Made by a program: the position numbers and the translations under genes
DNA from: a virus
Direction: 5' to 3' (one strand)
DNA: 64,000 nucleotides
Virus genome (UHGV): UHGV-0073881
Notes under the pieces: generated by a model
The model's database searches: none
Seen by the model: the letters and a program-made list of their open reading frames with translations, nothing else
What the model was told of the DNA's origin: nothing
Shown here: positions 1 through 64,000 of the stretch, in pieces
Numbering within the stretch: the first letter of the stretch is position 1
Layout of the letters: the number at the start of each line of letters is the position of its first letter

Positions 1-133
1 GACTTGAATACATTTTTTCACAAAATGATTACAAAGTACTTGTCAAAGGTAAAGTTTATGATATGATTGTAAATGTGGTGGATGAATCTGGTAACCATTC
101 AACAGCCCTTAAACAGAAAGTAAGGTTTAATTA

Positions 134-466
134 ATGGGAACATTAACTATTGATGGTAAGAATAAAATCCTAGCCACACTAACCCCGACGACAATTGTTT
201 TACACAATGTAGACCCAACGGCAGACCCTACAGCAAACAAGGTTACTCAGCCAGTGGCTATTCTATTTTCAGAACCTAACAACGGGCTAATTGCCTCAGA
301 AGATGCAGTTAATATTACTGTACCAGCTTCTGCTACGGTTTCTCATTATAGCCTGTGGGATGACAATAACAAGTGCATGGCAACGGGTGCTTTAAGTAGT
401 CCTCAATTCTTTGCTGAAGAAGGTATTTATGTTATCTCTTCAGTATCTGTGGATTTAAACAAATAG
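134..466 (+). CDS. hypothetical protein upstream of head protease
   Basis: 110-aa ORF, co-oriented and tightly spaced with the head module; no recognisable motif. Confidence 0.45.
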   Translation: MGTLTIDGKNKILATLTPTTIVLHNVDPTADPTANKVTQPVAILFSEPNNGLIASEDAVNITVPASATVSHYSLWDDNNKCMATGALSSPQFFAEEGIYVISSVSVDLNK

Positions 467-477
467 GGTGAAAAAGA

Positions 478-1815
478 ATGAGTTCGAATATCTTCAGACT
501 TGCTGATAGATTATTCAACCAGCCTTTACTAGCCACAGAATCACTAGCTCACTCAGCAGCGACTTATGTTAATAACCGTCTGTTAGGTGAAGTTCAAGCA
601 GCAGTAAACTTTGACAAACCTAAAGGTGAAGCAAGAAGTCTTTTAAAAGTAAAAGATGACATTGCTATTATCCCTATTATGGGTGGCCTTACACATCGTA
701 TGACCTTTATGGATGCTATGTGTACTGGTGGTCTAAGTTCTTATGAAGGTTTACGCAGAGGCTTCGACGAAGCTTTAGCAGATGAATCTATCAATACTAT
801 CTTGCTGCATATTGATTCAGGTGGTGGTGAAGCGTCAGGTTGTTTTGAGTTGGCACGTCATATCATGGCCTCAAGAGGCAAAAAGAAAATTATTGCTTAT
901 GTAGATGAGTTCGCATGTTCCGCTGCATATGCTCTTGCATCTTCTGCTGACGAAGTTATTGCTTCTCCAGATGCTGATGTTGGTTCAATTGGTGTAATTA
1001 TGGTTCACCAAGAATTAACTAAGGCATTTGAAAAGAATGGCGTAACAATTAACGTTATTAAAGCTGGAGAATTTAAAGGTATGGGTTCCCCATTCCAAAC
1101 TCTCTCAGAAGAAAGTAAAGCAAGACTTCAGAAACGTATTGACGACACCTACTCAACCTTTACAGGTTTTGTTGCAGAATCTCGTAATATCTCTGAAGAA
1201 GCTGTAAAGAATACTGAGGCGAATGTTTATTCTGCTCAGGAAGCTCTTGAACTTGGTTTAATTAATTCAATCATGTCTCAAGATGATTTCTTAAATTACT
1301 TACAAGGTTCTGAAGAAGCTCCTGTAAGTTTAAACGTTAACAATTCAGGTGAAGAAATGACTGAACAAGAAAAGCAAGAACTAGAAGCTTTGCGTCTTCA
1401 GGTTGCTCAAATGAAAGCTAAAGAACAAGAAGCTGCTCTGTCAGATTTAACTGGCAAGATTTCTGCTTCTGCCGAAGCTTTTGGGTTTGATGCAAAAGAA
1501 GCTGCAACAGCTATTTTAGGTGCTGGTCTTGATAACCCTCTGAGTGTTCTGTTTATGAATGCTATGGAAGGTGCTAACCAGAAACTTAATGAAACTATCG
1601 CGTCCCATGCTTCTGCCATGTCTGAGAAGGACACAGAAATCACTAAGCTGAAAGAAACTGCTGGTGCTGTTCTGGAACACTCAAACGCAATGGAAGAACT
1701 TGGCAATGACGGTGAAGCAGAACTTGAAGTTGAAAAACCAGCTTCCGAAGCAAATGCTGAACCTGACCAACGCAAACTGGCTCTCCAGAATGCTTTGAAA
1801 TCTCTTATCAAATAA
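478..1815 (+). CDS. prohead protease (S49/SppA-like) with scaffold-like C-terminal domain
   Basis: RBS GGTGAAAAAGA before ATG; N-terminal half has S49-like motifs (IIPIMGG, IDSGGGEASG); C-terminal third is E/A/K-rich coiled-coil-like, typical of scaffolds; sits directly upstream of decoration and capsid genes. Confidence 0.7.
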   Translation: MSSNIFRLADRLFNQPLLATESLAHSAATYVNNRLLGEVQAAVNFDKPKGEARSLLKVKDDIAIIPIMGGLTHRMTFMDAMCTGGLSSYEGLRRGFDEALADESINTILLHIDSGGGEASGCFELARHIMASRGKKKIIAYVDEFACSAAYALASSADEVIASPDADVGSIGVIMVHQELTKAFEKNGVTINVIKAGEFKGMGSPFQTLSEESKARLQKRIDDTYSTFTGFVAESRNISEEAVKNTEANVYSAQEALELGLINSIMSQDDFLNYLQGSEEAPVSLNVNNSGEEMTEQEKQELEALRLQVAQMKAKEQEAALSDLTGKISASAEAFGFDAKEAATAILGAGLDNPLSVLFMNAMEGANQKLNETIASHASAMSEKDTEITKLKETAGAVLEHSNAMEELGNDGEAELEVEKPASEANAEPDQRKLALQNALKSLIK

Positions 1816-1827
1816 GGAACACAAATA

Positions 1828-2205
1828 ATGGCATATCAAGGTTTTACACACTTGGGTAACAGAGAACCTCTGAATGATATCATCCTATGGGAACAGATTA
1901 CTCCAACTGGTCACTCTCGTAAAGAGTATGCTCCTGTAGCGAGCACAGAATACCGTGTAGGTGAAGTTCTGAAAGCTGACGGCTCTAAAGTAGCTGCTGG
2001 TCAAGAAGCTCAGGCTGATTCTATCTGTATCGTAAACTTCTACGCAGACCTACAACTGTCTTATCATGGTCAGTTGAAAGTTGTTGGTATCTACCGTGAC
2101 GCCGAACTGAAGGACATGCTGACACTTGAAGATGGTGTTGACGCTGCTGCTGTTAAAGCTGCCCTGAAAGCGAAAGGCATTGATTTTGTACCAACTGGCC
2201 TGTAA
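1828..2205 (+). CDS. putative head decoration protein (gpD-like)
   Basis: 125-aa ORF between protease/scaffold and major capsid gene, the usual position and size of a decoration protein in lambda-like head modules. Confidence 0.45.
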   Translation: MAYQGFTHLGNREPLNDIILWEQITPTGHSRKEYAPVASTEYRVGEVLKADGSKVAAGQEAQADSICIVNFYADLQLSYHGQLKVVGIYRDAELKDMLTLEDGVDAAAVKAALKAKGIDFVPTGL

Positions 2206-2236
2206 TTAATTATAAGACATTCTGGAGAATTTTATA

Positions 2237-3346
2237 ATGGCATTAACTAATTCTGAAAAAAGCAGATTTTTCCTTGCTGACCTGACTGGCGAAGTTCAGT
2301 CTATCCCAAATACTTACGGTTATATTTCCGGTTTGGGTCTTTTCCGTTCTGCTCCACAGACTCAGACAACTTTCCTGATGGACTTGACTGATTGGGACAT
2401 TAGCTTGCTTGACGCTGTAGACCGTACCAGCCGTAAGGCTGAAACAAGCTCTCCAGAGAGAGTTAAGCAGATTAGCTTCCCAATGATGTATTTCAAGGAA
2501 GTTGAAAGCATTACTCCTGATGAGATTCAGGGTGTACGTCAGCCAGGCACTGCAAACGAACTGACTACTGAAGCTATCGTTCGTGCTAAGAAGCTGATGA
2601 AGATTCGTACCAAGTTCGATATTACTCGTGAGTTCTTGTTCATGCAAGCTCTGAAGGGTAAAGTAATCGACGCTAACGGTGTTCTGTACGCTGACCTGTA
2701 CAAGCAGTTCGATGTTACTAAGAAGACTATCTACTTCGACCTTGACAACCCTAACTCTGATATCGATGCGCACATTGAAGACCTGCGTATGCACATGGAA
2801 GACGAAGCTAAGACAGGTACTGTAATCAACGGTGAAGAAATTCATATCGTTGTTGACAGAACTTTCTTCAGTAAGCTTATCAAGCATCCGAAGATTCGTG
2901 ATGCGTATCTGGCTCAACAGACTCCTCTGGCATGGCAACAGATTACTGGCTCTCTGAGAACTGGTGGTGCTGATGGTGTTCAGGCTCATATGAACACGTT
3001 CTACTATGGTGGTGTTAAGTTTGTCCAGTACAACGGTAAGTTCAAAGATAAGCGTAACAAGACCCACACTCTGGTGAGCATTGATGGTGTTGCTCAGGAT
3101 GGAACTGTAGGTGTAGGTCACGCATTCCCTAACGTAGCAATGTTGGGTGAAGCTAACAACATCTTTGAAGTGGCTTACGCTCCATGTCCTAAGATGGGTT
3201 ATGCAAATACTCTTGGTCAGGAACTGTACGTATTTGAATACGAAAAAGACCGTGACGAAGGTATTGATTTCGAAGCTCACTCTTACATGCTGCCATACTG
3301 CACACGCCCTCAGTTACTGGTAGACGTTCGTTCTGACGCTGCTTAA
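2237..3346 (+). CDS. major capsid protein (lambda gpE-like)
   Basis: 369-aa ORF after protease and decoration genes; size and position match gpE-type capsid proteins; the antisense ORF 2243..3280 is taken as spurious. Confidence 0.7.
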   Translation: MALTNSEKSRFFLADLTGEVQSIPNTYGYISGLGLFRSAPQTQTTFLMDLTDWDISLLDAVDRTSRKAETSSPERVKQISFPMMYFKEVESITPDEIQGVRQPGTANELTTEAIVRAKKLMKIRTKFDITREFLFMQALKGKVIDANGVLYADLYKQFDVTKKTIYFDLDNPNSDIDAHIEDLRMHMEDEAKTGTVINGEEIHIVVDRTFFSKLIKHPKIRDAYLAQQTPLAWQQITGSLRTGGADGVQAHMNTFYYGGVKFVQYNGKFKDKRNKTHTLVSIDGVAQDGTVGVGHAFPNVAMLGEANNIFEVAYAPCPKMGYANTLGQELYVFEYEKDRDEGIDFEAHSYMLPYCTRPQLLVDVRSDAA

Positions 3347-3366
3347 GACTTGAAAGGAGGGTTATA

Positions 3367-3816
3367 ATGTGTTATACAGGCGACCCCGCCAATAACCCTC
3401 TTGATAGAGTTAGAATTCTCTGCACCGACACTAATAATGATGAAATTCTTATTGAGCAATCGGTGCTAGAGTGGTTCTACCAAGAATCTGGAAAGGATGA
3501 AAAGAAAGCAGCCATCAAAGCTCTTAAATATTTACTCTTTCAAGTAGCCAAGATGGGAGATGAGAAAGTTGGTGGTGTTTATTTACGTAACTCTTCCAGA
3601 TTCAAATCTCTGAAAGCTGTTTATGACGACCTTATTAAAAGCTCTGTTTCAGGACTACCCTATGTAGGTGGTATTAATCAGTGTGATATTAATATGCGTA
3701 GTCAAAATCCTTGCTCTGTCAAGAAATATACTGAATATGGCGATGCTGCAAGATACGAGGGTAGAGATTACTGCAATCGTGTTAATGGCGTATTTGTAAT
3801 TGAGCGAGATGAATAA
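3367..3816 (+). CDS. hypothetical head-tail joining protein
   Basis: 149-aa ORF with RBS AAAGGAGGG; lies between capsid and tail sheath genes. Confidence 0.4.
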   Translation: MCYTGDPANNPLDRVRILCTDTNNDEILIEQSVLEWFYQESGKDEKKAAIKALKYLLFQVAKMGDEKVGGVYLRNSSRFKSLKAVYDDLIKSSVSGLPYVGGINQCDINMRSQNPCSVKKYTEYGDAARYEGRDYCNRVNGVFVIERDE

Positions 3817-4298
3817 TGGTAAAAAGGGTTATTCACCCCGCTAGAGCTAAATTAGTCGGGGCTATGAAGAACTTGCAAACGGCTAATGCTCAAGTTGGGT
3901 ATTTTCAAGAACAAGGTCAACATAGCTCTGGTTTTTCTTATCCTGCTTTAATGTACTTACACGAAGTTATAGGGGTTCCCTCAGCTTCTGGTAAGGTTTA
4001 TCGTAGGCTGTTTGAAATCACTATGATGCTACACAAACAGACCTTGTTAGAGCAGACTAAGAAGAATCTCTATAAGCAACTAAACAGTCTTACTGTAGAC
4101 CCTTCAAATACCTTGGAAGCATTCGCAAAGAGTGCTCAAGGGGCAATTAAAAGAGGTTTTGGTAATACTGCTATCCTTCCTCCTAACGCACCTTCCACAG
4201 TAGCTAAAAAAGGTTTTAACGCTCCACTTGTGGAAACAGGTGACTTAAGAGAAAACCTTGCTTATAAAATTTCTACTAAAAAGGGCATTAAGAAATGA
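3816..4298 (+). CDS. hypothetical head-tail joining protein
   Basis: 160-aa ORF, start overlaps the upstream stop (translational coupling), between capsid and sheath. Confidence 0.4.
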   Translation: MVKRVIHPARAKLVGAMKNLQTANAQVGYFQEQGQHSSGFSYPALMYLHEVIGVPSASGKVYRRLFEITMMLHKQTLLEQTKKNLYKQLNSLTVDPSNTLEAFAKSAQGAIKRGFGNTAILPPNAPSTVAKKGFNAPLVETGDLRENLAYKISTKKGIKK

Positions 4299-4696
4299 GA
4301 CTCTTAAACAGACACAGCTTTGTAGTTAAACGCAAAGTATCTGAAGACGGCTATTACAATAACGATGGTGATTGGATTGCTTCTCAAGATATTGTTGAGG
4401 TAAACTGCAAAGGTAATATTCAACCTTATATTAAGGGTTCTGTAAAGAATGGTACACAGATTGTTTTACCTGAAGGTATCAGACTGACAGATACAAGAAT
4501 CCTTTTCACTGTAGCTGAGTTAAGAACGTCAGATGACGTTGATTGGACTGAGGCTGATATTGTTATGATTAAAGGACACGAATACGAAGTCTTTATGACA
4601 ATGGATTGGTCAGAACAGTTAGCTCACACATCCCATTATGAATATATCATCATTAGAAGGGATAAGATGAATGCAGTTAGAAACAGCAGAACTTGA
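4295..4696 (+). CDS. hypothetical neck or tail completion protein
   Basis: 133-aa ORF, 4-nt overlap with upstream gene. Confidence 0.4.
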   Translation: MRLLNRHSFVVKRKVSEDGYYNNDGDWIASQDIVEVNCKGNIQPYIKGSVKNGTQIVLPEGIRLTDTRILFTVAELRTSDDVDWTEADIVMIKGHEYEVFMTMDWSEQLAHTSHYEYIIIRRDKMNAVRNSRT

Positions 4697-5270
4697 GAAA
4701 GGGATTGTCAGAACTTTGGTTGATGTTATTGGTCACCGTCTAGCACGAGATAAGAATAACAGACCAAACGTTATCAGGGCATACCCATCTGACAACTCAA
4801 ATGATAAAGGTCTAAAACCTGACCAGCCATTTATTACAGTTTACTGTCAAGATGCTACAACGCCTTATGGGTGGGTACTTGATAAATTCGTGGAAGATGA
4901 TGTAGTTTGTTATAGAATTGCTTTTCAGATTCCAGTGTTAATTACTGTGAATGGTAAAGGTGCTCATAGTATTATGCTAGAGCTAAAACAGAGATTAGAG
5001 ATGAGTTCCACAAGGGATTTATTAGCTGAGGAAACAGGAGCATCTGTTCTTGATACCGGAGCTATCCCAAATGATTACACTTATCTTAATACAGACTTTG
5101 AAAATTCTGCACCTCTTGTTGTAACACTCGTAAAAAATTCAGTATTAAAAGATGAACGTGGAAGTATTATTGAACGTGTCATTGTTGATGGTGAGTTAGT
5201 TTATGAGGAAGGACAGGAGCCACCAGAATATACTATCCATCTAGATGTAGACTCCAAAGGGGTAAAATAA
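4671..5270 (+). CDS. hypothetical tail completion protein
   Basis: 199-aa ORF immediately upstream of the sheath gene. Confidence 0.4.
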   Translation: MQLETAELEKGIVRTLVDVIGHRLARDKNNRPNVIRAYPSDNSNDKGLKPDQPFITVYCQDATTPYGWVLDKFVEDDVVCYRIAFQIPVLITVNGKGAHSIMLELKQRLEMSSTRDLLAEETGASVLDTGAIPNDYTYLNTDFENSAPLVVTLVKNSVLKDERGSIIERVIVDGELVYEEGQEPPEYTIHLDVDSKGVK

Positions 5271-6623
5271 ATGTGGAATCCAATTGTTAATGTAGATATT
5301 ACATTGAACACAGCAGGGACTACGAGAGAAGGTTTTGGACTGCCATTATTCTTAGCTTCAACAGATAACTTTGAAGAAAGAATTCGTGGTTATACTTCAC
5401 TAACTGAAGTTGCCGAAGACTTTGATGAAAGTTCTGCTGCATACAAAGCTGCAAAACAGCTATGGAGTCAGACTCCAAAAGTAACTCAACTTTATATTGG
5501 TAGACGTTCTATGCAGTATACCGTTGCTGTTCCTGATGCCGTTGCTGAGAGCACAGAATACTCTCTTACAGTTGCTGTAGGTGGTGGTGTATCTCAGCCA
5601 TTCCAGTACACAGCTAAGGCCGATGATACAGCCCTGATTGTTCTGAATGAATTTAAAACTCAGATTGAAGCAAGCCCTGCTGTTAAAGATGATGTTCAGG
5701 TTAATGTAACAGGTGCTGGTGACTCAGCTACAATGATTATCTCCAAAGCAGGTGATAATGATTTCGTAAAAGTTACCACAACTGGTAAGACTCTTTCAAT
5801 CTCTTCTACGACTGCTGACAGTGCATCAACTGCTCTCTCTGCAATTGAAACGTACTCAACAGATTGGTACTTCATTGCAACAGAAGACAGAACTTCACAG
5901 TTTGTCTTGGCAATGGCATCTGAAATTCAGGCTCGTAAGAAGATTTTCTTCACAGCTAACTCTGATGTGAAAGCTCTACAGGGAACCGACCTAGCTTCTG
6001 CTACAGACGTACCAGCACAGCTTGCTAAATCCAAGTACACTCGTACAGTTTGCTTGTGGCATCACACTGCAAGATACGACTACCCAGAAATGGCTTACAT
6101 TGCTTACGGTGCTCCATATGACGCAGGTTCCATTGCTTGGGGTAACGCTCAGTTGACGGGTGTTGAAACATCTTATCAGCCAGCTAACAAGAGACCTCTG
6201 ACAAGCATTCAGAAATCTGCACTAGATGCACGTAGCTGTAACTTCATTGACCTTGATGGTGGTGTTCCGGTTGTGCGTAGAGGTATCACTTCAGGTGGGG
6301 AATGGATTGATATCGTTCGTGGTGTCGATTGGCTGACTTCTGACTTGAAAACTTCTCTGAGAGACTTGCTAATTAATCAGAAGGGTGGTAAGATTACTTA
6401 TGATGATACTGGTATTACTCGTATTCGTCAAGTCATTGAAACATCTCTTCAGAGAGCGGTTAACAGAAACTTTTTATCATCTTACACCGTTAATGTACCT
6501 AAAGCTTCTCAGGTTTCTTTAGCAGACAAGAAAGCACGTATCCTGAAAGATATTACCTTCCACGGTATTATCGCAGGTGCTATCTTGGATGTTGACCTGA
6601 AAGGTACAGTGGCTTACGAATAA
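5271..6623 (+). CDS. tail sheath protein
   Basis: 450-aa ORF directly followed by a 148-aa tube-sized ORF, a chaperone pair and the tape measure gene, the canonical contractile-tail order. Confidence 0.6.
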   Translation: MWNPIVNVDITLNTAGTTREGFGLPLFLASTDNFEERIRGYTSLTEVAEDFDESSAAYKAAKQLWSQTPKVTQLYIGRRSMQYTVAVPDAVAESTEYSLTVAVGGGVSQPFQYTAKADDTALIVLNEFKTQIEASPAVKDDVQVNVTGAGDSATMIISKAGDNDFVKVTTTGKTLSISSTTADSASTALSAIETYSTDWYFIATEDRTSQFVLAMASEIQARKKIFFTANSDVKALQGTDLASATDVPAQLAKSKYTRTVCLWHHTARYDYPEMAYIAYGAPYDAGSIAWGNAQLTGVETSYQPANKRPLTSIQKSALDARSCNFIDLDGGVPVVRRGITSGGEWIDIVRGVDWLTSDLKTSLRDLLINQKGGKITYDDTGITRIRQVIETSLQRAVNRNFLSSYTVNVPKASQVSLADKKARILKDITFHGIIAGAILDVDLKGTVAYE

Positions 6624-6638
6624 TAGGAGTACTTTGGA

Positions 6639-7085
6639 ATGGCTATGTATCAGCAATATTCCCCTAAAGACGTAGTTTGTAGCTGGAATGGTATTGCCAT
6701 CGAAGGCTTTGCTCCAGACTCTTTCCTACGCCTACAGAGAACATCACCACTTGTTACACCAGTTGTTGGTGCAGGTGGTCAGGTAGCTCTGACAAGAAAC
6801 GCAGATAAGACAGGCACTATTGAGATTGAGCTAATGCAGACCTCTCTATCTAACCAGATTCTTTCTGCGATTCAAGCTAAACAGGACGATATGGAACTTG
6901 AAGAAGATATCTCTTCTAACTTCGTAATCTATGACCCTTCGGGGTCTGTAATGGCAACTGGTATTAATGCTTGGTTGCAAGAACTTCCACAGGTTGAGTT
7001 AGGTCGTGACCAGAACTCTAAGACGTGGATTTTCGGATGCGAACGTTTAGACTATACTTCTACAGTACCAGCGTCAAGCGTTTAA
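6639..7085 (+). CDS. tail tube protein
   Basis: 148-aa ORF between sheath and chaperone genes; followed by a stem-loop terminator. Confidence 0.55.
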   Translation: MAMYQQYSPKDVVCSWNGIAIEGFAPDSFLRLQRTSPLVTPVVGAGGQVALTRNADKTGTIEIELMQTSLSNQILSAIQAKQDDMELEEDISSNFVIYDPSGSVMATGINAWLQELPQVELGRDQNSKTWIFGCERLDYTSTVPASSV

Positions 7086-7098
7086 TAAATCCTAATAA

Positions 7099-7128
7099 GG
7101 GGGAGACTGTAAAAGGTCTTCCCCTTTT
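7099..7128 (+). terminator. rho-independent terminator after tail tube gene
   Basis: GGGGAGAC / GTCTTCCCC stem followed by a T-run. Confidence 0.55.
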
Positions 7129-7163
7129 GTGTTTTTGTACACCAATAATTTTAAGGAATCACA

Positions 7164-7571
7164 ATGAAGACTCAAACCAAACACATTAATGGAAAGAAAG
7201 TAACTATTATTCTTTTAGGTGCAAGAGAAGGTATTAAAATGTCTATGAAGCTCGGTAAAGTAGTTGTACCGACATTTGCACAGATGCTTTCTAGTTTAAC
7301 TGGAAATAAAGAAGCTGAAGAAGCTCCGAAGGTTCCATTTAAAGAACTTGTAGAAGCTTGCTTTGACAGAATTGATGAGTTGGATATTGACTCAATGGCA
7401 GAATTACTATTTCAGGGGGCAACAGTTGATGACTTCCCACTGAAAGTTGACTCTTACTTCCAAGGAAACTACGGAGAATTTATTGACTTCTTAGCATTTG
7501 CTCTGGAGGCTAATTTCGGAAGTTTTTTCGAGGCAAGCATTTTCAAAAGCCTAACTTCTCAGGAAGCTTAA
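7164..7571 (+). CDS. tail assembly chaperone
   Basis: 135-aa acidic ORF immediately upstream of the tape measure gene; slippery heptamer T_TTT_TTC lies near its 3' end. Confidence 0.55.
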   Translation: MKTQTKHINGKKVTIILLGAREGIKMSMKLGKVVVPTFAQMLSSLTGNKEAEEAPKVPFKELVEACFDRIDELDIDSMAELLFQGATVDDFPLKVDSYFQGNYGEFIDFLAFALEANFGSFFEASIFKSLTSQEA

Positions 7572-7579
7572 GATATGCT

Positions 7580-7807
7580 ATGCAGACCCCACTGACTGAT
7601 GGGGCTGTAGAAGCAACTTATGAAGAAGCAGATGAGATGAAATTTGTGCTTGCTATTTACGGTATGGAAGGGTGCAAAGAAACACTTGACCAACTTTTCT
7701 CTATGTCCTTCACTGACCTACTATCATTACGTCAGTATCTGGAAATCCAGAGGTCATACAAAGAGGAAATTGCTTACAACGAACTTAGAAAGGCAGGTAA
7801 AATTTAA
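7580..7807 (+). CDS. tail assembly chaperone, -1 frame extension (probable frameshift product)
   Basis: the -1 frame opens at 7514 just upstream of slippery site 7523-7529 and runs to the tape measure start codon; an ATG at 7580 with AGGAAG upstream could also serve as an independent start. Confidence 0.4.
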   Translation: MQTPLTDGAVEATYEEADEMKFVLAIYGMEGCKETLDQLFSMSFTDLLSLRQYLEIQRSYKEEIAYNELRKAGKI

Positions 7808-10014
7808 TGGCACAATATACAGTTGATAGTTTTATTGTTGAGTTGGGCTTTAGTGAAAAGGTTGTGAAGGGTTTACAAAGAGTTGAAAAGATGGCTATGC
7901 AATCTGCACAACGAATTGAAAGAAACCTGAATAAAGCCTTTGCTGTGAAGCCAAATAAAAACTCTCAAGAAGCTTTAAACAGACTTGTTAAAAACGCTCA
8001 GACTGCTTCGGGCAGAATCAATAAAGCCCTGAACAACTCCCTTAACTTAGACTCCCAAGGTGCAAAGTCTCTGAAGAAATTAGAGACACAAGGTAAGAAG
8101 ACTGCCAAAGAAATTAATAAGGCTCTAAGACAGGCTATGAATGTTGATGGTAAAGTCAAGATTCGTGGTGTTGGTAGAGGCCGTGGTAATTCTAATCCTC
8201 CAATTGGTGGAGGTTCACCAAGAGTTAGACCTGATATTGCTCAGAGACAAATGGAAAGAATGTTTAATAACAATTTCTACTCTGGCCTTACTCGTCGTCT
8301 TGAAACTATTGGTGGACAGGGTAACCAAATGGCTGCTTCTTTCAGAGGCAACTTGCAAGGAATCTATAACAAGTATAAAGGGAGTGGTAAGGTTGGTGAA
8401 TATGAGATGGAAGTTAAAAAACTCATTGACACAACCAAAAGATGGGTAATTGCAGAAAATGCTAGACTTAAGGCAGTCAAAGAATCAGCATGGCTACAGG
8501 ATAGAGCAAACTCTTCACTAAGACAACTAGTAGGTGGTTTTGTTTCTGCATACGCTATGTTAGAATTGGCTCAGAAGACTATTGATGCAGGTGTTAAAAG
8601 ACAATCTGCACAGTTAGCTTCTACGGCAATCTTTGGAGCAGATACACAGCAAGCTAGAATGTTCGCTGCATCGTTCGCTCACCAGATTGGACAGAACTAC
8701 ACAGACACTATGAAGCAGTATTCAAACTTTGCTGCTGGTGCTCAACCAACACTTGGTTTCCAAGGTACTCAAGAGTTCTATAAGAATGCTGCTATGTTTG
8801 CCCGTATTAGAGGGGCATCTGACGAAGACCTGAAAGGTATCATGGTTGCTTTCCAACAGATGGCTTCTAAGGGTAAGATTCAGGCTGAAGAACTTCGTGG
8901 ACAGTTAGGTGACCGTTTAGCTGGTGCTGTACAACTGTTTGCTGACGCGATTGGTAAGACCCCACAGGAACTGGATAAACTGATGAAGGATGGTAAACTT
9001 CTTGCTAAAGACGTTCTTCCTCAAGTTTCTGAGAAGATGAGAGAGTTAGTAGAAGCAGCAGGTGGTATGAATGCCGTGTCTAAGCAGACAGCTACTTCTA
9101 TGGGTCAAGCAAAAGCTATGTGGGACAATACCCTCGTAGCACTGTTTAACAACTCTAGTGAAGGTATTTCACAGTTGTCTAACTCAATTTCAATGTTCTT
9201 ACAAGGTTCCCTTGGTACTGCTGAAGCTTTAGGTACTGGTATTGGATACCTGTTAAAAGGTGCTGGAAACTTACTTGATTTCATTACAGACATTATGTAT
9301 AGAATCTCTGGGCTGTACTACCTATCTATGGGTTATTACAACGAATTAGATGCTAGTCAACAGAAACTTGTAAAAGAAGCTTCTGAGTTCCTTGCAACAG
9401 TTATTGCTATTGGTGCTGCTGTAGCAACGGTCGCTAAAGTGGCGAAGCTTATCACTGGATTCTTTGATACAGCAATTGTACGAAAGATTCTTCAGAGATT
9501 TGGCATTGAGGTGGCTGAGAAAGTTGCACCAAGAGCAGCTCCATTTTTAATGCCACCTCAAGTAAAGGTGGCCTTGGCAACAATTGCACTATCTAGGTCT
9601 TCTGACCCTAATGCTGGAAAGAGATACAATGAGGTCACTCTTCCAAAACCTTTTGAAGATGCTGTATCAAGTGTTACCAACGCTAAACGCCCAATGTTCT
9701 TTGACCAGAATGGACAGTTGCAGTTTGCACAATATACGACTGACACTGATGGTAACATCCAAAGAGTTGATAATGGTATGTCAAATTGGGATATCATTAT
9801 GAACAACTTGTCAGAGTCTTTAAACAACTTTGCAAACAAGTTCAATCAGACCCCTATGATGATGACACCTTCTGGATTACCTATGCAAACTAAGCAGACT
9901 CTTAATGTCACGTTTAACCTTGATGGTAACCAGATTGCTACTAAGATGGTCGATATTACTAACAAGAACCAAGAAGATATTTTGTTAAACTCAGCTTACC
10001 CAGAGGATAATTAA
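7807..10014 (+). CDS. tail tape measure protein
   Basis: 735-aa ORF after the chaperone pair; long helical, A/Q/K-rich sequence with a glycine-rich patch. Confidence 0.75.
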
Positions 10015-10825
10015 TGTTATGGGATAACAACATGCAAATCAAGTACTCTGGAAAGGATGGTATTTATTTCCATCTTAGAGATAATGTAGACGCATTCTTG
10101 ACATTATCTGCAACAGAGCAAATGGAGTATGATTCACCTATGTTGGTGACTACTCAAGCAATGCAAAGTGGTCAGACTATTACTGACAACGTGCAACGTT
10201 CCCCTAAGACAATTTCTATTTCTGGTGTTGTGGTAGTTGGCTACGAAGGTAGCCTTCTACGTACTCGTCAAGGCCAATTAGTAGAAAACTTTATTTCAAC
10301 TGTAGAGACTTGGAGAGACCAGAAGCAAATTATTTCAATCGTCTGTAAAGATGGTATTAAGATTGACGACGCTGTAATTACCCAATTTAAAGCTTCTAAA
10401 GAACACACAATTTCTAATGGTCTTCGTATTCAGATGACCTTCCAAGAAATTAACTTTAAAGCCGTTGTAGGGACTACAGATGTTAGTGCAGCAACTGGTA
10501 AAACATCCACAACTAAAGATGACGGTGTAACTTCTAAAAAGAACACTGGTAATACTACAACATCTCTTGGAAGTGGTAAATTGAATTGTCAATTGCTTTA
10601 TGATATCCAAGCAAGTGGTGTGAGGATTCTTTCTAGTGCAGAGCAAAAAGCACTAGGTAACTGTGGTTTATCTGCAAACACTAATAAAGGTGTAACCACA
10701 TTTAGTGACAAAGCTAATGCTGGAGCAGCTAATGCAATCAGACAAACCTCAGCCAACCAATCAGCAGGTAAAGGGAATGCTTTACAGACTCATTCAGTAA
10801 ATCCTAACAAGAAAGGAAATTATTA

Positions 10826-10826
<1 letters not shown>
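10014..10826 (+). CDS. tail/baseplate protein
   Basis: 270-aa ORF, start overlaps the tape measure stop; first gene of the baseplate block. Confidence 0.4.
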
Positions 10827-12143
<1,317 letters not shown>

Positions 12144-12144
<1 letters not shown>

Positions 12145-12785
12145 TGAAATCCCCTGTAACAAGAATGTCAGGGTACGTTACTGAGTGTTTGGATGAATTT
12201 AAAAAGGAACTCTACACTGGTTTACCAGCTATTATTGTTTCCTATGATGCTAAAACACAATCTGCAACGGTAAGGCCATTATATTCTATTGATGGTCTTC
12301 CAATGCCAGAGATTACAGGTGTTCCAGTTCAGTTCCCTAGTGGTGGTGGAGCATCTTTAACGTTCCCTGTAAAGACAAATGACAGATGCTGGTTAGCATT
12401 CTCTATGCTTCCACTTGATGACTATGTAGTTAATGACAAGAACGTACAGATGGAAACAAATCTAAGAAGAACACATGATATGACTGACTGTGTAGCTTTT
12501 GTAGGTATCTGTACAAGAACTCAGAACTTTAATCCTGACCCAACAGCAGTCAGATTACACTACGGAGATTCAGTATTAAGAATCACTGATGATGGTAATT
12601 TTTGGTTCACTGGTGATGTTCATATTTCTAAGAATCTTTACGTTGAAGAAGATGTAATTGCCAAAGGTGAAGTTCATGGTTCAGATTTTGTCAGTGATAC
12701 TACAGGTGTTAGTTTCAATGAGCATAACCACCATTATTACTGGACTGACGGTGGCGGTGAAGCTGATACAACAGAGGCACAATAA
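12144..12785 (+). CDS. baseplate spike protein (gpV-like)
   Basis: 213-aa ORF upstream of a gpW-sized ORF and a J-like ORF; synteny with P2/Mu baseplates. Confidence 0.45.
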
Positions 12786-13201
12786 TGAAGACAGATTTTG
12801 CAATTAACCTTGGTGGAGACTACGTAGCTAAAATGGGTTCAGACTCTGTTTACGTAGCCCACGGAGACTTAAAAATTATTGGTAACCAAATTAGAATTAT
12901 CCCTGAAGATGATAAAGCTACACAGGTTGCACAAAGATTACATATTAGATGTTTACTAAGGGCTGGAGAAGTATTCTTTAATACGTCTGCTGGATTCCCT
13001 TATTTGCAACTTGCTAAGTTCAAACAGAGAACATCAATTTTTGACAACTATATGAAAGGCTATCTTGTTGAAACGAGAGATGTGACAAACATCTACAATT
13101 ATTCTTCAACAATCGATAGTGCCATGAGAAAAGTTTCAGTTAGCTTTAGTGCAACTACAACTGCTGATACTGTAGAAATTAATGAAGAGGTAAACATTTA
13201 A
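12785..13201 (+). CDS. baseplate wedge protein (gpW/gp25-like)
   Basis: 138-aa ORF between spike-like and J-like ORFs. Confidence 0.45.
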
Positions 13202-14670
13202 TGGCTGGATTAACTACAACTGGTTTGCAGACAAAAAGATATCAAGAAATCTTAGATGATATTAAAGAAAGACTATACAGAGATATTTCACCTAACCTTG
13301 ACGTATCTGAAGATAGCCAGCTTGGACTCTTCTTAGCTTCTGTTTGTAGAGCCTTGGCAGATGCACATGAAATCTTGTCAGAAATCTATGACGGTGGCAC
13401 TATTGACAAAGCTGAGGGATTTAGCCTTGATGATGTAACAGCACTGAATGCTGTATACAGATATGTTGCACAAGCTACGAGAGGTCAGGCTGAGTTTACT
13501 GGTGCATCCGGTTCTCCAGTTCCATCTACAACAAGGCTGAGAAGTACAGCAGGTAATATTTTCTACCCTGTATCAACATTTACGCTAACTCCGTCTTACT
13601 GCGTTGAAGCAAATTTGGAAGTTAACTCTTTACGTACTGACTCAAACTATGTTATTATTATTGATAACGTTGAATACTCATATCAACCAACAAGCTCAGA
13701 TACTGTTACAACACTTTTACAGCACTTAGCAGACTCTATCAATGGTGGTCTCGTTGCTAAAGCGGAAGTTGTTAATGATGGTTCTGTGTTGAAAATCTAT
13801 AAAGACACTGGAGATATTGTTGCCAGAACAAACCCTATGGTTGTAACTGCAACAACCTTCTTGACATTCACAAAGATTACTACAATTAATGATGTAGTGG
13901 CTGAACAGACAGGTGCTTTACCAACTCTGGCAGGAACACTTATTGAGATTGAAACAACTGTAGATGGTCTTGACGGTGTATTTAACAGGTATGACCTAGT
14001 AACTGGACGTGATGAAGAGTCTGATACAGAACTACGTCAGCGTTACCTAGAATCTTTAGCAGTTACTGGTGTGGGTACTTTAGATGCTATCGTTGCTGCT
14101 GTCAAGAGAGTTCAAGGTGTATCTGATGCTTCTGGTGTAGAAAATGACACAGAGACTACTTCTTCTGATGAGTTACCTCCAAAGTCTTTCAAGATTGTCG
14201 TTGTAGGTGGTCAGAACGACAACGTAGCACAGGCTATCTGGGATGCTAAACCTGCTGGTATTAGAGCATACGGCTCTATCTTTGGAACAGCTTATGACTT
14301 AGGTGACTTACCACATAATGTCTACTTTAGCAGACCAATGCCTAAGTATGTTTTTGTCAAGGTAAAATACTCAATGTACGATGAAGAATCTTTGAACATC
14401 CCTGAACAGGATATCCATGACAGAATTGTGCAGGGTATTAACGCTTATGGTAGAACCTTGAAAGTTGGTAATGACGTTATCCCTAACAGAATCTATGGAT
14501 ATGTTTATGACGTTATCCAAGGTATTGAGATTAATGAAATCAAAGTAGCCTTGGCAAATAACCAATCAGTTCCTCCAGCAGATGACCAGTACACAACTGC
14601 AAGAATCACAGTTGATGGTGACCAGTATACCGTATGGGAAAGCAGTCAGTATACCATTACTAAGGAATAA
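13201..14670 (+). CDS. baseplate J-like protein
   Basis: 489-aa ORF in the J position of a P2/Mu-like baseplate operon. Confidence 0.5.
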   Translation: MAGLTTTGLQTKRYQEILDDIKERLYRDISPNLDVSEDSQLGLFLASVCRALADAHEILSEIYDGGTIDKAEGFSLDDVTALNAVYRYVAQATRGQAEFTGASGSPVPSTTRLRSTAGNIFYPVSTFTLTPSYCVEANLEVNSLRTDSNYVIIIDNVEYSYQPTSSDTVTTLLQHLADSINGGLVAKAEVVNDGSVLKIYKDTGDIVARTNPMVVTATTFLTFTKITTINDVVAEQTGALPTLAGTLIEIETTVDGLDGVFNRYDLVTGRDEESDTELRQRYLESLAVTGVGTLDAIVAAVKRVQGVSDASGVENDTETTSSDELPPKSFKIVVVGGQNDNVAQAIWDAKPAGIRAYGSIFGTAYDLGDLPHNVYFSRPMPKYVFVKVKYSMYDEESLNIPEQDIHDRIVQGINAYGRTLKVGNDVIPNRIYGYVYDVIQGIEINEIKVALANNQSVPPADDQYTTARITVDGDQYTVWESSQYTITKE

Positions 14671-14673
14671 TTA

Positions 14674-15531
14674 ATGTTACAAAAAATTGACAACATCTAT
14701 GAAAAGACGTTGGACGAGAGAACTGTAACACAATTCAAAGACAAGTTTATTTACACAAGTCTATTGAAATCTATCACAGATGAGTTACAATTGATTGAGG
14801 ATATTAGTTTTCAGTTATACACTGAACGTAATATTCGTACAGGTGTAGGCCAGCAATTAGATAACATTGGGGCTTTGATTAAAGTCCCTAGACCTATTGG
14901 TGCTACAGATGAAGCTTACAGAGCTATCCTATATATCCAAATCTTTCTAAGACGTTCTGACACAACTCCAACGTTTCTTCAAAGAGCTATTATGACTCTT
15001 TACAATGCTACGTTCAGTCAAATCTTTGAGCATATTACTCCTATGACTGGCGGTATTGTTATAAGAGTTAATACCAGAAACAACGTTGTAGATACAGCAT
15101 ACACACTTTCAAAGATTGCTGCAACAACTATTGGTTCAGCAGTTATCTTGAGAGATGTGACTTTGAATGGTACTGCATGGACACCTGTAGAGGTTGCTGA
15201 CTCAGCTTTAGCAATCACTGATGACAAGAATAGCTGGTTCGTTACAGATAACAACAAAGGTCTTGTAACAAACAACACAGGTGGCTCTCTTGAGGCAAAC
15301 TTACTAGGAAGTTTAGCAGATGCTGGTGTAAAGGATGGCTACATGAGGGTTGATAAAACTGGTGGGAGTACCAGTAAAGACTACTTCAAAGTCTCTAAGA
15401 CAGCAAACGGTAATGACTATTTCATTGCTGGTAAAGAAACAGTCGCAGGTGGTGATTACGGTGTAATGGCTGAGGTTGCACAAATCATCAAAGGCAGAAA
15501 AGATAAATCCCAACAAGAAGGAAGTTCATAA
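14674..15531 (+). CDS. baseplate wedge / tail fibre attachment protein (gpI-like)
   Basis: 285-aa ORF following the J-like gene. Confidence 0.4.
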
Positions 15532-15833
15532 TGGCAGATTTAAATTGGGCTACAGGCTCAGTAGATGCTGATGGTAACCAGCTTAAAGTATTACCACCAC
15601 CAGAAGTTCAAGCAACTGGCCTTTTAAGGGGTGAACCTATGGGCCGTCAGTGGTTTAACTATATCTTAAACTACCTTCTGGTAAAAGTAAACGGGACGGT
15701 AGGTGAAGTCAAATCTTTTGCCACTGAACAACCTGATTTAGTTGAAAGTGGTTGGACGCTTATTAAAACAGAAACAGGTACTGCAACAACATCGACAACA
15801 AACCTATACACATATGAATATGTAGGGAGCTAA
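15531..15833 (+). CDS. hypothetical tail protein
   Basis: 100-aa ORF coupled to neighbours, directly upstream of the fibre genes. Confidence 0.4.
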
Positions 15834-15835
15834 TA

Positions 15836-17044
15836 ATGGCAGTTGGTGAAATTCAAATTAGTGCATTACCTCAAGCCTCTCTACCAATCGGGCTTAGTGA
15901 TATTTTTCACTTGAAGCAGGGTATTGAGGATAAAAGGTGTACACTAGAGCAATTACTTGCTCCACACGCATCTTTAAAGAATAACCCACACGAAGTTACA
16001 AAAAATCAGGTTGGTTTGAGTAGTGTTATTAACGCACTCCAATTAGTTGCTGCTAATAACTTGTCAGATGTTGTTAATGTTCAGGAAGCAAGAGCAAACT
16101 TAGGAATCCTTTCAAGTGACCAAGTTAATGCTCTTATTCAGACTCACATTGATGACAAGAATAACCCTCACAATACTACGAAGGGTCAAGTTGGATTAGG
16201 TAACCTCCAGAACTGGACATACTCCAATTCATACTCTGAAGATGCTGACAAATATGCTACAGCAAGGGCTGTAAACGCACTGTACAGGGCTATTCAGAAT
16301 AGTTACCCGATTGGTTCTATTCACCTGACTGTGAACCCTGCAAACCCCACTACGTACCTTCTTTGTGGGGGTACTTGGGAACTTGTCTCTAAAGGTAGAG
16401 CACTTGTAGGTTATGATACAGATTCCAGACCAGTTGATTCAACATTTGGTAGTCAGAATGTGACATTGAACAGTAACCACTTACCTGCTCACAGCCACTC
16501 AATTTACCTAACTGGTGGTACTCACAAGCATGGTAATAGTGTTTCTGTATCAAGCTTTGACTACGGAACAAGAACTACAAGTGGTTTTGACTATGGCACA
16601 AAGGCTACTAGTGGTTTTGACTATGGAAGCAAATCAACGACTCCATTTGATTATGGAAACAAATCTACGGATTATAGTGGCGACCATACCCATACGATTC
16701 CAGATTTTCCTGCTTATGAATGGAAAAATGCCACCGACAATGGTCGTTACAGAATGGGGATTAACACTAGAGATGGGGTAACAGGCTCATCCGGGAATCA
16801 CGCGCATACAGTCTATATTGGTGCTCATAGCCATTCTGTGTATATCGGTGCTCACAACCACACACTTGATATCGGTGCTCACAACCATACTTTGGCAATT
16901 GGTGCTCACACACATACAGTAACTGTAGACATTGAAGATGCTGACCATACACACTCTGGTACAACTGGTAACACTGGTAGTGGACAAGCTTTTAGTGTGG
17001 AGCAACCTTCCTATGTAGTTTACATCTGGAAGAGAGTAGCTTAA
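15836..17044 (+). CDS. tail fibre protein with His-x-His repeat tip
   Basis: 402 aa; N-terminal repeated KNNPH..TK.QVGL motif; four decapeptide repeats of the form xFDYGxxxTx; C-terminal IGAH-x-H-T repeats (GAHSHSVYIGAHNHTLDIGAHNHTLAIGAHTHT). Confidence 0.65.
   Translation: MAVGEIQISALPQASLPIGLSDIFHLKQGIEDKRCTLEQLLAPHASLKNNPHEVTKNQVGLSSVINALQLVAANNLSDVVNVQEARANLGILSSDQVNALIQTHIDDKNNPHNTTKGQVGLGNLQNWTYSNSYSEDADKYATARAVNALYRAIQNSYPIGSIHLTVNPANPTTYLLCGGTWELVSKGRALVGYDTDSRPVDSTFGSQNVTLNSNHLPAHSHSIYLTGGTHKHGNSVSVSSFDYGTRTTSGFDYGTKATSGFDYGSKSTTPFDYGNKSTDYSGDHTHTIPDFPAYEWKNATDNGRYRMGINTRDGVTGSSGNHAHTVYIGAHSHSVYIGAHNHTLDIGAHNHTLAIGAHTHTVTVDIEDADHTHSGTTGNTGSGQAFSVEQPSYVVYIWKRVA
16550..16925 (+). repeat. 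in-frame tandem repeats in the fibre gene (30-nt FDYG units and 27-nt GAH-x-H units)
   Basis: near-identical nucleotide units repeated about 4 times each, visible directly in the sequence. Confidence 0.7.
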
Positions 17045-17090
17045 TTATTTTTAAGGGGGCTGTAAAGCCCTCTATTAAGAGGATTGATAA

Positions 17091-19439
17091 ATGGCTGAAT
17101 ACAAACTAAGTGAACTAAACAGTATTGATACAGTTCGCTCAGACGACCTATTACATTTGAGAGTTATTAAAAGACCTGAAATGTTAGGTGACGAAGACCG
17201 TAAAATTACTTACGCAAATTTTCTAGCCTCATTTAGACTTGAAAGATTCCTGCAATTATCTGGTGGAACTATGACAGGTAATTTGGGAATTGTGAAGTTA
17301 ACTTACGGTGGAAAAGATTTATTTGACCCTACAAATTCTTCTGAAATTTCTATTGGGGATACTGCAAAGACTTTTAAAGTTAATGCAAATGGTCTTGCTT
17401 TAAAAGTTGCCGATGCAACAAGAACTGCATTTGTTTATCACACTCTGAATAAACCAAGCCCAGCAGATTTGGGTATGAGAACAAATGCTGAAAATGATGC
17501 AAGATATGCTATTAAGAATGCAGATAACACCTTTGCAGCTAGGCAGATTGTTAATATCAACGGTGCTGGTATTACCCTGAAAAGTATCTTCCCAGATGCT
17601 GGAGCATATTTTGAAGCAAGAGACTCTAACAATGCTTTGAGATTTACTGTAGGTAACTTGGATGCAAGTTCAGATGTTACTTTAGTAAATAGCAAGGGTG
17701 CTAAGTTGACTCTTGGGACAAACGCTGTTAGTGTTGATAAGGATTTTGCAATTACTGGTCAAGTATTACCAAGTGATTTGTCTAACTTCGATGCAAGATA
17801 CTACACTCAGAATGCTGCTGACCAGAGATTTGCAAGACTGACTGCAAATAACACCTTCTCAGGTACTAACAATTTCACAAACTATCAGACAATCACTTCT
17901 GATGGGGCTTTGCTGAGATTGAAGCCAGCTACAGCAAATGGTGCAGTGTTTGTTCAAGCTTATGCAGGTTCTGGCTCAGAGTCTTGGTATCTTGGTCAAC
18001 CTGACGGGACTAAGCAGGATGTTAACTTGTTTAACCAGATGACAGGTGCAACTATGAGACTCTCTACAGAGTTCTTCTTCAGTAAAGCACTAAACGTTAC
18101 TGGACAGGTTAAGCCAAGTGACTACAACAACTTTGACTCAAGATACCTGCCAGCTTCTTTAGGTAGCACACTTGCTAGGACTAACTCTGCAAATACTTTT
18201 AATGGTATTCAGACTATCCTATCTGATGAAACTCCGCTTCTACTGAAGAATAATACACTTAATGCACCATTGTATATTTCAGGGATTAATGCAAACAACA
18301 TTAGAAGATGGTATCTTGGTAATGGAGACCGTTACAATCCAGAATCCCTATTTTTGTCTAATGACACAACAGGTGCAGCGATTGTATTAAGTAACACCAT
18401 TAATATGACTAAGACCATTAATGTTACTGGTCAGGTTCAACCAAGTGATTTGTCTAACTTTGATGCAAGATACTTCTTAAAAGGTTATTTCATTGGTCAA
18501 TCAGTTATGACAAGAACGGTCAATGCTCTTGACAAACCAAACACTTTTGACATTAACTACGCAGGGTTTGTGAGAGCAAATGGTATGATTGATGGGTTAG
18601 GCTCTTTAGCTATTCATGTTCCACACTCTGCTGGTTGTGAGCATGGTAGAGGCATTAGTTTTGACTATGGAAGTGTGGGTTCGGGTCTTGGTCTAGGCAC
18701 ATATGCCTATGATGCAAGTGGTAATTACCGTGGTTCAGCAGAAATCTACACAACTGCCAGAAAACCAACAACTGCGGAGTTAGGTGTGTACAGTAAAGCA
18801 GAAACTGACCAGAGAATTGCAACAGCTATCACAAACTCAACAGACCTAAACAAGATTTACCCTGTAGGTATGGTTACACTGTTTGCTTCTAATGTCAACC
18901 CTAACGTAGCCTTTGCAGGAACTACTTGGGCTTACTTGGCAAATGGACAGTTTAGAACTATCCGTATTGCATCGTCAACTGGTGAAGATGTTGGTTCGGT
19001 TGGTGGTTCAGATACTAAGAGTATTGCCGTTGGGCATCTTCCAAACCACACGCACAGTTTCTCAGGTACTGTATCGACATTTGACCACGGAACAATTGGT
19101 ACTTCACTAAACGGTTGGCATGGTCACTCTGTGAGTGGCTCTACTGCTGCTGCTGGTGCTCACAACCACACATCATTTGCACTTGGTTGGCAGAAGGGAT
19201 GGGGTTTCCCAGCCGGTAACCAGAACATGGGTGAGTATGCAAAACCAACGTCAACTAATGGTGAACACGCTCACTCATTCTCCGGCACTGCTGCTGGCGA
19301 TGGTAACCACACTCACACTGTTCCAGTTGGTGCTCACAACCATACTTTCAGTGGTAACACTGGTGGTACGGGTTCTGGTTCAGCATTTGACGTTACTAAC
19401 GCATTCATTAAATTGATGGCATGGGTTAGAACTGCGTAA
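17091..19439 (+). CDS. long tail fibre protein
   Basis: 782 aa; three ~110-aa internal repeats marked by NVTGQV.PSD.(S/N)NFD(A/S)RY; C-terminus carries H-x-H motifs (GAHNHT, GEHAHSF, GNHTHTV) and ends like the 402-aa fibre. Confidence 0.7.
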   Translation: MAEYKLSELNSIDTVRSDDLLHLRVIKRPEMLGDEDRKITYANFLASFRLERFLQLSGGTMTGNLGIVKLTYGGKDLFDPTNSSEISIGDTAKTFKVNANGLALKVADATRTAFVYHTLNKPSPADLGMRTNAENDARYAIKNADNTFAARQIVNINGAGITLKSIFPDAGAYFEARDSNNALRFTVGNLDASSDVTLVNSKGAKLTLGTNAVSVDKDFAITGQVLPSDLSNFDARYYTQNAADQRFARLTANNTFSGTNNFTNYQTITSDGALLRLKPATANGAVFVQAYAGSGSESWYLGQPDGTKQDVNLFNQMTGATMRLSTEFFFSKALNVTGQVKPSDYNNFDSRYLPASLGSTLARTNSANTFNGIQTILSDETPLLLKNNTLNAPLYISGINANNIRRWYLGNGDRYNPESLFLSNDTTGAAIVLSNTINMTKTINVTGQVQPSDLSNFDARYFLKGYFIGQSVMTRTVNALDKPNTFDINYAGFVRANGMIDGLGSLAIHVPHSAGCEHGRGISFDYGSVGSGLGLGTYAYDASGNYRGSAEIYTTARKPTTAELGVYSKAETDQRIATAITNSTDLNKIYPVGMVTLFASNVNPNVAFAGTTWAYLANGQFRTIRIASSTGEDVGSVGGSDTKSIAVGHLPNHTHSFSGTVSTFDHGTIGTSLNGWHGHSVSGSTAAAGAHNHTSFALGWQKGWGFPAGNQNMGEYAKPTSTNGEHAHSFSGTAAGDGNHTHTVPVGAHNHTFSGNTGGTGSGSAFDVTNAFIKLMAWVRTA

Positions 19440-19447
19440 TCAACTTA

Positions 19448-19476
19448 TTGACTAATTGTTAAGATGGTGTTAATAT
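19448..19476 (+). promoter_or_regulatory. sigma70-like promoter candidate (TTGACT-N17-TAATAT)
   Basis: hexamers with 17-nt spacing in the gap between the fibre gene and the ORF at 19526; a 9-bp inverted repeat AAGATGGTG/CACCATCTT overlaps it. Confidence 0.4.
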
Positions 19477-19525
19477 TTCTTAGTAGGTATTCTCACCATC
19501 TTGGCTTAAGAAGTAAGGTGATTAA

Positions 19526-19720
19526 ATGCCAACTATCCTAGCAATCCTCTTAAAAAACCTTGGGGCATTCTTCTGGAAGCTTGCACTTTCTCTTCTAAGT
19601 GAATACATGATTGAAAAAGCATTCTTCAGACTTGCAAGATACCTTGCGAGTAAGACTGATACGCCTATCGACGATGAATTTGTAGATAACTTGGAAAAAG
19701 CTTTTAAAGGTGAGAAATAA
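19526..19720 (+). CDS. small membrane protein (holin-like candidate)
   Basis: 64 aa with one hydrophobic helix and a charged C-terminus; located after the fibre genes. Confidence 0.35.
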   Translation: MPTILAILLKNLGAFFWKLALSLLSEYMIEKAFFRLARYLASKTDTPIDDEFVDNLEKAFKGEK

Positions 19721-20094
19721 TGAAGTGGTTAGAAGATGCTTTCAAGAATAATATCGGTGCAATTGTTGTAGGTATTTTCAGTGTAATTGGGATGTACACT
19801 ACAATGCAGGTCTCTGACGGAAAGCAAGAAGTTTCTATCAACACAAAGTTACAACAGTTGGATAGTTACTCAAAAGGTAACTATTCATCTATTCGTGATT
19901 TGCAGTCTGATATGAGACTTCTTCAGTTAGGTATGGAGAACCAGAAGGTACAGCTAGAGAACGTTAAGGGGGAAAACGCTAAGTTGACCAAAACCCTTGA
20001 TAAATTCTCAGATAGTGTGAACAACTTAGCACAGTCTGTATCAGCTTTACAAGCAATTACCGAACAAAATACACAAAGCACTAAGAAAAAATAA
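19720..20094 (+). CDS. membrane-anchored coiled-coil protein
   Basis: 124 aa; N-terminal TM segment IGAIVVGIFSVIGMY followed by a heptad-like Q/L-rich region; ATGA overlap with upstream ORF. Confidence 0.35.
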   Translation: MKWLEDAFKNNIGAIVVGIFSVIGMYTTMQVSDGKQEVSINTKLQQLDSYSKGNYSSIRDLQSDMRLLQLGMENQKVQLENVKGENAKLTKTLDKFSDSVNNLAQSVSALQAITEQNTQSTKKK

Positions 20095-20100
20095 TGTTAA

Positions 20101-20125
20101 GGCTCCCGTAAAAAGGAGCCTTTTT
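20101..20125. terminator. bidirectional stem-loop terminator between convergent transcription units
   Basis: GGCTCC-loop-GGAGCC followed by TTTTT; lies between the + strand ORF ending at 20094 and the - strand ORF ending at 20131. Confidence 0.6.
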
Positions 20126-20130
20126 CTTAT

Positions 20131-21030
20131 CTACTTACCAACTGACAAGGGAGCTTCAATCTTCCCTGCATGACGGTAATCTTTCAAGCCACCTATGAAG
20201 TCACTTGCAGTTTTATGTTTAATGTCTTCAAGGCATTTCAAGTCTTGAACAATCTCAAATTTAGGTGCTGGAAACTCTTCATTACCTAGCAACTGGAAAA
20301 CCTGAGACATATGGTTTTGATAAATTTGAGTATCCCCAAAAGTGCCTACCAAGTATCTTGGAGTGTACCCTGTCATCTTACACAGAACATGCAAAATAAA
20401 ACCATATGATGCAATATTAAATGGTAAACCTAAGAAGGTGTCACATGACCTTTGATACCATTTCAAATCCATCTCTCCAGTATTCGAAACATAAATCTGG
20501 AAAAGAACATGACAAGGTGCTAATGCCATAGAACCACTTGCAATATCTGCTGCATTCCAAGCATTAACCAGCATGTAACGGTCTGTAGGAGACTTTTTAA
20601 CCTTATCAATAAGAATGTCTAACTGGTCAACTACAACGCCACCATGACCTTCTGAAGCCCTCCACTGGACACCATAGATTCGTCCACCTGCATCTTCCAG
20701 CCAATCCTTCTCAGTCGCATAAGAAGTCTTCAACCAACGCTTGAAGTCATCTGTCCAGATAGTCCAACGTTCTCCGTCATTCTCTCCCCAAGTTCTGTAT
20801 CGAAGAGTTCCAAGGGTGTTTTCACCATTTAAGAACCAAAGTGCTTCCCCAATTACCTGACGCATGAAGGTTTGCTTTGAAGTGATTAATGGGAATCCAG
20901 AACGCATATCAAAGCGAAACTCTGGTGGAGCAAAGGTGGTAACAACTTTACCAGTTCGTGTATCACGCTGCTCACCGACTGTTAAAACATGGTTCAAAAT
21001 ATTCTTGTAACTTACATCTGCTTGTGACAT
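20131..21030 (-). CDS. thyA: thymidylate synthase
   Basis: 299 aa with ThyA hallmarks including the active-site PCH context (ALAPCHVLFQ) and conserved C-terminal region. Confidence 0.9.
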   Translation of the reverse strand: MSQADVSYKNILNHVLTVGEQRDTRTGKVVTTFAPPEFRFDMRSGFPLITSKQTFMRQVIGEALWFLNGENTLGTLRYRTWGENDGERWTIWTDDFKRWLKTSYATEKDWLEDAGGRIYGVQWRASEGHGGVVVDQLDILIDKVKKSPTDRYMLVNAWNAADIASGSMALAPCHVLFQIYVSNTGEMDLKWYQRSCDTFLGLPFNIASYGFILHVLCKMTGYTPRYLVGTFGDTQIYQNHMSQVFQLLGNEEFPAPKFEIVQDLKCLEDIKHKTASDFIGGLKDYRHAGKIEAPLSVGK

Positions 21031-21031
21031 A

Positions 21032-21577
21032 TCAGAAACGTCCTCTTACTTGTGGAACATAAATGTTGAATACAACGCTGTCATCCTTCGATGGTTTTGA
21101 CTGTATTCTAGCAAAAGTTGACTCATCATACAAGTACTCAAAGAAACCCTTGTAAGGAAGCTTCACAGTTGCTTCTTCAGTCACTTCACGAATATATGTT
21201 TGACAAACTGCATCTGCATATGGTAAAGCTTGGATTAGAATGCTTGCCCCGCCAATTATACAAACATCTTGCTCGATACTATTATCAAGATGTTTTAAGA
21301 ATGCCCCAAAAGCGTCTGAATGAACCTTAGCAAACATTACATCTTCTCTACCAAAATCTATACCTTCATACGGTAATGAGTTTGTCAGAACAATATTATC
21401 ACGGTCTGGTAAAGGTTTGCTTCCAAGACTCTTGAAAGTGTCATTACCCATAACTACCAATTGACCTGTGGTAATCTTTTTGAACTCTTGCATGTCTTGC
21501 TTATTACGAGGCCAAGGCATACCAGAAGGACAACCAAACTCCCCGTTAAGACCATTTGCAAAAACTAATTTAATCAT
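21032..21577 (-). CDS. folA: dihydrofolate reductase
   Basis: 181 aa; DHFR-like N-terminus (MPWPRNKQD, VVMGNDTFKSLG, PLPDRDNIVLT); adjacent to the thymidylate synthase gene. Confidence 0.85.
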   Translation of the reverse strand: MIKLVFANGLNGEFGCPSGMPWPRNKQDMQEFKKITTGQLVVMGNDTFKSLGSKPLPDRDNIVLTNSLPYEGIDFGREDVMFAKVHSDAFGAFLKHLDNSIEQDVCIIGGASILIQALPYADAVCQTYIREVTEEATVKLPYKGFFEYLYDESTFARIQSKPSKDDSVVFNIYVPQVRGRF

Positions 21578-21846
21578 TGTGTGAACCCCTTTACAATAAA
21601 CCAGTTAGCAATATTTTTAACAAATTTAACTGGGTGAAATACTAAATGTGGTTGTGGTTCATAACCACCATAAGCCCAGAAAGAGATAATGTTATTACAA
21701 TCCGTGCAACGTGTATACTCTTCGGCTACATTACCTGCGACAATCTCTGTAATCTCACCTTGGAAATTTGTACCTCCACAATGTGGGCATTTTAAAGGTT
21801 CGCCGTCTTGACTGTAACAGTGTTCAAACTTCTCAAACAGTTTCAT
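21574..21846 (-). CDS. hypothetical zinc-ribbon protein
   Basis: 90 aa with CPHCGG ... CTDCN cysteine pairs. Confidence 0.45.
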   Translation of the reverse strand: MKLFEKFEHCYSQDGEPLKCPHCGGTNFQGEITEIVAGNVAEEYTRCTDCNNIISFWAYGGYEPQPHLVFHPVKFVKNIANWFIVKGFTQ

Positions 21847-22364
21847 TTTTTGTTTACCTTAAAAGTTTGCTGGATATCAACTACGAAGTCTAAATCATCA
21901 CACTCACTTGATAGGAAATCTTCAAAGTGTTTTGGTATAAAACTTAGGAAATCCATAGAACCCAAATCACCTACTAAGCGAATGTAATAATCGTTCTCGC
22001 AAGTTGCATTAACTAAATGCCGTCCTATGTATGGCTTCACAATATCTCTTATATCATCTACGAAGATATTCAAAAGAGCTTTGAAGGATTTAGGGTACTG
22101 AGTTCCTCCATACAAGTCAATGCTTGCTTCAGTCTTTACAGAGATTGATTTAGCATCTCTGAACTCAGTTGAGAAAAGATGAGCAGGGAGAATACAAAGT
22201 GAATCTCCAGTATCTTCATCAACCAACTCAATAGTTCCTGCATCATAGTTTGTTTCAATCAGTATTTCACCCTCTTGTATCTTTCTTGCTTCAAGGTGAG
22301 TTGTGATAATACCTCTCAGTATTGATGCTTCAGGGAGAAATAAGTTGATTCCTATTTTCTGCAT
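21843..22364 (-). CDS. hypothetical protein
   Basis: 173-aa ORF in the co-oriented early cluster. Confidence 0.45.
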   Translation of the reverse strand: MQKIGINLFLPEASILRGIITTHLEARKIQEGEILIETNYDAGTIELVDEDTGDSLCILPAHLFSTEFRDAKSISVKTEASIDLYGGTQYPKSFKALLNIFVDDIRDIVKPYIGRHLVNATCENDYYIRLVGDLGSMDFLSFIPKHFEDFLSSECDDLDFVVDIQQTFKVNKK

Positions 22365-22365
22365 A

Positions 22366-22869
22366 TCAAACCTCTACAAATGTTTGCTTCATGTTATCGT
22401 ATGAATAGAATTTTATACACTTTTGAGTATTCCAGTCAACCTTTTCTTTGTAAGAAAGACCTTTTGAGATTCGCTTACCAAGAGTCTGATAGACGATATC
22501 TCGAAGCTTTCTGTACTCAGGTGCATCATCTAAAGCTTTTGCATCTGTAGTTGCCTTGTAACCGTCTATAGAACGTTGATTCCAATCCTGCTGAGTTGGT
22601 GACATTGGCTTGTAAAGCTGTGGCAGATGATTGTAAAGCATGTTACCTTCTTCTAAAGCAAGCTTCAGTTGGTGAAGGTACTCATTCAAACGACCATCCT
22701 CTTCAAGCCACTCATACAGAGACTGTAAAGCCCCTAGATTGTTGTTGTAATGGGCAGCACGTTTTACAGAACCCTTGTCAGTACGATAAGGTGACTTTGG
22801 AAGACTCAGTATCTGACCTTTCAAAACGTTGAATCCAAAGACCAAATCTATTTTCATGGGAAGAGACAT
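22366..22869 (-). CDS. hypothetical protein
   Basis: 167-aa ORF in the co-oriented early cluster. Confidence 0.45.
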   Translation of the reverse strand: MSLPMKIDLVFGFNVLKGQILSLPKSPYRTDKGSVKRAAHYNNNLGALQSLYEWLEEDGRLNEYLHQLKLALEEGNMLYNHLPQLYKPMSPTQQDWNQRSIDGYKATTDAKALDDAPEYRKLRDIVYQTLGKRISKGLSYKEKVDWNTQKCIKFYSYDNMKQTFVEV

Positions 22870-23213
22870 TTGATATCCTCATTTTTAAAAGTGAATGTTG
22901 TGTAGATAGTACCTTCAACATCTAACCAGATAGCAGTGGCATCCACACCATCAAGGTTATTGAAAAGTTCTTTGATGAACGAGTTACGAATATCCTTTGC
23001 ACAGGTTGTCTCAAGTTTAATGTTTGAGATTGCTGAACCAATTGCCATATAGCCTTTGACACGATTCTTCTCAGAATGCTTGATATCACCTTTCTGTAGT
23101 TTAGCAATCATCTCTACAAGAATCTCATGCCCCCATACCTTCTCAGCCTCTGTAGGCTTACTATAAAAACCAATTGCAAAGTTACCTTTAAAGATTGCAT
23201 TTTCACGTTTCAT
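22854..23213 (-). CDS. hypothetical protein
   Basis: 119-aa ORF in the co-oriented early cluster. Confidence 0.45.
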   Translation of the reverse strand: MKRENAIFKGNFAIGFYSKPTEAEKVWGHEILVEMIAKLQKGDIKHSEKNRVKGYMAIGSAISNIKLETTCAKDIRNSFIKELFNNLDGVDATAIWLDVEGTIYTTFTFKNEDIKCLFP

Positions 23214-23214
23214 A

Positions 23215-23514
23215 CTAATCTACCTTACTTAAGTTGAAGTTTAAGCCAAGTTTATCACAAACACTAATCATGTAGTCAAGAGATACTTTCCCACTACCAT
23301 TCAGGATGTTTGAGACTCTGGCTTGAGATATTTCACAAATCTTTGCTACCTGAATCTGTGAAAGGTTGTTTCTTTTCATGTGTATGTTTAACTTTTTAGA
23401 GATGTAAAACTTCATCTCATCAACATCCATTCCTGCTATATAAGCTTCCATTTCGGCCTCTCTATCTGCCTCCCAATCATCTTGAGGTGCATAAGGGTCA
23501 AAGATACTATTCAT
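23215..23514 (-). CDS. helix-turn-helix DNA-binding protein (XRE-like)
   Basis: 99 aa; C-terminal half matches an HTH pattern (LSQIQVAKICEISQARVSNILNG). Confidence 0.55.
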   Translation of the reverse strand: MNSIFDPYAPQDDWEADREAEMEAYIAGMDVDEMKFYISKKLNIHMKRNNLSQIQVAKICEISQARVSNILNGSGKVSLDYMISVCDKLGLNFNLSKVD

Positions 23515-23710
23515 CTTTCTTTCTCCGTTTACGAGAAGTGTCGATTAACGAATCAAGGTTAGTAGCTCTAACTTGTTCACGAGTACCATTGATGTAGTTA
23601 TCAAGGGACTCTACAACAGTGTTGAAGTCTTTAGCCCAAACTCTGTAAATAACTACGCCGTCATCGTCAATAACTTCACCATAGTCTACTCTACAGATAT
23701 TCTTCTTCAT
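23507..23710 (-). CDS. hypothetical protein
   Basis: 67-aa ORF coupled to neighbours. Confidence 0.4.
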   Translation of the reverse strand: MKKNICRVDYGEVIDDDGVVIYRVWAKDFNTVVESLDNYINGTREQVRATNLDSLIDTSRKRRKKDE

Positions 23711-24087
23711 TGTGGAAGACCCATGCAGTGACGGTTAATGATAAAGTGTTCAACACCGTCTAAAGCACCCTGAGAAACGTGCTCTTTCACAACTTCAATT
23801 TCAGTAATCTGCTCAGGGTTAAGAACGTCAATGTTTTCTGTAACCATCATATCAGAAACATCAAGGTAGTACTGCCCCATTGTGTGGTAATTGAAATCAA
23901 TTATCTTGTCAGTTAATTCAGAAACAGTGTCTTGAGAAATCGGCTTTGTCAATTCTCCAGCTTTAGAAACAACCTTTTGAGCAACCTGACAAGCTTCTAC
24001 TCTGACGTTGTTGTAATCAATCTTTGGCATATCTGCATAAGCATTGAAGCTTAGTGCGGCAAAGATACATAGTACAATCTTTTTCAT
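23707..24087 (-). CDS. secreted/periplasmic hypothetical protein
   Basis: 126 aa with N-terminal signal peptide MKKIVLCIFAALSFNAYA (A-x-A cleavage-like site). Confidence 0.5.
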   Translation of the reverse strand: MKKIVLCIFAALSFNAYADMPKIDYNNVRVEACQVAQKVVSKAGELTKPISQDTVSELTDKIIDFNYHTMGQYYLDVSDMMVTENIDVLNPEQITEIEVVKEHVSQGALDGVEHFIINRHCMGLPQ

Positions 24088-24179
24088 AACTTACTCCTAT
24101 ATAATATTTTGTATACCTACGAGTATAAAAATAAGCTATAACACCTGACTTGTCAACAGATTTTATAGCTTATTTGGCA

Positions 24180-24450
24180 GATTTTTTATAAAGCTACTGC
24201 CATCCTTCCATACCTTACCACACAAGACCAAACCATGCCGTACTCCACTTCACAGGACCAAGCATCACTTAAAAATCCTCTTAGAAGACTCTTAAGTGAT
24301 GCAATCGAATTTTAATGTAGCTCCGATTAACTACCCATACCTGACCGAACCTTACCGAGCCTTACCAGACACTACAGAACAGGACCGCACCGCACCTCAT
24401 TAAAAGACCCTCTTTAAAGACCTTTTAATAAGGAGCCTCCGAAGAGGCTA
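24180..24450. repeat. non-coding modular repeat region A
   Basis: no ORF of 60 aa or more; + strand strongly G-poor; shares modules with region B: 11-bp inverted repeat 24262-24302, covarying hairpin 24303-24340, box 24393-24430, short direct repeats CCTTACC and ACCGC; hairpin AGCCTC-CGAA-GAGGCT at 24431-24446. Confidence 0.6.
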
Positions 24451-24460
24451 CCTAGTCAAC

Positions 24461-24901
24461 TTAGAAGGGTTTTCTACGTTGCTTGTTAATATTAGCTTTC
24501 ATAGCAGCTAAGTGGTTTTGCTGTTCAATCAGTCGTGAACGTTCTTGATGGCTAAGTGTCATAGTGTTCACATTCTCAATTGCTTGAGTGGCTTGTTTTA
24601 AAGCACGACCAATCTTACCAGACATTTTACGTTTTGCAATAGTTGCTTGATGTTTTGGCTCAACTACTCGATAACCGACACCCATTGAAGCAACCAGATA
24701 AATCTTCTCTTCTTTAAGAAGCTTCTCAATAAACTTCTCAAGTCGATTTAGGCGTGTAAGTGCGTAAGCCTTCATTTCATCTTCGTACTTAACAATGTCA
24801 CCTTGATAAGTTGGCTTCACAATACCTAAGAAGGTGTCCATCTCAGAATGTGATACGGTGTCACCGTAACTAAACTTTGCTGCTAATGCTTTTGTATTCA
24901 T
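24461..24901 (-). CDS. hypothetical protein (cassette gene 2)
   Basis: 146 aa with basic C-terminus; flanked by the repeat regions. Confidence 0.5.
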   Translation of the reverse strand: MNTKALAAKFSYGDTVSHSEMDTFLGIVKPTYQGDIVKYEDEMKAYALTRLNRLEKFIEKLLKEEKIYLVASMGVGYRVVEPKHQATIAKRKMSGKIGRALKQATQAIENVNTMTLSHQERSRLIEQQNHLAAMKANINKQRRKPF

Positions 24902-24903
24902 AA

Positions 24904-25509
<606 letters not shown>

Positions 25510-25559
25510 TTAGTTGATTGTTAAGTTGTTTGTAAAGAACCCTCAACAGAAGACTCTTT

Positions 25560-25840
25560 AGAAACTTGGTAGATTTTTAACGTGGCTACTACCATCCACC
25601 CATATCATACCAAACCTGACCAAATCTTACCGCACCCAACATCGCCTAACCTTACCACACCTCATTAAAAGACCCTGTTTAAAGACCTTTTAAAAAGGTA
25701 AGTCTCATTTTAATGTAGCTGAGACTAACTACCCATACTAAACCTCACCGCACCTCACCGAGCCGCGCATTACCAAACCAGACCAAACCTTGCCTCACAT
25801 CACTTAAAAATCCTCTTAGAAGACTCTTAAGTGATGCTGG
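25560..25840. repeat. non-coding modular repeat region B
   Basis: G-poor + strand; same modules as region A in a different order: box 25658-25698, covarying hairpin 25701-25740, inverted repeat 25798-25837, direct repeats CCTCACCG and ACCAAACC. Confidence 0.6.
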
Positions 25841-25900
25841 TGAGTACCCGTTGGTTTATGCTGCTTAGTATACTCACCAAATTTTCTAGGTCAACAACTT

Positions 25901-27004
25901 TTATTCATAGTCTCGAATAACTAACCCAACAGGGAACTGTAAAGACCCCTTGCGAGTCATCTTCTGGAACTGAACCGTTAAAGGTTTCCCGATAAACTCT
26001 TCAGGGTGTTCAGCAAGATACTGTTTCTTCTCATGGGTAGTTTTCCATGAAACATCTACAAAGACATTTGGAAGTGTCTCTACAACAAACTTACCATGAC
26101 CCCGCTTATCGGTCTTCACACCAGTAATTTTAAACTCCTCTGTGTGCATCTTCTTATGTTTAATCAGGAAGTATGAACGGTGACCACACTCATAGAAGGA
26201 CTCTGGAGAGATTGAGCGGTACATTGCACCTTCAAACTTAGCTTCAACCCACTTATCATGAGCTTCATCAAACTCTTCCCAAGAATTTACACGACGAGAT
26301 TTAACAGGGACAACTCTACAGCCATCTCTAAAGTCATTCAATGGTGAAGTCTCAATAATACTTCTACGCTCAGGCCATGTCTTAGTGCTGTCACAGATAT
26401 CATACCAGTAAAACTTGAGTAAATGTCGGTCAGGATTGTCTTCATTTTTAATCATGGAGACAATATCTTCTAAGTCCAACCCATGAGCATAGATTTCACC
26501 ATCAAATTCATCAACGTCTTTATGGAGCCTCAACATTGCCATAATGTCAGGTATTAGCTCAGTAGGAATTTTATAAATAGTGTTCTCACGAGAATATGCT
26601 GTAAATACACTGCCAATACTTAAGTGTCTTGAAATCCTACAACGTACACCATCCAGTTTTGGTTGAGCATCAGCAGGAAATTTCAGATACTTTGCATGAC
26701 TAACCTTTGCAGCATCATGAGCAAGCTGTACACCTACCTTCTCAGTATTCTGTGCAGACTCTTTTGTGTAAGCGTAACCTTTACGGTCTACTTGTTTCTT
26801 GTACTTAGCAGAAACTTCAAAGAGAGCTTGCTGTTCAGCATTACGCTCATTCTTTTTACCGATGTTCTTAGGCTCTGCTGTGTACTCTTCAAACATCATC
26901 TTGCCATTTTCTTTACCGTAGGTTGTAACCACCTTATCACCTACAGCAACACACGACCAAACGTTAAAAGAGCCATCTTTATTTTGTTTGTACAGAATTG
27001 TCAT
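25901..27004 (-). CDS. ATP-dependent DNA ligase
   Basis: 367 aa with adenylation motif KxDGxR (PKLDGVRC) and a ligase-like downstream region. Confidence 0.85.
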   Translation of the reverse strand: MTILYKQNKDGSFNVWSCVAVGDKVVTTYGKENGKMMFEEYTAEPKNIGKKNERNAEQQALFEVSAKYKKQVDRKGYAYTKESAQNTEKVGVQLAHDAAKVSHAKYLKFPADAQPKLDGVRCRISRHLSIGSVFTAYSRENTIYKIPTELIPDIMAMLRLHKDVDEFDGEIYAHGLDLEDIVSMIKNEDNPDRHLLKFYWYDICDSTKTWPERRSIIETSPLNDFRDGCRVVPVKSRRVNSWEEFDEAHDKWVEAKFEGAMYRSISPESFYECGHRSYFLIKHKKMHTEEFKITGVKTDKRGHGKFVVETLPNVFVDVSWKTTHEKKQYLAEHPEEFIGKPLTVQFQKMTRKGSLQFPVGLVIRDYE

Positions 27005-27207
27005 TTTCTCTTACCACCAATCTCTACGTCGATAACTTGAGTGTCTCCACAAACATCAAACTTGTGAATGACATTTTCTACAGTGTAAGTCCAACCATCA
27101 ATCCTTACCCACTCACCTTCTCGTGGTACGATAGGGTTACGTTGGGCAACTGTAGTAGTTGAGTGTATAACGTCATATAGGTGAATAAAGTTTACCAGTA
27201 CTTGCAT
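27001..27207 (-). CDS. hypothetical protein
   Basis: track ORF 27001..27258 overlaps the upstream lipoprotein gene by 50 nt; internal Met at 27207 starts right after that stop codon. Confidence 0.4.
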   Translation of the reverse strand: MQVLVNFIHLYDVIHSTTTVAQRNPIVPREGEWVRIDGWTYTVENVIHKFDVCGDTQVIDVEIGGKRK

Positions 27208-27208
27208 C

Positions 27209-27454
27209 TTAATATCCTTCGTCAATAACGGTGATGTGTTGAGTGCTTGACTTACCATACCTGTAAGAAGTTGTTGTCTGTGAATTTGGGCAACGGACTA
27301 CTATTAAGTCATATTTAAATGTTGACCAATTAAGTTTGTATATTGAACAATCTCTCATCTCTGGAGGTAACTCATAGCTACTGTCTTGTTTGTCATAACT
27401 TGGGTTACAGCCAGTTAGAAAAAGCACTCCAAGTGCAATGATTGTTTTCCACAT
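27209..27454 (-). CDS. small lipoprotein
   Basis: 81 aa; signal peptide plus lipobox-like LTGC (MWKTIIALGVLFLTGC); three further Cys. Confidence 0.55.
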   Translation of the reverse strand: MWKTIIALGVLFLTGCNPSYDKQDSSYELPPEMRDCSIYKLNWSTFKYDLIVVRCPNSQTTTSYRYGKSSTQHITVIDEGY

Positions 27455-27675
27455 AGTTGATTTCCTTTTTCACAGTTTTCTTCGTAACCTTCTTGGACGG
27501 TCTTGTAAAGTTCCTTGAAAGTTTCTTCTTTCACTGGCTCTACAGACTTTGTTTTACACAAGTCCAAGTACCATTGATAGTCTAACCCACGACACCATGC
27601 TTCAGACACAAAAGAAATCTGAGGGTTTATGTTTCGGATTATTGCTAAACCAGCTTCTTCTTTACTGCTCATCAA
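27415..27675 (-). CDS. hypothetical protein
   Basis: 86-aa ORF with several cysteines. Confidence 0.4.
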   Translation of the reverse strand: MMSSKEEAGLAIIRNINPQISFVSEAWCRGLDYQWYLDLCKTKSVEPVKEETFKELYKTVQEGYEENCEKGNQLCGKQSLHLECFF

Positions 27676-27801
27676 ACTTAACCTCTCTAAAAGTTCTTAA
27701 GTAATATAGTTTGTAGTAAACTATTTCGCAACTACGAACGTTTGTTTTCAAAAGGTTCCAATCAAAACCTTCACCCATACTTCCCCAGATGCTGTAGAGC
27801 T

Positions 27802-28005
27802 TCACTGTAAAATGCTCCATCCAGTTTTCTGCCAATCACACCCACGATACCATGTAGCCATTGGGTAACCCATTTCACAGACAATCTTCCCATCTTTCAT
27901 TTCGAAGAACTCATCAGATGTGAAATTTTCATTACGTACTTTGTGACCACTCTTCATGGCTTCAATAGCTTCTTCATAAGTCATTTTGATTTCTCCAATA
28001 CTCAA
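27802..28005 (-). CDS. hypothetical small phage protein
   Basis: 67-aa ORF; pattern EAIEAMKSGHKVR resembles a small protein family common in phages (from memory, unverified). Confidence 0.4.
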   Translation of the reverse strand: MSIGEIKMTYEEAIEAMKSGHKVRNENFTSDEFFEMKDGKIVCEMGYPMATWYRGCDWQKTGWSILQ

Positions 28006-28214
28006 AAGTTAATGTCAATGCGTTCACCCTTAAGGACTCCAGTGTGGTCTTTTGCAATCTTACCATCAACAATAAGGATATGTGCAAACCTTAAAGAGTC
28101 ACGATTAAAACCTTTTACGAACTTACTAGGCATCACTACAATAAGCATCTCCTGAATCAACTCTGGAGTATAGCAATTGTCGTGAAGTTGTTGGATAACG
28201 TCTGAAAGTGTCAT
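28002..28214 (-). CDS. hypothetical protein
   Basis: 70-aa ORF coupled to upstream ORF. Confidence 0.4.
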   Translation of the reverse strand: MTLSDVIQQLHDNCYTPELIQEMLIVVMPSKFVKGFNRDSLRFAHILIVDGKIAKDHTGVLKGERIDINF

Positions 28215-28265
28215 AAATCCTCCTATACAAGATATAGTATAAGGTACTCTTCCATGAGCACCTTG

Positions 28266-28778
28266 TCAACTTAGTTTTGCAAACTCTCCGTGGAGTTTCA
28301 TAGCAGCTTCACAGTAAGCTTCATGGGCTTCTTCAGGGGTGTCATACATCCCAAGATGATAATTCTTACCTTGTAAACGAATCATTGCCCTAAACCTTTT
28401 CCCTATCTTCTGTACACCTTTTGGTAAACCTGATATGGACTTTCTAGACCGATTGCAAGAGTTTTGTGAAGCCGTACAAACCCTCAAATTCAAATACCTA
28501 TTATCCCAACCATCACAATTCTTGTGGTCAACCTGTAAGGTTTTATCAGGTAGGTATCCATCCATATACAAGATAACTAAACGATTTGCTTGGTAACTCC
28601 TTCCATCAATCAGCAATTGGACAGACTTGTGACCATCAGTGTTTGTTCTGTAGTTTCCAGCCCTCTTACCTCCAAATCTAGAGTTAAAGTTTGCATTACC
28701 TTCTCTAAATTTCCAAGTAAAGACCCCTGTATCGGGGTCGTACTCTAAAAGCTCCTTTAAACGAATTTCTGTAATCAT
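28266..28778 (-). CDS. HNH homing endonuclease with AP2-like DNA-binding domain
   Basis: HNH motif (VDHKNCDGWDNRYLNLRVCTASQN) plus AP2-like C-terminus (GVQKIGKRFRAMIRLQGKNYHLGMYDTPEEAHEAY); paralogue of the ORF at 38356; start chosen at internal Met aligning with that paralogue (track start 28817 overlaps the polymerase). Confidence 0.65.
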   Translation of the reverse strand: MITEIRLKELLEYDPDTGVFTWKFREGNANFNSRFGGKRAGNYRTNTDGHKSVQLLIDGRSYQANRLVILYMDGYLPDKTLQVDHKNCDGWDNRYLNLRVCTASQNSCNRSRKSISGLPKGVQKIGKRFRAMIRLQGKNYHLGMYDTPEEAHEAYCEAAMKLHGEFAKLS

Positions 28779-28788
28779 TTCAACACCA

Positions 28789-31494
28789 TCAATGTACTTC
28801 CAACCAGCTCTTACCAACCTTACCAGTACCTGTAACCATAGTTTCTTTTCTTAGACCAAGGTTTTTAGAAGCCTGCCCGTACATCCAGTCAGTGATAGCT
28901 TTAACCTCTTGAGTCATACTTTCTGGACATTCCCAACTATTTTCATCGTGATATGCCAGAAGAAGTCTAGCTCCAATAGCTGGCTTACGTCCATTCAGCT
29001 TCATCAACCCTTCATCATAGGCTCTACGACATGCAAGGTTAATTGCTTCATTCTGTACTTGACTTTCTGAACCCATCAAAAGGTAATTTAACAGCTTGTG
29101 TGGAGACTTACACCATAACCAAGCTCCAGCAACCTTTACAAAACCCCCTTTAGAGATTGCAGCAGTCTTACCAAAGACCTCTTCAAGAGCCTTCTTAGTC
29201 GCTTTAAAGTCAGCTTCTAAGTTATCAATCAGTTTCTTAATCTTCGGCAAACGAACGAAGTAAGTCTGTTTAGTCAATGCACCCTCCTGAGTAGTTGCTG
29301 CTTTAATGGTCTTAGCAAACTTCTCATCCCCTGCACCAAACAGCAGTGCATAGATGCCATTCTTAGCTTTCTTACGACCTTTACTGATTTCGTGAAGAAG
29401 ATTTTCATCCTGAGTCATACGACAAGTCAAGATATCCTGCTCATCATTCAAGCTGAAGTAGATACTGTTCAGTGTGTGAGCATCAGTGCCTGAGTAAACT
29501 ACGTACAAGTCGTTTTCAGAGTCATAACGCAGATACTTGTCAACCTCTGGATTCAGGTATTCGTCAAAGTGTTTGCAGTAGTAGCGACCATCTTCTTGAC
29601 GAACAAATTCAATCTCTTCTTTACCTTCGGTTACCGCTTTGGTGAACTCTTTATCACCCATAAAGTTACACAGTAAAACAAGCTGTGCAGAGTTCATATC
29701 CACAGAGACTACGTTGGTTCCCTTCTCACAAATCCAAACTGCCCTCATTGGTTCACCATAAACAGCAGCACCGGAAGGTACGTTTACAATACCATACTGT
29801 GTCATACGTCCAGTGGATGTACCAAACACCATTGCACCAGCACTTAAACGACCATCTGGACGAATCTGATTCAACCAACCTTTCTCATCATCCTTTGAGT
29901 TCTCAATAGTTCTGCGTCGGTGCATCAAAGTATAGTACTTCGCAATCTTCTGCCCAAGTTCACCTTCGATAGTGTCATAAGAAGATTCAGTCAGTTTTGG
30001 TGAAGTACGAATCAAGCAAGGTTCAAGAACATCTGTGTATTTCTTCACAGACCAATTATGCTCGATGTACTGTACCCCTTCATGCTCAACGTAGTTTAAA
30101 CCACAACGTTCAACCATTTCATCCCACTTAGGATGTTTACGAATCATCTTCTTATTATCTTTGAAGCGACAAACCTTAACAGGACGACCATCTGAGTCTT
30201 TCTTGTAGTTCCAATCATCAGGAATCCAACCAACAGATTTCAGATACTCTTTAACTACTGCAACCTGAGTCATGCGTGAAACTTCAAACTCAATCGGTGT
30301 ATATGGTGCATCAATCAAACCCGTGTAACGACTTGACTCAAGTTCAAAGTGATTAACAACATGATTGTTGTAGTACTTGACAATCTTAACAGTTTTAACT
30401 GGCTTCCAATCTTTGCACTTCTTGTCAACCTTCGCATTTAGCTCATTACATACTGCACGAGCATCTTTCATTGCCACGAAACCTTCTTTGTACTCTTCTC
30501 CGGTTACCGTGTTAGTTGGTGTGTAGCAGTTACGTTTCTCTACGCTGAAAATCTTGGTAGTTGGTTTACCAAATGGCTTAATAGGATAACTTTGCATTTC
30601 CCCATTACGAACCTGCTGACGATACTTTGTCTTAGGATACTTGGTAATACGTTTCAAACCATCTGCTTCACCAAAAGTTTCAACATACTCATTCCAAGCT
30701 TTTGCAAATTCTTCACCAGTAACTTTCCCTTTTGTCTTGATAGTTGGTGGTAAGAATGGCTCAACCTCTGAAGCAAGGTCAGCAGTCATCTTATCAAGTT
30801 CTTTAACACAACTCTTCATCATGTTAATGTCAGCTTTCCAACCATTGATAGCTTGCTGGCTCATCCAGAAAGATGTTTCTTTAGCTCGCATGTAGGTTTC
30901 GTAGGTATCCACACCACACTTCTTCAGCTTCACATACTCATTATCAAGAGCACGTTTAGTTTTGGCGTTGATTCGAATATCTTCAACAACACGAGTTAAG
31001 ATTTCAGCGTTCCAAACTCCCCACTCTTCAATCTCAGGCTTACGGACACCAACACGAGCACCCCATGCAGCCAAACCATGAGAACCCTTGTAACCTTTCG
31101 GTGTAGGTCTATCCATCCACTGAACACGAGATTGGATAAGTGAATCTTGGAAGAAATTACTCCAAGGCTTACATTTAGGGTTATCAAAGTTCCACAGGTC
31201 AGGTGCAATGTGGTTGAACACCCACCAGTCATAACCAAGACCGTTGTGAATGCAAAGACGTTTCGCCTTTAAAGCAAACTCAACACCCTCTCTTAAGCCA
31301 CCCTTGATATACTTGGTGTACTTGTGACCAAGAATAGGCTCATCAGTGAATACCCACACAGGTGGTTCATCACTGTCATCTTTGTAATCTGCAAAAGCCA
31401 TTACGTGAGCTTTAGTGAACTCAAGCAGCAATCCGTCAGTTTCTGTATCGCCTACCAGATGCAAATTTTTAAAGTCTACGTTTTCCATTTTCAC
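28789..31494 (-). CDS. DNA polymerase, family A, with 3'-5' exonuclease domain
   Basis: 901 aa; Exo I-like DTETDGL; motif B-like KNGIYALLFGAG; motif C HDE (LAYHDENSWE). Confidence 0.9.
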   Translation of the reverse strand: MKMENVDFKNLHLVGDTETDGLLLEFTKAHVMAFADYKDDSDEPPVWVFTDEPILGHKYTKYIKGGLREGVEFALKAKRLCIHNGLGYDWWVFNHIAPDLWNFDNPKCKPWSNFFQDSLIQSRVQWMDRPTPKGYKGSHGLAAWGARVGVRKPEIEEWGVWNAEILTRVVEDIRINAKTKRALDNEYVKLKKCGVDTYETYMRAKETSFWMSQQAINGWKADINMMKSCVKELDKMTADLASEVEPFLPPTIKTKGKVTGEEFAKAWNEYVETFGEADGLKRITKYPKTKYRQQVRNGEMQSYPIKPFGKPTTKIFSVEKRNCYTPTNTVTGEEYKEGFVAMKDARAVCNELNAKVDKKCKDWKPVKTVKIVKYYNNHVVNHFELESSRYTGLIDAPYTPIEFEVSRMTQVAVVKEYLKSVGWIPDDWNYKKDSDGRPVKVCRFKDNKKMIRKHPKWDEMVERCGLNYVEHEGVQYIEHNWSVKKYTDVLEPCLIRTSPKLTESSYDTIEGELGQKIAKYYTLMHRRRTIENSKDDEKGWLNQIRPDGRLSAGAMVFGTSTGRMTQYGIVNVPSGAAVYGEPMRAVWICEKGTNVVSVDMNSAQLVLLCNFMGDKEFTKAVTEGKEEIEFVRQEDGRYYCKHFDEYLNPEVDKYLRYDSENDLYVVYSGTDAHTLNSIYFSLNDEQDILTCRMTQDENLLHEISKGRKKAKNGIYALLFGAGDEKFAKTIKAATTQEGALTKQTYFVRLPKIKKLIDNLEADFKATKKALEEVFGKTAAISKGGFVKVAGAWLWCKSPHKLLNYLLMGSESQVQNEAINLACRRAYDEGLMKLNGRKPAIGARLLLAYHDENSWECPESMTQEVKAITDWMYGQASKNLGLRKETMVTGTGKVGKSWLEVH

Positions 31495-31744
31495 TCCCTC
31501 TCAAACATATGACTCCATACCTTACTGCAAAACGACACAAAAAGCAAGTTGACAAATAACTTGACAGGGTGTTAGTCTTGTATGCAGTGGGTTTTAACTT
31601 AAAAGACTCCCTTTACAGATTAACTATACAGATTCTTTAAAACCCTTAAAAGATTTTAATAGCTTTTAAAAAGCTTTAAAGTATTACGTATAGAATACGT
31701 AAAGAAAGAGATTAAGACTTAATAGAAACTATAAAGAGGCTGCC
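31495..31744. promoter_or_regulatory. divergent intergenic control region
   Basis: 250-bp AT-rich gap between the - strand polymerase gene and + strand genes; tandem TTGACA hexamers at 31549 and 31561; perfect inverted repeat TACGTAT-aga-ATACGTA at 31686-31702. Confidence 0.4.
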
Positions 31745-32167
31745 ATGCAGAGAATGTTTGTTCACCCTGACGTAGCAAATTTCCTAAAAGCTTTGGAGAA
31801 GTTAGAAGAACTTGACATAGCTGCTCAGAAGGAATATGCTTACCATCATCGTCGAATGGTTGATGTTCAACACGAAATAGAACTTTCAGAAGGTTACGAC
31901 GAAGATTTGAAATGCTCTGTTTTCGAGCATATGAAAGAGATTGCTTCTGATAGGCGTAAAGCAAAAGATACATGTTTTTTGATAGATGCCTTAAAAAAGA
32001 AGTTGCAAAGTGGAACAGACTTGTGTAGTCTAGCAACACTTCTTCAGGATGTTGAGAGTTCTTGGGACAGACATTACTTCCCAAGGTCTGAAAAGACACT
32101 TGACTTCTCTTCACCGGAAGGATTAAAATTATCACGACTTACATTAAACAAAATGAGAGAGAAATAA
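31745..32167 (+). CDS. hypothetical protein
   Basis: 140-aa ORF; + strand chosen over the overlapping antisense ORF 31719..32135 because it is co-oriented and coupled with downstream genes. Confidence 0.45.
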   Translation: MQRMFVHPDVANFLKALEKLEELDIAAQKEYAYHHRRMVDVQHEIELSEGYDEDLKCSVFEHMKEIASDRRKAKDTCFLIDALKKKLQSGTDLCSLATLLQDVESSWDRHYFPRSEKTLDFSSPEGLKLSRLTLNKMREK

Positions 32168-32168
32168 T

Positions 32169-32969
32169 ATGAAAACTGTAAATGAAATGCTGGCAGAAAA
32201 GAACATCAACGAACAATTCCTGTTAACTACTGTGGAAAGCCTTGCTGTAATTTTCCGTAGCAATACGTTCACTCGTGGCTTTATGCCAGAATCACTTCAA
32301 GTTACAGATATTGACAGTGACGAATCTTTCCGCTCAACTGTAGAGTTACTTACCAGCAATCGTAAAATTGCTCTGACCTCTATCGTTGTTGGTGTTGACT
32401 CTCTGGCTAAATTCCTGTTTGAGAACATGCAGAGTGGTGATTACTCTAGCATGGATGAGCAAAGCATTAATATGCTGCTTAATGAGATGACTGAACAGCA
32501 AATGGTCATGGGTATTGTTGGTGGAGTATCAAGTGTCATGGCTATGCTGGAAAAGCGTATGGAAGATAAATCTTCACGCTATGACAAACTTGATTGGGGT
32601 TTCAATGTAATCTCTGAACGTGCTAAAGCGCTGGCTATTGAAACTTACCAGAAACTGGAAGACTTGACTAAACAGGACGCAGATATTAAGCTTGACGACA
32701 TTCAGGTTATGGTTACTGCTCTGACACCTGCAATCATGACTATCATGAATATTCACGCAATTCTTGAAGTTGCAGATTTGCTGAAGTCTCCACCTTCTTT
32801 CATTGAAGAAATCAGTGGTGGTGCAAGTGCATCTGCTTTGCAAGATGTTCTTATGCAGACCAACGTAGCAATTGTACGTGAGAAGATTGCCATTAACTTT
32901 GGCGATGAATTTTTGCAGCAGATTGAAGCAATGGCTGAAAAGAACGGTGAAGATATTACAATTCACTAA
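32169..32969 (+). CDS. hypothetical protein
   Basis: 266-aa ORF followed by a terminator. Confidence 0.5.
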   Translation: MKTVNEMLAEKNINEQFLLTTVESLAVIFRSNTFTRGFMPESLQVTDIDSDESFRSTVELLTSNRKIALTSIVVGVDSLAKFLFENMQSGDYSSMDEQSINMLLNEMTEQQMVMGIVGGVSSVMAMLEKRMEDKSSRYDKLDWGFNVISERAKALAIETYQKLEDLTKQDADIKLDDIQVMVTALTPAIMTIMNIHAILEVADLLKSPPSFIEEISGGASASALQDVLMQTNVAIVREKIAINFGDEFLQQIEAMAEKNGEDITIH

Positions 32970-32985
32970 TTGTTAATACCCAAAT

Positions 32986-33010
32986 AGCCTCCTTAATTGG
33001 GGGCTTTTTA
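32986..33010 (+). terminator. rho-independent terminator
   Basis: AGCCTCC-ttaatt-GGGGGCT stem-loop (one G-U pair) followed by TTTTT. Confidence 0.55.
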
Positions 33011-33027
33011 TTATGGAGAGGTTGAGT

Positions 33028-33768
33028 ATGAAAAGTATTATTGCATTCACTGGTAAGGCTCGTTCTGGAAAAGACACTTCCTGTACTCTGGTAAGAAATG
33101 CCTTGACTGAGAAAGGTTACAAAGTTAAAGTTTTTGCGTTTGCAGATAACCTTAAAAACACTGCTGGAGATATCTTCAACCTGACTTGGGAAGATTTGTA
33201 TGGAGACACAAAAGAAACTCCACAGGTCTTCACACTGACTCATTCAGCATTATCTTCACAGGTTATTTGGGCTTTTTACAGACACATGCAAGATAAGGAT
33301 ATCCACAAGGATTTAAAGCTGTGTGGTGAATTAACCGACAAACTAATCAAAGAATTGAAAAAGGTTGGTAAACCGACATTACTCACCAGACTCGGCTTGC
33401 GTAATGAATATAAAATCTCTTCACGTCAAATCCAACAAGTTTGGGGAAGTGAAGTTGTCCGTAAAATCTTGGGTGAAAGGTTCTGGATTATTGACTTAGC
33501 AGAACGCATGGAGAAGTTCTTTGGTGAATGCCATACAGAAGACCATGAAGGTATTGCACTAATCTGTGATTTAAGATTTGACATTGAGGCTGAGTTTCTT
33601 CAAAGTTATGACAGTAAAATCATTGAGGTGAAGAGGGACAATACTACACAAGTTGCTTCACATCATTCTGAGAAAGGTATTTCAACCTTGTTTGAGCGTG
33701 ACATTATTCAAAACAATGGCACAATGGATGAGCTTGAAAGTAAACTAAAAGCTATCATTGGAATTTAA
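33028..33768 (+). CDS. putative deoxynucleoside monophosphate kinase
   Basis: P-loop AFTGKARSGKDT near the N-terminus; start set at ATG 33028 (GGAGAGG 6 nt upstream) rather than track start 33013, which lies in the terminator T-run. Confidence 0.5.
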   Translation: MKSIIAFTGKARSGKDTSCTLVRNALTEKGYKVKVFAFADNLKNTAGDIFNLTWEDLYGDTKETPQVFTLTHSALSSQVIWAFYRHMQDKDIHKDLKLCGELTDKLIKELKKVGKPTLLTRLGLRNEYKISSRQIQQVWGSEVVRKILGERFWIIDLAERMEKFFGECHTEDHEGIALICDLRFDIEAEFLQSYDSKIIEVKRDNTTQVASHHSEKGISTLFERDIIQNNGTMDELESKLKAIIGI

Positions 33769-33976
33769 AAAGAGAGATATTAAGATGAGAGTAGATAATT
33801 TAAAAGTAATTGACCACCGTTCTGTAGAACTCTCATCTCTTTCTAAGGAAGTAATGATGGAGCGACTTGAAAGGGTCACTTCACGAAGGAAAGAGATTGC
33901 TGAAGAAATTCATGAACTAGACAAGATTGAAAATGGTTTAAAAGCTGAACTGCAACGTAGAGGTGCTAATGTCTAA
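33758..33976 (+). CDS. hypothetical protein
   Basis: 72-aa coiled-coil-like ORF. Confidence 0.4.
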   Translation: MEFKKRDIKMRVDNLKVIDHRSVELSSLSKEVMMERLERVTSRRKEIAEEIHELDKIENGLKAELQRRGANV

Positions 33977-35954
33977 AGGTCGTAAATTGAAAGAGGCTGG
34001 TCAGTTTGTTGGTCACTGTGCATGTCCTAAGTGTGGTTCATCAGATGCAGGGTCTATCTATCATCATGACGATGATTCTTATTCGATGACTTGCTTTAGC
34101 TGTAACAAAGGGTTTCCAGAGTGGGATTTTGATAAGGGTCAGATTGTGAGCACATATTCTACAGGTTCTGATAATAATAGCCGTACTTTCCGTGGTATGG
34201 ATTTAGATGAAGTAAAAGAGAACCTTGAAGCAATGGATTTAAAAGACAGGAAGATTCCTGCAAAGGTTCTTGAACGTCTTGGTATTAAGGTTGACATTGA
34301 TGAAAACGGTGATATTGACGCTCACTTTTACCCAACTTATAAGAAAGATGAAAATGGGAAGCTGAAGCATGTTGGTTATCGTGTTCGCCACAAATACCCT
34401 GAAGACCATCCTAAAGAGCATCTTCGTGGCAAGTTAAAAGACTTCTCAGGTGGTGTAGGAGATATTAAAGGTGAACTGGCTATGTTCGGTTCATGGATTG
34501 CTCCAGAAGGTGGTAACCGTCTTTTCATTTGGGAAGGAGAGATGGAATGTGCTACAGCAATCTATATGACTTCTTTGGCAATCAAAGATAAGTCACGTAG
34601 AAAGAATTACTGTCACGTTTCTGTACCATCTGGTGCAAACATTAAGTCTATCAAAGAAAACTATCAGTACATTACATCGTTTGATGAGATTTACCTGTGC
34701 TTTGATAATGACGAAGCTGGAGCCAAAGTAACTAAAGAAGCTGCTGGTATTCTGCCTATTGAGAAGGTTCGTTTATTCCAGTACCCAGAAGGTGTTAAAG
34801 ACCTTAGCGAGTGGTGGACTAAATTCTTCAAAGACAAAGATACAGTCCTTGAAGGGTTTAAGCAGAGAATTTACAATGCACCTCGTTACTGCCCTGCTGG
34901 TATCAAGAACTTCGCAGATGGTTTTGAGGCTATGAAGAATCGTGGTCAGATTCCACTGATTCCCTTCCCAGATTCCTTCGGAGACCTTAACAGGTTGACT
35001 TATGGAGGTTATGGCTTAGGGGAAATTACAACTCTGGCTGCACCATCTTCAGTTGGTAAATCTGCATACACTCGTGAAATGATTTACACAGCTTGGAAAG
35101 AAACTGACTACAATATCGGTGTAATTCCTGTGGAAGACACCTATGAAGAGTTAATGGAAATGCTCTGTGCAATTCACCTGAGTAAGCAGATTTCAGAAAT
35201 TAATTATGATGAACGGGATTGGGATGAAATCAAAGTTGCACATGCTGAGTTGTCTGCTGGTCGTCGTATCCATATCGTTGACCACCAAGGGGCAATTGAC
35301 CAAGACAACCTTCTAGAGTTTGTTGACTATCTGGTTAACAGTCTAGGTTGCAAGATTATTATTCTTGACCCTATTACGTTGGCACTGTCACGTTCTGATA
35401 CAGATGAAGAAGAAGTTCTGTCTGAGTTACTTCGTCGTTGTAAGCGTTATCAATACGCTCAAGTAAACGTCTGTCACGTTCGTAAGAGTGCAGGTGGTCA
35501 GAAAGCTAACTCTGAAGGTGGAGATATCTCTGAAGAGGATATCAAGGGTTCTGGTGCATACTTCCAGATTTCTATGAACAACATTCTGTTAATGCGTAAC
35601 AAGGTTGACCCAGACCCTGTTAAGAAAAACTTGACTAAAATCAAGTTAACAAAATGTCGTCGTCATGGTAAGTCAACTGGTATTGCTGGTCACACTTGGT
35701 ATAACCCAGATACAGGTCGTCTTATCAAGGCTGCTGGTAGTGGTGTTGATATTGACGGTGCAGCAGAGAATATCCGTCAGCAATTTGGTATCGGTGAACC
35801 GGAAGACCACTATGATGATTCTATGCCACACTATGAAGATGGAGACTTTGACAAAGATACTGGTGAAATCTACACTGAAGAACAACGTCAAAGTTCTACC
35901 ATTCCACCTGTGATTAATGAGGATGATGATGACTGCCCGTTTGAAACTGAATGA
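33963..35954 (+). CDS. DNA primase/helicase (T7 gp4-like)
   Basis: N-terminal zinc ribbon (CPKCGS ... CFSCNKGF); TOPRIM-like acidic motifs (EGEMECA, FDNDEAG); DnaB-type Walker A (APSSVGKSAYT). Confidence 0.85.
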   Translation: MLMSKGRKLKEAGQFVGHCACPKCGSSDAGSIYHHDDDSYSMTCFSCNKGFPEWDFDKGQIVSTYSTGSDNNSRTFRGMDLDEVKENLEAMDLKDRKIPAKVLERLGIKVDIDENGDIDAHFYPTYKKDENGKLKHVGYRVRHKYPEDHPKEHLRGKLKDFSGGVGDIKGELAMFGSWIAPEGGNRLFIWEGEMECATAIYMTSLAIKDKSRRKNYCHVSVPSGANIKSIKENYQYITSFDEIYLCFDNDEAGAKVTKEAAGILPIEKVRLFQYPEGVKDLSEWWTKFFKDKDTVLEGFKQRIYNAPRYCPAGIKNFADGFEAMKNRGQIPLIPFPDSFGDLNRLTYGGYGLGEITTLAAPSSVGKSAYTREMIYTAWKETDYNIGVIPVEDTYEELMEMLCAIHLSKQISEINYDERDWDEIKVAHAELSAGRRIHIVDHQGAIDQDNLLEFVDYLVNSLGCKIIILDPITLALSRSDTDEEEVLSELLRRCKRYQYAQVNVCHVRKSAGGQKANSEGGDISEEDIKGSGAYFQISMNNILLMRNKVDPDPVKKNLTKIKLTKCRRHGKSTGIAGHTWYNPDTGRLIKAAGSGVDIDGAAENIRQQFGIGEPEDHYDDSMPHYEDGDFDKDTGEIYTEEQRQSSTIPPVINEDDDDCPFETE

Positions 35955-36207
35955 GTGTTATCTGAAGGAGGGTTTCACGCCCTTCTATTCAGAAGAGACT
36001 ACTAAAAAATTCGCAAAAGAGTGCTTGACTAAGATTGAACAGTTCGCTAAAGTACTCATCAACAAGGGGCACGATGTTACTTTTGAACATGAAAGCCGTA
36101 AAGATAAAGACTTGTTTGCACTGTCAATTGACAAAGCTGATACAATTTATCTTTTCACCTTGACTTTAAAAACATTTGAATATGAAATATATCGGAGCAC
36201 AAAATGA
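35917..36207 (+). CDS. hypothetical protein
   Basis: 96-aa ORF overlapping the primase-helicase 3' end. Confidence 0.45.
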   Translation: MRMMMTARLKLNECYLKEGFTPFYSEETTKKFAKECLTKIEQFAKVLINKGHDVTFEHESRKDKDLFALSIDKADTIYLFTLTLKTFEYEIYRSTK

Positions 36208-36341
36208 AACACTCTAAAGCATTTGAAGCAGTATTTGGCGATTCCATGAAAGCAACTGCTGGTAAGTCTGCTGCACATTATGAAGCGAAGCGTGTACGTA
36301 CTGGCAAGACTGCTCGCAAAGCTGCTAAGAAAGCTGCTTAA
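36204..36341 (+). CDS. small basic Lys/Ala-rich protein
   Basis: 45 codons, below the ORF-track cutoff; ATGA start/stop overlap with upstream ORF; CGGAG 6 nt upstream; K/A-rich C-terminus. Confidence 0.4.
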   Translation: MKHSKAFEAVFGDSMKATAGKSAAHYEAKRVRTGKTARKAAKKAA

Positions 36342-36347
36342 AAAGAT

Positions 36348-36376
36348 TTGACAAAGGAGTATGAAGTCTGTAACAT
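36348..36376 (+). promoter_or_regulatory. sigma70-like promoter candidate (TTGACA-N17-TAACAT)
   Basis: hexamers upstream of the SSB-like gene; spacer contains a short hairpin. Confidence 0.35.
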
Positions 36377-36428
36377 TGTACTCCTTCGAGTTTGAGTTAA
36401 AAGTTTAATTGAGTAAAGAGGTATTAAA

Positions 36429-37271
36429 ATGTCTAAAGTTGTTAAAATGAAATCTCCGGTAGAAAAGTACAACGGTCAAGAGCGCGAGACAATGCGTTAT
36501 CTGCTGAAAGATGTTTGGTTCTACTACCTGAACACTATTCCACGCCCGGGAAAAGGTAAGTCAGTAGATAAGAAATTCCCAGGCAAAGATTGCAACTACA
36601 GCGTTTCAATTCTTGCAAAGGATGGTAACAAGCTGTTTAAAGAGTTTACCAAGACCAAGAAGAGTCCTGAAGGTTGGGATAAGGTCACCACTGAAGTTGT
36701 TGATGCAGATGACTTTGAAGAAAAATTTGGTTGTGAGCCTCCATTTGAAGCTGACACCTATCACATCTTGAAAGTTAGTCGTGCTGCTGCTTACAAAGAT
36801 GGTGCTGTGTGGACAGCTAAACAGTCTTTCCCTGTAAGTCTGATTGAAGAAATTAACGGGAAGCGTGTTGCAGTTAAGCAGCCTATGAAGAAAATCAAAG
36901 CGCTTAAATCTGATAAGCACGAAGATGATAAGAACTATGACGTAGTTCACCCAGACATTGCAGTTGGTAACGGTTCTTTTGGTAGTGTTATCTTGGCAAC
37001 TCACTTCTACACATTTGAAGGTGCTGTGTTGACGAAACCAATTCAAGAGCAGTTTATCATTGATACTCTGGTTCCGTACACTGGTGGTACAGGTAGCAAC
37101 TCTGATACTGAACTGGATGAAGACGAACTGGCAATGCTTGGTCTGGATGGTGTTGAAGATAATGGTACTATCACTGAAGAAGAACCTACAGAAAATGATG
37201 GTGACGACGACGATGATGACCTTCCAACTCCAGACGACGATGACGACGATGACTTTGATACTGAAGAATAA
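36429..37271 (+). CDS. putative single-stranded DNA-binding protein with acidic C-terminal tail
   Basis: 280 aa; sits between primase-helicase and 5'-3' exonuclease; C-terminus DDDDDDLPTPDDDDDDDFDTEE recalls the acidic, Phe-containing tails of T7 gp2.5-type SSBs. Confidence 0.45.
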   Translation: MSKVVKMKSPVEKYNGQERETMRYLLKDVWFYYLNTIPRPGKGKSVDKKFPGKDCNYSVSILAKDGNKLFKEFTKTKKSPEGWDKVTTEVVDADDFEEKFGCEPPFEADTYHILKVSRAAAYKDGAVWTAKQSFPVSLIEEINGKRVAVKQPMKKIKALKSDKHEDDKNYDVVHPDIAVGNGSFGSVILATHFYTFEGAVLTKPIQEQFIIDTLVPYTGGTGSNSDTELDEDELAMLGLDGVEDNGTITEEEPTENDGDDDDDDLPTPDDDDDDDFDTEE

Positions 37272-37288
37272 TCGTTAAAACTAATACT

Positions 37289-37317
37289 AAGCCCTGTACT
37301 ATGTATGGGGCTTTTTC
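37289..37317 (+). terminator. rho-independent terminator
   Basis: AAGCCC ... GGGGCT stem followed by TTTTT. Confidence 0.5.
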
Positions 37318-37331
37318 GTATGGAGATTAAA

Positions 37332-38378
37332 ATGGAAAAGTATACACTTACAAAACTCCCAGATACTGTGACACACGTCTTTATTGACTCTGATAGCATT
37401 GCCTATAAAGGTGCTTGTGTAGTTGAGAAAGCAAAGTACAAGTATGTGAACAAAATCACTGCTGAAGAGTCTGAAGGGTTTGACAGTGCAAAGCTTGCTA
37501 ATCAATGGTTGTCAGACCAGAGAACTTTGACAGAAGAACTTGGCCTCAGCTTTGATGAAGATGAATGGGAAAGACAAACTTGGAAAGAAGCTAAGAGTGA
37601 AAAAGAAGCTATTATGGCAACTCAACAAGTTCTTCAAGAATGGTTGAAGGTTGTCGGAAAAGAAAGACATTGGGAAGGTTACCTCACAGAGAAAGGTGTT
37701 CACAAACACAAAGACATTAAAGGTCTTGAACATCAATACCAAGGTAACAGGAAAGATGCTGTAACACCAACGCACCTAGTTGCTTGTCGTGAGTATCTTC
37801 TGTCACGACCAGAGTTTAAGCTTTTAAAGGGAGGCTTTGAAGCTGACTCTATTGTAATTGCCAAAGCTGAGAAGATGGGTAAAAAAGCTGCATTGATGAG
37901 TATTGATAAAGACCTTCGTCAAGCTGAAGGCACATACTGCATCGATATGACTTATGAGAAAGCCCCATTAATCTTTATCGCTGATGGTAATGTGGGAGAG
38001 ATTTGGGATTGTCCTATCAAATCTAAACCAAAAGCTAAGAAGACGGTTGGAGTAGGCTTCAAATTCCTCTGCTATCAAGCTGTAGCAGGTGATAATGCCG
38101 ATAACTACTTTGGCCTTAAGGGTGCTGGTAAAGTTGCTGTAATGAACGCTCTGGAAGGTAAAACAACCTATAAAGAGTGTCTTGATGCAATCTATGAACT
38201 GTATGCTAAGAAAGACTCTTACACATACGTATCGTGGGACGGTGAAACAATTACAAGAACACCTCTTGAGTTGATGGAACAACATTTCTTCTTAGCATAC
38301 CAAGAGCGAAACAAATCAGATGACTTCTCATTTGAAAAGTATGGTTGGACTCCAAATGTTGACTCAGCAGACACTTAA
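37332..38378 (+). CDS. 5'-3' exonuclease / flap endonuclease
   Basis: helix-3-turn-helix-like motif AGDNADNYFGLKGAGKVA characteristic of FEN/5'-3' exonucleases; start set at ATG 37332 (GGAG 6 nt upstream) since track start 37305 lies inside the terminator. Confidence 0.7.
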   Translation: MEKYTLTKLPDTVTHVFIDSDSIAYKGACVVEKAKYKYVNKITAEESEGFDSAKLANQWLSDQRTLTEELGLSFDEDEWERQTWKEAKSEKEAIMATQQVLQEWLKVVGKERHWEGYLTEKGVHKHKDIKGLEHQYQGNRKDAVTPTHLVACREYLLSRPEFKLLKGGFEADSIVIAKAEKMGKKAALMSIDKDLRQAEGTYCIDMTYEKAPLIFIADGNVGEIWDCPIKSKPKAKKTVGVGFKFLCYQAVAGDNADNYFGLKGAGKVAVMNALEGKTTYKECLDAIYELYAKKDSYTYVSWDGETITRTPLELMEQHFFLAYQERNKSDDFSFEKYGWTPNVDSADT

Positions 38379-38856
38379 AGAGTATCTTCATTATGACCCC
38401 GAAACAGGGGTCTTTACTTGGTTGAAGAAATCGGCTAATAGGACAGTCATTGGTTCAGTTGCTGGAACACCCCATAAAAGGGGCTATATCAGGATTACCA
38501 TAAAGAGAAAATCATACATGGCTCATGATTTAGCCATTCTTTACACAGAGGGATTCTTACCAGACCGTGTAGACCATCGTAACGGAATTACTAATGACAA
38601 CCGAAGAATGAACTTGAGAGTTTGCACTCAAGCTGAAAATTGTTGGAATAGAAAAATACACTCCAACAATACATCTGGCGTAAAAGGTGTATCATTCAAC
38701 AAAGCTTCACAGAGGTGGAGAGCAAGGATTATGGTTCACGGTGTAACACATTTCCTTGGTCTGTTTGACAATGTTGATGATGCCAAAGAAGCAATTAGAA
38801 AGAAAAGAGAAGAACTTCACAGAGAGTTCACAAATCATGGAGAAGCTTATGAATGA
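38356..38856 (+). CDS. HNH homing endonuclease with AP2-like domain
   Basis: HNH motif (VDHRNGITNDNRRMNLRVCTQAEN) and AP2-like C-terminus; paralogue of the ORF at 28266..28778 (shared YDPETGVFTW); start at internal Met aligning with paralogue, track start is 38320. Confidence 0.65.
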   Translation: MLTQQTLKEYLHYDPETGVFTWLKKSANRTVIGSVAGTPHKRGYIRITIKRKSYMAHDLAILYTEGFLPDRVDHRNGITNDNRRMNLRVCTQAENCWNRKIHSNNTSGVKGVSFNKASQRWRARIMVHGVTHFLGLFDNVDDAKEAIRKKREELHREFTNHGEAYE

Positions 38857-39353
38857 AGATTAAAGGTTTTGGCAATTGCCCTGAATATGGACATTGGATT
38901 TCACTGTGCGGGGAAATTGACCCCGCTAAGTATTTTGGATTTGTTTACTTAGTATACTGTAAAAAGACTGGACAGTATTATTTGGGAAAGAAACAGTTTA
39001 ACAATGTCTCTAAAAAGAAAGTAGCTGGAAAGACCAGACGTAAAGTTGTCACCAAAGAGAGTGACTGGCTGACGTATCAGACTTCTTCGGAGTACATTAA
39101 GAAGGATATTGAAACTTTTGGTAAAAAAGAGTTTGACTTCTACATTGTGCAGCCTTACTATACGCGAGGTGGATTGGTCTACGGAGAAGCCAATTTACAA
39201 CATAAGTTTGACGTCATGACAAAAAGGATTGACTCCAAGCTTCGACTCTTCTACAATGCGAATATTGCAGCTATCAAGTTTCTTACGAAAGAGACTTATG
39301 AAGATGCAGAGAAGAGAATCCATAAAATCATGAAACTTAATGAGAGAGAATAA
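38853..39353 (+). CDS. putative GIY-YIG homing endonuclease
   Basis: N-terminal FVYLVYCKKTGQYYLGKK resembles GIY-(10-11 aa)-YIG; basic C-terminal region. Confidence 0.45.
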   Translation: MKIKGFGNCPEYGHWISLCGEIDPAKYFGFVYLVYCKKTGQYYLGKKQFNNVSKKKVAGKTRRKVVTKESDWLTYQTSSEYIKKDIETFGKKEFDFYIVQPYYTRGGLVYGEANLQHKFDVMTKRIDSKLRLFYNANIAAIKFLTKETYEDAEKRIHKIMKLNERE

Positions 39354-39564
39354 AATGTTTAAATCTATCAAGAATGACCACCAAGCTAAAATTGAAGCTG
39401 GCTTGGACAACCTGAAGACGGTAATTGCAAAGGCTAAAGAAGCCACCGAAACAGAAATGGATGCTCTGGAATCACAGATTCAGCATCTAATCAACAAACG
39501 TGTTGAACTGAAAGCCCGTCTGGATTATATTGTTGCTAAACAGGAACTGTTTCAGGAGGTTTAA
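39340..39564 (+). CDS. hypothetical coiled-coil protein
   Basis: 74-aa ORF. Confidence 0.4.
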   Translation: MRENKMFKSIKNDHQAKIEAGLDNLKTVIAKAKEATETEMDALESQIQHLINKRVELKARLDYIVAKQELFQEV

Positions 39565-40319
39565 TGTTTAATTCCAGAGAATCTGTAGTAAATTGGAATC
39601 TTCGTTGTGGCAAGAATCCAAAGGAACTTTATAGCCCTGAATATTGGGAATCACTGAAAAGTCAGTCTCTGTGTATGTTGGAAGAGGCTAAAGAGTTAGT
39701 TGCAGCAGTTGAGGCAAAAGACCCTGTTGAGACTCTTGATGCTCAAGCTGACTTACAATATGTTCTAGATGGTTTAGTATTCTTGTCACAGCATGACCAC
39801 GACGGAGCTATGAAAGCTGTTTGTGAGAATAACAATCTGAAGTACACCGATGACTACCAAGAAGCTGTGCAACGTATGTTTGATATTGAGAAACGTACTG
39901 GTGATGAATGCTATCTGCGTCTGTCAATCGTTGAAGGTAAAGAATGGTTTGCAGTAGTCCGTAAATCTGATGGTAAGATTATGAAACAATCTAATCTTCC
40001 AAAAGTTCAGTTAGGATGCTATATTGCTGAAGCTGAACGAAAAGAACTCTTGGTAGTAACATCTGAAACGTGTGTTATTTGCCAAGGTTTGGTAGGAAGT
40101 CTGAAGAGTCTTGGTATTAAGGACTTCAATGAAGTTAATCCAATTACCTCAAGAGCCGACAAAGACTTCTGCCGTGAAAATGGATTATGGATTGCAGATA
40201 TTGTTTACTATGACGGTGAGAAGTTCCATGTAACCTCATACCCGAAACTGAACTATGATGCAAATAACCTGAAGAACTGGTTAAAAGGGGTTGGTTATAA
40301 TGGATTCACAGAACATTAA
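39564..40319 (+). CDS. hypothetical protein (possible MazG-like N-terminal region)
   Basis: 251-aa ORF; weak resemblance to nucleotide pyrophosphohydrolase helices (EEAKELVAAVE ... LQYVLDGLVF). Confidence 0.4.
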   Translation: MFNSRESVVNWNLRCGKNPKELYSPEYWESLKSQSLCMLEEAKELVAAVEAKDPVETLDAQADLQYVLDGLVFLSQHDHDGAMKAVCENNNLKYTDDYQEAVQRMFDIEKRTGDECYLRLSIVEGKEWFAVVRKSDGKIMKQSNLPKVQLGCYIAEAERKELLVVTSETCVICQGLVGSLKSLGIKDFNEVNPITSRADKDFCRENGLWIADIVYYDGEKFHVTSYPKLNYDANNLKNWLKGVGYNGFTEH

Positions 40320-40623
40320 TAAAGCAGAGGTGGCTCAAAAGAGCCATTTCTCAAACTACAATCTCTCTATGACGGTGTTTATGAATGATTCACTGCTAGA
40401 GAAATATGGTGAGACTCCAGATACCATTCTGGATAACGAGCAAGTCTTACGGGCAGTTCTTTACAAATATGGTTTAGATATTGATAAAGACTACTCTTAT
40501 GAGATTTGTCAGCACAGAAACACTTTTGGTAAAGTTGTTCTGGCTCCACTATTCATGGGTGTTGAGCGCGTAGATGAACAGTGGACTTACTTAAAACGTA
40601 ACTTGGATAGATACCATGTCTAA
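40291..40623 (+). CDS. hypothetical protein
   Basis: 110-aa ORF. Confidence 0.4.
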   Translation: MVIMDSQNINKAEVAQKSHFSNYNLSMTVFMNDSLLEKYGETPDTILDNEQVLRAVLYKYGLDIDKDYSYEICQHRNTFGKVVLAPLFMGVERVDEQWTYLKRNLDRYHV

Positions 40624-40951
40624 AACTAAAAAGCTGACAGCAGAAGAAATCAAATCGGGTGTTGAACTTGGTGTTGATAAGTTTGATGAGCCATTGCACT
40701 TCGGTGACTTTGTAATGTATACCCAAGACTGCAAAGGACGTAGTGATATTTGCTTTGGTAGAGTTGTCTGTAAAGTTCGTGGTAACTTTGCAATAGCAAG
40801 AATTGATGACAACATCTACGAAAAGCTTGACAGAATTATGGGTGATTACTCCGGATATTGGTATTGCAACGCAATGTCAAAAGGTTCTATCACCAAAGTA
40901 TCTCAGAAGTTTTATGAACTCTGGGAAAATAAAAAGATTTTTAGCATTTAA
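40616..40951 (+). CDS. hypothetical protein
   Basis: 111-aa ORF followed by a strong terminator. Confidence 0.45.
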   Translation: MSKTKKLTAEEIKSGVELGVDKFDEPLHFGDFVMYTQDCKGRSDICFGRVVCKVRGNFAIARIDDNIYEKLDRIMGDYSGYWYCNAMSKGSITKVSQKFYELWENKKIFSI

Positions 40952-40957
40952 TCTCTA

Positions 40958-40983
40958 AGGGGTCTCTTCGGAGACCCTTTTTC
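40958..40983 (+). terminator. rho-independent terminator
   Basis: GGGGTCTC-TTCG-GAGACCC followed by TTTTT. Confidence 0.65.
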
Positions 40984-41001
40984 ACCTGTAGGATTCAAAC
41001 A

Positions 41002-43236
41002 ATGATTAAAACAATTCGCAAATCTAATGGAAAACTTGTACAGTTCGAACCAGAACGTTTGAATAAGTGGGCTTCATGGGCTGATAAACGAGGTATTATC
41101 TGGTCAGAAGTTACAATGGAAGCTATGAAGCGTGTCTATGAAGGGTGTACTACAAAAGAAATGCACCAAGCTATGATTGACGTTTGTATTGATAAGCAAA
41201 GTCAAGAATACTCAGATATGGCTGGACGACTTCTGTTAGGTATCATCTATAAAGAAGCTTTTGGTGGATTCACCAAAGTACCAAACCTTTACGTATTTGT
41301 TAAGAATATGGAAGTTTTAGGTCTCTGGGAAAAGATGGATTACTCACGAGAAGAGTTAGAATATCTTCAGGGATTCATTGTACACTCAAAAGATATCTCA
41401 TATGGTTATGCAGTGCTTAAACAGTTCCGTGACAAGTATGGGATTCGTGACGTTAAAACTGGACAACTCTTTGAGTCACCACAGTTCATGTTCATGGGTA
41501 TGGCTATGAAAGCCTTTGAAAGACAGCCTAAACACCGTCGCTTGGAAGACATTATCAAACTGTATACTTACCTGTCAGATTTGAAAATTAATGCTCCTAC
41601 GCCTTATTTGAACGGTTTAAGGGCTACTAAGTCTGGGTATGCTTCATGCTGCTTGATTAAAGCAAATGATACTGCTGAGTCACTTGGTATTGCTACTAAG
41701 GTTGCTTATGATATGACTACAAAGCAAGCTGGTATTGGTATCCTTATGGAGACTCGTACAATTGGTGATGGTATCAGACAGAACACTATTGAGCATATGG
41801 GGAAACTTCCTTATTATAAGCTTGTACGTGCTGCTGTAGAGGCTAATAAGCAGAAGAGTCGTGGTGGTTCAGCTAACAACTTCTTCACAGCCTTAGACCC
41901 TCAGATTGAAGACTTACTTCGTCTGAAGCACCCTACAACGGTTTCATCAAAACGTATTAACGAGATGGACTACTCGTTTGGTGCAAATGATTATTTCTGG
42001 CAGTGTGTACAGTATGATACAGATTGGTTGCTATTCTCTTATAAGGATGCTCCAAAGCTTTATGATATGTTCTATACAGCGAGTGCAGATGAGTTTGCAA
42101 TGGCAGTTGGTCACGCAGTTCACACAGGTGTTAAACACAAACGTGTTAAGGCTCGTGAAGTAGCTAAACTGTTTATCCAGCAGCGTTATGCTACAGGTCG
42201 TGTGTACCCGTTCTTTACGAACAATGCAAATACCCATACACCGTTCAAAGAACCTTTGAAAATGTCAAACCTGTGTATGGAGATTGTCTTACCAGTTTAC
42301 GGGTTTGAAAAAGAACTTGACCTATACAGTGATATTGCAGCAAAAGAAGATGGTGAAGTGGCTCTTTGCTTCTTGGCTAGTCTTGTAGCAGGGAGAATCA
42401 CAGAAGATGAATACGCTGACGTTGCTTACTATGCTTTGGCAATGGTTGACTCCGTTATTGACCTTATGGATTACCCGTACCCGTCAATGCGTAACCATGT
42501 TCAGAAGCGTCGTTCTGTTGGGATTGGCCTTACAAATGTGGCTCATTACCTTGCAAAAAACTACGTAGGTTATTCTTCAAGGGCTGGTAAAACTAAGCTA
42601 CATGAGCTTGCAGAGATGCACTCATATTACTTGCATGAAGCTTCTTTAAGACTGTCTCAAGAGCGTGGTGTACCTGAGTATATGAAGTATACAAAATACC
42701 CTGAAGGTTGGGTTCCACCGAAGACAGCTAACAAGAAGATTGACAGCAAGCACGATGCAAAGTTACGTTTTGATTGGGATGACTTAGCAGACCGTATCAA
42801 GGCAAATGGTGGTATCAGAAACTCTGTACTGGAAGCGTATATGCCTAATGAGAGTTCTTCATTGGCAACTAATACGACAAATGGCTTGTATCCAATTCGT
42901 GACTTCATCTTAACCAAGAAGTCTGCAACTGGTAACGTACTGTTTATCGTTCCAGATTATGAAGAGTTGAAGTATGTCTATGAAATTGCTTGGGATATTG
43001 ACACCTTTGATATGATTGATTGTTATGCAATTGTTCAAAAATTCACTGGTCAAGCTATCTCTTCAGATTTCTATGTTGACTACTCAAAAGCTAAAAAGGT
43101 ATCATTAGAACAAGCTTTGAAGTACATGATTTATGCCAACTCTGTAGGTATGAAGACAATGTACTATCTGAACAGTCGTATTGGTGTTGGTAAATCAGCA
43201 CTTCAAGATGCTTACTGTGAAGGTTGCGGTGTTTAA
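41002..43236 (+). CDS. nrdA: ribonucleoside-diphosphate reductase large subunit (class I)
   Basis: 744 aa of the expected size with an N-terminal ATP-cone-like region and C-terminal Cys pair (CEGCGV); followed by the small-subunit gene. Confidence 0.9.
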   Translation: MIKTIRKSNGKLVQFEPERLNKWASWADKRGIIWSEVTMEAMKRVYEGCTTKEMHQAMIDVCIDKQSQEYSDMAGRLLLGIIYKEAFGGFTKVPNLYVFVKNMEVLGLWEKMDYSREELEYLQGFIVHSKDISYGYAVLKQFRDKYGIRDVKTGQLFESPQFMFMGMAMKAFERQPKHRRLEDIIKLYTYLSDLKINAPTPYLNGLRATKSGYASCCLIKANDTAESLGIATKVAYDMTTKQAGIGILMETRTIGDGIRQNTIEHMGKLPYYKLVRAAVEANKQKSRGGSANNFFTALDPQIEDLLRLKHPTTVSSKRINEMDYSFGANDYFWQCVQYDTDWLLFSYKDAPKLYDMFYTASADEFAMAVGHAVHTGVKHKRVKAREVAKLFIQQRYATGRVYPFFTNNANTHTPFKEPLKMSNLCMEIVLPVYGFEKELDLYSDIAAKEDGEVALCFLASLVAGRITEDEYADVAYYALAMVDSVIDLMDYPYPSMRNHVQKRRSVGIGLTNVAHYLAKNYVGYSSRAGKTKLHELAEMHSYYLHEASLRLSQERGVPEYMKYTKYPEGWVPPKTANKKIDSKHDAKLRFDWDDLADRIKANGGIRNSVLEAYMPNESSSLATNTTNGLYPIRDFILTKKSATGNVLFIVPDYEELKYVYEIAWDIDTFDMIDCYAIVQKFTGQAISSDFYVDYSKAKKVSLEQALKYMIYANSVGMKTMYYLNSRIGVGKSALQDAYCEGCGV

Positions 43237-43244
43237 CTAAACAG

Positions 43245-43264
43245 GGGGCTGAAAAGCCCCTTTT
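43245..43264 (+). terminator. rho-independent terminator
   Basis: GGGGCT-GAAA-AGCCCC followed by TTTT. Confidence 0.6.
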
Positions 43265-43273
43265 GGAGAAACT

Positions 43274-43549
43274 ATGTTAGAACTCATTCAAGATGCAAAA
43301 AACAGGGAACCAAACTGTGCTTTGTATCTGTATTATACTCCAAGAGAGTCTTTATATTATATTGCAGACTATCACCTGAAAGTTAAAATGCCAGATGGTT
43401 CTTGGAAAGAACATCTTCGTTACATTGATTGCTTTAATCCAAGCAATACTTATGCAAGGTCTCTTGACATGTTTAAAGTTAACCGCTGGCAAGTTTTAAC
43501 AGCGTCAGAAGCCAGAGAATTTTACGAAACAGGAAAATTACCAGAATGA
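43274..43549 (+). CDS. hypothetical protein
   Basis: 91-aa ORF between nrdA and nrdB. Confidence 0.45.
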   Translation: MLELIQDAKNREPNCALYLYYTPRESLYYIADYHLKVKMPDGSWKEHLRYIDCFNPSNTYARSLDMFKVNRWQVLTASEAREFYETGKLPE

Positions 43550-44619
43550 TTAATCCACATCCAATCTTTTTAGGAAGTGAGCGAAAAACTTTTGACTCAC
43601 TTAACAAACACTATCCAAAAATCTTTGAACTGTATAAGCAGCAGAAGGCACAAGACTGGTCTGAAGATGAATTCCCATTTGAGCAGTCACGCTTAGACTT
43701 TGAGAGTGTACCAGAATCTATGTCTGGTGTAATGCTTGAGATTCTTAAGTGGCAATGGGAAGCTGATACACAGGTTGCTAAGAGTTTAGCATTTGCTTTT
43801 GCACCATTCATCTCTGATGATATCTATGCAACGGCAATCATGAAGCAATCTGAAATTGAGAACCTTCACGCATTAACTTATTCAGAGATTGTACGTCAGT
43901 GTATCAAAAACCCTGAGACAATCCTTGATGAGATTAACCAGAATGCTGCTGTACAGGACAGATTGAAGACTGTGAACAGAGCACTGGAAGAACTACTTGA
44001 TGAAGGTATTAATTATCGTCTAAGATATGTTCGTGATTCACTGCTTGAAAAAGACCCTTTACACTTCCACAAAGTGATTCTAAAAGGTCTCTTTGCAGTG
44101 ACTGCATTAGAAGGTATCTCCTTCATGGCATCTTTTGCATGTACCTTTGCACTTGATGCACAAGATAAGTTTCAAGGTATTGCACAAGCAGTACAGAAAA
44201 TCATGCTTGATGAAATCATTCACACGAAGATTGATATTGAAGCATTGAAAGAGACTTTGAAAGATGAAGAATGGCAAGAAGCTTTCCGTCAAATCTTACC
44301 AGAAATCAAAGTAATTCTTGACGAAGTAGTTGAAAGCGAAGAGAAATGGTCATATTATATTTTCTCTGAAGGTCGTGCAGTAGTTGGCCTGAACACAAAA
44401 TTGTTGCATGAATGGGTTTACTACAATGCTGCACCATTGTATGATATGTTCGGTATCCCAAGAGATTTTGTAGCTCCTAAAGAACCACCTTTGAAATACA
44501 TGATTAAGAAGATGGAAATCGACAAAGAGCAGAATGCTAACCAAGAGCAACAAAACGGGGCATACTTACTGAACACAGTAGTTGATGATTTGAATAGTGG
44601 ATATTTAGAGGTTCCTTAA
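43546..44619 (+). CDS. nrdB: ribonucleoside-diphosphate reductase small subunit (class I)
   Basis: 357 aa with ferritin-like four-helix features (EGISFMASFACTFAL, EIIHTKID). Confidence 0.85.
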   Translation: MINPHPIFLGSERKTFDSLNKHYPKIFELYKQQKAQDWSEDEFPFEQSRLDFESVPESMSGVMLEILKWQWEADTQVAKSLAFAFAPFISDDIYATAIMKQSEIENLHALTYSEIVRQCIKNPETILDEINQNAAVQDRLKTVNRALEELLDEGINYRLRYVRDSLLEKDPLHFHKVILKGLFAVTALEGISFMASFACTFALDAQDKFQGIAQAVQKIMLDEIIHTKIDIEALKETLKDEEWQEAFRQILPEIKVILDEVVESEEKWSYYIFSEGRAVVGLNTKLLHEWVYYNAAPLYDMFGIPRDFVAPKEPPLKYMIKKMEIDKEQNANQEQQNGAYLLNTVVDDLNSGYLEVP

Positions 44620-44861
44620 TGACTTACATAATTTATTCTAAAGATGGTTGCCCTCAGTGTGTAACTGCGAAGAACTTTGCTCAGGCTCGTGGTGTAGACC
44701 ACATGGTACGTATGTTAGGCACTGATTATGAGCTTCAAGATTTGATGGATATCGCAAAGATGCCAGTTCGTCAAATGCCTTTCATCATGAAGACGGAAGG
44801 CAATGATTTAACCCCTGTTGGTACTTTACAGAATTTTATGGCTGAGGTGAACAATGCTTGA
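44619..44861 (+). CDS. glutaredoxin-like protein
   Basis: 80 aa with redox motif CPQC near the N-terminus; coupled to nrdB. Confidence 0.7.
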   Translation: MTYIIYSKDGCPQCVTAKNFAQARGVDHMVRMLGTDYELQDLMDIAKMPVRQMPFIMKTEGNDLTPVGTLQNFMAEVNNA

Positions 44862-45054
44862 GAAAATTATCAAAGGTTTTAAAGAAGATGCTGTCATGCT
44901 CCTGATTATCATCTTCGCAATGAATATGTTTATTGACTTCAAACAAGGTTTTATGTTTGGGATAATGCTAGTATGGTTAATCATTGAGATACTAGATATC
45001 CACCTTGGATTGAGTGATAAGGTTGAAAAGATATTTAAAAAGATTTTTAAATAA
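44854..45054 (+). CDS. small membrane protein
   Basis: 66 aa with two hydrophobic segments. Confidence 0.4.
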   Translation: MLEKIIKGFKEDAVMLLIIIFAMNMFIDFKQGFMFGIMLVWLIIEILDIHLGLSDKVEKIFKKIFK

Positions 45055-45064
45055 TTTATAATAA

Positions 45065-45087
45065 GGGTCTCTTCGGAGACCTTTTTT
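45065..45087 (+). terminator. rho-independent terminator
   Basis: GGGTCTC-TTCG-GAGACC followed by TTTTTT; near-identical to the terminator at 40958. Confidence 0.65.
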
Positions 45088-45102
45088 ATATCGGGAGTAG
45101 AA

Positions 45103-47256
45103 ATGAATAAATTACAAGTTATCAAAGAAGATGGTTCACTAGAACAACCAAATGTTGAAAAGATTCTGGAAGCTGTAAAGAAATCAGCTAATAGAGTTGG
45201 CTACAAAGAACTTCCAGTAGAAGTTATCCACCAGCTTGAAACAGCATTTACGAGGCTAATCGTTAAGGCAGCTAATCAGAATGCTATGCTCATCTCTGTA
45301 GATGACATTCACAGTATTGTTGAAGGTGCTTTGGCAGAAGTTAACCACGAGATTTATGAGTCTTACTCAACCTACAGGAACTACCGAAAAGAGGTTGCTA
45401 AGAATTGGGACGAACTATATCAGAAGACCAAAGATACCCTATTCTTAGGTGACCGTGAAAATGCTAACTTTGACAGTAGCTTAATCTCTACAAAAGGTTC
45501 TATCATTCGTGGATACCTGACTAAAGAAATTTTTAAACAGTATCACTTGACACCTGAAGAAATGAATGCTATTGAAGATGGTTTTATCTATATTCATGAT
45601 TTGAGAGATTTGGTATTTGGTGGTATTAACTGTTGCTTGTTTGACATTGGTAAAGTCTTGAAAGATGGCTTTGAAATGTCAGGAATTGAATACTGTGAAC
45701 CAAAGTCTGTACTGTCAGCTTTACAAGTAATTGGTGACGTTGTTCTGTCAGCAACTGCACAGCAATTTGGTGGATTCACCATTGCAGAGATTGACAAAGT
45801 GCTTGTACCATATGCTAAGAAATCTCAGGAATACCACAGAGAGATGGCTATTGCTTATGGTATCCCAAAAGAGAATATGTATCAGTATGTTAAGAATCAG
45901 TTGCAGATTGAATTAACTCAAGGCTTCCAATCCCTTGAAATGAAGCTTAACACTGTTCCTTGTAGTCGTGGTGACTTTGCATTCACTACTTTGACATTCG
46001 GTTTACTAGAGTCTGATATGGATAATGAAGATAACCGACTGCAATACACGATTGCAAAAACTATCTTAGACGTTAGAATGAATGGTCAGGGTAAAGCCAA
46101 GAAACCAGTAGTGTTCCCTAAACTTGTATATCTCCACGATAAAACAAGACACTCTCTGGATATCTGGCAAGGTCAACTGTTTAACAAGGCTGTTGAGTGC
46201 TGTTCAAAAGCTATGTACCCAGACTTCTTAAGTGTGTCTGGTCATGGTGCTGTTGCAGATGCTTTCAAGCGTTCTGGTAAGGTTATCTCTCCAATGGGGT
46301 GCAGGGCGTTCTTATCGCCTTACTATGATGAAGCAGGTGAAGAGTTCTATGTAGGTCGTGCTAACATTGGGGCTGTTTCATTAAACTTACCAATGATTTA
46401 CCAGTACTCAAAAGTTAATGGCCTTGACTTCTGGAAAGAGCTTGATAAGTATCTTGAGATGATTCGTAGCTTCCACAAGAAACGCTATGAAATGGTTGCT
46501 AACATGCCAGCTAGTTCAAACCCTCTTGCATTTACGCAAGGTGGTCTGTACAAGGGAGATAAGAAGCCAACTGACAAGATTGGTTGGGAAACTGTGAAAT
46601 CCTTTACAGCCTCTTTTGGTGTAACTGCACTGGATGAGCTAACAGTTCTCGCTGGAGAAGGAAGATTGCATGAATCTGCAATGTCTGGTAAAGAAGGTAT
46701 TGCAACACAGGTTTTAAGCTATCTGAATAAGCGTCTGGAGCAATTTAAAGAAGAAGACGGCTTCTTGTATGCTCTTTATGGTACACCTGCTGAGAGTCTT
46801 TGTGGGACGCAATTAAAGCAGTTCAGAAATATGTTTGGTGTTATCAAAGGTGTTTCTGATAAAGAGTACTTTACAAACAGCTTCCACATGAACGTTGCGG
46901 CAGATATTACACCATTTGAAAAGCAAGACTTAGAAGAACCTTTCTTCCATGCTTGCAATGGAGGGCATATTCAGTATATTCGTCTTGCTAACCCTGAGAA
47001 CACTAAGGCTATTTGGTCTGCTGTTTCAAGGGGTATGGATAAGGGCTTTTATCAAGGGGTTAACTTCGACTTAGCAATCTGTGAGAATTGTGGTCACCGT
47101 CCTAATGCAGATGTTGAAGAGTGTCCTAAGTGTCATTCACATGATATCTCAGTTATCAACCGTGTCTGTGGTTACCTTGGATGGACTAAGATTAAAGGGA
47201 CCTCAAGAATGAATGATGCAAAAATTGCTGAGATTCGTGACAGAAAATCTATGTAA
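45103..47256 (+). CDS. nrdD: anaerobic ribonucleoside-triphosphate reductase (class III)
   Basis: 717 aa; C-terminal zinc ribbon (CENCGH ... CPKCHSHD) and glycyl-radical motif RVCGYLG. Confidence 0.9.
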   Translation: MNKLQVIKEDGSLEQPNVEKILEAVKKSANRVGYKELPVEVIHQLETAFTRLIVKAANQNAMLISVDDIHSIVEGALAEVNHEIYESYSTYRNYRKEVAKNWDELYQKTKDTLFLGDRENANFDSSLISTKGSIIRGYLTKEIFKQYHLTPEEMNAIEDGFIYIHDLRDLVFGGINCCLFDIGKVLKDGFEMSGIEYCEPKSVLSALQVIGDVVLSATAQQFGGFTIAEIDKVLVPYAKKSQEYHREMAIAYGIPKENMYQYVKNQLQIELTQGFQSLEMKLNTVPCSRGDFAFTTLTFGLLESDMDNEDNRLQYTIAKTILDVRMNGQGKAKKPVVFPKLVYLHDKTRHSLDIWQGQLFNKAVECCSKAMYPDFLSVSGHGAVADAFKRSGKVISPMGCRAFLSPYYDEAGEEFYVGRANIGAVSLNLPMIYQYSKVNGLDFWKELDKYLEMIRSFHKKRYEMVANMPASSNPLAFTQGGLYKGDKKPTDKIGWETVKSFTASFGVTALDELTVLAGEGRLHESAMSGKEGIATQVLSYLNKRLEQFKEEDGFLYALYGTPAESLCGTQLKQFRNMFGVIKGVSDKEYFTNSFHMNVAADITPFEKQDLEEPFFHACNGGHIQYIRLANPENTKAIWSAVSRGMDKGFYQGVNFDLAICENCGHRPNADVEECPKCHSHDISVINRVCGYLGWTKIKGTSRMNDAKIAEIRDRKSM

Positions 47257-47267
47257 GTAGTTGACAA

Positions 47268-47306
47268 GGTAGTGTAGGTCTTGATAGGCTTGCACTACCT
47301 TTTTTA
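47268..47306 (+). terminator. stem-loop terminator candidate
   Basis: GGTAGTG ... CACTACC (7-bp stem, long loop) followed by TTTTTT. Confidence 0.45.
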
Positions 47307-47411
47307 TTGGATGTTAGATATGACAGAGAACATCATTGGTTTATTCATAGGTTCTACCTTACTAGGGTTCTTTCTAGGACTCCTTTATTGTGACTTAAGA
47401 GGAAAGTTAAA

Positions 47412-47810
47412 ATGTTTAAAATCTCAAAAGCATTAATGGAAGTGCTGAAAGAATGCACGTTAGATGATGGAAAGTGTGAGAAAGAGCATCGTCGTGGTTC
47501 AAGCTTTTACATCACTAGTGAACTCACAATCACTCAAGAGCTAATTGACTCAATCAAAGAGGATGAAAACTTAGTAGTACCTGATTGGTTACTTGATAAA
47601 ATCATTATCATAACAGGTACTTGGGACGATGATTGGGGAACTGAGATTGGTGATATCTCATTCTACAGCTACATCCAGAAGATTAATCCTAAGTATGTGG
47701 CCTTGATGACTGCTGCACAAGATAGTAAAATCTTGCAAGACTTCATTTACAAACACTGCCCAGAATATGTTATGTCTTATGAAAAGATTGAAGTGGAGGT
47801 GGTAGAATGA
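47412..47810 (+). CDS. hypothetical protein
   Basis: 132-aa ORF between nrdD and nrdG. Confidence 0.45.
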   Translation: MFKISKALMEVLKECTLDDGKCEKEHRRGSSFYITSELTITQELIDSIKEDENLVVPDWLLDKIIIITGTWDDDWGTEIGDISFYSYIQKINPKYVALMTAAQDSKILQDFIYKHCPEYVMSYEKIEVEVVE

Positions 47811-48292
47811 ATTTTATGGAAATTCGAGGATTTGATACAGCTAATGGCGAAGGTGCTCGTGTGAGTATCTTTGTAGCTGGTTGCAAGCATCACTGTGAAG
47901 GTTGCTTCAATAAAGAATCTTGGAAATTCAATGCAGGTAAAGAGTTTACTAATTTTGATATGGCTGATATCTTAGCTATGTTGAAAGATAATGGTATAGA
48001 AGGTTTGTCAGTGTTAGGTGGAGAGCCTTTAGAAGAACGAAACATTGACACTGTAGCGTATATCTGCAAAACTGTTAAAGAGAATTACCCAGAGAAATCT
48101 ATCTGGCTTTGGACAGGTTTCCAGCTTCATCAAAAAATCCACCATGAAGTGATGAAATATGTTGACGTGGTGATTGATGGTAAGTATGATGCTTCTAAAC
48201 AAACGAACAAACCATATCGTGGTTCAGACAACCAAAACTTGTGGAGAAAAGAATATGGCTGGCAAGGTGACTGTCAATGGAGAGCAGAATAA
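47807..48292 (+). CDS. nrdG: anaerobic ribonucleotide reductase activating protein (radical SAM)
   Basis: 161 aa with CxxxCxxC cluster (CKHHCEGC) near the N-terminus; adjacent to nrdD. Confidence 0.85.
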   Translation: MNFMEIRGFDTANGEGARVSIFVAGCKHHCEGCFNKESWKFNAGKEFTNFDMADILAMLKDNGIEGLSVLGGEPLEERNIDTVAYICKTVKENYPEKSIWLWTGFQLHQKIHHEVMKYVDVVIDGKYDASKQTNKPYRGSDNQNLWRKEYGWQGDCQWRAE

Positions 48293-48533
48293 CTACTCCG
48301 GTAAGTGGACTTATAACATCAACTCACTTGATGAGTGGATGGTAAAGACACATGAGAAGTTTGGAGAGCGTGGGTTAGTAGCTCTAGCAGAGCTTGTTAA
48401 AAGTGTTACTTTCCACGTTGATTCAGAAAGTACATTTAATGATGGACAGATGCTTTTCACTGATGTAACATACGAAAATGTTCAAGTTGTTATCGAAAAA
48501 GAAGAACTAGACCAGTTCTGTATTAAACTTTAA
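48255..48533 (+). CDS. hypothetical protein
   Basis: start set at internal ATG 48255 (GGAG 8 nt upstream); track ORF 48174 overlaps nrdG extensively. Confidence 0.4.
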   Translation: MAGKVTVNGEQNNYSGKWTYNINSLDEWMVKTHEKFGERGLVALAELVKSVTFHVDSESTFNDGQMLFTDVTYENVQVVIEKEELDQFCIKL

Positions 48534-48806
48534 ATGAGAGAGATTAAAATGGGAATTTTTAGTAACATGAAAGCTGGTTTCTTAGCGGCACTGGCAAAAG
48601 CAGCAGCAATTGTTTCTATGACAGGTAAGCAAGTTGGTGTAGATGCTTCAGCAGTTGCACAGGTTCTTGCAAGCCAGATTGAAAACCAACCTTACATCCA
48701 CGTTGGACGTGGTAAAGGCGGTAAGAAACAAGCTCACCGTCAGTCTGGTGCAGCAGCAATTAAACGTGCAGCTAAAAAAGCTCGCAACCGTAAACGTAGC
48801 AAGTAA
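48534..48806 (+). CDS. hypothetical basic protein
   Basis: 90 aa with K/R-rich C-terminus. Confidence 0.4.
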   Translation: MREIKMGIFSNMKAGFLAALAKAAAIVSMTGKQVGVDASAVAQVLASQIENQPYIHVGRGKGGKKQAHRQSGAAAIKRAAKKARNRKRSK

Positions 48807-48818
48807 GGGATAGCCAAC

Positions 48819-49130
48819 ATGGAAAAGGTTTATAACACCCGTAAGATTCAGATTGCAATTTTGTGCCAGTTTATGGCTGATAGATATGATGCACATTATT
48901 GTGGTACAGGTTTTTTAGCTTTTGGTGGTGAGTATATCCCATTTAAGAAAGCTGTAAAGATGTACAACGAATCTTCTGATGAACGTAAAGAGTTAGAGCA
49001 GCTTAAGCTAACTTATGACAAGAAATCTAAGAAGATTATCTGCCTTAACAACTATATCAAACCTACTCATCACGTTCTGGATAATATTGGTGAAGAAGGT
49101 TTCTTCAAAGTGTTGAAAATCTCGCAGTAA
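48819..49130 (+). CDS. hypothetical protein
   Basis: 103-aa ORF followed by a terminator. Confidence 0.4.
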   Translation: MEKVYNTRKIQIAILCQFMADRYDAHYCGTGFLAFGGEYIPFKKAVKMYNESSDERKELEQLKLTYDKKSKKIICLNNYIKPTHHVLDNIGEEGFFKVLKISQ

Positions 49131-49143
49131 TAGTTTATGATTA

Positions 49144-49168
49144 GGGAACTGTAAAAGGTTCCCTTTTT
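49144..49168 (+). terminator. rho-independent terminator
   Basis: GGGAAC-tgtaaaa-GGTTCCC followed by TTTTT. Confidence 0.6.
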
Positions 49169-49182
49169 ATTTTGGAGAAAAC

Positions 49183-49698
49183 ATGTATCTTGCAAACCTT
49201 AAGCGTTCTGCTGCAATGTCTGTTCTACGTCTTGACTTTGATGAGCGTCAAGAATTTATAGACTCCCACAAATATGACCCTTCAAACTCTAATCACATGG
49301 TTCTTTGGAATCGTGGAAGCTTCCGTGACAAATCACTCTTCAGATACTACCCTCACTACACCATAGACAACCTATACGAGTACTGCGTTGTCAAGAACAC
49401 TATTGCAGTACTTAACAAACTATGCAGATACTCTGGCAAGCAAGCTTTTACATTAGGCCACCACAAACCCGTCACAAAGGGTGGTGAACATCATTGCTCT
49501 AACTGGTTTATCCAGACTCAGCTTGATAACCAAAAGCAGGGAGAAACTATTCTGGACACCCCTAAGATGAACTATGAAGAACAAAAGGCTTATCTTAAAA
49601 ATAATATGCCACCAATGCTTGACAAGGAATATGCAGTTCTGGCAATATCTCTCTTGTTGAAGTTTGAGACAGTTTATAGGGCAACTTATCATGGCTAA
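49183..49698 (+). CDS. putative HNH-family endonuclease
   Basis: 171 aa; HNH-like segment GHHKPVTKGGEHHCSNWFIQTQLDN. Confidence 0.4.
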   Translation: MYLANLKRSAAMSVLRLDFDERQEFIDSHKYDPSNSNHMVLWNRGSFRDKSLFRYYPHYTIDNLYEYCVVKNTIAVLNKLCRYSGKQAFTLGHHKPVTKGGEHHCSNWFIQTQLDNQKQGETILDTPKMNYEEQKAYLKNNMPPMLDKEYAVLAISLLLKFETVYRATYHG

Positions 49699-49969
49699 AG
49701 AGAAATGGGAAATCTTACCATTAGTTAGTGACGGTGGAAATGGTTGTGAAATGTATATGATACGTGGTCACGTCCCAGAATCACTGGCTCTTGAAATGGT
49801 AGACCATTATACAGATGGTTCTTACAAAGACTTCGGAGAACCAAATGTTAAACAGCAATGGGTTAAACCTGTACCAGATAGTACAGGAAACTGTAGTGTT
49901 CTTTACCACACTGTAGACCCTGCAAAATGTAAATCTGCAATGGCAGTAACCAACGTAACTTTTGATTGA
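49664..49969 (+). CDS. hypothetical protein
   Basis: 101-aa ORF. Confidence 0.4.
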   Translation: MRQFIGQLIMAKEKWEILPLVSDGGNGCEMYMIRGHVPESLALEMVDHYTDGSYKDFGEPNVKQQWVKPVPDSTGNCSVLYHTVDPAKCKSAMAVTNVTFD

Positions 49970-50861
49970 GAGAAATATTATGAAAACCACTATTCGAGTT
50001 CTGCTAAGTTCTAATGCTAAAGGTAGCATTCAAGAAATCTTTAATATTATCCAATTTCCGTCTGGTGAGATTGGTGGCAACTTCTCTGAAGACTTTGTAG
50101 AATTTGCTGAAAGCTTTGCTGGTAAGATTGAAAATGTCATATTTACTGTGCAGGGTTATGATAAAGATACTTTGTTTGCCTTAGCTTTAGCTAAAGAGGC
50201 AGTTGACAAGCTCATCCCTCAAGGTTCAGCTATGAAGACTGTTCTGTTCGGGTTCTTACCAAATGCCCGTTATGACCGTCACATGTTTAAAGGTGATGCA
50301 GCAGCACTCAAAGTGTTTGCCAATCTGGTGAATGCAATGGAATTTGATGCAGTATGCTCTCTGGATGTTCATAGCAATGTCGCAGAAAACCTGTTTAAGT
50401 GCTTCCATTGCATACCTCAGAAAGAGTTTGCGGCACACTTTGCAAGTGACCCACGTATTGATTACTTGGTAGCACCAGATGCAGGTGCAGCTAAGAAGAC
50501 TGAAGAGGCTGCTAAAGAGGTTGAAAAGCCTTATATTACAATGGCTAAGGTTCGTAATCTGAAAACTGGTGAAATTACCGGTATGCGAATCCTTGACGAT
50601 GTAGACTTAACTGGTAAGACTGTCATGATTCTGGATGATATCTGTGATGGTGGTCGAACCTTCGTAGAGGCTGCAAAGTATCTTCGTGAAGCTGGAGCAG
50701 AACGTGTAGAACTCTGTGTCACTCATGGGATTTTCTCTAAAGGTGTTGAAAATCTTCTTGACAATGGTATCGACCATATCTACACTACAAACTCATTAGG
50801 TGATGCTAAAGACCGTGGTCTGAATAAGCACTCACAAGTAACTGTAGCAAACATTGAATAA
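49962..50861 (+). CDS. prs: ribose-phosphate pyrophosphokinase-like protein (PRPP synthetase family)
   Basis: 299 aa; PRPP-binding-loop-like VMILDDICDGGRTF; immediately upstream of the NAMPT-like gene. Confidence 0.7.
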   Translation: MIERNIMKTTIRVLLSSNAKGSIQEIFNIIQFPSGEIGGNFSEDFVEFAESFAGKIENVIFTVQGYDKDTLFALALAKEAVDKLIPQGSAMKTVLFGFLPNARYDRHMFKGDAAALKVFANLVNAMEFDAVCSLDVHSNVAENLFKCFHCIPQKEFAAHFASDPRIDYLVAPDAGAAKKTEEAAKEVEKPYITMAKVRNLKTGEITGMRILDDVDLTGKTVMILDDICDGGRTFVEAAKYLREAGAERVELCVTHGIFSKGVENLLDNGIDHIYTTNSLGDAKDRGLNKHSQVTVANIE

Positions 50862-50871
50862 AAACTTTAAA

Positions 50872-50893
50872 GGGGCTGCATAGCCCCATTTTG
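50872..50893 (+). terminator. stem-loop terminator candidate
   Basis: GGGGCT-gcat-AGCCCC followed by ATTTTG. Confidence 0.45.
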
Positions 50894-50907
50894 AGAGAGA
50901 TAAGAAG

Positions 50908-52725
50908 ATGACTAAATCAATCTACGCAGTTCCAGCAGGTCTTAATGCAGATGCCTACAAAGCAGGTCACATCTACCAGTATCCAAGTGCTACACAGTAT
51001 TTGATGCTGAACCTTACACCTCGTGGTGATAAGTGGTTTAACAGCCCCTTAGAAGTTGACGGTGTAGTTGCTTTTGGTATCCAACGTTTTGTAAAAGACT
51101 ATCTGGTAGACCATTGGAATGCAACGTTCTTTGAGCGTGACAAGAAAGAAGCTGTTGATGAAATCTTAGAAGTTATGAATGGTGTACTTGGTGCAGATGC
51201 TATTGGTCGTGAGCATTGGGAAGAACTCCACGATTTAGGGTACTTACCCGTTGCTGTATATTCTGTTGAAGAAGGTATTGTAGTACCAATGCGTGTGCCA
51301 ATGATTGTCTTCAAAAATACTGTTGAAGGTTTCCATTGGGTAGCTGGTTATCTGGAAGATGCTTTCTCTGCTGAAATTTGGAAAGCTTGTACCATTGCAA
51401 CTATTGCGCTGCACTACAAACGTATCTGTAAGAATTGGGCTGATGTAACCTGTGATAATGACTTCCACTTACCTTGGCAGTGTCATGATTTTGCAATGCG
51501 TGGTATGTCTGGCTTCACAGATGATGCTTTTAATGCTGTAGGTCACTTGACCAGCTTTAAAGGTACTGACAGCTTCCCTGCTGTGTATACTGCTAAACGT
51601 GCTTATGGTCAGTTTATGACAATCAGTGATATTGGCAACTCTGTACCAGCAACTGAACACTCTGTGATGTGTGCAAACATTTCATGGAATAGTACATCTA
51701 AAGAAGTTAGTGATTGGCATCTTATGCAATCTGATAACCTGCTAGATGCAATGCGTTGGCGTGGCGAGGTAGACACTTTCAAACGTCTGTTAGTTGATGT
51801 TTATCCAACTGGTATTGCAAGTGTTGTTTCAGATACTTATAACTTCTGGCGTACTGTTACACAGATTCTACCAGAATTACGCGAAGTCATCCTGAACCGT
51901 GATGGTAAGTTGGTTATCCGTCCAGACTCTGGAGACCCTGTTCACATTGTAACTGGCTACAAAGCTATTGAGTGGGAAACTGCTAAGTCAATGTTCTATA
52001 AGCATATGAAGAGTCTTGCACCTGATAATACTCATCTGCATGATGCAATCTTAAATTGTGAGATGGGTGATATGGGCTTTGGCTTTGCTGCTTGGTTAGT
52101 CTCAGAAGGCTATGAGATGACAGTTGACAAAGAAGACTTTGACCATGCTGATACAGTTAACCTGATTGCCGCTCAAAAGACTGGACAGTTTACTGTTAAG
52201 CGTATGCTGACAGCAGAGATTGACGGAGCTATCAAAACTCTGTACAACATCTTTGGAGGCCACGTAAACAGCAAAGGTTACAAAGTACTGGATGAGCATA
52301 TTGGCTTAATCTACGGAGATTCTATCACTCTTGAACGTGCTGATGAGATTCTTAAGCGTCTTGCTGAGAAAGGTTTTGCAAGCTCTAACGTAGTGTTTGG
52401 CGTAGGTTCTTACACTTATCAGTATCTGACTCGTGATACCTTTGCATTTGCTGTTAAGGCTACACTTGCTCAAATGGATGGTGAAGAAATTATGCTGGCA
52501 AAAGACCCTAAAACTGACAGTGGTCTGAAGAAGTCTGCATTTGGTGGTGTAGTTCCAATGTGGGACGGTGATAAACTGGAAGCTGTAGACGGCTTAGGTT
52601 TTGCAGAGTTTGAAGGTGTCATTGATAACCCTCAGTGCGCACTGAAGCTTGTCTTCTGTGACTCACAACCATATGGTTACGTTAACCTTCGTGATGTACG
52701 AAAAGTTATTGACAACCAGATTTAA
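50908..52725 (+). CDS. nadV: nicotinamide phosphoribosyltransferase-like protein
   Basis: 605 aa; N-terminal DAYKAGHIYQYP and HDFAMRGMSG match NAMPT signatures; longer than typical NAMPT. Confidence 0.75.
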   Translation: MTKSIYAVPAGLNADAYKAGHIYQYPSATQYLMLNLTPRGDKWFNSPLEVDGVVAFGIQRFVKDYLVDHWNATFFERDKKEAVDEILEVMNGVLGADAIGREHWEELHDLGYLPVAVYSVEEGIVVPMRVPMIVFKNTVEGFHWVAGYLEDAFSAEIWKACTIATIALHYKRICKNWADVTCDNDFHLPWQCHDFAMRGMSGFTDDAFNAVGHLTSFKGTDSFPAVYTAKRAYGQFMTISDIGNSVPATEHSVMCANISWNSTSKEVSDWHLMQSDNLLDAMRWRGEVDTFKRLLVDVYPTGIASVVSDTYNFWRTVTQILPELREVILNRDGKLVIRPDSGDPVHIVTGYKAIEWETAKSMFYKHMKSLAPDNTHLHDAILNCEMGDMGFGFAAWLVSEGYEMTVDKEDFDHADTVNLIAAQKTGQFTVKRMLTAEIDGAIKTLYNIFGGHVNSKGYKVLDEHIGLIYGDSITLERADEILKRLAEKGFASSNVVFGVGSYTYQYLTRDTFAFAVKATLAQMDGEEIMLAKDPKTDSGLKKSAFGGVVPMWDGDKLEAVDGLGFAEFEGVIDNPQCALKLVFCDSQPYGYVNLRDVRKVIDNQI

Positions 52726-52740
52726 GTAAGTATTATAAGA

Positions 52741-52761
52741 GGCTCCTACGGGAGCCTTTTT
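52741..52761 (+). terminator. rho-independent terminator
   Basis: GGCTCC-TACG-GGAGCC followed by TTTTT. Confidence 0.65.
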
Positions 52762-52778
52762 AATTTCTGGAGAATGTT

Positions 52779-53000
52779 ATGAGATTTAATACAGATTTAT
52801 TTTACACAGACAGCACTGGATTCTTTGGTTGGTCTCCAGCAGCAGCTTGGCAGTTATGGTTTTCAGAAGATTACAAAGAGGATAGGCAAGTCTTTGTAAT
52901 GGACTACAAGTTCCCTGTAAAACCAACTAAACGTCAGGTTAGAAAGCTTCGTAGAGAGTTTCGTAAAGTTTGCAAAGGGGTTATTAGCTATGAAAATTAA
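52779..53000 (+). CDS. hypothetical protein
   Basis: 73-aa ORF. Confidence 0.4.
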   Translation: MRFNTDLFYTDSTGFFGWSPAAAWQLWFSEDYKEDRQVFVMDYKFPVKPTKRQVRKLRREFRKVCKGVISYEN

Positions 53001-53325
53001 GCAAATGAATATCAACATTATCTTAGAAGAACGCTGGGAAAACATCAAACGTACTGAAGATGGTCACAAGTTCATTACTAAGATTATGCAGGAAGCACAG
53101 ACTCAACTTGCTTCTGAGATTCATACAACGATTACTTTGAAGGTTTACATCAAAGGTCTGCCACAAAACCATCAAGAAGCACTTGACCTGTTCTGTGAGC
53201 ACTTCTACAATCCGAACAAAAGAATCCTTGAAGATAATTTTGCAGTCTCTTCAAGTATCGTTCATGACAGAAGTTTTATCCTGTTTAAAACTGTAGGGGA
53301 AAAGGTATGCAAGGTTATTGGTTAG
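52990..53325 (+). CDS. hypothetical protein
   Basis: 111-aa ORF. Confidence 0.4.
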   Translation: MKIKQMNINIILEERWENIKRTEDGHKFITKIMQEAQTQLASEIHTTITLKVYIKGLPQNHQEALDLFCEHFYNPNKRILEDNFAVSSSIVHDRSFILFKTVGEKVCKVIG

Positions 53326-53486
53326 AGATTGTCTTATCACTTGGTTGTATAGTTGCAATTGCAGTGCTATTATGCAGGTACTTTGCAGAAACAGAACCAT
53401 GTGAAGAGTGTGAAGGGACTGGTGTAGCAGGTATGGGGCATTGCTGCCCCTACTGCAACGGTTCTGGAAAGAAATTTAAAAAATAA
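53307..53486 (+). CDS. small membrane-anchored zinc-ribbon protein
   Basis: 59 codons, below ORF-track cutoff; RBS-like AGGGGAAAAGG; N-terminal TM helix, then CEECEG ... CCPYCNGSG; preferred over antisense ORF 53370..53597. Confidence 0.35.
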   Translation: MQGYWLEIVLSLGCIVAIAVLLCRYFAETEPCEECEGTGVAGMGHCCPYCNGSGKKFKK

Positions 53487-53487
53487 T

Positions 53488-53517
53488 TTGACATGGCTAT
53501 ACAGTTTTCTGTATAGT
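53488..53517 (+). promoter_or_regulatory. sigma70-like promoter (TTGACA-N18-TATAGT) with overlapping palindrome
   Basis: consensus -35; perfect 8-bp inverted repeat CTATACAG-tttt-CTGTATAG spans the spacer and -10; about 35 nt upstream of rIIA. Confidence 0.5.
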
Positions 53518-53550
53518 CTCTTAACCAAAACAACATAGAGGAATATAGTT

Positions 53551-55926
53551 ATGCGCATGGTAAATGACCACGCAGAAGTAATTAAGAGTTCAACCACGTT
53601 AGAGACTGCTCAAGCATCGATTACCATGACTCCTGAGATGTTTAGTCTTCTGAGTTCTGGTGTATACACACATAAGGAACGTGCTGTAATTCGTGAGCTT
53701 TCCTGTAATGCTGTAGATGCTCATGTAGAGGCTGGTAATTCAGATAAACCATTCAGGGTTCACTTACCAACTCGTTTTGAGCCTTACTTTGAAGTACGAG
53801 ATTTTGGAACTGGTTTAACACACGATAAAGTTATGTCTCTGTATCTCAACTACGGAGAATCAACAAAGAATGATTCCAACGATTATATTGGTGCAATGGG
53901 TATCGGTTCAAAGTCACCATTTGCAATTGCTCAATCATTTACTGTGTCAAGCTATGTAGATGGTGTTGTAAACAAATACTCTGTATATCTGGAAAATGGT
54001 ATTCCAAGGGTTACTAAACTGACAACTAACCCTACTGTTGAACCAAACGGTTTAGCTGTACGTGTGGCAGTTTCTGACCAACGTATCAGTAAGTTTGCAG
54101 ATGAAGCAAGTAACGTGTTCTCTTACTTCAAAGTAAAACCAGAGTGTAACATTGAGTATCGTGATATCCTTGCAGAGATGACTTCAATCTCTCGTGAAGC
54201 AAATGTCTACGATGCTATGAAGTACAAAGAGAACTGGCGTTCAAGCAATAACGTAGTTAACTTTAATGTGGTCATGGGTAATATTGCATACCCTGTTGAT
54301 GTACCAACTTTGTTCGAAGGTAACTATGCAGATGCTGTTCCACAGTTCTTCAGGAATGCAGTAGACCTTGTTAACATCTATATGCCAATCGGTTCAGTAG
54401 CTATTGCTGCATCTCGTGAAGCACTACAGATGAATGAGGCAACTAAGCAGAAGATTATTGATGCTGTTAACCGTATCACAGAGACTATTGTTGCAGATGT
54501 TATCAAGGCTGTTGCTGATAAGCCAACTTTGCTTGATGCTGCACAAGCTTACAGTGACATGTTTAAAGATTCTCGTGAAATCTTCATGCACGTTCAAAAC
54601 AAGCTTGAGTGGAATGGTCAGAACTTAGCAGAACTTGACAGAAAACTTAACAGTATTCGTCGTGGTCAGTTAACTGAAGCAGATGGTTCACCGTCATTTA
54701 TTAAGAATGATGCAGGTGATTTCATGCTTGACAAAGATGGTAATAAGATTCCTAACATTGGGAACCTGTATGAACCAGTAGCTTATTATAAGTTTAGTAG
54801 TCTTGAGAACCGTATTCGTGCAACTTCAGCCACTTATACACAAGACTCTTCAATGTTCAATATCTTCAGTGGTATGAGCAAAGATAAGCTGTATAACTAC
54901 ATGTTTATGATTAATGACCGTCGAAACAAAAACGGTACTGAGAAGACAACTGGTAAGAATCAGATTATCCGTGGAGCTTGCCGTGACCGTGAACTTGAAG
55001 AACCTATGTTCCGTCGCTACAATGGTATAGTTTTCATGTTTAGTTCTGAAGAACAATTGGATGACTTTATCAAGCTTCATATGCTGGATAAGAGCTTGCT
55101 TAATATTGTCACAATGTCTTCTAAAGAGCACCACTATGTTAAGCGTACCGTTGTACGTGGTGTTGTTAAGCTGTATAAAGCATTCATGGACAGTACACCA
55201 CGGATTGCCTATACAGAAGTGAAAGAGAACTTTGATGATATTGAAGAACCACAATATTACATCAAGGCACAAAGTGACACTGTTGTGGGTGATATCTTCA
55301 GTTGTTCCCCAGAGACAGCAGCAAAACTGACTGCTCAACTTATTGGACAACCTGTGTATGTCTTCCGTAAGGCTAACTGGAAGAAAGTACCTGAAGATTG
55401 GATTGAAATCAGTGACCAAGTTTTCAAAGATTTTATTGACAGTAGCCATTGGGTTGATTACAATCGCTACCTCACTCACCAGTACATGAGTGGAAGTAAA
55501 GGCACTAGCATTCTTGACTGTAATGTTATCTCAAGAAACTTCACCTTTAAGGATAAGAAGATTTCTAAAGGCTACGTGTACAGCAAAGACTTTGAGAAGG
55601 TAATGTTCCTTGAAGGGAATGAAGAAGCAATTGAGGATGTATTCGGTCGAATCGCCTACACTGCTGCACCTATTGCTTACATGTTTGAGACAAGTGTTTT
55701 AAATGACATTCGTCGTCACACAAAGAGCGGAAGCAAAATTAACAAGAGTCTGAAGAAAGCTAAGAACCATATGGAGAAGAAACTTGAAGTTTATTTCTCT
55801 AAAAGAAAGTCAAAAAACTTCTTGCTTTCACACCTTGATTGGAATAAAGTAAGCCCTGTTGAAGTGAGTAACTTCTTAGGTCACCAAGTCCGGTCAATCC
55901 CTTCAGATACAACTGCTTGGGACTAA
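53551..55926 (+). CDS. rIIA: rIIA-like protein
   Basis: 791 aa; N-terminus with GHKL-ATPase-like motifs (RAVIRELSCNAVDAH, RDFGTGL, SNDYIGAMGIGSKSPF) matching T4 rIIA as recalled; followed by an rIIB-like gene. Confidence 0.7.
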   Translation: MRMVNDHAEVIKSSTTLETAQASITMTPEMFSLLSSGVYTHKERAVIRELSCNAVDAHVEAGNSDKPFRVHLPTRFEPYFEVRDFGTGLTHDKVMSLYLNYGESTKNDSNDYIGAMGIGSKSPFAIAQSFTVSSYVDGVVNKYSVYLENGIPRVTKLTTNPTVEPNGLAVRVAVSDQRISKFADEASNVFSYFKVKPECNIEYRDILAEMTSISREANVYDAMKYKENWRSSNNVVNFNVVMGNIAYPVDVPTLFEGNYADAVPQFFRNAVDLVNIYMPIGSVAIAASREALQMNEATKQKIIDAVNRITETIVADVIKAVADKPTLLDAAQAYSDMFKDSREIFMHVQNKLEWNGQNLAELDRKLNSIRRGQLTEADGSPSFIKNDAGDFMLDKDGNKIPNIGNLYEPVAYYKFSSLENRIRATSATYTQDSSMFNIFSGMSKDKLYNYMFMINDRRNKNGTEKTTGKNQIIRGACRDRELEEPMFRRYNGIVFMFSSEEQLDDFIKLHMLDKSLLNIVTMSSKEHHYVKRTVVRGVVKLYKAFMDSTPRIAYTEVKENFDDIEEPQYYIKAQSDTVVGDIFSCSPETAAKLTAQLIGQPVYVFRKANWKKVPEDWIEISDQVFKDFIDSSHWVDYNRYLTHQYMSGSKGTSILDCNVISRNFTFKDKKISKGYVYSKDFEKVMFLEGNEEAIEDVFGRIAYTAAPIAYMFETSVLNDIRRHTKSGSKINKSLKKAKNHMEKKLEVYFSKRKSKNFLLSHLDWNKVSPVEVSNFLGHQVRSIPSDTTAWD

Positions 55927-55934
55927 ACAAAAGC

Positions 55935-55963
55935 TTGACTGGGGCTGAAAAGCCCCTTAGAAT
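55935..55963 (+). promoter_or_regulatory. sigma70-like promoter candidate (TTGACT-N17-TAGAAT)
   Basis: hexamers with 17-nt spacer containing hairpin GGGGCT-GAAA-AGCCCC; upstream of rIIB. Confidence 0.45.
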
Positions 55964-56004
55964 ACGAAACACAAACTTTTAAACAACAAAGAGAGATATT
56001 TAAA

Positions 56005-57123
56005 ATGACTACTAAGACTAAAGCACAAATTGATGCAGAAATCTATGCACTGGTTCAGGAAGGTAAACTGACCAAGACTGCAATTGCAATGAAGTACAAC
56101 ACTTCAACTCGTTCTGTAGGTCGTGCTGTTGAGCGTCATGAAGCAGTTCTGGCTGGTAAGAAGGGAGATTCAAAACCTGTTAAAACTCTGAAGGGTCTTG
56201 CAAAGACTGCTAAGAAAGCTAAAAAAGCTTCTGTAGCAAAACCTACCAAAGTTGCTAAAGCAGTTGAAAAGGCTGTTAAAACAGAACCAGTAAACGCACT
56301 GCATGAGGCAATGCAGAGTAATACTCAAATTGAGTACATGATTACTGGAGACTCTGTTATTATGACGTTTGGTGCAGAATCTGAGATTGTTGAATCAACT
56401 CATCCAAACTTCACAGAAATCAAATTGGCAGTTGTAGCAGGTGAGTACAAGAAAGCTTTTGAATTGATGAATATTCGTAAAGCTATCGAAAACTTTACTC
56501 AGGGTGCTATCACAATCAAAGGTGACAATCTGTACTACGGTGCTGTCCAAATGCGTTCTACTCTGGTTGACCGTATTCTGGATATGATGAAGAATGGCGA
56601 TGCAGGATTTACCCGTCTGGTAGCGTTCTTCGAAAAACTGATGGAAAACCCATCAAAAGACTCTGTAGAACAACTGTGGGGCTTCGTATCACATCTGGAC
56701 GTAGAGATTGACGAAGAAGGTTATATCATCGGTTGGAAGAAAGTCACTAGCCGTAATGGTAAGTTGTTTGACTCTCGCACCTGCAAAGTACCTAATGATT
56801 TGGGTAACATTGTAGAGATGCCTCGTTGGATGGTTGATAACAACCGTAACGTAACTTGTTCACAAGGACTGCATGTTGGTGCTTGGGATTATGTAACAAG
56901 CTTCTCAGGTGATACGATTCTGAAAGTACGTGTTCACCCACGAGATGTTGTTTCAGTACCAACTGACTACCAAGATATGAAAATGCGAGCTTCACGCTAT
57001 GAAGTAGCAGCAATTGTAAATGGTCGTCGTGAAGTTGTGAAAGAGTGGGATGGTAAAGAAGCACTCCATGTTGTTGTCGGTACTGCTGGTGAATTGATTT
57101 CTAAGCGCAACCGTGAAATCTAA
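56005..57123 (+). CDS. rIIB: rIIB-like protein
   Basis: 372 aa directly downstream of rIIA; segments GLVDRILDMM and VHPRDVVSVPTDY match rIIB as recalled from T4. Confidence 0.6.
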   Translation: MTTKTKAQIDAEIYALVQEGKLTKTAIAMKYNTSTRSVGRAVERHEAVLAGKKGDSKPVKTLKGLAKTAKKAKKASVAKPTKVAKAVEKAVKTEPVNALHEAMQSNTQIEYMITGDSVIMTFGAESEIVESTHPNFTEIKLAVVAGEYKKAFELMNIRKAIENFTQGAITIKGDNLYYGAVQMRSTLVDRILDMMKNGDAGFTRLVAFFEKLMENPSKDSVEQLWGFVSHLDVEIDEEGYIIGWKKVTSRNGKLFDSRTCKVPNDLGNIVEMPRWMVDNNRNVTCSQGLHVGAWDYVTSFSGDTILKVRVHPRDVVSVPTDYQDMKMRASRYEVAAIVNGRREVVKEWDGKEALHVVVGTAGELISKRNREI

Positions 57124-57140
57124 TCAGTAAATTCTTAAAA

Positions 57141-57164
57141 GGGCTGCTTCGGCAGCCTTTTTTA
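57141..57164 (+). terminator. rho-independent terminator
   Basis: GGGCTGC-TTCG-GCAGCC followed by TTTTTT. Confidence 0.65.
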
Positions 57165-57224
57165 TTTGTGATTTGTGCAGAATAGTGTATAATTACCCCT
57201 ATGTTTAATAAAATAGGAGAACCA

Positions 57225-57773
57225 ATGAAGAAATTCATTTTAGGTTTGTGCTTACTTTTTACAGCACAAGTAGCTGTGGCAACTGACTGCCCTGAGTTAA
57301 CTATCAGCCAGAAAGTAAACATGCTTAAAGCTTACAACTATGGCGAAAACAAAATGGGAAAAGGTTGGGGTGTTACACTTGCAGCTATAGCCTTACAAGA
57401 GTCAGAGTTAGGTCTTAACCTAGAAAATAGAAAGACACATGATTATGGCATCTTCCAGAATCACTTGAAGACTGTTGTAAAGCGTAACAAAGTTAACCCT
57501 AATGTAGCTAGGAAGAAGCTTATCAGAGACTTTCAATATGCTGCACAGGAGACTCACAAAGAGCTTGAATTCTGGACTAAGGTACATGGTACACCAAAAG
57601 GAAAGAAGTCTCTTAAGAAGGTATTAGCCTCTTACAATGCAGGGTATAACTACAGTATTCCAAAAGCTAGACAGTACTCTAAAGATGTGTATAATAACAT
57701 GCAAGTGCTTGCTCAATGTGAGTTTGCAACAAACATTCAAAAGGTAAAACATGAACGTATTAAGTCAATCTGA
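57225..57773 (+). CDS. exported lytic transglycosylase-like protein
   Basis: start at ATG 57225 (AGGAGA 5 nt upstream); signal peptide MKKFILGLCLLFTAQVAVA; SLT-like catalytic context IALQESELG ... DYGIFQ. Confidence 0.4.
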   Translation: MKKFILGLCLLFTAQVAVATDCPELTISQKVNMLKAYNYGENKMGKGWGVTLAAIALQESELGLNLENRKTHDYGIFQNHLKTVVKRNKVNPNVARKKLIRDFQYAAQETHKELEFWTKVHGTPKGKKSLKKVLASYNAGYNYSIPKARQYSKDVYNNMQVLAQCEFATNIQKVKHERIKSI

Positions 57774-58446
57774 TAGCGTCCTGTGTCATGCTTATGATAT
57801 TCAACCACTTGACTTAGGTCTTAGTGCAGCAAGCTGGACAGACTGGATGAAGGAAGATTTTGCAGATACTGCAAGGATTGTTGAGTGTGAATTTGAAGAG
57901 TTCCATTCACCAAAAGCTTTTGTCTGTTGTATAGATGTGACCACTGGAAAGGTCGTATCTGTAAAGCGTGATAGTTTGATACTTGTCGCAAAAGAATTTG
58001 ACATTAAACGTAAGATGGTACTCACTGATATTGACGGTGTGCTAACACGATTTGATAAGTCACTGAATGCAACTTACTTGCAAGATGGTACTAAATCACA
58101 GTACACCAATCTGGTTGATTCTGTTCATGCAGAAGCTACTTATGTGTTTAACATCCTGAGAGCTATCTCAAAGAATGCTGATATTGGTGTATTAACTGCT
58201 CGTGGTGATTCACAAAGAATCCCTACTGAGTTGTTTTTAAACGAACATCTTGACAGCATGTACTCACTATTTATGCGAGGATTTGGATGCAATAAGATGA
58301 GTGCAGAAAGTTTGAAAGTTCGTATGATTCAGTCTTGCATTCTCCCATACTATGACGTAGAATGCTTTATAGAAGATACAGTAAGGAATGTGCAGAAGGT
58401 TAACAGAATCCTTCCACATATTAAAACAATGATTGTTAAACACTAA
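57751..58446 (+). CDS. hypothetical protein with HAD-like motif
   Basis: 231 aa; internal LTDIDGVLT resembles HAD phosphatase motif I (DxDGxL). Confidence 0.35.
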   Translation: MNVLSQSDSVLCHAYDIQPLDLGLSAASWTDWMKEDFADTARIVECEFEEFHSPKAFVCCIDVTTGKVVSVKRDSLILVAKEFDIKRKMVLTDIDGVLTRFDKSLNATYLQDGTKSQYTNLVDSVHAEATYVFNILRAISKNADIGVLTARGDSQRIPTELFLNEHLDSMYSLFMRGFGCNKMSAESLKVRMIQSCILPYYDVECFIEDTVRNVQKVNRILPHIKTMIVKH

Positions 58447-58458
58447 GAGAGAGAAATC

Positions 58459-58923
58459 ATGCAAAACATTATCACTGTAGCAATTGATGCAACTGGTAAC
58501 AAATCACAGGTTGTACGTAACATCATCAAGGAAAACTTTGATGGTAAAATATTTCGTGCAGTAAACGTCAAAGCTGACGGAGAAATCCGTGAATATCGTG
58601 CAATGCTTAACGTTACTAAGCATGTCAAAGGTGTTGGTTCAACCACGGCACATAAAGAAAACCTGATGACTATCTATGATATGGGTATGGCTTCAGAGTT
58701 GGGTGCTGAAGGTATTGTAAAGTCTGGTGCTCCGTACCGTTCTTTCAATCTGGAAACTGCTCTTATGCTTTCCTTTACAAGTGGTGCTAAGACTACCACG
58801 TATCTCTTTACCGATGCTGCAACGGTATCGGCTATCAAGGATAGTACTATCAAGGCTGGCGTTTCTGCTGCTGCAAAAGCGTCAACGATGGCTGCAAATG
58901 TCCTTGCTAAAGTCCTCGGTTAA
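58459..58923 (+). CDS. hypothetical protein
   Basis: 154-aa ORF followed by a terminator. Confidence 0.45.
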   Translation: MQNIITVAIDATGNKSQVVRNIIKENFDGKIFRAVNVKADGEIREYRAMLNVTKHVKGVGSTTAHKENLMTIYDMGMASELGAEGIVKSGAPYRSFNLETALMLSFTSGAKTTTYLFTDAATVSAIKDSTIKAGVSAAAKASTMAANVLAKVLG

Positions 58924-58935
58924 GGTTACTATATA

Positions 58936-58956
58936 GGCTCCTTCGGGAGCCTTTTT
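58936..58956 (+). terminator. rho-independent terminator
   Basis: GGCTCC-TTCG-GGAGCC followed by TTTTT. Confidence 0.65.
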
Positions 58957-58974
58957 AAATTTCAAGGAGTACTA

Positions 58975-59859
58975 ATGAAGCCAATGTTCAAATATCTTGG
59001 TGGTAAAACAAGAATACTAAGAGAGTATGAGCGTTTAAATGTTTTTCCAAGCCACTGTAAAAACTTCTATGATTTGTTTTCAGGTGGAGGTTCAGTCGCT
59101 ATTTGGGCTTATAACAGATACCCAGAAGCAAAAATATTTATTAATGAGATAAACAAACACATTATAGGTCTTTACACAACTTTCAGAAATGACTATGAAA
59201 ACTTCATGGAAGAATTTGAGTGCTTGTCAAAGAGGTACTTAGCATTACCTATGCAGGAAGAATATGCTGTGAAAGGTCAGCGACATAAACGTTTACGCTA
59301 TAAAATGTATTACAGTGTAAGGGAGGAACTCCTTTCACTTGGTGAAACAGGTATATATGACTATAGGTACTATGCAAGACAATTTTTCCTTCAAAAACTA
59401 AGTTTTGGTGGTGTATGGCAGACCACTAAAGAAATGAAAGGTCACTACGCAACACCTTGTGGGTATTTGCTGGAAGAAGAGATTTTCTTTACAAAAACTA
59501 AAGAGTCACTATCCGAGTTCTACAGTTTTATCACCGATAAAAGGGTGATACTAAGTAGTGAGCCTTATGATATGGTTGACATAAAACATGGAGAAGGTAC
59601 AGTTATTTACTGTGACCCCCCATATATCAACACCAACCAGAAATATGGTGCAAAGTTTGACATTGAAATGTCTGTAAAACTATGTGAAAATATGATTTCT
59701 TGGGGAGAGTTAGGTTCTAAAGTTTTGATGTCAAACTCTCAGTGGGATGGATGGACAAACTTAATCCCTGAAAATTTTAACTTGACAGAGGTTAGCCATT
59801 CATACACAATACATGCACAGAGAAGCAAGGGTGTTAGCGAAGTAATTATTCATAACTAA
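58975..59859 (+). CDS. dam: DNA N6-adenine methyltransferase (Dam family)
   Basis: 294 aa; SAM-binding FxGxG (FYDLFSGGGS) and catalytic DPPY (VIYCDPPYI). Confidence 0.8.
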   Translation: MKPMFKYLGGKTRILREYERLNVFPSHCKNFYDLFSGGGSVAIWAYNRYPEAKIFINEINKHIIGLYTTFRNDYENFMEEFECLSKRYLALPMQEEYAVKGQRHKRLRYKMYYSVREELLSLGETGIYDYRYYARQFFLQKLSFGGVWQTTKEMKGHYATPCGYLLEEEIFFTKTKESLSEFYSFITDKRVILSSEPYDMVDIKHGEGTVIYCDPPYINTNQKYGAKFDIEMSVKLCENMISWGELGSKVLMSNSQWDGWTNLIPENFNLTEVSHSYTIHAQRSKGVSEVIIHN

Positions 59860-59870
59860 GGTATCAAACC

Positions 59871-60683
59871 ATGACAAACAGTGTAAATGTAGCTCTAAAC
59901 GGTAAGATTGTTAAAATGCAGACTAAGATTATCAGCGTAGAAGACTTTATTAATGAGAAACGCTACAAGGAAAATCCACGTCAACGAAATACATTAAAAC
60001 GACTTAAGAGCAAACACCTTAATGGTGATGTATCACCAGACCAAACAGTTGTCCATATTGCTAAATTCGGTAGTTCACTGTTTATTATTGACGGCCACTC
60101 ACGCAGAGAGGCATGGAAAGTTGGGAACCTTACACGACCAGAAGGATTGATTGCAGTTATATACCATGTAAACTCTATACTAGATGTTACAGATTTGTAC
60201 ACTCACTTTGACTCTGAGTTAGCAAGAGAGAAACCTTCAGAAGTCTATTACGGAAACATGAAGATGATTTCCTTCAATCCAAAGTCAGAGTTGATGAAAG
60301 CATCTTGGGCTACTGCTATTAAGTATGTTGCTGCATACTATGGGGTGCAACAGGTTTCTAACACTGAAACAGTCAATCACCTTGATGACTTTAAAAATGA
60401 GATGGAGCAAATTGACTCTCTTGAAGTACAGCTCAAAGGTGTAGTAAACGCAAAACGTAAGTATTCCTCTGGTATTCGTGCAGCAATGCTAATTACATTA
60501 CGGCTATATGGTGATGCTGCATTCTCCTTCTGGGAGGACTATAATGACTACTGCGAAGGTATGTCTAACAAATATGTTACAGAGGCATACCAACTAGCAT
60601 TGCAAGCTGGTCGTGGAGCACAGGCTGACAAGCTATTGATGAATCAAGTAATTTCACTTGTCAACTACTTCAGCCAAGAGTAG
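59871..60683 (+). CDS. ParB-like nuclease-domain protein
   Basis: 270 aa; segment FIIDGHSRREAWKVG matches the ParB/Srx N-terminal box (hydrophobic-x-DG-x-x-RR-x-A); directly downstream of dam. Confidence 0.45.
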   Translation: MTNSVNVALNGKIVKMQTKIISVEDFINEKRYKENPRQRNTLKRLKSKHLNGDVSPDQTVVHIAKFGSSLFIIDGHSRREAWKVGNLTRPEGLIAVIYHVNSILDVTDLYTHFDSELAREKPSEVYYGNMKMISFNPKSELMKASWATAIKYVAAYYGVQQVSNTETVNHLDDFKNEMEQIDSLEVQLKGVVNAKRKYSSGIRAAMLITLRLYGDAAFSFWEDYNDYCEGMSNKYVTEAYQLALQAGRGAQADKLLMNQVISLVNYFSQE

Positions 60684-60689
60684 TACACA

Positions 60690-60710
60690 GGCTCCAGAAG
60701 GAGCCTTTTT
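60690..60710 (+). terminator. rho-independent terminator
   Basis: GGCTCC-AGAA-GGAGCC followed by TTTTT. Confidence 0.65.
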
Positions 60711-60852
60711 CGTTTATGTAAGGGGTACATTATGATTAAAGTTATCAAGATAATACCATCATTGGTAATGCTCATAGTAGGGGTAGGTATTATACTTATG
60801 CTTTGCCCTGCTTTTTGGCCTTTTATCTTATAATAGTCTAGGAGATTGACAA

Positions 60853-61200
60853 ATGACATTCAAAGAATTTTGTCAAGCAGCTTTTGTAATCATGTTTTTG
60901 TTAGGTGTAGGTGCTTGGGGTGGCTATACTTACAAGACTAGCCAAGTTAACGAGAAAGAGTTGACTAATCAGAAGCTTGTTAGTGTTGCTAAGGATGCTT
61001 ACCAAGAAGGTTTAGCAAATCTTAGCGCTAATTACAAAAATGATTTGAAAGATGTGCTTGCTAAAAACAAACACACAAAAGAGGTATTGACCTATGAAAA
61101 AACTAAGACAGAGTTTTATAATATTTGTGCTACTGAGCCTTATGTCAGGGTGTTCAACCTACAAAGTGAACAATACCTTCAAAAACTCCCAAGTAAGTGA
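60853..61200 (+). CDS. i-spanin-like protein (inner-membrane anchored)
   Basis: 115 aa; N-terminal TM helix AAFVIMFLLGVGAWGG, then charged coiled-coil-like periplasmic domain; its 3' end contains the start of an out-of-frame lipoprotein ORF. Confidence 0.45.
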   Translation: MTFKEFCQAAFVIMFLLGVGAWGGYTYKTSQVNEKELTNQKLVSVAKDAYQEGLANLSANYKNDLKDVLAKNKHTKEVLTYEKTKTEFYNICATEPYVRVFNLQSEQYLQKLPSK

Positions 61201-61363
61201 GAGTGACAAGTACACTCAGGAAGAGACTAGGTACACTGTCAAGGGTACTAAAGGTGAAGACCTTGCTAGTGCTATGGAGTTTTACCGTGATGGATTCTAT
61301 GAATGTACTATCAAGGCAAACAATTTGATTGATATGATTTTGTTAGGGAATAAGCAGCAATGA
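61094..61363 (+). CDS. o-spanin-like lipoprotein
   Basis: 89 aa; signal peptide with lipobox-like LMSGC; start embedded in the upstream gene in another frame with GAGG 9 nt upstream (Rz/Rz1-type overlap). Confidence 0.45.
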   Translation: MKKLRQSFIIFVLLSLMSGCSTYKVNNTFKNSQVSESDKYTQEETRYTVKGTKGEDLASAMEFYRDGFYECTIKANNLIDMILLGNKQQ

Positions 61364-61629
61364 CAGAAAAGAGTGAAACGTTTTATGTAGAAGGTTACTT
61401 ACTTCTTCCAAGACCAAGTAACACTTATATGAGAATTGATTTTTTACCAACTATCATGGATGATGTAATGTGTCACCTGTTTATTCAGGGTATCACAGCA
61501 CAGCTTAAACATGTTGGAAGAGAGTGTAAGATTCGTGTTGACAACCATCCAGAAATCAACGAGAATCACTACATCTTCTTCGGTGAAGATTCTAAAGAAA
61601 TCTACGCAACGTTAAAGACTAGGAAATAA
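61360..61629 (+). CDS. hypothetical protein
   Basis: 89-aa ORF. Confidence 0.4.
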   Translation: MTEKSETFYVEGYLLLPRPSNTYMRIDFLPTIMDDVMCHLFIQGITAQLKHVGRECKIRVDNHPEINENHYIFFGEDSKEIYATLKTRK

Positions 61630-61784
61630 CATGGATAAGCAAAAGCTGCTTGAACTAATTAAAGAGTATGGTGATACTCGCTACAATGTAGCTGGAGAAA
61701 GCTGTCAAGGTTCAATCGATGGTTTAACTTTCTGGGAAGAATCTTCAGAAGCAATCTTACAACAAATTAGAGAGGTTGTAACAA

Positions 61785-62189
61785 ATGGGTGATTGTGCAG
61801 ATGATGCAGACCGTTGGGCTGAGTTGCAAGGGTTAAGACAGGAATTTAGAGAACTACTCAGGGGTTCTTCACAAGCCTATAAAGAGTACAATCAAGAAGA
61901 CTTCCCTAGCAAGCCTTTGTACCTGATTCACCAAAATAATCTCATGAATGTTGGGTACAGCATGGAACAAAGGATGAAGATTTGTGTAATAAGATACTTC
62001 ATTAATGAATCTGCAAAAGTTGGTGATGAAATCATTTGTCCATGCTGCAATTTGAAGTTTAAGAAGAAAACATATCAGCAAAAGTTTTGTGGAGTTAAAA
62101 AGAAAGGTCATTCAAACTGTAAAGATTTCTTTTTCAACTTTACAAACCCAAAACGTTATGAAAGGGTGAAGTTTTTTGTGAGAGGATGA
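61785..62189 (+). CDS. hypothetical zinc-ribbon protein
   Basis: 134 aa; C-terminal CPCCN ... FCG...HSNC. Confidence 0.45.
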   Translation: MGDCADDADRWAELQGLRQEFRELLRGSSQAYKEYNQEDFPSKPLYLIHQNNLMNVGYSMEQRMKICVIRYFINESAKVGDEIICPCCNLKFKKKTYQQKFCGVKKKGHSNCKDFFFNFTNPKRYERVKFFVRG

Positions 62190-62519
62190 TTGATTATGGT
62201 AATTGATGGTAAAACATTTGTAGCTGTCTTCTCAGATAATGAGAAAGATATTGGTGTAGCCCAAGTTACATATGGTAATGGAGAGTTTTTGTATGGTGTG
62301 GTTGCTTTAGTAGGCACAAGAGGTGATACAAAGACCTTCCAAGATTGTGTACATAAGCTTGAAGAATCTGTGAGTAATCATTGGTGTCTTGTGTTTATGA
62401 ACGCTGATGATGTTAAAGAACGATATGCTAAAATTGGCATTGACATTGTTGGTATTGAACATGTAGAGTTGTACCAACTAACTGAAAAGGTGATGTATGA
62501 AAGCAATACTAGTTCGTAG
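62190..62519 (+). CDS. hypothetical protein
   Basis: 109-aa ORF. Confidence 0.4.
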   Translation: MIMVIDGKTFVAVFSDNEKDIGVAQVTYGNGEFLYGVVALVGTRGDTKTFQDCVHKLEESVSNHWCLVFMNADDVKERYAKIGIDIVGIEHVELYQLTEKVMYESNTSS

Positions 62520-62736
62520 TAAAGAAACTCGTGAAGTTTTAGGTGGTGCAATCATTATCCATAAGGATAGGGTTATTCCATTTATGAATCCACTATTACA
62601 TCGTGATTTTAAGAGTGGTAACTTTAAACATTACTTAGATTCAAATTATATATCACAACACACTCTAGAGGTTTATAAAAGGGCTTGGGCTTCTGATGGT
62701 AGAATTTTCTTCCAAGAGGTAGTTTCAAATGGCTGA
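62497..62736 (+). CDS. hypothetical protein
   Basis: 79-aa ORF. Confidence 0.4.
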   Translation: MKAILVRSKETREVLGGAIIIHKDRVIPFMNPLLHRDFKSGNFKHYLDSNYISQHTLEVYKRAWASDGRIFFQEVVSNG

Positions 62737-62929
62737 TTTCTGCAAGAAGTGTGCAATAGAACACTTTGGTGTTGATACAGGAGACTTGAAAGGTCTCTTC
62801 ACCAAAGAAGAATTTGAAGCTGGTTCAGCTATGCCAGTTATCTGTGAAGGTTGTGGTGCATTATACGTAGACCATGAAGGTAACCGTGTAAAACCATCCG
62901 AAGACATGCAACGTTGGGAGCATTATTAA
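62729..62929 (+). CDS. hypothetical zinc-binding protein
   Basis: 66 aa with CKKC ... CEGC cysteine pairs. Confidence 0.4.
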   Translation: MADFCKKCAIEHFGVDTGDLKGLFTKEEFEAGSAMPVICEGCGALYVDHEGNRVKPSEDMQRWEHY

Positions 62930-62930
62930 T

Positions 62931-63722
62931 ATGGGTATTGTAAAAATTATCAAAGGGGATATCTTTGAAGCTTTTGACAATCAGAAGTTTGATATTATTG
63001 GTCACGGTTGCAACTGCATGAATCTTATGGGTGCAGGGATTGCAGCAACAATTGCAAAACGTTACCCAAAAGCTTATGAGACTGACCAAGAAGTCTACAA
63101 CCTGTTTGGTAAAGACCACAAACCAGTAGCTTTAATGCTTGGAAATCTTAGTGTAGCGCGTTTTAAGCAGGGTCGTATTGCTAACCTATACACTCAGTTA
63201 GTTACTGGTAAAGATGCCCGTTACAATGCTTTAGAGGCTGCTTTAGAGCGACTAAACAACTACTGCAAAGTCAATCAGCTTAAGAAGGTTGGCTTACCAA
63301 TGATAGGTGCAGGGATTGGTGGTCTTGATGGTATGGCTGTGCTATCTATCATTAACCAGACCATGAAGGATGTTGATGTTTACATGTACATCTATGAAGA
63401 TAAGATGTTCAAGGAACTGACTAATCCTAAGTCTGGTTGGGAGAATCACAGTGAACCACAATTCTTCGATGGTGTTGCAAAGGTTGAAGAAGATGTAGTT
63501 ACCCTGTGGGTGAAGCGTAAAGGGAAGGTACATAAAAGTAACCCTCCGGTTGAGAAGTATTCTCTAAGTAACGCTCTAGTTACCCACCCGTTGGCAGGGC
63601 ATTGTATGAGAGGTGTAACATTTGGTGATGATGCTAATGTGTATATCCTTGCAAGCAACGACAAAGATGCTGAGGAAGCACTTTCCTGTGAAGTGATTAA
63701 GTTTGTAGAAGCACGTAACTAG
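62931..63722 (+). CDS. macro-domain-like protein (ADP-ribose binding/processing)
   Basis: 263 aa; N-terminal KGDIFEA ... FDIIGHGCNCMNLMGAGIAATIAKRYP and later VGLPMIGAGIGGLD resemble the two glycine-rich loops of macro domains. Confidence 0.45.
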   Translation: MGIVKIIKGDIFEAFDNQKFDIIGHGCNCMNLMGAGIAATIAKRYPKAYETDQEVYNLFGKDHKPVALMLGNLSVARFKQGRIANLYTQLVTGKDARYNALEAALERLNNYCKVNQLKKVGLPMIGAGIGGLDGMAVLSIINQTMKDVDVYMYIYEDKMFKELTNPKSGWENHSEPQFFDGVAKVEEDVVTLWVKRKGKVHKSNPPVEKYSLSNALVTHPLAGHCMRGVTFGDDANVYILASNDKDAEEALSCEVIKFVEARN

Positions 63723-63754
63723 ATAGCTCTGTAGTAATACTCACAATAGCTTTA

Positions 63755-63799
63755 AGCCTTTCTTACTCAAGCATTCAGCAAGGTAAGGAGGGCTTTTTC
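63755..63799 (+). terminator. stem-loop terminator candidate
   Basis: AGCCTTTCTTAC ... GTAAGGAGGGCT (12-bp stem with two G-U pairs, 16-nt loop) followed by TTTTT. Confidence 0.45.
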
Positions 63800-64000
63800 A
63801 TTTCAAAAACGTGCAGGTGTAGTGCTATAGAGAAATCTGTACAGCAATTTCTGAACTCCAAAGAGAAAAATCATTTTAGAATTGTGCAGGTCAACTCCAA
63901 AGAGCTTTTTCATTTTCAATCTGTGCAGATGCAGTTGGACTCCAAAGGGAAAATTCATTTTCAATTTGTGCAGGTAGGTAGCTATAGGAAGCCAGCCCCA
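63793..64000. repeat. array of imperfect direct repeats (unit ~40-45 bp)
   Basis: four copies of TCATTTT(C/A)(A/G)A-N3-4-GTGCAG(G/A)T at 63811, 63884, 63923 and 63968, interleaved with three copies of ACTCCAAAG(A/G)G; non-coding; runs to the window edge. Confidence 0.55.

What the first reader, a model, noticed from the sequence alone, without database searches (positions are those of the whole stretch)
7514..7807. Probable programmed -1 ribosomal frameshift in the tail assembly chaperone gene
Slippery heptamer T_TTT_TTC (7523-7529) lies 40 nt before the stop of the chaperone ORF. The -1 frame opens at 7514, only 9 nt upstream of the slip site, and stays open for 98 codons to the tape measure start codon. 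This matches the conserved chaperone frameshift of long-tailed phages. An ATG at 7580 with AGGAAG upstream could also start an independent protein.
Basis: partly seen in the sequence, partly recalled or inferred. Interest (0 to 1): 0.5.

Follow-up and report, generated by a model that had tools for sequence, protein, structure and literature searches.

The report
Known tail-chaperone ribosomal frameshift site
This is the standard programmed -1 ribosomal frameshift that lets a Felix O1-like phage make a short and a long tail assembly chaperone from one gene; it is real and well supported, but already annotated in close relatives, so it is ordinary.

Summary
The window is a Felix O1-like myovirus, 96.5-99% identical to Escherichia phage pEC-M719-6WT.1 and about 86% to Mooglevirus. 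ORF 7164..7571 is a tail assembly chaperone (Pfam PF21822) between the tail tube gene and the tape measure gene. T_TTT_TTC (7523-7529) is in phase. The -1 frame is open from 7514 to TAA 7805-7807, which overlaps the tape measure ATG.

Comparative evidence for a -1 ribosomal frameshift is strong:
- The heptamer is kept in all 37 close and mid-range loci.
- An in-phase T_TTT_TTY sits at the invariant Ser/Gly-Phe-Phe motif in relatives down to 26% identity.
- Two lineages that lost the T run carry an in-phase G_GGA_AAA a few codons downstream.
- Synonymous variation collapses at the site.
- The -1 relation survives many indels.
- Most lineages have no start codon for an independent downstream protein.

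An SD-like GGAGG lies 13 nt upstream and recurs in most lineages, so it is a likely 5' stimulator. No downstream hairpin is supported.

The same site is annotated as ribosomal slippage in phages Moogle and Michonne and was discussed in a 2025 paper. No experimental proof was found. Verdict: supported, already known, low interest.

The parts
7154..7157 (+). Ribosome-binding site (AGGA) of the chaperone gene, 6 nt before ATG 7164
   Evidence: Sequence read. An RBS is annotated at the equivalent place in Moogle and Michonne.
7164..7571 (+). TAC-N: short tail assembly chaperone ORF (135 aa, about 15.0 kDa), the product of standard decoding
7505..7509 (+). Shine-Dalgarno-like GGAGG with a 13-nt spacer to the heptamer; candidate 5' frameshift stimulator (inferred)
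   Evidence: Anti-SD duplex -9.3 kcal/mol; only 0.37% of window positions do as well. GGAGG, AGGAG or GGGAG recurs at -18..-12 in 16 of 22 T-run lineage representatives (GAGG only in 3 more), even where the amino acids differ. A recoding test gives Fisher p 0.0066. The spacer lies within the 9-14 nt reported for -1 stimulators (PMC5009743).
7523..7529 (+). Slippery heptamer T_TTT_TTC in X_XXY_YYZ phase; both tRNA-Phe re-pair on UUU after the -1 slip
   Evidence: Conserved in all 37 close and mid-range loci, and as T_TTT_TTY in distant ones. The product of P(heptamer given the amino acids) over 14 lineages is about 1e-11. U_UU.U_UU.C is shift-prone in E. coli (PMC4066793). The Michonne slippage note maps inside the orthologous heptamer.
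7529..7807 (+). -1 frame segment decoded after the shift (92 codons plus the TAA stop). With codons 1-122 of TAC-N it gives TAC-NC (214 aa, about 24.2 kDa).
   Evidence: Translation. phrog_4963 'tail assembly chaperone', E 3.8e-51. The -1 frame is open in every relative to the tape measure start or within about 35 nt of it.
7523..7553 (+). Dual-coding block TTTTTTCGARGCAAGCATTTTCAAAARCCT, nearly invariant at the nucleotide level even between genera with 44% amino-acid identity
   Evidence: Synonymous-site entropy is 0.157 in codons 120-133 against 0.639 upstream (permutation p 7e-5), and the lowest window in the gene is codons 118-129.
7561..7582 (+). AGGAAG (7561-7566) and ATG 7580: a possible independent or re-initiation start for a 75-aa C-domain-only protein (rival or additional route)
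   Evidence: The spacer is 13 nt. The ATG is not conserved in Felix O1-type loci, and no start codon exists in most other lineages.
7807..10014 (+). Tape measure protein gene; its ATG overlaps the stop of the -1 ORF (TAATG)
   Evidence: phrog_4036, E 0; Pfam TMP_3 PF20155, E 3e-16.

Best explanation

Most ribosomes read 7164..7571 in frame and make the 135-aa chaperone TAC-N. A minority shift when the two tRNA-Phe occupy UUU (P site, 7524-26) and UUC (A site, 7527-29). Both tRNAs slip back one base onto UUU UUU (7523-28). Decoding resumes at CGA 7529-31 in the -1 frame and continues to TAA 7805-07.

The shifted product is a 214-aa fusion, TAC-NC: residues 1-122 of TAC-N plus 92 new residues. 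The GGAGG 13 nt upstream probably pairs with the 3' end of 16S rRNA in the elongating ribosome and raises the shift frequency, as in dnaX and IS elements. No downstream RNA structure is needed.

By analogy with lambda gpG/gpGT, the shared N part would bind the tape measure protein. The C domain would recruit the tail tube protein. The frameshift would fix the ratio of the two forms, and neither would end up in the virion.

Shown here: the anatomy, the family membership and the conservation. Inferred: the actual shifting, its efficiency, the role of the SD-like element, and the protein functions.
For: Anatomy and phase.

TAC identity and gene order (sheath, tube, TAC, TMP).

The heptamer is conserved in all 33 loci. 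It is also present in Felix O1, Arno18, PT11-V22 and H101 and in metagenomic relatives at 26-51% identity.

The downstream ORF is always in the -1 frame and extends 37-91 codons past the 0-frame stop. The +1 frame never exceeds 39 codons. The distance from the heptamer to the end of the -1 ORF stays congruent to 2 mod 3 through indels.

Slip-site turnover: L078 and L079 lack the T run but have an in-phase G_GGA_AAA. L068, L069 and L076 carry both.

Codon choice: P(heptamer given the amino acids) multiplied over 14 lineage representatives is about 1e-11.

Synonymous-site suppression begins at the site, p 7e-5.

The -1 peptide just after the site (FFRxKHFQKP, FFYGKRY...) is conserved. Most lineages have no start codon before the C-domain.

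SD-like element. A 9-14 nt spacing for -1 stimulators is given in PMC5009743.

U_UU.U_UU.C is shift-prone in E. coli (PMC4066793).

The same site is annotated as slippage in Moogle and Michonne (PMC4319497, PMC4591319). A conserved GTTTTT was reported across 231 Andersonviridae (PMC12846349).
Against: No protein-level or reporter evidence for this phage group was found in the searchable literature.

No conserved or significant downstream hairpin was found (z 0.2-0.4), and there is no Rfam match.

The SD-like element is absent in the Kolesnikvirus-like loci L031 and L032 and weak in PT11-V22. Its support is moderate (Fisher p 0.0066, with lineages treated as independent).

This phage does have an ATG at 7580, 8 nt after the 0-frame stop, so a C-domain-only product cannot be excluded.

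The large protein database returned only unfused TAC-N entries among the 103 proteins it returned. This reflects gene callers, not biology.
Confidence: 0.9

Rival explanations
1. There are two separate genes. The downstream ORF is translated on its own from ATG 7580, using AGGAAG or termination-reinitiation after the stop at 7569-71. It gives a free 75-aa protein, and the heptamer is a by-product of coding Ser-Phe-Phe. This could also be an additional route alongside frameshifting.
For: ATG 7580 lies 8 nt after the 0-frame stop, with AGGAAG upstream. Most database records annotate two separate ORFs, and PHROG 4963 models a 79-aa protein. Felix O1 has an ATG 2 nt after its stop.
Against: The position of the start codon is not conserved. 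Window/Moogle-type and Felix-type loci use different ATGs.

L031, L032, L066, L070, L034, L069, L078, L079, L080, L081, L089 and L090 have no ATG/GTG/TTG between the 0-frame stop and the conserved C-domain. In L080-L090 the stop lies deep inside that domain.

The AGGAAG-ATG spacer is 13 nt.

Independent genes would not keep a -1 relation through every indel. They would not freeze synonymous sites from the heptamer onward. They would not hold the heptamer against codon bias in GC-rich phages.
Confidence: 0.06
2. The frame change happens by transcriptional slippage. RNA polymerase adds one extra U in the T6 run, and standard translation of that minority mRNA yields the fusion.
For: The site is a homopolymer run: T6 here and T7 in several distant relatives. 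One inserted U would give the same downstream frame. [quoted passage not shown]
Against: Bacterial slippage is described on runs of 9 A or T (PMC5009743); this run has 6. L078 has only T5 and L079 only T3, yet both keep an in-phase G_GGA_AAA, a ribosomal motif with only A4. An SD-like element at the spacing typical of ribosomal -1 stimulators accompanies the site. U_UU.U_UU.C is a measured ribosomal shifter in E. coli (PMC4066793).
Confidence: 0.03
3. The shift is ribosomal but happens elsewhere in the overlap. One candidate is single-tRNA slippage on the U_UUC tetramer at 7541-7544 (codons ATT TTC) inside the conserved block.
For: U_UU.C is the second most shift-prone tetramer in E. coli (PMC4066793). 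It lies within the nearly invariant 30-nt block and inside the window allowed by the -1 frame (7514-7568).
Against: Tetramers reach about 10-fold lower levels than the best heptamers (PMC4066793). This tetramer is not conserved in Arno18, PT11-V22, H101 or the metagenomic relatives, whereas the heptamer is. The SD-like element would be 31 nt away, outside the 9-14 nt range.
Confidence: 0.01

Closest known systems
Annotated -1 frameshift in the tape measure chaperone of Mooglevirus phages (Citrobacter phages Moogle KM236239, Michonne NC_028247, Mordin, Mijalis), and the conserved GTTTTT motif reported for 231 Andersonviridae (PMC12846349)
   Same: The gene is orthologous (about 80% amino-acid identity). 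The heptamer TTTTTTC, its phase, the -1 ORF ending on the TMP ATG and the upstream GGAGG are all the same.
   Different: Nothing essential differs. The window's nearest relative, pEC-M719-6WT.1, simply leaves the frameshift unannotated. In the window the -1 frame opens only 9 nt before the heptamer, against 36 nt in Moogle.
Phage lambda gpG/gpGT and the conserved tail assembly chaperone frameshift of long-tailed phages (Levin et al. 1993; Xu, Hendrix & Duda 2004, as cited in PMC5009743)
   Same: Two overlapping ORFs lie between the major tail gene and the tape measure gene. [quoted passage not shown] A short major product and a long minor product share an N-terminal part.
   Different: The slippery sequence differs: T_TTT_TTC here, G_GGA_AAG in lambda (from my own knowledge). 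There is no detectable sequence similarity to gpG; the Pfam family is PF21822. The host phage is a contractile-tail myovirus. A conserved SD-like element lies upstream. As far as I recall, lambda G/GT needs no such stimulator, and I did not check this here.
E. coli dnaX and IS3/IS911-type -1 frameshift signals with a 5' Shine-Dalgarno-like stimulator (PMC5009743, PMC4066793)
   Same: A heptamer is combined with an SD-like sequence 9-14 nt upstream (13 nt here). U_UU.U_UU.C is among the heptamers used by IS elements.
   Different: There is no supported downstream stem-loop or pseudoknot. The biological role differs: a structural chaperone ratio rather than a polymerase subunit or transposase. 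The stimulation has not been tested.

Membership tests
Tail assembly chaperone -1 programmed frameshift (lambda G/GT type) | Two ORFs located between the tail tube (major tail) gene and the tape measure gene | tested here: met
   Gene order: sheath 5271..6623, tube-like 6639..7085, ORF 7164..7571, ORF 7580..7807, TMP 7807..10014.
Tail assembly chaperone -1 programmed frameshift (lambda G/GT type) | The upstream ORF belongs to a tail assembly chaperone family | tested here: met
   [not shown]
Tail assembly chaperone -1 programmed frameshift (lambda G/GT type) | The downstream ORF is in the -1 frame and overlaps the 3' end of the upstream ORF | tested here: met
   The -1 frame is open over 7514..7807 and the 0-frame stop is at 7569. 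The same holds in every related locus analysed (61 loci: 33, 4, 24).
Tail assembly chaperone -1 programmed frameshift (lambda G/GT type) | An in-phase slippery heptamer X_XXY_YYZ lies inside the overlap and is conserved among relatives | tested here: met
   T_TTT_TTC at 7523-7529. It is conserved, or replaced by G_GGA_AAA, across relatives down to 26% identity. The codon-choice probability is about 1e-11.
Tail assembly chaperone -1 programmed frameshift (lambda G/GT type) | The downstream ORF lacks a conserved translation start of its own | tested here: met
   No ATG/GTG/TTG precedes the C-domain in most lineages. This window and close relatives do have a non-conserved ATG.
Tail assembly chaperone -1 programmed frameshift (lambda G/GT type) | A fusion protein is made at a low fixed ratio and is required for tail assembly | not testable with these tools
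   This needs mass spectrometry, reporter assays or genetics. No such data for Felix O1-like phages were found.
SD-stimulated bacterial -1 frameshift signals (dnaX / IS3 type) | A Shine-Dalgarno-like sequence 9-14 nt 5' of the shift site | tested here: met
   GGAGG at 7505-7509 with a 13-nt spacer and a -9.3 kcal/mol duplex; 0.37% of positions do as well. GGAGG, AGGAG or GGGAG recurs in 16 of 22 lineage representatives (GAGG only in 3 more). Recoding test p 0.0066. Spacing rule from PMC5009743.
SD-stimulated bacterial -1 frameshift signals (dnaX / IS3 type) | A downstream stem-loop or pseudoknot 5-9 nt 3' of the shift site | tested here: not met
   Folds of 7530-7580 and 7530-7600 are no better than shuffles (z 0.37 and 0.18), and the folds differ between relatives. 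There is no Rfam match.
Programmed transcriptional slippage | A long homopolymer run (about 9 A or T in bacteria) at the site | tested here: not met
   The run is T6 here, T7 at most in relatives, and T5 or T3 in L078 and L079, which keep a ribosomal heptamer instead. Run length requirement from PMC5009743.

The most novel reading that the evidence does not exclude
The SD-like GGAGG (AGGAG or GGGAG in other lineages) 11-13 nt upstream of the heptamer may be a conserved, functional 5' stimulator of tail-chaperone frameshifting. It would span the whole PF21822 chaperone clade: Felix O1-like phages, marine Alteromonas and Pseudoalteromonas phages, and GC-rich metagenomic phages. It is maintained at the RNA level even where the encoded amino acids change (LEAN versus LKEN or LREN). 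It evolves alongside a slip site that can move from T_TTT_TTY to G_GGA_AAA. I found no mention of this element in the papers I could read on these phages.
Probability: 0.5. Interest if true: 0.3.

Novelty: already known. Interest (0 to 1): 0.15.

Why it matters
It matters mainly for annotation. The nearest relative, pEC-M719-6WT.1, and several other Felix O1-like records seen here list these as two separate ORFs, often named hypothetical protein. They should instead carry one joined CDS giving a 214-aa long chaperone.

The frameshift sets the ratio of short to long chaperone that tail assembly is thought to depend on. Synthetic recoding or codon optimisation of therapeutic Felix O1-like phages must therefore preserve three things: AGT TTT TTC, the overlapping -1 frame and probably the upstream GGAGG.

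Two minor additions go beyond the existing annotations. There is a statistically supported upstream SD-like element. There is also slip-site replacement by G_GGA_AAA in two lineages, which favours a ribosomal over a transcriptional mechanism.

Tried and rejected
- Downstream stimulatory structure. Folds of 51-111 nt after the heptamer in the window, Felix O1-type and Kolesnikvirus-type loci showed nothing significant within 60 nt. The only strong hairpin (about 7581-7610, part of a fold with z -2.5) starts more than 50 nt downstream and is not kept in Felix O1-type sequence.
- A hairpin containing the slip site itself (7515-7532) appears in one fold, but the fold is not significant and the ribosome would melt it.
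- Rfam scan of 7000-8000 at E up to 1: no match.
- PDB sequence search with the fusion protein: no hit.
- Search of the large protein database with the 214-aa fusion, hoping for annotated fused entries: all 103 proteins returned were unfused TAC-N.
- Literature search for experimental proof in Felix O1-like phages: only genome announcements and one comparative paper. The PhageMaP Bas63 paper says nothing on the chaperones.
- The Vladimirov et al. 2022 paper on T4-like chaperones could not be read.
- RNA-level explanation for the invariant 30-nt block. I rejected it in favour of dual coding. In Arno18 the nucleotides diverge while both reading frames keep similar peptides.
- The other long-extension heptamer in the window (AAAGGGG at 21592, minus strand) is only an ATGA gene overlap.
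- I did not model the C-domain or the fusion protein, because it would not change the verdict.

Full report
**Observation**

Reading 6900-8000 and listing ORFs confirms every coordinate of the finding.
- ORF 7164..7571 encodes 135 aa. Its codons near the site are AGT (7521-23), TTT (7524-26) and TTC (7527-29), so TTTTTTC at 7523-7529 is in X_XXY_YYZ phase.
- The 0-frame stop is TAA 7569-71.
- The -1 frame has TAA at 7511-13, opens at 7514, and runs 97 sense codons to TAA 7805-07. The last A of that stop is the A of the tape measure ATG (TMP 7807..10014).
- ATG 7580 in the -1 frame and AGGAAG 7561-66 are present, 13 nt apart.

The arrangement is unlikely by chance. A crude set of 90 genes in the window holds 82 in-phase heptamers in 20,005 codon positions (0.41%). 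About 0.07 would be expected in the 18-codon overlap. Only this heptamer combines with a long -1 extension past its own stop (94 codons). The other case, AAAGGGG at 21592 on the minus strand, is merely an ATGA overlap with the next gene.

**What the genes are**

- The upstream genes match tail sheath (phrog_205) and a tube-like virion protein (phrog_280).
- ORF 7164..7571 matches Pfam PF21822 Phage_TAC_15 (E 4.3e-22, 79.4 bits against a cutoff of 22) and phrog_1613 'tail assembly chaperone'.
- The -1 ORF matches phrog_4963, also 'tail assembly chaperone'.
- 7807..10014 is the tape measure protein.

The window is a Felix O1-like myovirus. It is 96.5% identical over 6600-8400, and 99.1% over the chaperone region, to Escherichia phage pEC-M719-6WT.1. 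It is about 86% identical to Mooglevirus phages.

**Already annotated**

- Citrobacter phage Moogle carries a two-piece joined CDS over the orthologous region.
This maps to position 1016 of locus L091, inside the orthologous TTTTTTC at 1013-1019.
- The genome announcements state a translational -1 frameshift (PMC4319497, PMC4591319).
- Several other records, including the window's nearest relative and Felix O1 itself, annotate two separate ORFs.
- I found no protein-level or reporter evidence for this phage group.

**Comparative test: heptamer and frame**

- All 33 loci of the first set keep TTTTTTC in phase. This includes Kolesnikvirus-like loci at 44-46% amino-acid identity.
- Felix O1 and Pectobacterium phage Arno18 also keep TTTTTTC. 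Alteromonas phage PT11-V22 (33% identity) and Pseudoalteromonas phage H101 (30%) have T_TTT_TTT.
- A profile-based scan added 24 more distant loci (26-51% identity, some with 52-63% G+C). In every one the -1 frame runs 37-91 codons past the 0-frame stop, while the +1 frame never exceeds 39.
- The distance from the heptamer to the end of the -1 ORF varies (284, 287, 290 and 305 nt) but is always 2 mod 3. Indels have therefore preserved the frame relation.
- The site sits on the invariant Phe-Phe of an NF(G/S)(S/G)FF motif.

**Comparative test: codon choice and slip-site turnover**

Given those amino acids and each lineage's own codon usage, the chance of a heptamer is 0.04-0.49 per lineage. The product over 14 lineage representatives is about 1e-11. 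This treats lineages as independent, which overstates the case somewhat.

Two lineages, L078 and L079, have lost the T run. Both carry an in-phase G_GGA_AAA 9-12 nt downstream, and L068, L069 and L076 carry both motifs. This replacement of one ribosomal slip motif by another is hard to explain except by selection for ribosomal frameshifting.

**Overlap signature**

I compared 34 unique chaperone sequences. At conserved-residue columns, synonymous-site entropy is 0.157 in codons 120-133 and 0.639 upstream (permutation p 7e-5). The least variable window in the whole gene is codons 118-129, centred on the heptamer.

The 30 nt TTTTTTCGARGCAAGCATTTTCAAAARCCT are almost invariant between genera that share only 44% amino-acid identity. 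In Arno18 the nucleotides differ, yet both frames keep similar peptides. I therefore attribute the block to dual coding rather than to an RNA element.

The -1 peptide directly after the site is conserved far out: FFRGKHFQKP here, and FFYGKRF or FFYGKRY in distant relatives.

**Independent start**

- The ATG at 7580 is shared with Moogle- and Susp-type loci.
- It is CTA in Felix O1-type loci, which have a different ATG five codons earlier.
- Kolesnikvirus-like loci, L066/L070, PT11-V22, L069, L078, L079, L080, L081, L089 and L090 have no ATG, GTG or TTG in the -1 frame between the 0-frame stop and the conserved C-domain.
- In the GC-rich group the 0-frame stop lies deep inside that domain.

Independent initiation may add a free C-domain in this particular phage. 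It cannot be the conserved way of making the domain.

**Stimulators**

No downstream hairpin is supported. Folds of 7530-7580 and 7530-7600 are no better than shuffles (z 0.37 and 0.18). The folds of relatives differ, and Rfam finds nothing.

Upstream, GGAGG lies at 7505-7509 with a 13-nt spacer.
- Internal SD-like stimulators of -1 shifts act at 9-14 nt. They are a major feature of dnaX and of about 56% of IS elements (PMC5009743).
- GGAGG is depleted in the window: 15 occurrences on the + strand against 37.8 expected from composition. Only 0.37% of positions have as strong an anti-SD match at -22..-6.
- GGAGG at -18..-14, or AGGAG/GGGAG at -16..-12, occurs in 16 of 22 T-run lineage representatives. 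Three more (L081, L088, L089) have GAGG only.
- The motif persists where the amino acids differ: Leu-Glu-Ala-Asn versus Leu-Lys/Arg-Glu-Asn, in some lineages using the AGG arginine codon.
- It is absent in L031 and L032 and weak in PT11-V22.
- I recoded the upstream codons synonymously with each locus's codon usage. This gave per-lineage probabilities of 0.03-0.77 and a combined Fisher p of 0.0066 over 14 lineages.

I regard the SD-like element as a probable stimulator, at about 0.5-0.6. It is not mentioned in PMC12846349.

**The heptamer itself**

In E. coli, U_UU.U_UU.C gives more than 0.10% shifting without any stimulator. It belongs to the efficient H_HH.U_UU.Y class and is used by IS elements (PMC4066793). 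From general knowledge, the single tRNA-Phe (anticodon GAA) reads both UUU and UUC, so both tRNAs re-pair well after the slip.

**Transcriptional slippage**

Bacterial slippage is described on runs of 9 A or T (PMC5009743). Here the run is T6. L078 has T5 and L079 has T3, while both keep a ribosomal heptamer. I rate this rival at about 3%.

**Mechanism and products**

Standard decoding gives TAC-N (135 aa, 15.0 kDa, pI 4.8). A -1 shift at the heptamer gives TAC-NC: residues 1-122 ending in GSFF, then RGKHFQKPNFSGSLRYAMQTPLTD...KAGKI, 214 aa in all, 24.2 kDa.

The following is inferred from lambda gpG/gpGT as summarised in PMC5009743, not shown here.
- The shared N part binds the tape measure protein.
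- The C domain recruits the tube protein.
- The frameshift fixes a low ratio of long to short form (30:1 in lambda).
- Neither protein stays in the virion.

**Verdict**

The feature is already known from annotations of close relatives and from a recent comparative paper. Interest is low.

The modest additions are the statistical case for the site, the slip-site turnover, and the conserved upstream SD-like element.

Noticed in passing
window 7097-7136 (+): A strong intrinsic-terminator-like hairpin (12 pairs, 6 G-C) followed by a T tract lies between the tail-tube-like gene (6639..7085) and the chaperone gene (7164). The Michonne RefSeq record annotates a terminator at the same place. It would lower chaperone and tape measure transcription relative to sheath and tube.
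   Followed up: partly
window 21574-21846 (-), heptamer at 21592: An in-phase AAAGGGG has a 186-codon -1 extension. This is only the ATGA overlap with the next gene, 21032..21577 (-), which has its own ATG. It is not a frameshift candidate.
   Followed up: yes
L078 397-403; L079 1563-1569; L068 1533-1548; L069 and L076 1548-1563: Slip-site turnover in distant relatives. Two lineages replaced the T run with an in-phase G_GGA_AAA a few codons downstream. L079 also lost the upstream SD-like motif, while L078 kept it. Three lineages carry both heptamers in tandem.
   Followed up: partly
window 7541-7544 (+): A second shift-prone motif, the tetramer U_UUC (codons ATT TTC), lies inside the nearly invariant 30-nt block after the heptamer. 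It is not conserved in Arno18, PT11-V22 or H101.
   Followed up: partly
window, whole + strand: GGAGG occurs 15 times against 37.8 expected from base composition. This fits general avoidance of internal SD-like sequences and makes the copy at 7505-7509 stand out.
   Followed up: partly
window 7805-7809 (+): The stop of the -1 ORF and the tape measure start overlap as TAATG. In relatives the -1 ORF also ends at the tape measure start or within about 35 nt of it. Ribosomes finishing the long chaperone could therefore couple directly into tape measure translation.
   Followed up: no
window 1-64000: ARAGORN found no tRNA or tmRNA genes anywhere in the 64-kb window.
   Followed up: yes
[not shown]
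   Followed up: no

Follow-up and report, generated by a model that had tools for sequence, protein, structure and literature searches.

Introduction

The tape measure proteins (TMPs) of phages lambda (gpH), T4 (gp29) and TP901-1 act on a ruler principle, in which the tail scales at ~0.145-0.15 nm per TMP residue. Genes for these classical rulers follow a G/GT chaperone pair, and the C-terminus of the protein is located at the tail tip or hub; the classical studies of ruler proteins are reportedly those of Katsura & Hendrix 1984 and Abuladze et al. 1994. Deletions within the TMP of TP901-1 shorten its tail linearly, by 0.145 nm per amino acid, and the same paper gives Katsura's value for lambda as 0.15 nm per amino acid (PMC5099701); the myovirus precedent for such a ruler is T4 gp29 (Abuladze 1994, cited in PMC13585406). 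Our literature search for a stated "1.5 Å per residue" rule returned none, with Mahony 2016 (PMC5099701) documenting the rule instead, and a paper on homorepeats and TMPs gives no nm-per-residue figure for myoviruses. Likewise, we found in the literature no mutational test of TMP ruler function in any phage of the Ounavirinae.

Two members of this group have been characterized structurally. Cryo-EM of Escherichia phage Bas63, a Felixounavirus, reveals 26 disks with a rise of 38.1 Å and a TMP of 742 residues, of which only the C-terminal 25 could be built; these abut the puncture apparatus inside the hub, and further density extends along the tube lumen (PMC12609058). The whole tail of Shigella phage Sf14, a Mooglevirus, has also been solved by cryo-EM, with a rise of 37.06 Å, and its TMP, gp43, was found in virions by mass spectrometry (PMC11821841).

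Here we examine a tape measure gene at 7807..10014 (+ strand) in a 64,000-nucleotide stretch of the virus genome UHGV-0073881, hereafter the window. The initial annotation had multiplied the length of this protein by 0.15 nm per residue of extended helix, giving a tail of roughly 110 nm, and had regarded that value as short for a siphovirus and typical of a contractile-tailed phage of this genome size.

Results

The 735-residue ORF matches structurally characterized tape measure proteins

The ORF at 7807..10014 opens with an ATG and comprises 735 codons and a stop in the ORF listing with its translation. The ATG overlaps the stop codon of the upstream chaperone ORF, with one A shared (TAATG, 7805-7809), and the N-terminus that it specifies, MAQYTVDSF..., is invariant in an alignment of 23 TMP homologues, so both the start codon and the length of 735 residues are reliable. 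A profile search with the full protein returns PHROG 4036, "tail length tape measure protein", with E = 0 and 1399 bits, residues 1-734 of 735 aligning with positions 1-748 of 749, and Pfam TMP_3 (PF20155) is found at residues 283-443 with 60.1 bits, against a gathering cut-off of 41 bits. The best match to a solved structure is PDB 9ndy_F, "Tape measure protein (gp017)", a 742-residue chain that aligns at residues 1-741 with residues 1-734 of our protein (1277 bits); chain F of 9ndy is TMP gp17 of Bas63 (PMC12609058). The identical 735-residue protein (100%) is present in public data as "MAG TPA: tail tape measure [Caudoviricetes sp.]", on contigs of up to 89,352 bp.

Judged from these alignments, the ORF is a genuine gene and no chance reading frame, and its predicted product is certainly a tape measure protein. 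The gene identity given in the initial annotation is thus borne out by PHROG 4036, Pfam TMP_3 and the Bas63 TMP, and the 735-residue length by the invariant N-terminus. This family has already been sequenced hundreds of times, and nothing in this main finding is new.

The gene lies in a complete contractile tail module

We find that the TMP gene directly follows a chaperone pair and precedes the tube initiator and hub, which is the canonical order, in a run of genes that all lie on the + strand. The module begins with a tail terminator (4671..5270), recognized as PF23961 (Phage_tail_terminator_9) by a precomputed match on an identical gene of contig L005; PHROG 4082, a profile with no assigned function, covers this gene over its full length. 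Next to it is a 450-residue tail sheath protein (5271..6623), which matches Pfam DUF3383 (1.9e-22) and PHROG 205, "tail sheath" (2.6e-119), and over its full length the sheath of Sf14 (9c39_H, 1.3e-266) and a 450-residue "Structural protein" (9mt4_Q, 1.1e-261). We take 9mt4_Q to be the Bas63 sheath, gp13, which is also of 450 residues. The tail tube protein of 148 residues (6639..7085) carries Pfam PF11681 (KPP10_Orf10 / Phage_Tube_PhiTE) and matches PHROG 280, and its homologue Sf14 gp40 was modelled as the tube (PMC11821841).

Downstream of the TMP gene, a Dit-like tube initiator (10014..10826) is identified by Pfam Dit_like (3.2e-19) and as a homologue of Bas63 gp18 and Sf14 gp44, its role being taken from the two cryo-EM papers (PMC12609058, PMC11821841). 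The tube initiator has been mislabelled as an endolysin. It is followed by a small baseplate protein like the Pam3 gp18 plug (10826..11167; Pfam PF22479, 1.3e-16), a central baseplate hub (11167..12144; PHROG 196, "baseplate hub", 1.2e-82) that corresponds in gene order to Sf14 gp46, named there as the central hub and a homologue of Mu gp44 (PMC11821841), and a puncture apparatus or central needle (12144..12785; Pfam PF18352, 2.7e-19) that corresponds in gene order to Sf14 gp47, the central needle (PMC11821841). A sheath initiator (12785..13201), alternatively annotated as a baseplate wedge subunit, is detected by PF10934 (Sheath_initiator) on the identical gene of contig L005 and by PHROG 120 (2.3e-28). 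With sheath, tube, terminator and sheath initiator genes all surrounding the TMP gene, the contractile tail assumed in the initial annotation is well founded. Scans for tRNAs and against Rfam over the whole 64-kb window gave no matches.

The chaperone pair probably includes a frameshift fusion

The first chaperone ORF (7164..7571) encodes the 135-residue "G" form, with matches to Pfam Phage_TAC_15 (4.3e-22) and PHROG 1613 (1.3e-48). Near its 3' end lies the slippery heptamer T_TTT_TTC (7523..7529, + strand), in frame and in register for a programmed -1 frameshift; from 7514 onwards, no stop codon interrupts the -1 frame until 7805-7807. This -1 frame extension (7514..7807) constitutes the "T" part, a match to PHROG 4963, "tail assembly chaperone" (6.7e-51), and can alternatively be called as an ORF of its own of 75 residues (7580-7807). 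A heptamer at the equivalent site and an open -1 frame are also present in pEC-M719-6WT.1, Sf14, RPN213 and Erwinia phage phiEa104, the last a distant relative with a TMP identity of 39%. The annotated downstream chaperone ORF of phiEa104 has only 38 codons, because it lacks an early ATG. This conservation points to a canonical G/GT pair, in which a -1 frameshift would probably yield a G-T fusion, and public records list the pair as two separate genes. Mass spectrometry of Sf14 detected gp42, the downstream ORF, and not gp41, which fits a fusion and independent translation alike (PMC11821841).

The window derives from a Felix O1/Moogle-like myovirus

Genome-level nucleotide comparison covered positions 1-25000 of the window, which are 94.1% identical over 93% to Escherichia phage pEC-M719-6WT.1 (OQ845957), and ~85% identical over 91-92% to Citrobacter phages Moogle, Mijalis and HP1 and Shigella phage Silverhawkium. 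A nucleotide search with the TMP gene recovers 260 phage records, nearly all of them Felix O1- or Moogle-like, from Escherichia, Salmonella, Shigella and Citrobacter. These matches, together with the identical TMP on contigs approaching 90 kb, place the phage, as judged from its DNA, among the Ounavirinae as a Felix O1/Moogle-like myovirus with a genome of ~86-90 kb, in accord with the genome-size class that the earlier tail prediction had assumed.

Of the genomes in the phage collection, that of pEC-M719-6WT.1 is the nearest, and it encodes chaperone proteins identical to those of the window; its TMP, in contrast, has 745 residues rather than 735 and is 87% identical at the protein level. Its nucleotide match to the TMP gene is split into two pieces that cover 88% of the gene, because the two genes differ in a variable cassette (described below), an instance of mosaicism. 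A literature search returned no mention of pEC-M719-6WT.1.

The predicted tail length agrees with measured relatives

The product of 735 residues and 0.15 nm is 110.25 nm, and we find that this agrees with tails measured by electron microscopy in Felixounavirus and with the disk count of Bas63, the check being one on relatives and not on the phage's own virions. Felix O1 has a tail of 17 x 113 nm and a head of 73 nm (PMC3185647); the extended tails of Eifel1 and Eifel2 measure 110.9 +/- 4.5 nm and 116.2 +/- 9.2 nm, respectively (PMC12892995); and that of vB_SflM_004 measures 107.2 +/- 6 nm extended and 50.2 nm contracted (PMC7925395). The tail of Myo-P293, whose paper repeatedly cites Felix O1, is ~100 nm (PMC13033461), and a paper on the MT83 cocktail gives a pooled range of 101-135 nm for myovirus tails. 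A measured Mooglevirus tail was also sought in the literature, where the papers on HP1 and ESh19 give no numbers.

Of all these sources, the Bas63 structure tells us most. Its helical part alone, with the baseplate extra, spans 26 x 3.81 nm = 99 nm (96 nm at the Sf14 rise), and adding the tube-initiator ring and the terminator ring brings the total to ~107 nm, which corresponds to 0.144 nm for each residue of the TMP. This is essentially equal to the TP901-1 and lambda values of 0.145 and 0.15, so the predicted 110 nm is correct to within the measurement error of negative stain. The implied length is that of Felix O1, known for decades.

Two reports conflict with these values, giving a tail of 90.7 nm and a head of 58 nm for the Suspvirus phages KMM2 and KMM4, and a tail of ~169 nm and a head of 44 nm for the Mooglevirus Henu12. 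Since these heads are far under the 73-78 nm of Felix O1 and Eifel1/2 (PMC3185647, PMC12892995), we treat the outlying tails as measurement problems, and list them as evidence against the predicted length; the small heads suggest an error of calibration or measurement.

The ruler relation is empirical

The rationale given for 0.15 nm per residue, that of an extended helix, fares less well than the length itself: the empirical length holds, but the protein is not predicted to be one continuous helix, with ~71% helix in a low-confidence model. An AlphaFold2 model computed from the 23-sequence alignment has a mean pLDDT of 35.3 and a pTM of 0.21, so that its secondary structure is indicative only; we discarded the three-dimensional model on account of this mean pLDDT and kept the secondary-structure string alone, with caution. 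DSSP analysis of this low-confidence model assigns 519 residues to helix, concentrated in residues 1-111 and 144-565 (~86% helix), and a mixed alpha/beta structure to the C-terminal ~110 residues. At 0.15 nm each, the 519 helical residues span only 78 nm, and the whole-protein product is therefore not physically literal. Residues x 0.15 nm is best regarded as an empirical rule, whose accuracy in this phage would be partly fortuitous on the modelled secondary structure.

Other systems present similar departures from a literal ruler. In TP901-1, ~127 TMP residues do not count towards length, and the naive product overshoots by ~20% (937 residues x 0.15 nm = 140 nm, versus 118 nm measured, where 937 is the sum of two figures in that paper; PMC5099701). 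In Bas63, the density of the TMP has three-fold symmetry in the baseplate and hub but six-fold symmetry in the tube, which the authors relate to a fold-back model (PMC12609058); this switch from C3 to C6 may mean that some TMP chains fold back.

TMP length is conserved apart from two variable sites

We find that 119 of the best 120 TMP homologues in a collection of 5.8 billion proteins have 735-745 residues. The single exception among them, an entry of 709 residues with 96% query coverage, lacks the N-terminus and probably reflects a later start codon call. The 735-residue class, which includes the window, is the commonest (44 of the best 120). The 10-residue spread corresponds to 1.5 nm, or 0.4 disk, and one disk number is therefore expected across the group. 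This narrow range, together with the clustering of measured tails in the subfamily at 107-116 nm, lends indirect support to a dependence of tail length on TMP length.

Length varies at two sites only. One is a Gly/Arg/Pro-rich linker of 32 residues (residues 112-143; 8140..8235, + strand), coil in the low-confidence model, where the Gly-rich stretch carries indels of 1-2 residues; the other is a cassette at residues 545-600 (9439..9606, + strand), of type A1 in the window. Between these sites lies the conserved TMP_3 core (residues 283-443; 8653..9135, + strand), which can also be aligned with more distant TMPs, from phages of Pseudomonas, Vibrio and Rheinheimera. Tandem repeats were sought in the TMP gene and none was detected, unlike in the TMP of TP901-1.

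The cassette occurs in three versions, A (55-56 residues, in TMPs of 735-737), B (62 residues, in TMPs of 741-743) and C (64 residues, in TMPs of 743-745), which explain nearly all of the length classes from 735 to 745 residues. The versions are ~33% identical to each other, versus 87-93% for their flanks. Cassette type is independent of flank similarity and of genus: the window carries type A, Bas63 (Felixounavirus) and HP1 (Moogle-like) carry type B, and Sf14 and pEC-M719-6WT.1 carry type C. A reading of the cassettes as Felix-type versus Moogle-type was dropped, since Bas63, a Felixounavirus, carries the supposed Moogle-like version.

The protein has a single strongly hydrophobic segment (residues 521-553; 9367..9465, + strand), with a Kyte-Doolittle maximum of 2.07 in a 19-residue window, which by analogy with other TMPs is a candidate membrane-inserting helix. 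The cassette, hydrophobic and rich in Ala and Gly, comes directly after this sole strongly hydrophobic helix, a position that fits a membrane-interacting region. It is conceivable, if rather doubtful, that the cassette serves in host interaction or counter-defence, for instance in the choice of an inner-membrane partner for DNA entry or in escape from TMP-targeting superinfection exclusion; a neutral spacer is the alternative. This three-way cassette is the only undescribed detail in our analysis, and a minor one.

Discussion

Our analysis points to a TMP of a Felix O1/Moogle-like (Ounavirinae) myovirus that very probably serves as the ruler for a tail of ~105-115 nm, like those of its relatives. 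What supports this reading is the identity of the gene, its place in the tail module, its homology to relatives examined by cryo-EM and the constancy of its length; how the protein acts as a ruler, where it is anchored and how many disks the tail has are points that we infer for this phage from its relatives and from general knowledge. Copies of the TMP, largely helical in the low-confidence model, would be held by the products of the chaperone genes immediately upstream. With their C-termini anchored in the baseplate hub, they would run along the lumen as hexamers of tube and sheath polymerize around them; once the growing tube arrives at the TMP N-terminus, the terminator would cap tube and sheath. 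About 26 sheath and tube disks of 3.7-3.8 nm would make a helical part of 96-99 nm, which the neck and baseplate elements would bring to ~105-115 nm by negative stain.

How far such a length can be trusted depends on the rule, which would fail if a non-helical or folded-back protein left the true tail at ~90 nm or at 150 nm or more. The low-confidence model, with its ~71% helix, 32-residue coil linker and mixed alpha/beta C-terminus, lends this some support, as do the C3-to-C6 switch in the Bas63 density, the ~127 residues of TP901-1 that add no length, and the outlying tails of 90.7 nm (KMM2/KMM4) and ~169 nm (Henu12). Against these stand four independent Felixounavirus tails of 107-116 nm, with TMP lengths near-identical at the level of the group, and the 26 disks of 3.81 nm counted by cryo-EM in Bas63; the sheath of the window is, moreover, near-identical to that of Sf14 and to the presumed Bas63 sheath, and the heads in the outlier papers, 58 and 44 nm versus 73-78 nm in Felixounavirus, argue against taking those tails at face value. 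On balance, we consider a tail so far from the prediction very unlikely. Still less room is left for a non-contractile siphovirus with an unusually short tail, which we regard as barely conceivable: the TMP_3 domain does occur in siphovirus TMPs as well (vB_SmaS_BCU1, Seifer and others), but the sheath gene alone already refutes this idea, a sheath initiator and a terminator are also present, all three nearly identical to proteins modelled in the contractile tails of Sf14 and Bas63, and the relative vB_SflM_004 has a documented contracted form of 50 nm.

A finer question is whether a 735-residue TMP specifies 25 disks rather than the 26 of its 742-745-residue relatives, given that tail length is quantized and that the protein is shorter by 7 residues than that of Bas63 and by 10 than those of Sf14 and pEC-M719-6WT.1. 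Those 7-10 residues, however, amount to 1.0-1.5 nm, less than half of a 3.7-3.8-nm disk, and they fall in the Ala/Gly-rich hydrophobic cassette and the Gly-rich linker, outside the long helices. The 735-residue class, which accounts for 44 of the best 120 homologues and is larger than any other, moreover includes ULIM9 and PHB11, which are of Felixounavirus type and belong to the genus of the 107-116-nm tails, a comparison made at the level of the genus. A loss of one disk is thus unlikely in our estimate, and a 26-disk tail of ~105-115 nm is the reading that we favor.

These results illustrate how, for an uncultured Felix O1/Moogle-like phage recovered from metagenomes, the TMP and relatives characterized by cryo-EM together allow the length of the tail to be read. 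They also provide a clean case of tight TMP length, with a 10-residue spread, less than half of a sheath disk, across one phage group, and two annotation points that can be reused for the group, namely the probable G/GT frameshift and the tube initiator mislabelled as an endolysin. Beyond correct annotation, their importance is slight.

Compared with known tape measure systems, lambda gpH, T4 gp29 and the TP901-1 TMP are absent from the matches of the searches run with the window TMP, and the closest counterparts are those of the Ounavirinae. Overall, the window resembles Moogle-like genomes more than it does Felix O1 or Bas63. The Sf14 TMP (gp43, FDI99_gp114) is 82% identical over its full length and is encoded in a gene order identical to that of the window; it differs in having 745 residues and a type C cassette, versus 735 and type A1. 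Bas63 (JohannRWettstein) gp17 is encoded at the corresponding place in an equivalent tail module and has 742 residues versus 735, with a type B rather than an A1 cassette at 545-600 and small indels in the Gly-rich linker between the two proteins. At the C-terminal 25 residues of the window TMP (9937..10011, + strand), the counterpart of the segment modelled in the Bas63 hub, 21 of the last 25 aligned residues are identical, as counted from the alignment.

A variable cassette within the tape measure protein

The tail's tape measure protein (TMP, 735 aa, plus strand, window positions 7807–10014) contains an internal cassette, residues 545–600 (9439–9606), that occurs in three divergent versions with only ~33% identity to one another. 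These versions occur shuffled across TMPs that share 87–93% identity in the flanks, and the version present determines the TMP length class, 735–737, 741–743 or 743–745 aa. We find that pEC-M719-6WT.1, the closest genome in the phage collection, matches only 88% of the TMP gene because its cassette differs.

Genes flanking the tape measure

Upstream of TMP lie two “tail assembly chaperone” ORFs (7164–7807), annotated in the public record as two independent genes. From their sequence, they look like a canonical G/GT pair that would be linked via a −1 frameshift at a T_TTT_TTC heptamer (7523–7529), which is conserved in the loci of four relatives (L001, 5717–5723; L002, 714–720; L003, 717–723; L004, 707–713). 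The second ORF of phiEa104, one of these relatives, lacks an early ATG, which favors frameshifting as the route of expression. The next gene after TMP (10014–10826) encodes a Dit-like tube initiator, the counterpart of Bas63 gp18 and Sf14 gp44. Its RPN213 homologue (L003, 3214–4011) carries the RefSeq label “endolysin”, as does PHROG 1517; the HP1 endolysin is described in the HP1 paper as adjoining a tail protein, a remark that may originate from the same mislabel.

Genome organization beyond the tail genes

Short imperfect tandem repeats are found within the shorter tail-fibre gene (15836–17044), with periods of 30 nt (2.6 copies, 16556–16633) and 27 nt (3.8 copies, 16815–16917). Both periods preserve the reading frame, a usual trait of repeats in fibre shafts. 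Coding changes strand at ~20100 and ~32000, running plus until ~20.1 kb, minus from 20.1 to 31.5 kb and plus once more from ~32.2 kb, with the sign of the GC skew flipping in step; these switch points mark where the structural module borders on the early or metabolic ones. A search of the whole 64-kb window (1–64000) returned neither tRNA genes nor Rfam families, whereas the relatives Felix O1, Sf14, Eifel1 and Henu12 encode 18–26 tRNAs each; the tRNA cluster must be located in the ~25 kb of the genome beyond the window.

Follow-up and report, generated by a model that had tools for sequence, protein, structure and literature searches.

Within a 64,000-nt window of the virus genome UHGV-0073881, two neighboring genes encode tail fiber proteins of 402 and 782 amino acids, both with clustered His-x-His (HxH) motifs near the C-terminus and, in the shorter one, with tandem peptide repeats as well. 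What does this histidine-rich region do, and how does it vary? The original prediction described a metal-binding receptor-binding module at the fiber tip whose repeats might change rapidly by slippage or by recombination between the two genes. Our analysis leads to a related but different answer: very probably, both genes encode trimeric ounavirus fibers with tips of the T4 gp37 type, in which the histidines form a metal-ladder needle, a separate head binds the receptor, and specificity changes through module exchange.

The two genes and their phage

Over 25 kb, the window has 94% DNA identity to Escherichia phage pEC-M719-6WT.1 and 85-86% to HP1 and Moogle, of the genus Mooglevirus. The structural module around the fibers resembles those of classified members of the Ounavirinae at the nucleotide level, and the source phage is a Felix-O1-like (Mooglevirus-type) ounavirus. 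The order of ORFs (489, 285, 100, 402 and 782 aa) matches wedge 2, wedge 1, fiber platform, short fiber and long fiber, with the 100-aa gene being assigned to the platform by position only; the layout of these five genes is identical in HP1 and pEC-M719-6WT.1. In Bas63, wedge 2 and wedge 1 are 489 and 285 aa long (PMC12609058). We refer to the 402-aa protein, for which an identical public entry exists (DAJ98446.1), as the short tail fiber (STF) and to the 782-aa protein as the long tail fiber (LTF). Their orthologues in Bas63 are gp26 (STF) and gp27 (LTF), and in Sf14 gp52 (STF) and gp53 (LTF). Upstream of its tip LTF matches the Pfam gp37_trimer family three times (E = 7e-41), corresponding to repeated rod domains like those of gp34 and gp37; its middle contains a separate variable domain. 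Table 1 gives the positions of both genes and of the segments into which we divide their tips. A scan of positions 15400-20200 found promoters and terminators at near-chance frequencies (12 vs 10.6 and 4 vs 3.2 expected in shuffles, respectively), the only convincing site being a bidirectional hairpin at 20099-20122.

Table 1. Fiber genes and tip segments in the 64-kb window, with the evidence for each.
Feature	Position	Strand	Evidence
Short tail fiber (STF) gene	15836..17044	+	ORF, 402 aa; phrog_2097 tail fibre, E = 4e-126
STF collar domain, N-terminal part (aa 140-218)	16253..16489	+	Gp10_C; phmmer to T4 gp10/gp37; AlphaFold2 pLDDT 82-95
STF descending needle strand (aa 219-286)	16490..16693	+	HxH at aa 219, 230, 284; four FDYG decapeptides
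STF head, hypervariable insert TIPDFPAYEWKNATDNGRYRMGINTRDGVTGSSGN (aa 287-321)	16694..16798	+	Aligns to T4 gp37 tip subdomain 932-959
STF ascending needle strand (aa 322-373)	16799..16954	+	HxH at aa 322, 331, 340, 349, 358, 371; four IGAHxHxxx
STF C-terminal segment completing collar (aa 374-402)	16955..17041	+	Gp10_C profile to 139/139; T4 homology; pLDDT 83-94
Long tail fiber (LTF) gene	17091..19439	+	ORF, 782 aa; phrog_4277 spans aa 1-782
LTF collar domain, N-terminal part (aa 587-652)	18849..19046	+	Gp10_C; alignment with STF and T4 gp37
LTF descending needle strand (aa 653-693)	19047..19169	+	HxH at aa 653, 677, 691; FDHG at aa 664
LTF head insert (aa 694-725)	19170..19265	+	Bounds from alignment and stem-length analysis
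LTF ascending needle strand (aa 726-751)	19266..19343	+	HxH at aa 726, 740, 749
LTF C-terminal segment returning to collar (aa 752-782)	19344..19436	+	Alignments with STF and T4 gp37; Gp10_C profile

Repeats and histidine motifs

STF contains nine HxH motifs and two short tandem arrays: four decapeptides of the form xFDYGxxxTx (aa 241-280, nt 16556-16675), just as had been predicted, and four IGAHxHxxx nonapeptides (aa 328-363, nt 16817-16924). These nonapeptides had been thought to end the protein, but 39 non-repeat residues follow the last of them. LTF contains six HxH motifs (nt 19047-19343) and a single FDHG unit. Tandem Repeats Finder recovers the first STF array with period 30 (2.6 copies, 83% matches) and the second with period 27 (3.8 copies, 76% matches). 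The 27-nt units are not near-identical as originally described, agreeing pairwise at 18-21 of 27 bases (67-78%); for the 30-nt units the figure is 19-24 of 30, and the longest exact repeat inside the STF gene is 19 nt. The HxH excess is not due to chance: 20,000 residue shuffles of STF gave 1.5 +/- 1.2 motifs and never reached nine, and LTF has six motifs against 0.44 in shuffles. In a set of 54 orthologues, each motif histidine is either invariant or conserved in more than 90% of the sequences.

No Pfam family matched the FDYG segment on its own. The Phage tail fibre repeat family (PF03335), a 14-aa HxH unit, corresponds to the HxH unit rather than to the FDYG unit; it scores 41.3 bits on the T4 gp37 tip, but stays below its gathering threshold of 20 bits for both the STF ascending strand (13.4) and the LTF tip (19.4).

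Homology to the T4 gp37 tip

When STF was searched against the PDB with phmmer, the best match was the T4 gp37 tip (2XGF, E = 1.1e-15; STF aa 146-366 vs chain residues 18-222), followed by T4 gp10, for which the aligned region covers only the collar part (STF aa 77-229). The Pfam family Gp10_C (PF21939) matches both fibers above threshold, at STF aa 155-401 (E = 2e-17) and LTF aa 587-736, and the C-terminal 65 residues of STF match the end of this profile. The two fibers are also related to each other, confirming that they carry a common HxH tip module: a BLASTP alignment of their C-terminal parts has 273 columns with 29% identity (E = 7e-9) and extends to the final residues, GNTGSGQAFSVEQPSYVVYIWKRVA in one and GNTGGTGSGSAFDVTNAFIKLMAWVRTA in the other.

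In a three-way alignment, six of the seven T4 HxH motifs (at 883, 915, 929, 966, 980, 989 and 998) are matched in each fiber, each lacking one site. H219 and H284 of STF correspond to T4 H883 and H929, with an FDYG unit occupying the place of T4 H915, and H322, H340, H349 and H358 pair with T4 H966, H980, H989 and H998. In LTF, the motifs at aa 653, 677 and 691 pair with T4 H883, H915 and H929, and those at aa 726, 740 and 749 with T4 H966, H980 and H989. Three additional STF motifs, at aa 230, 331 and 371, have no counterpart in T4 gp37 or in a solved structure.

In T4 gp37, the collar domain D10 comprises residues 811-881 and 1010-1026 with the needle inserted between them, and the needle holds seven irons coordinated by buried histidines; the substitutions H929A and H931A abolish plaque formation, and the receptor-contact residues lie in the tip subdomain (PMC6957217). 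The HxH motifs of both our fibers align to these iron sites, and the histidine ladder is therefore best understood as a structural needle.

This alters the meaning of the originally proposed metal-binding receptor-binding module. Its first half stands, in that the HxH motifs are homologous to the gp37 metal ladder; its second half does not, as the ladder forms the stem and receptor binding would be placed in the head. The 782-aa fiber does have the predicted related HxH segment and similar final ~20 residues, but because the C-terminus folds back to the collar, those residues would not lie at the tip in space.

Structure predictions

AlphaFold2 models of single chains were confident only in part. 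For full-length STF (54-sequence alignment) the mean pLDDT was 61 and the pTM 0.24; for aa 140-402 (69-sequence alignment) the mean pLDDT was 66, with the collar alone being confidently predicted. Needle and head stayed below pLDDT 50, and a single chain cannot represent an intertwined trimer. In the fragment model, the N-terminal part of the collar and the C-terminal strand together form one confident domain. This agrees with the span of the Gp10_C match and with the co-variation of stem lengths described below: the collar is split by insertion of the needle, and the chain turns back at the head. Foldseek searches of the PDB with both models gave no match at E <= 0.001, and 2XGF was not among the structures retrieved; the top matches were weak ones to T4 gp10 chains (E = 5e-3, probability 0.95-0.98), a further likeness to the collar fold that gp10, gp11 and gp12 have in common (PMC6957217).

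A model for the needle

In the architecture that we favor, a long hairpin would interrupt the collar domain of each chain. Its descending strand would carry a few HxH motifs and the xFDYGxxxTx units, a head insert of ~35 aa would make the hairpin turn, the ascending strand would bear the IGAHxHxxx units, and the final 25-30 residues would rejoin the collar. In the presumed trimer, six strands would combine into the needle, and the three chains would direct their HxH motifs inward so that at every level six histidines hold one metal ion, which is iron in T4. Nine such sites are predicted for STF, the longest class observed, and six for LTF. The metal ladder would stiffen the needle and keep it in register, and the head, at the needle's far end, would contact the host receptor. 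By analogy with T4, aa 287-321 of STF are the likely receptor-binding surface, and by homology aa 694-725 are the likely receptor-binding part of LTF. Specificity would shift when the head, or the entire needle-plus-head module, is swapped between phages.

The lengths of the two strands fit a hairpin. Over 16 architecture classes, descending and ascending stem lengths are correlated (Spearman 0.87), and among 71 orthologues the counts of FDYG and [IVL]GxHxH units co-vary (classes 0/1, 2/2, 3/3 and 4/4; rho = 0.92). For the stem lengths the head was located with the FDYG units masked, since the longest HxH-free gap alone misplaced it in the class with four FDYG units. We propose that the 10-aa and 9-aa arrays cover a similar span on opposite strands. 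A fixed antiparallel register between them was considered and set aside, as sequence alone cannot set it.

An extended version of this model, based on correlations, seems to us somewhat doubtful. It would have the needle built of paired "rungs", the conserved DNA encoding the histidine motifs at both needle ends acting as junctions for the exchange of needle-plus-head cassettes among ounaviruses and even with T4-like and P2-like phages, and the fibers folding without a gp38-type chaperone. In each rung, a descending unit (FDYG-type or HxH-bearing) may pair with an ascending one (IGAHxH-type or a spacer), so that needle length would change in paired steps only. The correlations in question are those of unit counts and stem lengths, together with the HP1-like LTF block and the T4-like heads described below and the outcome of a chaperone search. 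That histidine motifs serve as recombination junctions was reportedly proposed long ago for T4, by Tetart et al. in 1996 and 1998. As for folding, tblastn searches of the window with T4 gp38 and the assembly protein of phage ESSI2 found no chaperone homologue (best E = 0.47), and the two ORFs downstream of the fibers matched no chaperone family. Unlike T4, then, this phage has no gp38-type chaperone gene adjoining the fibers or elsewhere in the 64-kb window, so folding may differ from that in T4. Chaperone homologues were likewise not found in Sf14 (PMC11821841).

The identity of the metal leaves some room for an alternative that we regard as unlikely, namely that the HxH sites hold zinc or another metal instead of iron, or that only part of the nine STF motifs are occupied. 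A metal cannot be identified from sequence, and the T4 short tail fiber gp12, one of the proteins with the common collar fold, is reported to have zinc at HxH sites. The three STF motifs without a gp37 counterpart also leave scope for partial occupancy. Iron is nevertheless favored: of all homologues with a solved structure, gp37 with its iron-binding needle scores highest, the six aligned motifs of each fiber fall on iron sites, and the authors of the Bas63 study likewise read the motifs by analogy with iron (PMC12609058).

Cassette exchange versus slippage

How the tips differ among phages bears on the mechanism of variation. The STF head is only 25-28% identical to those of its closest relatives, whereas its flanks are 65-100% identical; P0002 is 87% identical to STF overall but has an unrelated head. 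No close match to the STF head was found in the phage collection, the best (50% identity) being in the fiber of a P2-like phage. The LTF head is nearly identical in HP1 but different in pEC-M719-6WT.1. At the DNA level, the LTF needle-plus-head region is 96% identical to that of HP1 vs ~84% in the flank, and the 297-nt block between the first and last HxH motifs is 3.7% divergent vs 16.2% upstream. Two other ounavirus short fibers have a head like that of T4 gp37, with 36 of 45 residues identical. In this mosaic pattern, what varies is either the tip module as a whole or just its head cassette, passed from one phage to another, and not repeat number changed by slippage.

We consider it quite improbable that the two STF arrays are instead a contingency locus, in which repeat number, and with it host range, is often altered by slippage or by unequal recombination inside either fiber gene or from one to the other. 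Lineages do differ in repeat number (2+2, 3+3 and 4+4), and T4 host-range mutants described by Tetart in 1996 are said to carry duplications in the same histidine-motif tip region. Within lineages, however, the number is stable. Among the listed members of seven 90%-identity clusters, 93 of 98 keep the fiber length of their cluster, with a constant HxH count in those 93. The five exceptions include one with an internal repeat change, the database protein P0205 from Salmonella phage vB_SenM-pSJ21, in which 41 residues (123 nt) of the ascending strand are duplicated in tandem; the other four are 127, 291 and 372 aa long. The original prediction had called for a comparison of repeat number across hosts. 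One cluster includes phages from three host species, Citrobacter freundii, C. braakii and Shigella dysenteriae, and all the fibers in it are 402 aa long with nine HxH motifs. Proteins with as little as 60% identity still show the 4+4 arrangement. The repeat units are only 67-80% alike in DNA, which speaks against rapid slippage, and the hairpin would need a matched change in two separate arrays.

The idea of recombination between the two fiber genes fares no better. A 20-nt exact word does occur in both (at 16874 and 19329), but exact shared words are no longer than this, and there is no wider DNA similarity beyond short motif-coding words. We rejected this word as a sign of gene conversion: it encodes GAHNHT, a peptide common to the two proteins, and is the longest stretch that the genes share.

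The contrast between conserved motifs and variable head also speaks against a proposal, implicit in the original prediction and in our judgment highly improbable, that the ladder itself binds the receptor, for instance in contacts with lipopolysaccharide that depend on metal or charge, instead of forming an internal core. In its favor, surfaces rich in histidine are able to bind metals as well as phosphates. Regions that determine specificity are expected to vary, as the head does, whereas no columns of the tip are more conserved than the HxH motifs; in T4 the histidines bind buried iron and the receptor contacts lie in the tip subdomain (PMC6957217). That the repeats are low-complexity sequence arising from composition or chance, with no specific role, has nothing but their simple look in its favor and is practically negligible given the shuffles, the histidines conserved in 54 orthologues and the significant homology to a solved structure.

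Relation to other fibers and implications

In both T4 gp37 and our preferred model, a hairpin interrupts the collar, running down to the head and back up, with FDYG units in the descending strand, IGxHxH units in the ascending one and a similar C-terminal return strand. The dimensions differ. The STF stem (68 and 81 residues for its two strands) is longer than that of T4 (49 and 61) by 19-20 residues per strand, and STF has nine HxH motifs and 4+4 repeat units where T4 has two plus two or three; LTF has six motifs and a shorter stem (41 and 57). The head sequences are unrelated to that of T4, and the ounavirus tip is carried on much shorter fibers attached directly to a Mu-like baseplate.

Closer to hand, Bas63 (Felixounavirus) and Sf14 (Mooglevirus) belong to the same subfamily and have the same gene order and wedge gene lengths. 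Both the short and the long fibers of Bas63 have gp37-like tips with collar, HxH needle and head, where the chain reverses its direction (PMC12609058), and the longer fiber of Sf14 has a gp37-like distal tip (PMC11821841). The long fibers of Bas63 and our phage agree in having six HxH motifs, but the Bas63 short fiber is reported to have seven di-histidine motifs vs nine in STF, which falls in the 4+4-repeat class of Moogle and HP1. A similar needle (54% identical over 116 aa), with FDYG-type units followed by IGAHxH units, is found in the fiber of the P2-like Escherichia phage ESSI2_ev040 (Peduoviridae). That fiber differs in its N-terminus (Phage_tail_fib, PF12571) and its T4-like end, and a Caudo_TAP assembly chaperone gene follows it. 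The Collar family PF07484 matches it and T4 gp37 but is absent from both fibers described here.

For T4, both this architecture and what the metal does in it were already established, and cryo-EM studies of Bas63 and Sf14 described such tips for ounavirus fibers in 2025, so our finding, although correct, is an ordinary one and leaves current understanding unchanged. Its use is mainly practical. For annotation, receptor-binding determinants can be placed at the two head inserts, STF aa 287-321 and LTF aa 694-725. For host-range engineering, the histidine ladder would be treated as a scaffold to be kept intact, and the matched lengths of the needle strands provide a simple design constraint for chimeric fibers.

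The phage and its fibre genes

Judged by its sequence, the window belongs to an ounavirus (a Felix-O1-like myovirus), with a first 25 kb that is 94% identical to Escherichia phage pEC-M719-6WT.1 and 85-86% identical to the Citrobacter phages HP1 and Moogle (genus Mooglevirus). Upstream of the two adjoining fibre genes, ORFs of 489 and 285 aa agree in length with the proteins that cryo-EM work on the Felixounavirus Bas63 names wedge 2 and wedge 1, and a 100-aa ORF, assigned by place, occupies the position of the Bas63 long-fibre platform; in Bas63, the platform gene is followed by the short fibre gp26 and then the long fibre gp27 (PMC12609058). The 402-aa protein is already public in identical form (DAJ98446.1, "MAG TPA: structural protein").

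Features of the fibre region and of the central spike gene
Feature	Residues	Nucleotides	Strand	Remark
Central spike, 213 aa		12144-12785	+	
HxH of central spike	194/196	12723-12731	+	C-terminal, …NEHNHHYYW…
Short fibre ORF, 402 aa		15836-17044	+	adjoins long-fibre ORF
NNPHxxTKxQVGL, two copies	49-61 and 109-121	15980-16020 and 16160-16200		N-terminal half of short fibre
Four FDYG decapeptides	241-280	16556-16675	+	short fibre
Four IGAHxHxxx nonapeptides	328-363	16817-16924	+	short fibre
Long fibre ORF, 782 aa		17091-19439	+	adjoins short-fibre ORF
Hypervariable module	~445-565	~18420-18780		mid long fibre, upstream of collar
Six HxH motifs		19047-19343	+	long fibre; plus one FDHG unit
Two small conserved ORFs, 64 and 124 aa		19526-19720 and 19720-20094	+	3′ of long-fibre gene
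GC-rich hairpin		20099-20122		T-runs on both strands

The 64-aa and 124-aa ORFs sit where T4 and P2-like phages have a fibre chaperone gene. Their only matches are to phrog_402 and phrog_4038, families without a known function, and the second ORF is a putative holin in the HP1 annotation; no gp38 / Caudo_TAP chaperone homologue was found anywhere within the 64-kb window. The hairpin between the convergent 124-aa and thymidylate synthase genes looks like a bidirectional terminator.

Both fibres end in a tip related to that of T4 gp37

The original prediction of two fibres with FDYG and IGAHxH repeats, HxH (His-x-His)-rich segments and related ends was mostly right. The short fibre has nine HxH motifs (1.5 expected from residue shuffles) and the long fibre six (0.44 expected), an excess far beyond chance, since 0 of 20,000 shuffles attained either count, and the C-terminal regions of the two align with 29% identity (E = 7e-9), final residues included. 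Tandem Repeats Finder detects both arrays of the short fibre, but to call its 27-nt units near-identical was an overstatement: they have only 18-21 of 27 bases in common (19-24 of 30 for the 30-nt units), and the longest exact internal repeat in the gene is 19 nt.

In a phmmer search of all PDB sequences with the short fibre, the best match was the T4 gp37 tip (2XGF, E = 1.1e-15), followed by T4 gp10; in Pfam, Gp10_C was found in both fibres and gp37_trimer three times in the long fibre. A three-way alignment of gp37 residues 785-1026 (from the T4 record) with both tips pairs the T4 motifs at 883, 929, 966, 980 and 989 with those at 219, 284, 322, 340 and 349 of the short fibre and 653, 691, 726, 740 and 749 of the long fibre, respectively. 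T4 915 corresponds to long-fibre 677, with an FDYG unit in its place in the short fibre, and T4 998 to short-fibre 358, with none in the long fibre; three further short-fibre motifs (aa 230, 331 and 371) are without T4 counterpart.

In gp37, the needle (D11) is inserted into the collar (D10, residues 811-881 plus 1010-1026) and holds seven iron atoms along its length; changing H929 or H931 to alanine abolishes plaque formation, and the receptor-contact residues lie within tip subdomain 932-959 (PMC6957217). That subdomain aligns with short-fibre aa 287-321 and long-fibre aa 694-725. The proposed metal binding by the HxH motifs holds by homology; the receptor-binding role, by analogy with T4, would belong to the head insert and not to the His ladder. 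In both monomer structure prediction runs the needle and head were of low confidence, with only weak gp10 fold matches, so trimer geometry, metal occupancy and metal identity rest on homology.

The region of the two NNPHxxTKxQVGL copies (DNA 73% identical across 41 nt) matches the PDB chain "short tail fiber gp92" (9zd7, E = 0.008). The central spike is a third HxH-bearing protein of the same tail; its motif coincides in residue numbering with H194/H196, which bind iron in the tail needle gp47 of Sf14, a Mooglevirus (PMC11821841).

The repeat arrays lie on the two strands of one hairpin

The two arrays are explained by hairpin topology: the FDYG decapeptides belong to the descending strand, and the IGAHxH nonapeptides to the ascending strand, of one and the same hairpin. 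In T4 gp37, too, TDLG and FDYG make up two such units on the descending side, and the returning side has IGAHTH / IGSHGH. Among 71 short-fibre orthologues, FDYG and IGxHxH counts rise and fall together, the classes being 0/1, 2/2, 3/3 and 4/4 (Spearman rho 0.92, for related sequences that are not an independent sample). Over 16 distinct architecture classes, which take in T4 gp37, a P2-like fibre and long fibres, the descending and ascending stems lengthen jointly (Spearman 0.87), the shortest pair being 41/57 and the longest 68/81 residues; most classes have a head of ~31-42 residues. At 68/81, the window's short fibre belongs to the longest class; T4 has 49/61 and the window's long fibre 41/57. 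Nine HxH motifs are found in 49 of 76 proteins, that is, in most ounavirus short fibres; they are split between the strands 3+6 in the window and 4+5 in the commonest ounavirus type.

Repeat number hardly varies within clusters, and tips appear to be exchanged between phages

Copy-number instability has left almost no sign in the 98 members listed for seven clusters at 90% identity. In 93, fibre length is exactly the cluster's own and the HxH count is constant, FDYG or IGxHxH regex counts differing in six, by substitution; one cluster comprises C. freundii, C. braakii and S. dysenteriae phages, each with a fibre of 402 aa. Slippage as a source of host-range variation is therefore unsupported. 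One of the five deviants is P0205 (Salmonella phage vB_SenM-pSJ21, 429 aa), in which, by comparison with the 388-aa short fibres of Felix O1 type, 41 aa of the ascending needle strand and C-terminal segment are exactly duplicated in tandem; the duplication is either real or an assembly artefact. The other four (127, 291 and 372 aa) may be truncations or have another start site. Two proteins in the cluster of the Felixounavirus short fibre P0014 (P0191 and P0195) carry the database title "phage baseplate protein [Methanobrevibacter gottschalkii]"; their source, an 88,424-bp contig, has the look of a coliphage genome that contaminated the assembly of an archaeon.

Recombination between the two fibre genes is equally unsupported, as their DNA is similar only in words of at most 20 nt that encode the motifs. 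The longest, GGTGCTCACAACCATACTTT (16874-16893 and 19329-19348), encodes GAHNHT plus two bases and was judged to reflect common peptide and codon use.

Between phages, the short-fibre tip has been replaced as a whole: relative to pEC-M719-6WT.1, identity is 97-100% up to ~16170, drops to 32-80% over 16260-16980 and is 99% again from 17071. At protein level, the head is 25-28% identical to that of either relative, its best match among sequenced phages is only 50% identical, and in the short fibre P0002 the head is unrelated despite 87% identity overall. In the long fibre, divergence from HP1 is 3.7% of positions between the first and last HxH (19047-19343), as against 16.2% in the collar just upstream (Fisher p = 6e-7) and 13-20% in the rest of the genome, which points to recent exchange of a needle-plus-head block that has its junctions in or close to the His motifs. 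Such conserved motifs ("His box") were reportedly described by Tetart et al. (1996, 1998) as mediators of duplication and exchange within T4 gene 37.

Two long-fibre blocks (17971-18420 and 19047-19343) share 93-98% identity with HP1, a phage of Citrobacter braakii, in a backbone only 80-87% identical to HP1 and 94% to the E. coli phage, so the fibre genes are a patchwork of at least two lineages. The mid-long-fibre module, a second hypervariable one, is only 12-50% identical to both HP1 and pEC-M719-6WT.1 (flanks 85-100%) and is 59 aa longer in HP1; it matches phrog_20472 (unknown function) and, weakly and below threshold, CBM_3, and may be an additional binding domain.

Two ounavirus short fibres of 391 aa (P0040 and P0043) have a head, YIEAWNGTGVGG…, with 32-36 of 45 residues identical to T4 gp37, in a tip 70% identical to T4 as a whole, which indicates that ounaviruses and T4-like phages have exchanged cassettes. 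A P2-like phage fibre has a needle with 54% identity to that of the window's short fibre.

Both fibres belong to an already well-described kind of tip. [quoted passage not shown] What the window's short fibre adds is modest: a nine-site needle with 4+4 repeats, and a head that has no close match in sequenced phages.

Follow-up and report, generated by a model that had tools for sequence, protein, structure and literature searches.

A conserved block of six small genes in the nucleotide-metabolism operon of a Felix-O1-like phage: a putative regulator pair, a zinc-ribbon protein and uneven indications of host-directed functions

Felix-O1-like phages serve for the diagnostics of Salmonella and for the biocontrol of E. 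coli and Salmonella, and to our knowledge the majority of their non-structural genes has no assigned function. The window analysed here, i.e. the whole stretch of 64,000 nucleotides from the virus genome UHGV-0073881, is DNA of a Felix-O1-like (Ounavirinae) phage. Between the genes for dihydrofolate reductase (frd) and for a protein with a signal peptide we found, as described in the initial annotation, six consecutive ORFs, all on the minus strand (Table 1). They are named O1 to O6 by ascending coordinates of the window; in transcription order the series begins with O6.

Table 1. Genes and non-coding features at the locus, listed in the direction of transcription (coordinates of the window).
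Feature	Position	Strand	Size and basis
93-nt ultra-conserved non-coding block with operon promoter	24122-24214	-	conservation across phage records
Predicted sigma-70-like promoter TTGACA-17-TATTTT	24128-24156	-	promoter scan
Conserved AT-rich 16-mer ATACAAAATATTATAT, candidate operator or 5'-UTR element	24099-24114	-	between promoter and RBS of the first gene
Signal-peptide protein gene (first gene of the putative operon, outside the block)	23707-24087	-	126 aa; Sec-type signal peptide; PHROG 4332
O6	23507-23710	-	67 aa; ORF list
O5	23215-23514	-	99 aa; ORF list
O4	22854-23213	-	119 aa; ORF list
O3	22366-22869	-	167 aa; ORF list
O2	21843-22364	-	173 aa; ORF list
O1	21574-21846	-	90 aa; ORF list
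Dihydrofolate reductase gene (frd)	21032-21577	-	ORF and ortholog annotation; 4-nt overlap with the end of O1
Thymidylate synthase gene (td; last gene of the putative operon)	20131-21030	-	ORF and ortholog annotation
Bidirectional intrinsic terminator	20099-20122	both	terminator scan; corresponds to Felix O1 t79/t80

The genes from the signal-peptide protein gene to td lie head to tail. In the upstream half the signal-peptide gene and O6 overlap by 4 nt, O6 and O5 by 8 nt and O4 and O3 by 16 nt, while 1 nt separates O5 from O4; in the downstream half there are 1-nt gaps between O3 and O2 and between frd and td, and 4-nt overlaps between O2 and O1 and between O1 and frd. Because all junctions are 1-nt gaps or overlaps of 4-16 nt, the layout is compatible with translational coupling, as had been proposed for the six ORFs, and an SD-like motif was detected in front of every ORF of the block except O6. 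Scanning for promoters and terminators revealed a promoter-like site at 24156-24128 and, downstream of the block, a single terminator-like site, which closes the leftward operon as well as the rightward structural and lysis genes. The six ORFs occupy the middle of a nine-gene operon (signal-peptide protein, O6, O5, O4, O3, O2, O1, frd, td) starting at the sigma-70-type promoter around 24156-24128 and ending at the bidirectional terminator. This operon belongs to the leftward transcription unit for replication and nucleotide metabolism of the Felix-O1-like (Ounavirinae) phage. In Felix O1, one transcription unit running from gene 96 to gene 80 has been described. RT-PCR in this phage showed a maximum at 25 min for the orthologs of O2 (ORF83), O4 (ORF84) and the signal-peptide gene (ORF87), as well as for td, ligase and polymerase, whereas frd peaks at 10 min. 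The designation of the block as early is correct in part only: the tested orthologs peak in mid-infection and not immediately early.

All six ORFs are real protein-coding, co-transcribed genes present in hundreds of Felix-O1-like phages. In comparison with five relatives, dN/dS was 0.04-0.35 at a dS of about 1, i.e. near saturation, indicating purifying selection on all six. Each matches a PHROG family (E 1e-19 to 1e-90) and the order of the ORFs is kept in more than 250 genomes. O6 has no recognisable SD motif and four of the six contain no Pfam domain, as would be expected if some were ORFs that arose by chance in AT-rich phage DNA; but this is already refuted by the substitution pattern, with dN/dS well below 1 and saturated synonymous sites for all six, and in view of the PHROG matches (E<=2e-19) and the retained order its probability is practically negligible.

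The block corresponds to ORF82-ORF86 of Felix O1 and to gp32-gp36 of Bas63 (JohannRWettstein), plus one accessory insertion, O3. The orthologs are ORF82/gp32 for O1, ORF83/gp33 for O2, ORF84/gp34 for O4 and ORF85/gp35 for O5, and the signal-peptide protein corresponds to ORF87/gp37. Gene order and orientation between ORF87 and frd/td are the same in Felix O1 and Bas63, and the upstream promoter block is identical. Both phages, however, lack O3, which lies between O4 and O2 in the window, and their O2 is strongly diverged. Identity to the Bas63 orthologs amounts to 59% for O1, 33% for O2, 62% for O4, 64% for O5 and 54% for O6. We know of no established function for any of ORF82-86 or gp32-36; equating the block with these genes ties it to existing genome-wide knockout data.

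Compared to the related locus L002, O2, O3 and frd had a dS of 0.08-0.21, as against 0.7-1.4 in O1, O4, O5 and O6. These unequal values point to mosaic exchange: the six ORFs would not be one system, but a mosaic in which small non-enzymatic genes differ in evolutionary age and are swapped singly by recombination. No paralog of any of the six is present within the window, and a kinship of O3 and O2 was rejected (hhalign probability <1%). The statement that the ORFs bear no enzymatic signatures held in Pfam, NCBIfam and PADLOC, where no enzyme family was matched by any of them. The sole match in PDB sequence searches with O1 and O5 and with profiles of O2, O3, O4 and O6 was a generic HTH protein (2a6c) for O5, and word-indexed homology searches returned close relatives only (at least 60% identity). 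The block is an ordinary set of conserved hypothetical genes, comprising one predicted DNA-binding regulator, one zinc-ribbon protein and four products without assigned function. We see about an even chance that the best overall explanation, genuine genes in a nine-gene operon forming a mosaic block with the biochemical functions that we infer below for each of the six, is correct.

The C-terminal HTH noticed initially is located in O5, residues 47-93 of which match Pfam HTH_3 (PF01381) with 34.6 bits against a cutoff of 23 bits (E=2e-8); HTH_37 reaches 31.2 bits (cutoff 27). By the Pfam gathering threshold O5 is predicted to be an XRE/Cro-C1-type HTH protein. It belongs to PHROG 1373, transcriptional regulator, its match to 2a6c has an E-value of 0.005, and the segment SQ(A/S)RVSNI of the recognition helix is kept in all orthologs. 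The domain is preceded by a conserved, acidic N-terminal extension of 40 residues (FDPYAPQDDWEADREAEME), and the pI of O5 is 4.3-4.9. Such an acidity is unusual for a DNA-binding regulator and counts against this reading. O6 (PHROG 4473) matches nothing in Pfam or PDB. In alignments its N-terminus is variable and its C-terminal tail, VRATN(I/L)DSLIDTSRKR(R/K)KKDE, invariant. It occurs in 257 phage records with the regulator gene adjoining in each, and always comes immediately before the HTH gene, with which it overlaps. Judged by sequence and gene arrangement, O5 and its constant upstream partner O6 would act as a transcriptional regulator, the likeliest target of which would be the operon that encodes them, via a conserved element close to the promoter.

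More striking than the six genes, and less expected, is the unannotated promoter region upstream. In 230 of 231 phage records the 93-nt block reaches an identity of 95% or more; it carries no annotated feature and is invariant across the window, Moogle, SUSP1, FO1a and Bas63. In contrast, the next gene, encoding the signal-peptide protein, is merely 31% identical to its Bas63 ortholog, and dS is about 1-2. Arrays of GGTNN pentamers precede the block, and together the two may bear on the regulation or replication of the module in these phages. The promoter lies within an imperfect palindrome of 47 nt, with two exact inverted 12-mers (AATAAGCTATAA, 24130-24141 and 24163-24174) as its arms. The 12-mer occurs twice in the 64-kb window and in Felix O1 only at the orthologous site (about 83 kb of the 86-kb genome scanned). 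An Rfam scan of 20000-32500 detected no family.

Binding of O5 to the inverted 12-mers was weakened as an explanation by two relatives, L002 and L003 (Sf13), which contain O5 with the same recognition helix, yet neither the 93-nt block nor the 12-mer pair. The AT-rich 16-mer, on the other hand, has a single exact match in the window and is present once per locus in eight related loci, at this position only, including a locus without the 93-nt block. By this co-occurrence the 16-mer is a candidate operator of O5.

With its HTH_3 domain above the cutoff, O5 resembles XRE/Cro-C1 regulators including anti-CRISPR-associated (Aca) repressors and the controller (C) proteins of restriction-modification (RM) systems. 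Like Aca and C proteins it is small and encoded in a small-gene operon, behind a promoter with inverted repeats on both sides. It differs from them by the acidic extension and pI, by being encoded in a virulent phage with frd and td at the end of its operon, and by the fact that the candidate operator is missing from some O5-bearing genomes. Below threshold, O5 matches the antitoxins HigA, HipB and Y4mF as well as controller proteins (Y4mF 25.8 vs 71.65 bits). A type II toxin-antitoxin pair of O6 and O5 was not supported, as no toxin match was obtained for O6 in Pfam, NCBIfam, PADLOC or PDB and the antitoxin models stayed far below their cutoffs for O5. In a wider version, O6, O5 and the ultra-conserved promoter might form a self-contained regulatory cassette throttling a downstream anti-defence cargo (O4 to O1), either as an autorepressor of the Aca or RM controller type or as a toxin-antitoxin-like pair in which the gene for the small protein precedes that for the HTH protein. 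The sub-threshold matches would suit such a cassette, but all of these scores are far too low and O6 matches no toxin family; O6 invariably precedes the HTH gene with its 8-nt overlap, and the 12-mers bracketing the promoter were found nowhere else in the scanned part of Felix O1, yet Sf13-type loci retain O6/O5 unchanged and lack the palindrome and the entire 93-nt block. The cargo varies by the presence or absence of O3, but O4 is a core gene, hence not variable cargo, and the end of the operon is formed by the housekeeping-type enzymes frd and td. We regard a cassette of this kind as improbable.

The intergenic modules around the operon join a sigma-70-like promoter with stem-loops, as do the PeSLs of T4-like phages (PMC2839356, PMC4122927). 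They flank an indel cassette (24461-25506) with genes of mosaic ancestry on either side, which fits the part that PeSLs are proposed to play in modular shuffling. The likeness is one of arrangement, in another phage subfamily; in addition, the modules described here bear the GGTNN pentamer arrays and the one 93-nt block nearly invariant in 231 genomes.

The initially noted CxxC...CxxC ribbon was confirmed in O1, whose C20, C23, C47 and C50 are shared without exception by ten diverse homologs. In the motif WAYGxYxP the core A58-Y59-G60 / P64 is invariant in these homologs, too, and W57 and Y62 are nearly so. Homologs were found in 284 phage records. O1 adjoins frd in Felixounavirus-type phages; in T4-like, Autographiviridae and Klebsiella phages the homologs are located amid small genes, and in the distant Ounavirinae phage LPML1 the homolog sits between nrdD and nrdG. 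The best Pfam match of O1 is Lar_restr_allev, but an assignment to the Lar family was rejected, since both PF14354 (19.5 vs 28.6 bits) and TIGR03655 (17.6 vs 39.6 bits) remained below their cutoffs. Only two of ten members of the O1 family reach E<0.01, and a two-sequence BLASTP comparison with the founding Lar/RalR of the E. coli K-12 Rac prophage (b1348) aligned a 16-residue stretch only (E=0.023). No meaningful similarity to K-12 YdaE was observed, and the ECs_2282 putative zinc-binding family (NF047912) was missed as well (26.5 vs 37 bits). Like Lar/RalR, O1 is small, encoded by a phage and equipped with two CxxC pairs and a four-cysteine zinc-ribbon core, but it differs by the WAYGxYxP motif and a C-terminal extension, both absent from Lar.

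The O1 ortholog of Bas63, gene 32 (taken here as bas63_0032), is called Lar-like by the authors of a pooled screen published as a preprint, in which its essentiality in DH10B was reported to be lower than in three further hosts of E. coli (PMC11482910). According to the PhageMaP authors DH10B lacks Type IV restriction systems found in the other three hosts, and they read the host dependence as a possible counter-restriction role (PMC11482910). The Lar label of gene 32 depends on a similarity that fails the thresholds for O1 here, and the sensitivity of Bas63 to several RM systems weighs against counter-restriction by the ortholog. Since the Bas63 ortholog matters on some E. coli hosts and less on DH10B, O1 would by analogy have a host-specific protective role, possibly counter-restriction. 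It is the only one of the six that is linked, indirectly, to the evasion of host defences.

O2 is an alpha/beta protein, acidic in all orthologs (pI 4.5-4.8), and its rate of evolution is 3-4 times that of td and frd; the 33% identity to Bas63 gp33 compares with 79% for td. It is disrupted by a frameshift in SUSP2 and N-terminally truncated by an in-frame stop in Moogle, both of which could be sequencing errors. The AlphaFold model of O2 is confident without a convincing fold relative: the structure-based homology search suggested in the initial annotation, run with this model against BFVD, matched its own family alone. The basic protein O3 is inserted between O4 and O2 in some lineages only, being present in Moogle, SUSP1/2, Sf13 and pEC-M719 and absent from Felix O1, FO1a and Bas63. 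A homolog search yielded 14 clusters, every one at least 60% identical, and a profile search of 1.84 billion protein representatives added two further real relatives, both distant; a third match was a spurious repeat protein. Both O2 and O3 exhibit generic hallmarks of anti-defence proteins, i.e. patchy distribution, rapid divergence, small size and no domain match. From these properties O2, acidic, fast-evolving and dispensable in some relatives, and O3 as an accessory insertion would be the best candidates for binders interacting with the host or its defences.

O4 is the sole one of the six conserved across the Ounavirinae and is always located in the pol-ligase-frd-td module, inside which it was also found in Kolesnikvirus and Yersinia P778. 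Conservation throughout the subfamily looks like a core function; O4 is a core protein of the Ounavirinae whose role more probably lies in replication or nucleotide metabolism. Extended to the whole block, this would mean that the six are accessory parts of phage replication or dNTP supply instead of host-directed factors, e.g. scaffolds or regulators of the dNTP-synthesising complex or accessory proteins of the replisome, co-expressed because they work jointly with frd, td, ligase and polymerase. Co-transcription with frd and td in the pol-ligase-frd-td unit, the 25-min maximum that the tested orthologs share with td, ligase and polymerase, and the persistence of O4 in the module in every Ounavirinae genus examined agree with this. 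O2 and O3, however, are dispensable or absent in close relatives, and the evolutionary rate of O2 is atypical of machinery subunits. The position of the LPML1 homolog of O1 between nrdD and nrdG fits as well, but outside the Ounavirinae O1 homologs lie amid unrelated small accessory genes and not next to nucleotide-metabolism genes. For the block as a whole we consider a role in replication or dNTP supply possible, though doubtful.

The block had initially been proposed as the place for host-takeover or anti-defence factors. In favour of this are the host-dependent essentiality of the O1 ortholog, the fast, acidic and in places disrupted O2 and the accessory, narrowly distributed O3; against it speak the core protein O4, the failed Lar thresholds of O1, the membership in the transcription unit for replication and nucleotide metabolism and the mid-infection peaks. 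Furthermore, a knockout screen of Bas63 against 12 defence systems validated g77, g79, g80, g84, g85 and g130 as counters, all of which lie outside the block, counting against an anti-defence function. We found no homology of the block to characterised anti-defence inhibitors or host-takeover families. The functional inference of a host-takeover or anti-defence block is weak and uneven.

Should at least one of the six nevertheless be an unrecognised inhibitor of a host system targeting nucleic acids, with its dosage set by O6/O5 at the ultra-conserved promoter element, the best candidates would be the acidic O2 and the zinc-ribbon protein O1, the latter with Type IV (McrA/McrBC/Mrr) or Type I restriction as its target. 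We judge this quite unlikely; if true, the replication module of the Ounavirinae would harbour, in this block, an autoregulated operon for counter-defence. The experimental focus is narrowed to O1 with its host-dependent phenotype, O2 with a confident model and no fold relative, and the regulator pair O5/O6.

A second block of small ORFs is present in the window. The ORF at 27802-28005 (60-67 aa) scored 22.7 bits against the Tad2-like/DUF2829 family (PF11195, cutoff 25 bits), and three of its six homologs match this family below threshold, too. Its best PDB profile match, SptTad2 (8wjd), is weak (E=0.17) and covers the N-terminal 26 residues only. The ortholog of the Bas63 hhe trigger g40 (bas63_0040) has no match among the ORFs of the window and appears to be absent. 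The ORF at 27001-27258 matches bas63_0041 and Felix O1 ORF90.

The six small minus-strand ORFs between the gene of a signal-peptide protein and frd (DHFR), termed O1 to O6 in ascending coordinates and transcribed from O6 onwards, were found in the ORF map exactly where the initial annotation had placed them. Compared with five relatives (Nei-Gojobori), they exhibit dN/dS ratios of 0.04-0.35 at a dS of about 1, i.e. near saturation, and every one of them matches a PHROG family (E 2e-19 to 4e-90). Low dN/dS at near-saturated dS together with PHROG matches throughout excludes that they are chance ORFs. As had been claimed, enzymatic signatures are lacking: none of the six matched an enzyme family in Pfam, NCBIfam or PADLOC. 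The block is a correctly described, ordinary feature made up of conserved hypothetical genes, already annotated as such in hundreds of genomes, and it yields a few testable leads.

Features of the six-gene block and its surroundings (positions in the window)
Feature	Position	Strand	Remark
Bidirectional terminator	20099-20122		end of the leftward gene block
O1	21574-21846	minus	ORF map
O2	21843-22364	minus	ORF map
O3	22366-22869	minus	ORF map
O4	22854-23213	minus	ORF map
O5	23215-23514	minus	ORF map
O6	23507-23710	minus	ORF map
Intergenic region	24088-24460		upstream of the operon, outside the block
93-nt non-coding block	24122-24214	minus	contains the operon promoter
Long hairpins, promoter-side intergenic region	24262-24302, 24310-24345, 24392-24436		
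Long hairpins, ligase-side intergenic region	25560-25600, 25690-25735, 25800-25845		

The leftward (minus-strand) genes fill the stretch between about 31.5 and 20.1 kb (GC skew and ORF map) in the order DNA polymerase, homing endonuclease, small ORFs, DNA ligase, two inserted genes, the block, DHFR and thymidylate synthase (td). Adjacent genes overlap by 4, 8, 16, 4 and 4 nt or else are spaced by 1 nt; an SD-like motif precedes O1 to O5, and O6 has none. The region 21000-24500 matched 259 phage records in megablast, nearly all of them Felixounavirus, Mooglevirus or Suspvirus (Ounavirinae), with Escherichia phage pEC-M719-6WT.1 being the closest (92.9% identity, 95% of the query covered).

The Felix O1 counterparts of O1, O2, O4, O5 and O6 are ORF82, ORF83, ORF84, ORF85 and ORF86, respectively, and in Bas63 (phage JohannRWettstein) the block corresponds to bas63_0032 to 0036. 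Felix O1 genes 96 to 80 have been described as a single transcription unit (Whichard et al., PMC3185647). According to RT-PCR in that phage, ORF83, ORF84, ORF87, td, ligase and polymerase peak at 25 min, frd at 10 min (PMC3185647). The description of the block as early therefore applies in the sense of delayed-early to middle, and not of immediate expression.

No counterpart of O3 was found in Felix O1, FO1a or Bas63, but the gene is carried by Moogle, SUSP1/2, Sf13 and pEC-M719. Being absent from some relatives and present in others, O3 is an accessory gene that has been inserted between O4 and O2. Compared with the related phage locus L002, O2, O3 and frd have near-identical synonymous sites (dS 0.08-0.21), whereas O1, O4, O5 and O6 are saturated (dS 0.7-1.4). 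Since dS differs from gene to gene, the genes of the block have evidently been swapped one by one, and the six most likely represent a mosaic and not one system.

The main rival explanation is that the whole set of six serves replication or dNTP supply. Consistent with such a role is the position of O4, which, alone among the six, was found subfamily-wide (301 records, with Erwinia Kolesnikvirus and Yersinia P778 among them), in every case in the pol-ligase-frd-td region. O4 may be a core protein tied to the replication and nucleotide module. Its structure model was poor and a fold search with it returned no match. The O1 family, present in 284 phage records, likewise adjoins frd in Felixounavirus-type phages, but in T4-like, Autographiviridae and Klebsiella phages the neighbours of its homologs are small genes without known function. 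Listeria phage LPML1, a distant member of the Ounavirinae, has its sole O1 homolog (locus positions 5971-6225) between nrdD and nrdG, not beside frd and therefore again among nucleotide-metabolism genes.

Judged by its sequence, O1 is a zinc ribbon: the CxxC...CxxC arrangement noticed earlier corresponds to C20, C23, C47 and C50, which are invariant in ten diverse homologs and accompanied by a WAYGxYxP motif. Its top Pfam match is Lar_restr_allev, below the curated cutoff; the TIGR03655 and ECs_2282 models also stayed under their curated cutoffs, and a BLASTP comparison with RalR (Lar) of E. coli K-12, the Rac-prophage restriction alleviation protein, was not significant. Membership of O1 in the Lar family is thus not demonstrable. 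In a preprint on genome-wide knockouts (PhageMaP, PMC11482910), Bas63 gene 32, which we assume to be locus tag bas63_0032 and hence the O1 ortholog, showed lower essentiality in DH10B than in three further hosts; the gene was called Lar-like, and a role against Type IV restriction was suggested (PMC11482910). O1 may accordingly be a host-specific protective factor. The Bas63 counters validated against twelve defence systems (g77, g79, g80, g84, g85 and g130) and the validated triggers g40 and g123 are all located outside the block (PMC11482910), and in the BASEL paper Bas63 is noted for its remarkable sensitivity to several RM systems. Of the anti-defence role proposed for the block there therefore remains a single indirect lead, O1, with several points against.

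O5 does contain the C-terminal HTH that had been recognized (HTH_3, residues 47-93, with a score exceeding the Pfam cutoff). It is an XRE/Cro-C1-type protein with 2a6c, an HTH protein, as best PDB sequence match, and in ortholog alignments its acidic N-terminal extension is strongly conserved and its recognition segment, SQ(A/S)RVSNI, invariant. The O6 gene is located directly upstream of O5 in every case and overlaps it; the last 21 residues of O6, with a basic tail at their end, hardly vary, whereas the remainder does. The best-conserved stretches of both proteins, the acidic N-terminal peptide FDPYAPQDDWEADREAEME of O5 and the basic C-terminal tail DSLIDTSRKRRKKDE of O6, fall outside the predicted folded cores. 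Their complementary charges suggest an interaction, and O5 together with O6 could act as a transcriptional regulator. The second rival explanation, an Aca-like or TA-like regulatory cassette, would be in line with this gene arrangement.

In the intergenic region upstream of the operon, a promoter scan detected TTGACA-17-TATTTT. It lies within an imperfect palindrome of 47 nt that has the -35 hexamer at its centre and exact inverted 12-mers as its arms. The 12-mers were found neither elsewhere in the window nor, apart from the orthologous site, in about 83 kb scanned of the 86-kb Felix O1 genome. Of 231 phage records, 230 contain the 93-nt block with an identity of at least 95%, and it carries no annotation in any of the records listed. 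In contrast, synonymous sites are saturated in the genes around it, and protein identity is only 31% for the next gene. L002 and Sf13 lack the whole 93-nt block and retain O5 unchanged, which argues against the 12-mers being the O5 operator. A 16-mer between promoter and RBS was found in all relatives compared, including L002 (one mismatch) and Sf13. A second promoter, TTGACC-16-TATACT (25867-25894, minus), directly follows the ligase stop codon; there is a 9-bp inverted repeat, TGGTGAGTA...TACTCACCA, the left arm of which overlaps the -10 element. Sf13-type relatives have the same layout there, with arm sequences that are different yet complementary.

O2 and O3 are candidate binders of host or defence proteins. 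O3 is basic; a homolog search gave close relatives only, and two distant ones were added when 1.84 billion representatives were searched exhaustively with a profile. In SUSP2 (locus positions 4506-5017) a frameshift divides the O2 ortholog; in Moogle (locus positions about 3992-4504) the ortholog is interrupted by an in-frame stop near codon 17 and is annotated from a later start. Either genuine gene decay or errors in sequencing could account for these disruptions.

The six small ORFs of the second block (27001-28214) were all matched to PHROGs of unknown function. The ORF at 27802-28005 (minus, 60-67 aa, true start likely the ATG at 27984) gave a match to the Tad2-like domain (PF11195, Thoeris anti-defence 2) just below threshold (22.7 versus 25 bits), and its top PDB profile match is SptTad2 (8wjd; E=0.17). 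Its homologs, all annotated as hypothetical, are spread over 458 phage records from many families. As an anti-defence lead, though a tentative one, this ORF surpasses every gene of the primary block. At 28266-28817 (minus), the gene of an HNH_3 homing endonuclease that carries an AP2-like domain overlaps the DNA polymerase gene at its 3' end; a paralog (38320-38856, plus, 39% identical) lies about 10 kb away on the opposite strand.

Arrays of GGTNN pentamers were detected on the minus strand upstream of the 93-nt block (24205-24396) and between ligase and the inserted genes (25604-25794). The 17 matches (0.12 expected) are all on the transcribed strand and confined to these two intergenic regions; across relatives the GGT phase is kept, the sequence is not. 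They might mark an origin prone to R-loops or G-quadruplexes, or act as RNA that binds a protein. Some hairpin copies differ by compensatory stem changes (AGTCTCA...TGAGACT versus AATCGGA...TTCGATT, TGGCAG...CTGCCA versus TGGTAG...CTACCA), the A-rich loop being conserved in each pair. The hairpin region folds far better than shuffled controls (z=-6.4), and Rfam gave no match to the GGTNN/hairpin region. The layout is reminiscent of the PeSL promoter/stem-loop cassettes of T4-like phages, proposed there as drivers of modular shuffling (PMC4122927).

The two-gene cassette 24461-25506 (minus; 146 and 200 aa, PHROGs 5926 and 4652, both of unknown function) is absent from pEC-M719, Felix O1 and Bas63. 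Its proteins are 96-99% identical to those of Moogle and SUSP1/2, those of the flanking genes 43-65%. The presence of a copy of the GGTNN/hairpin module on either side of the cassette suggests a recent recombinational insertion.
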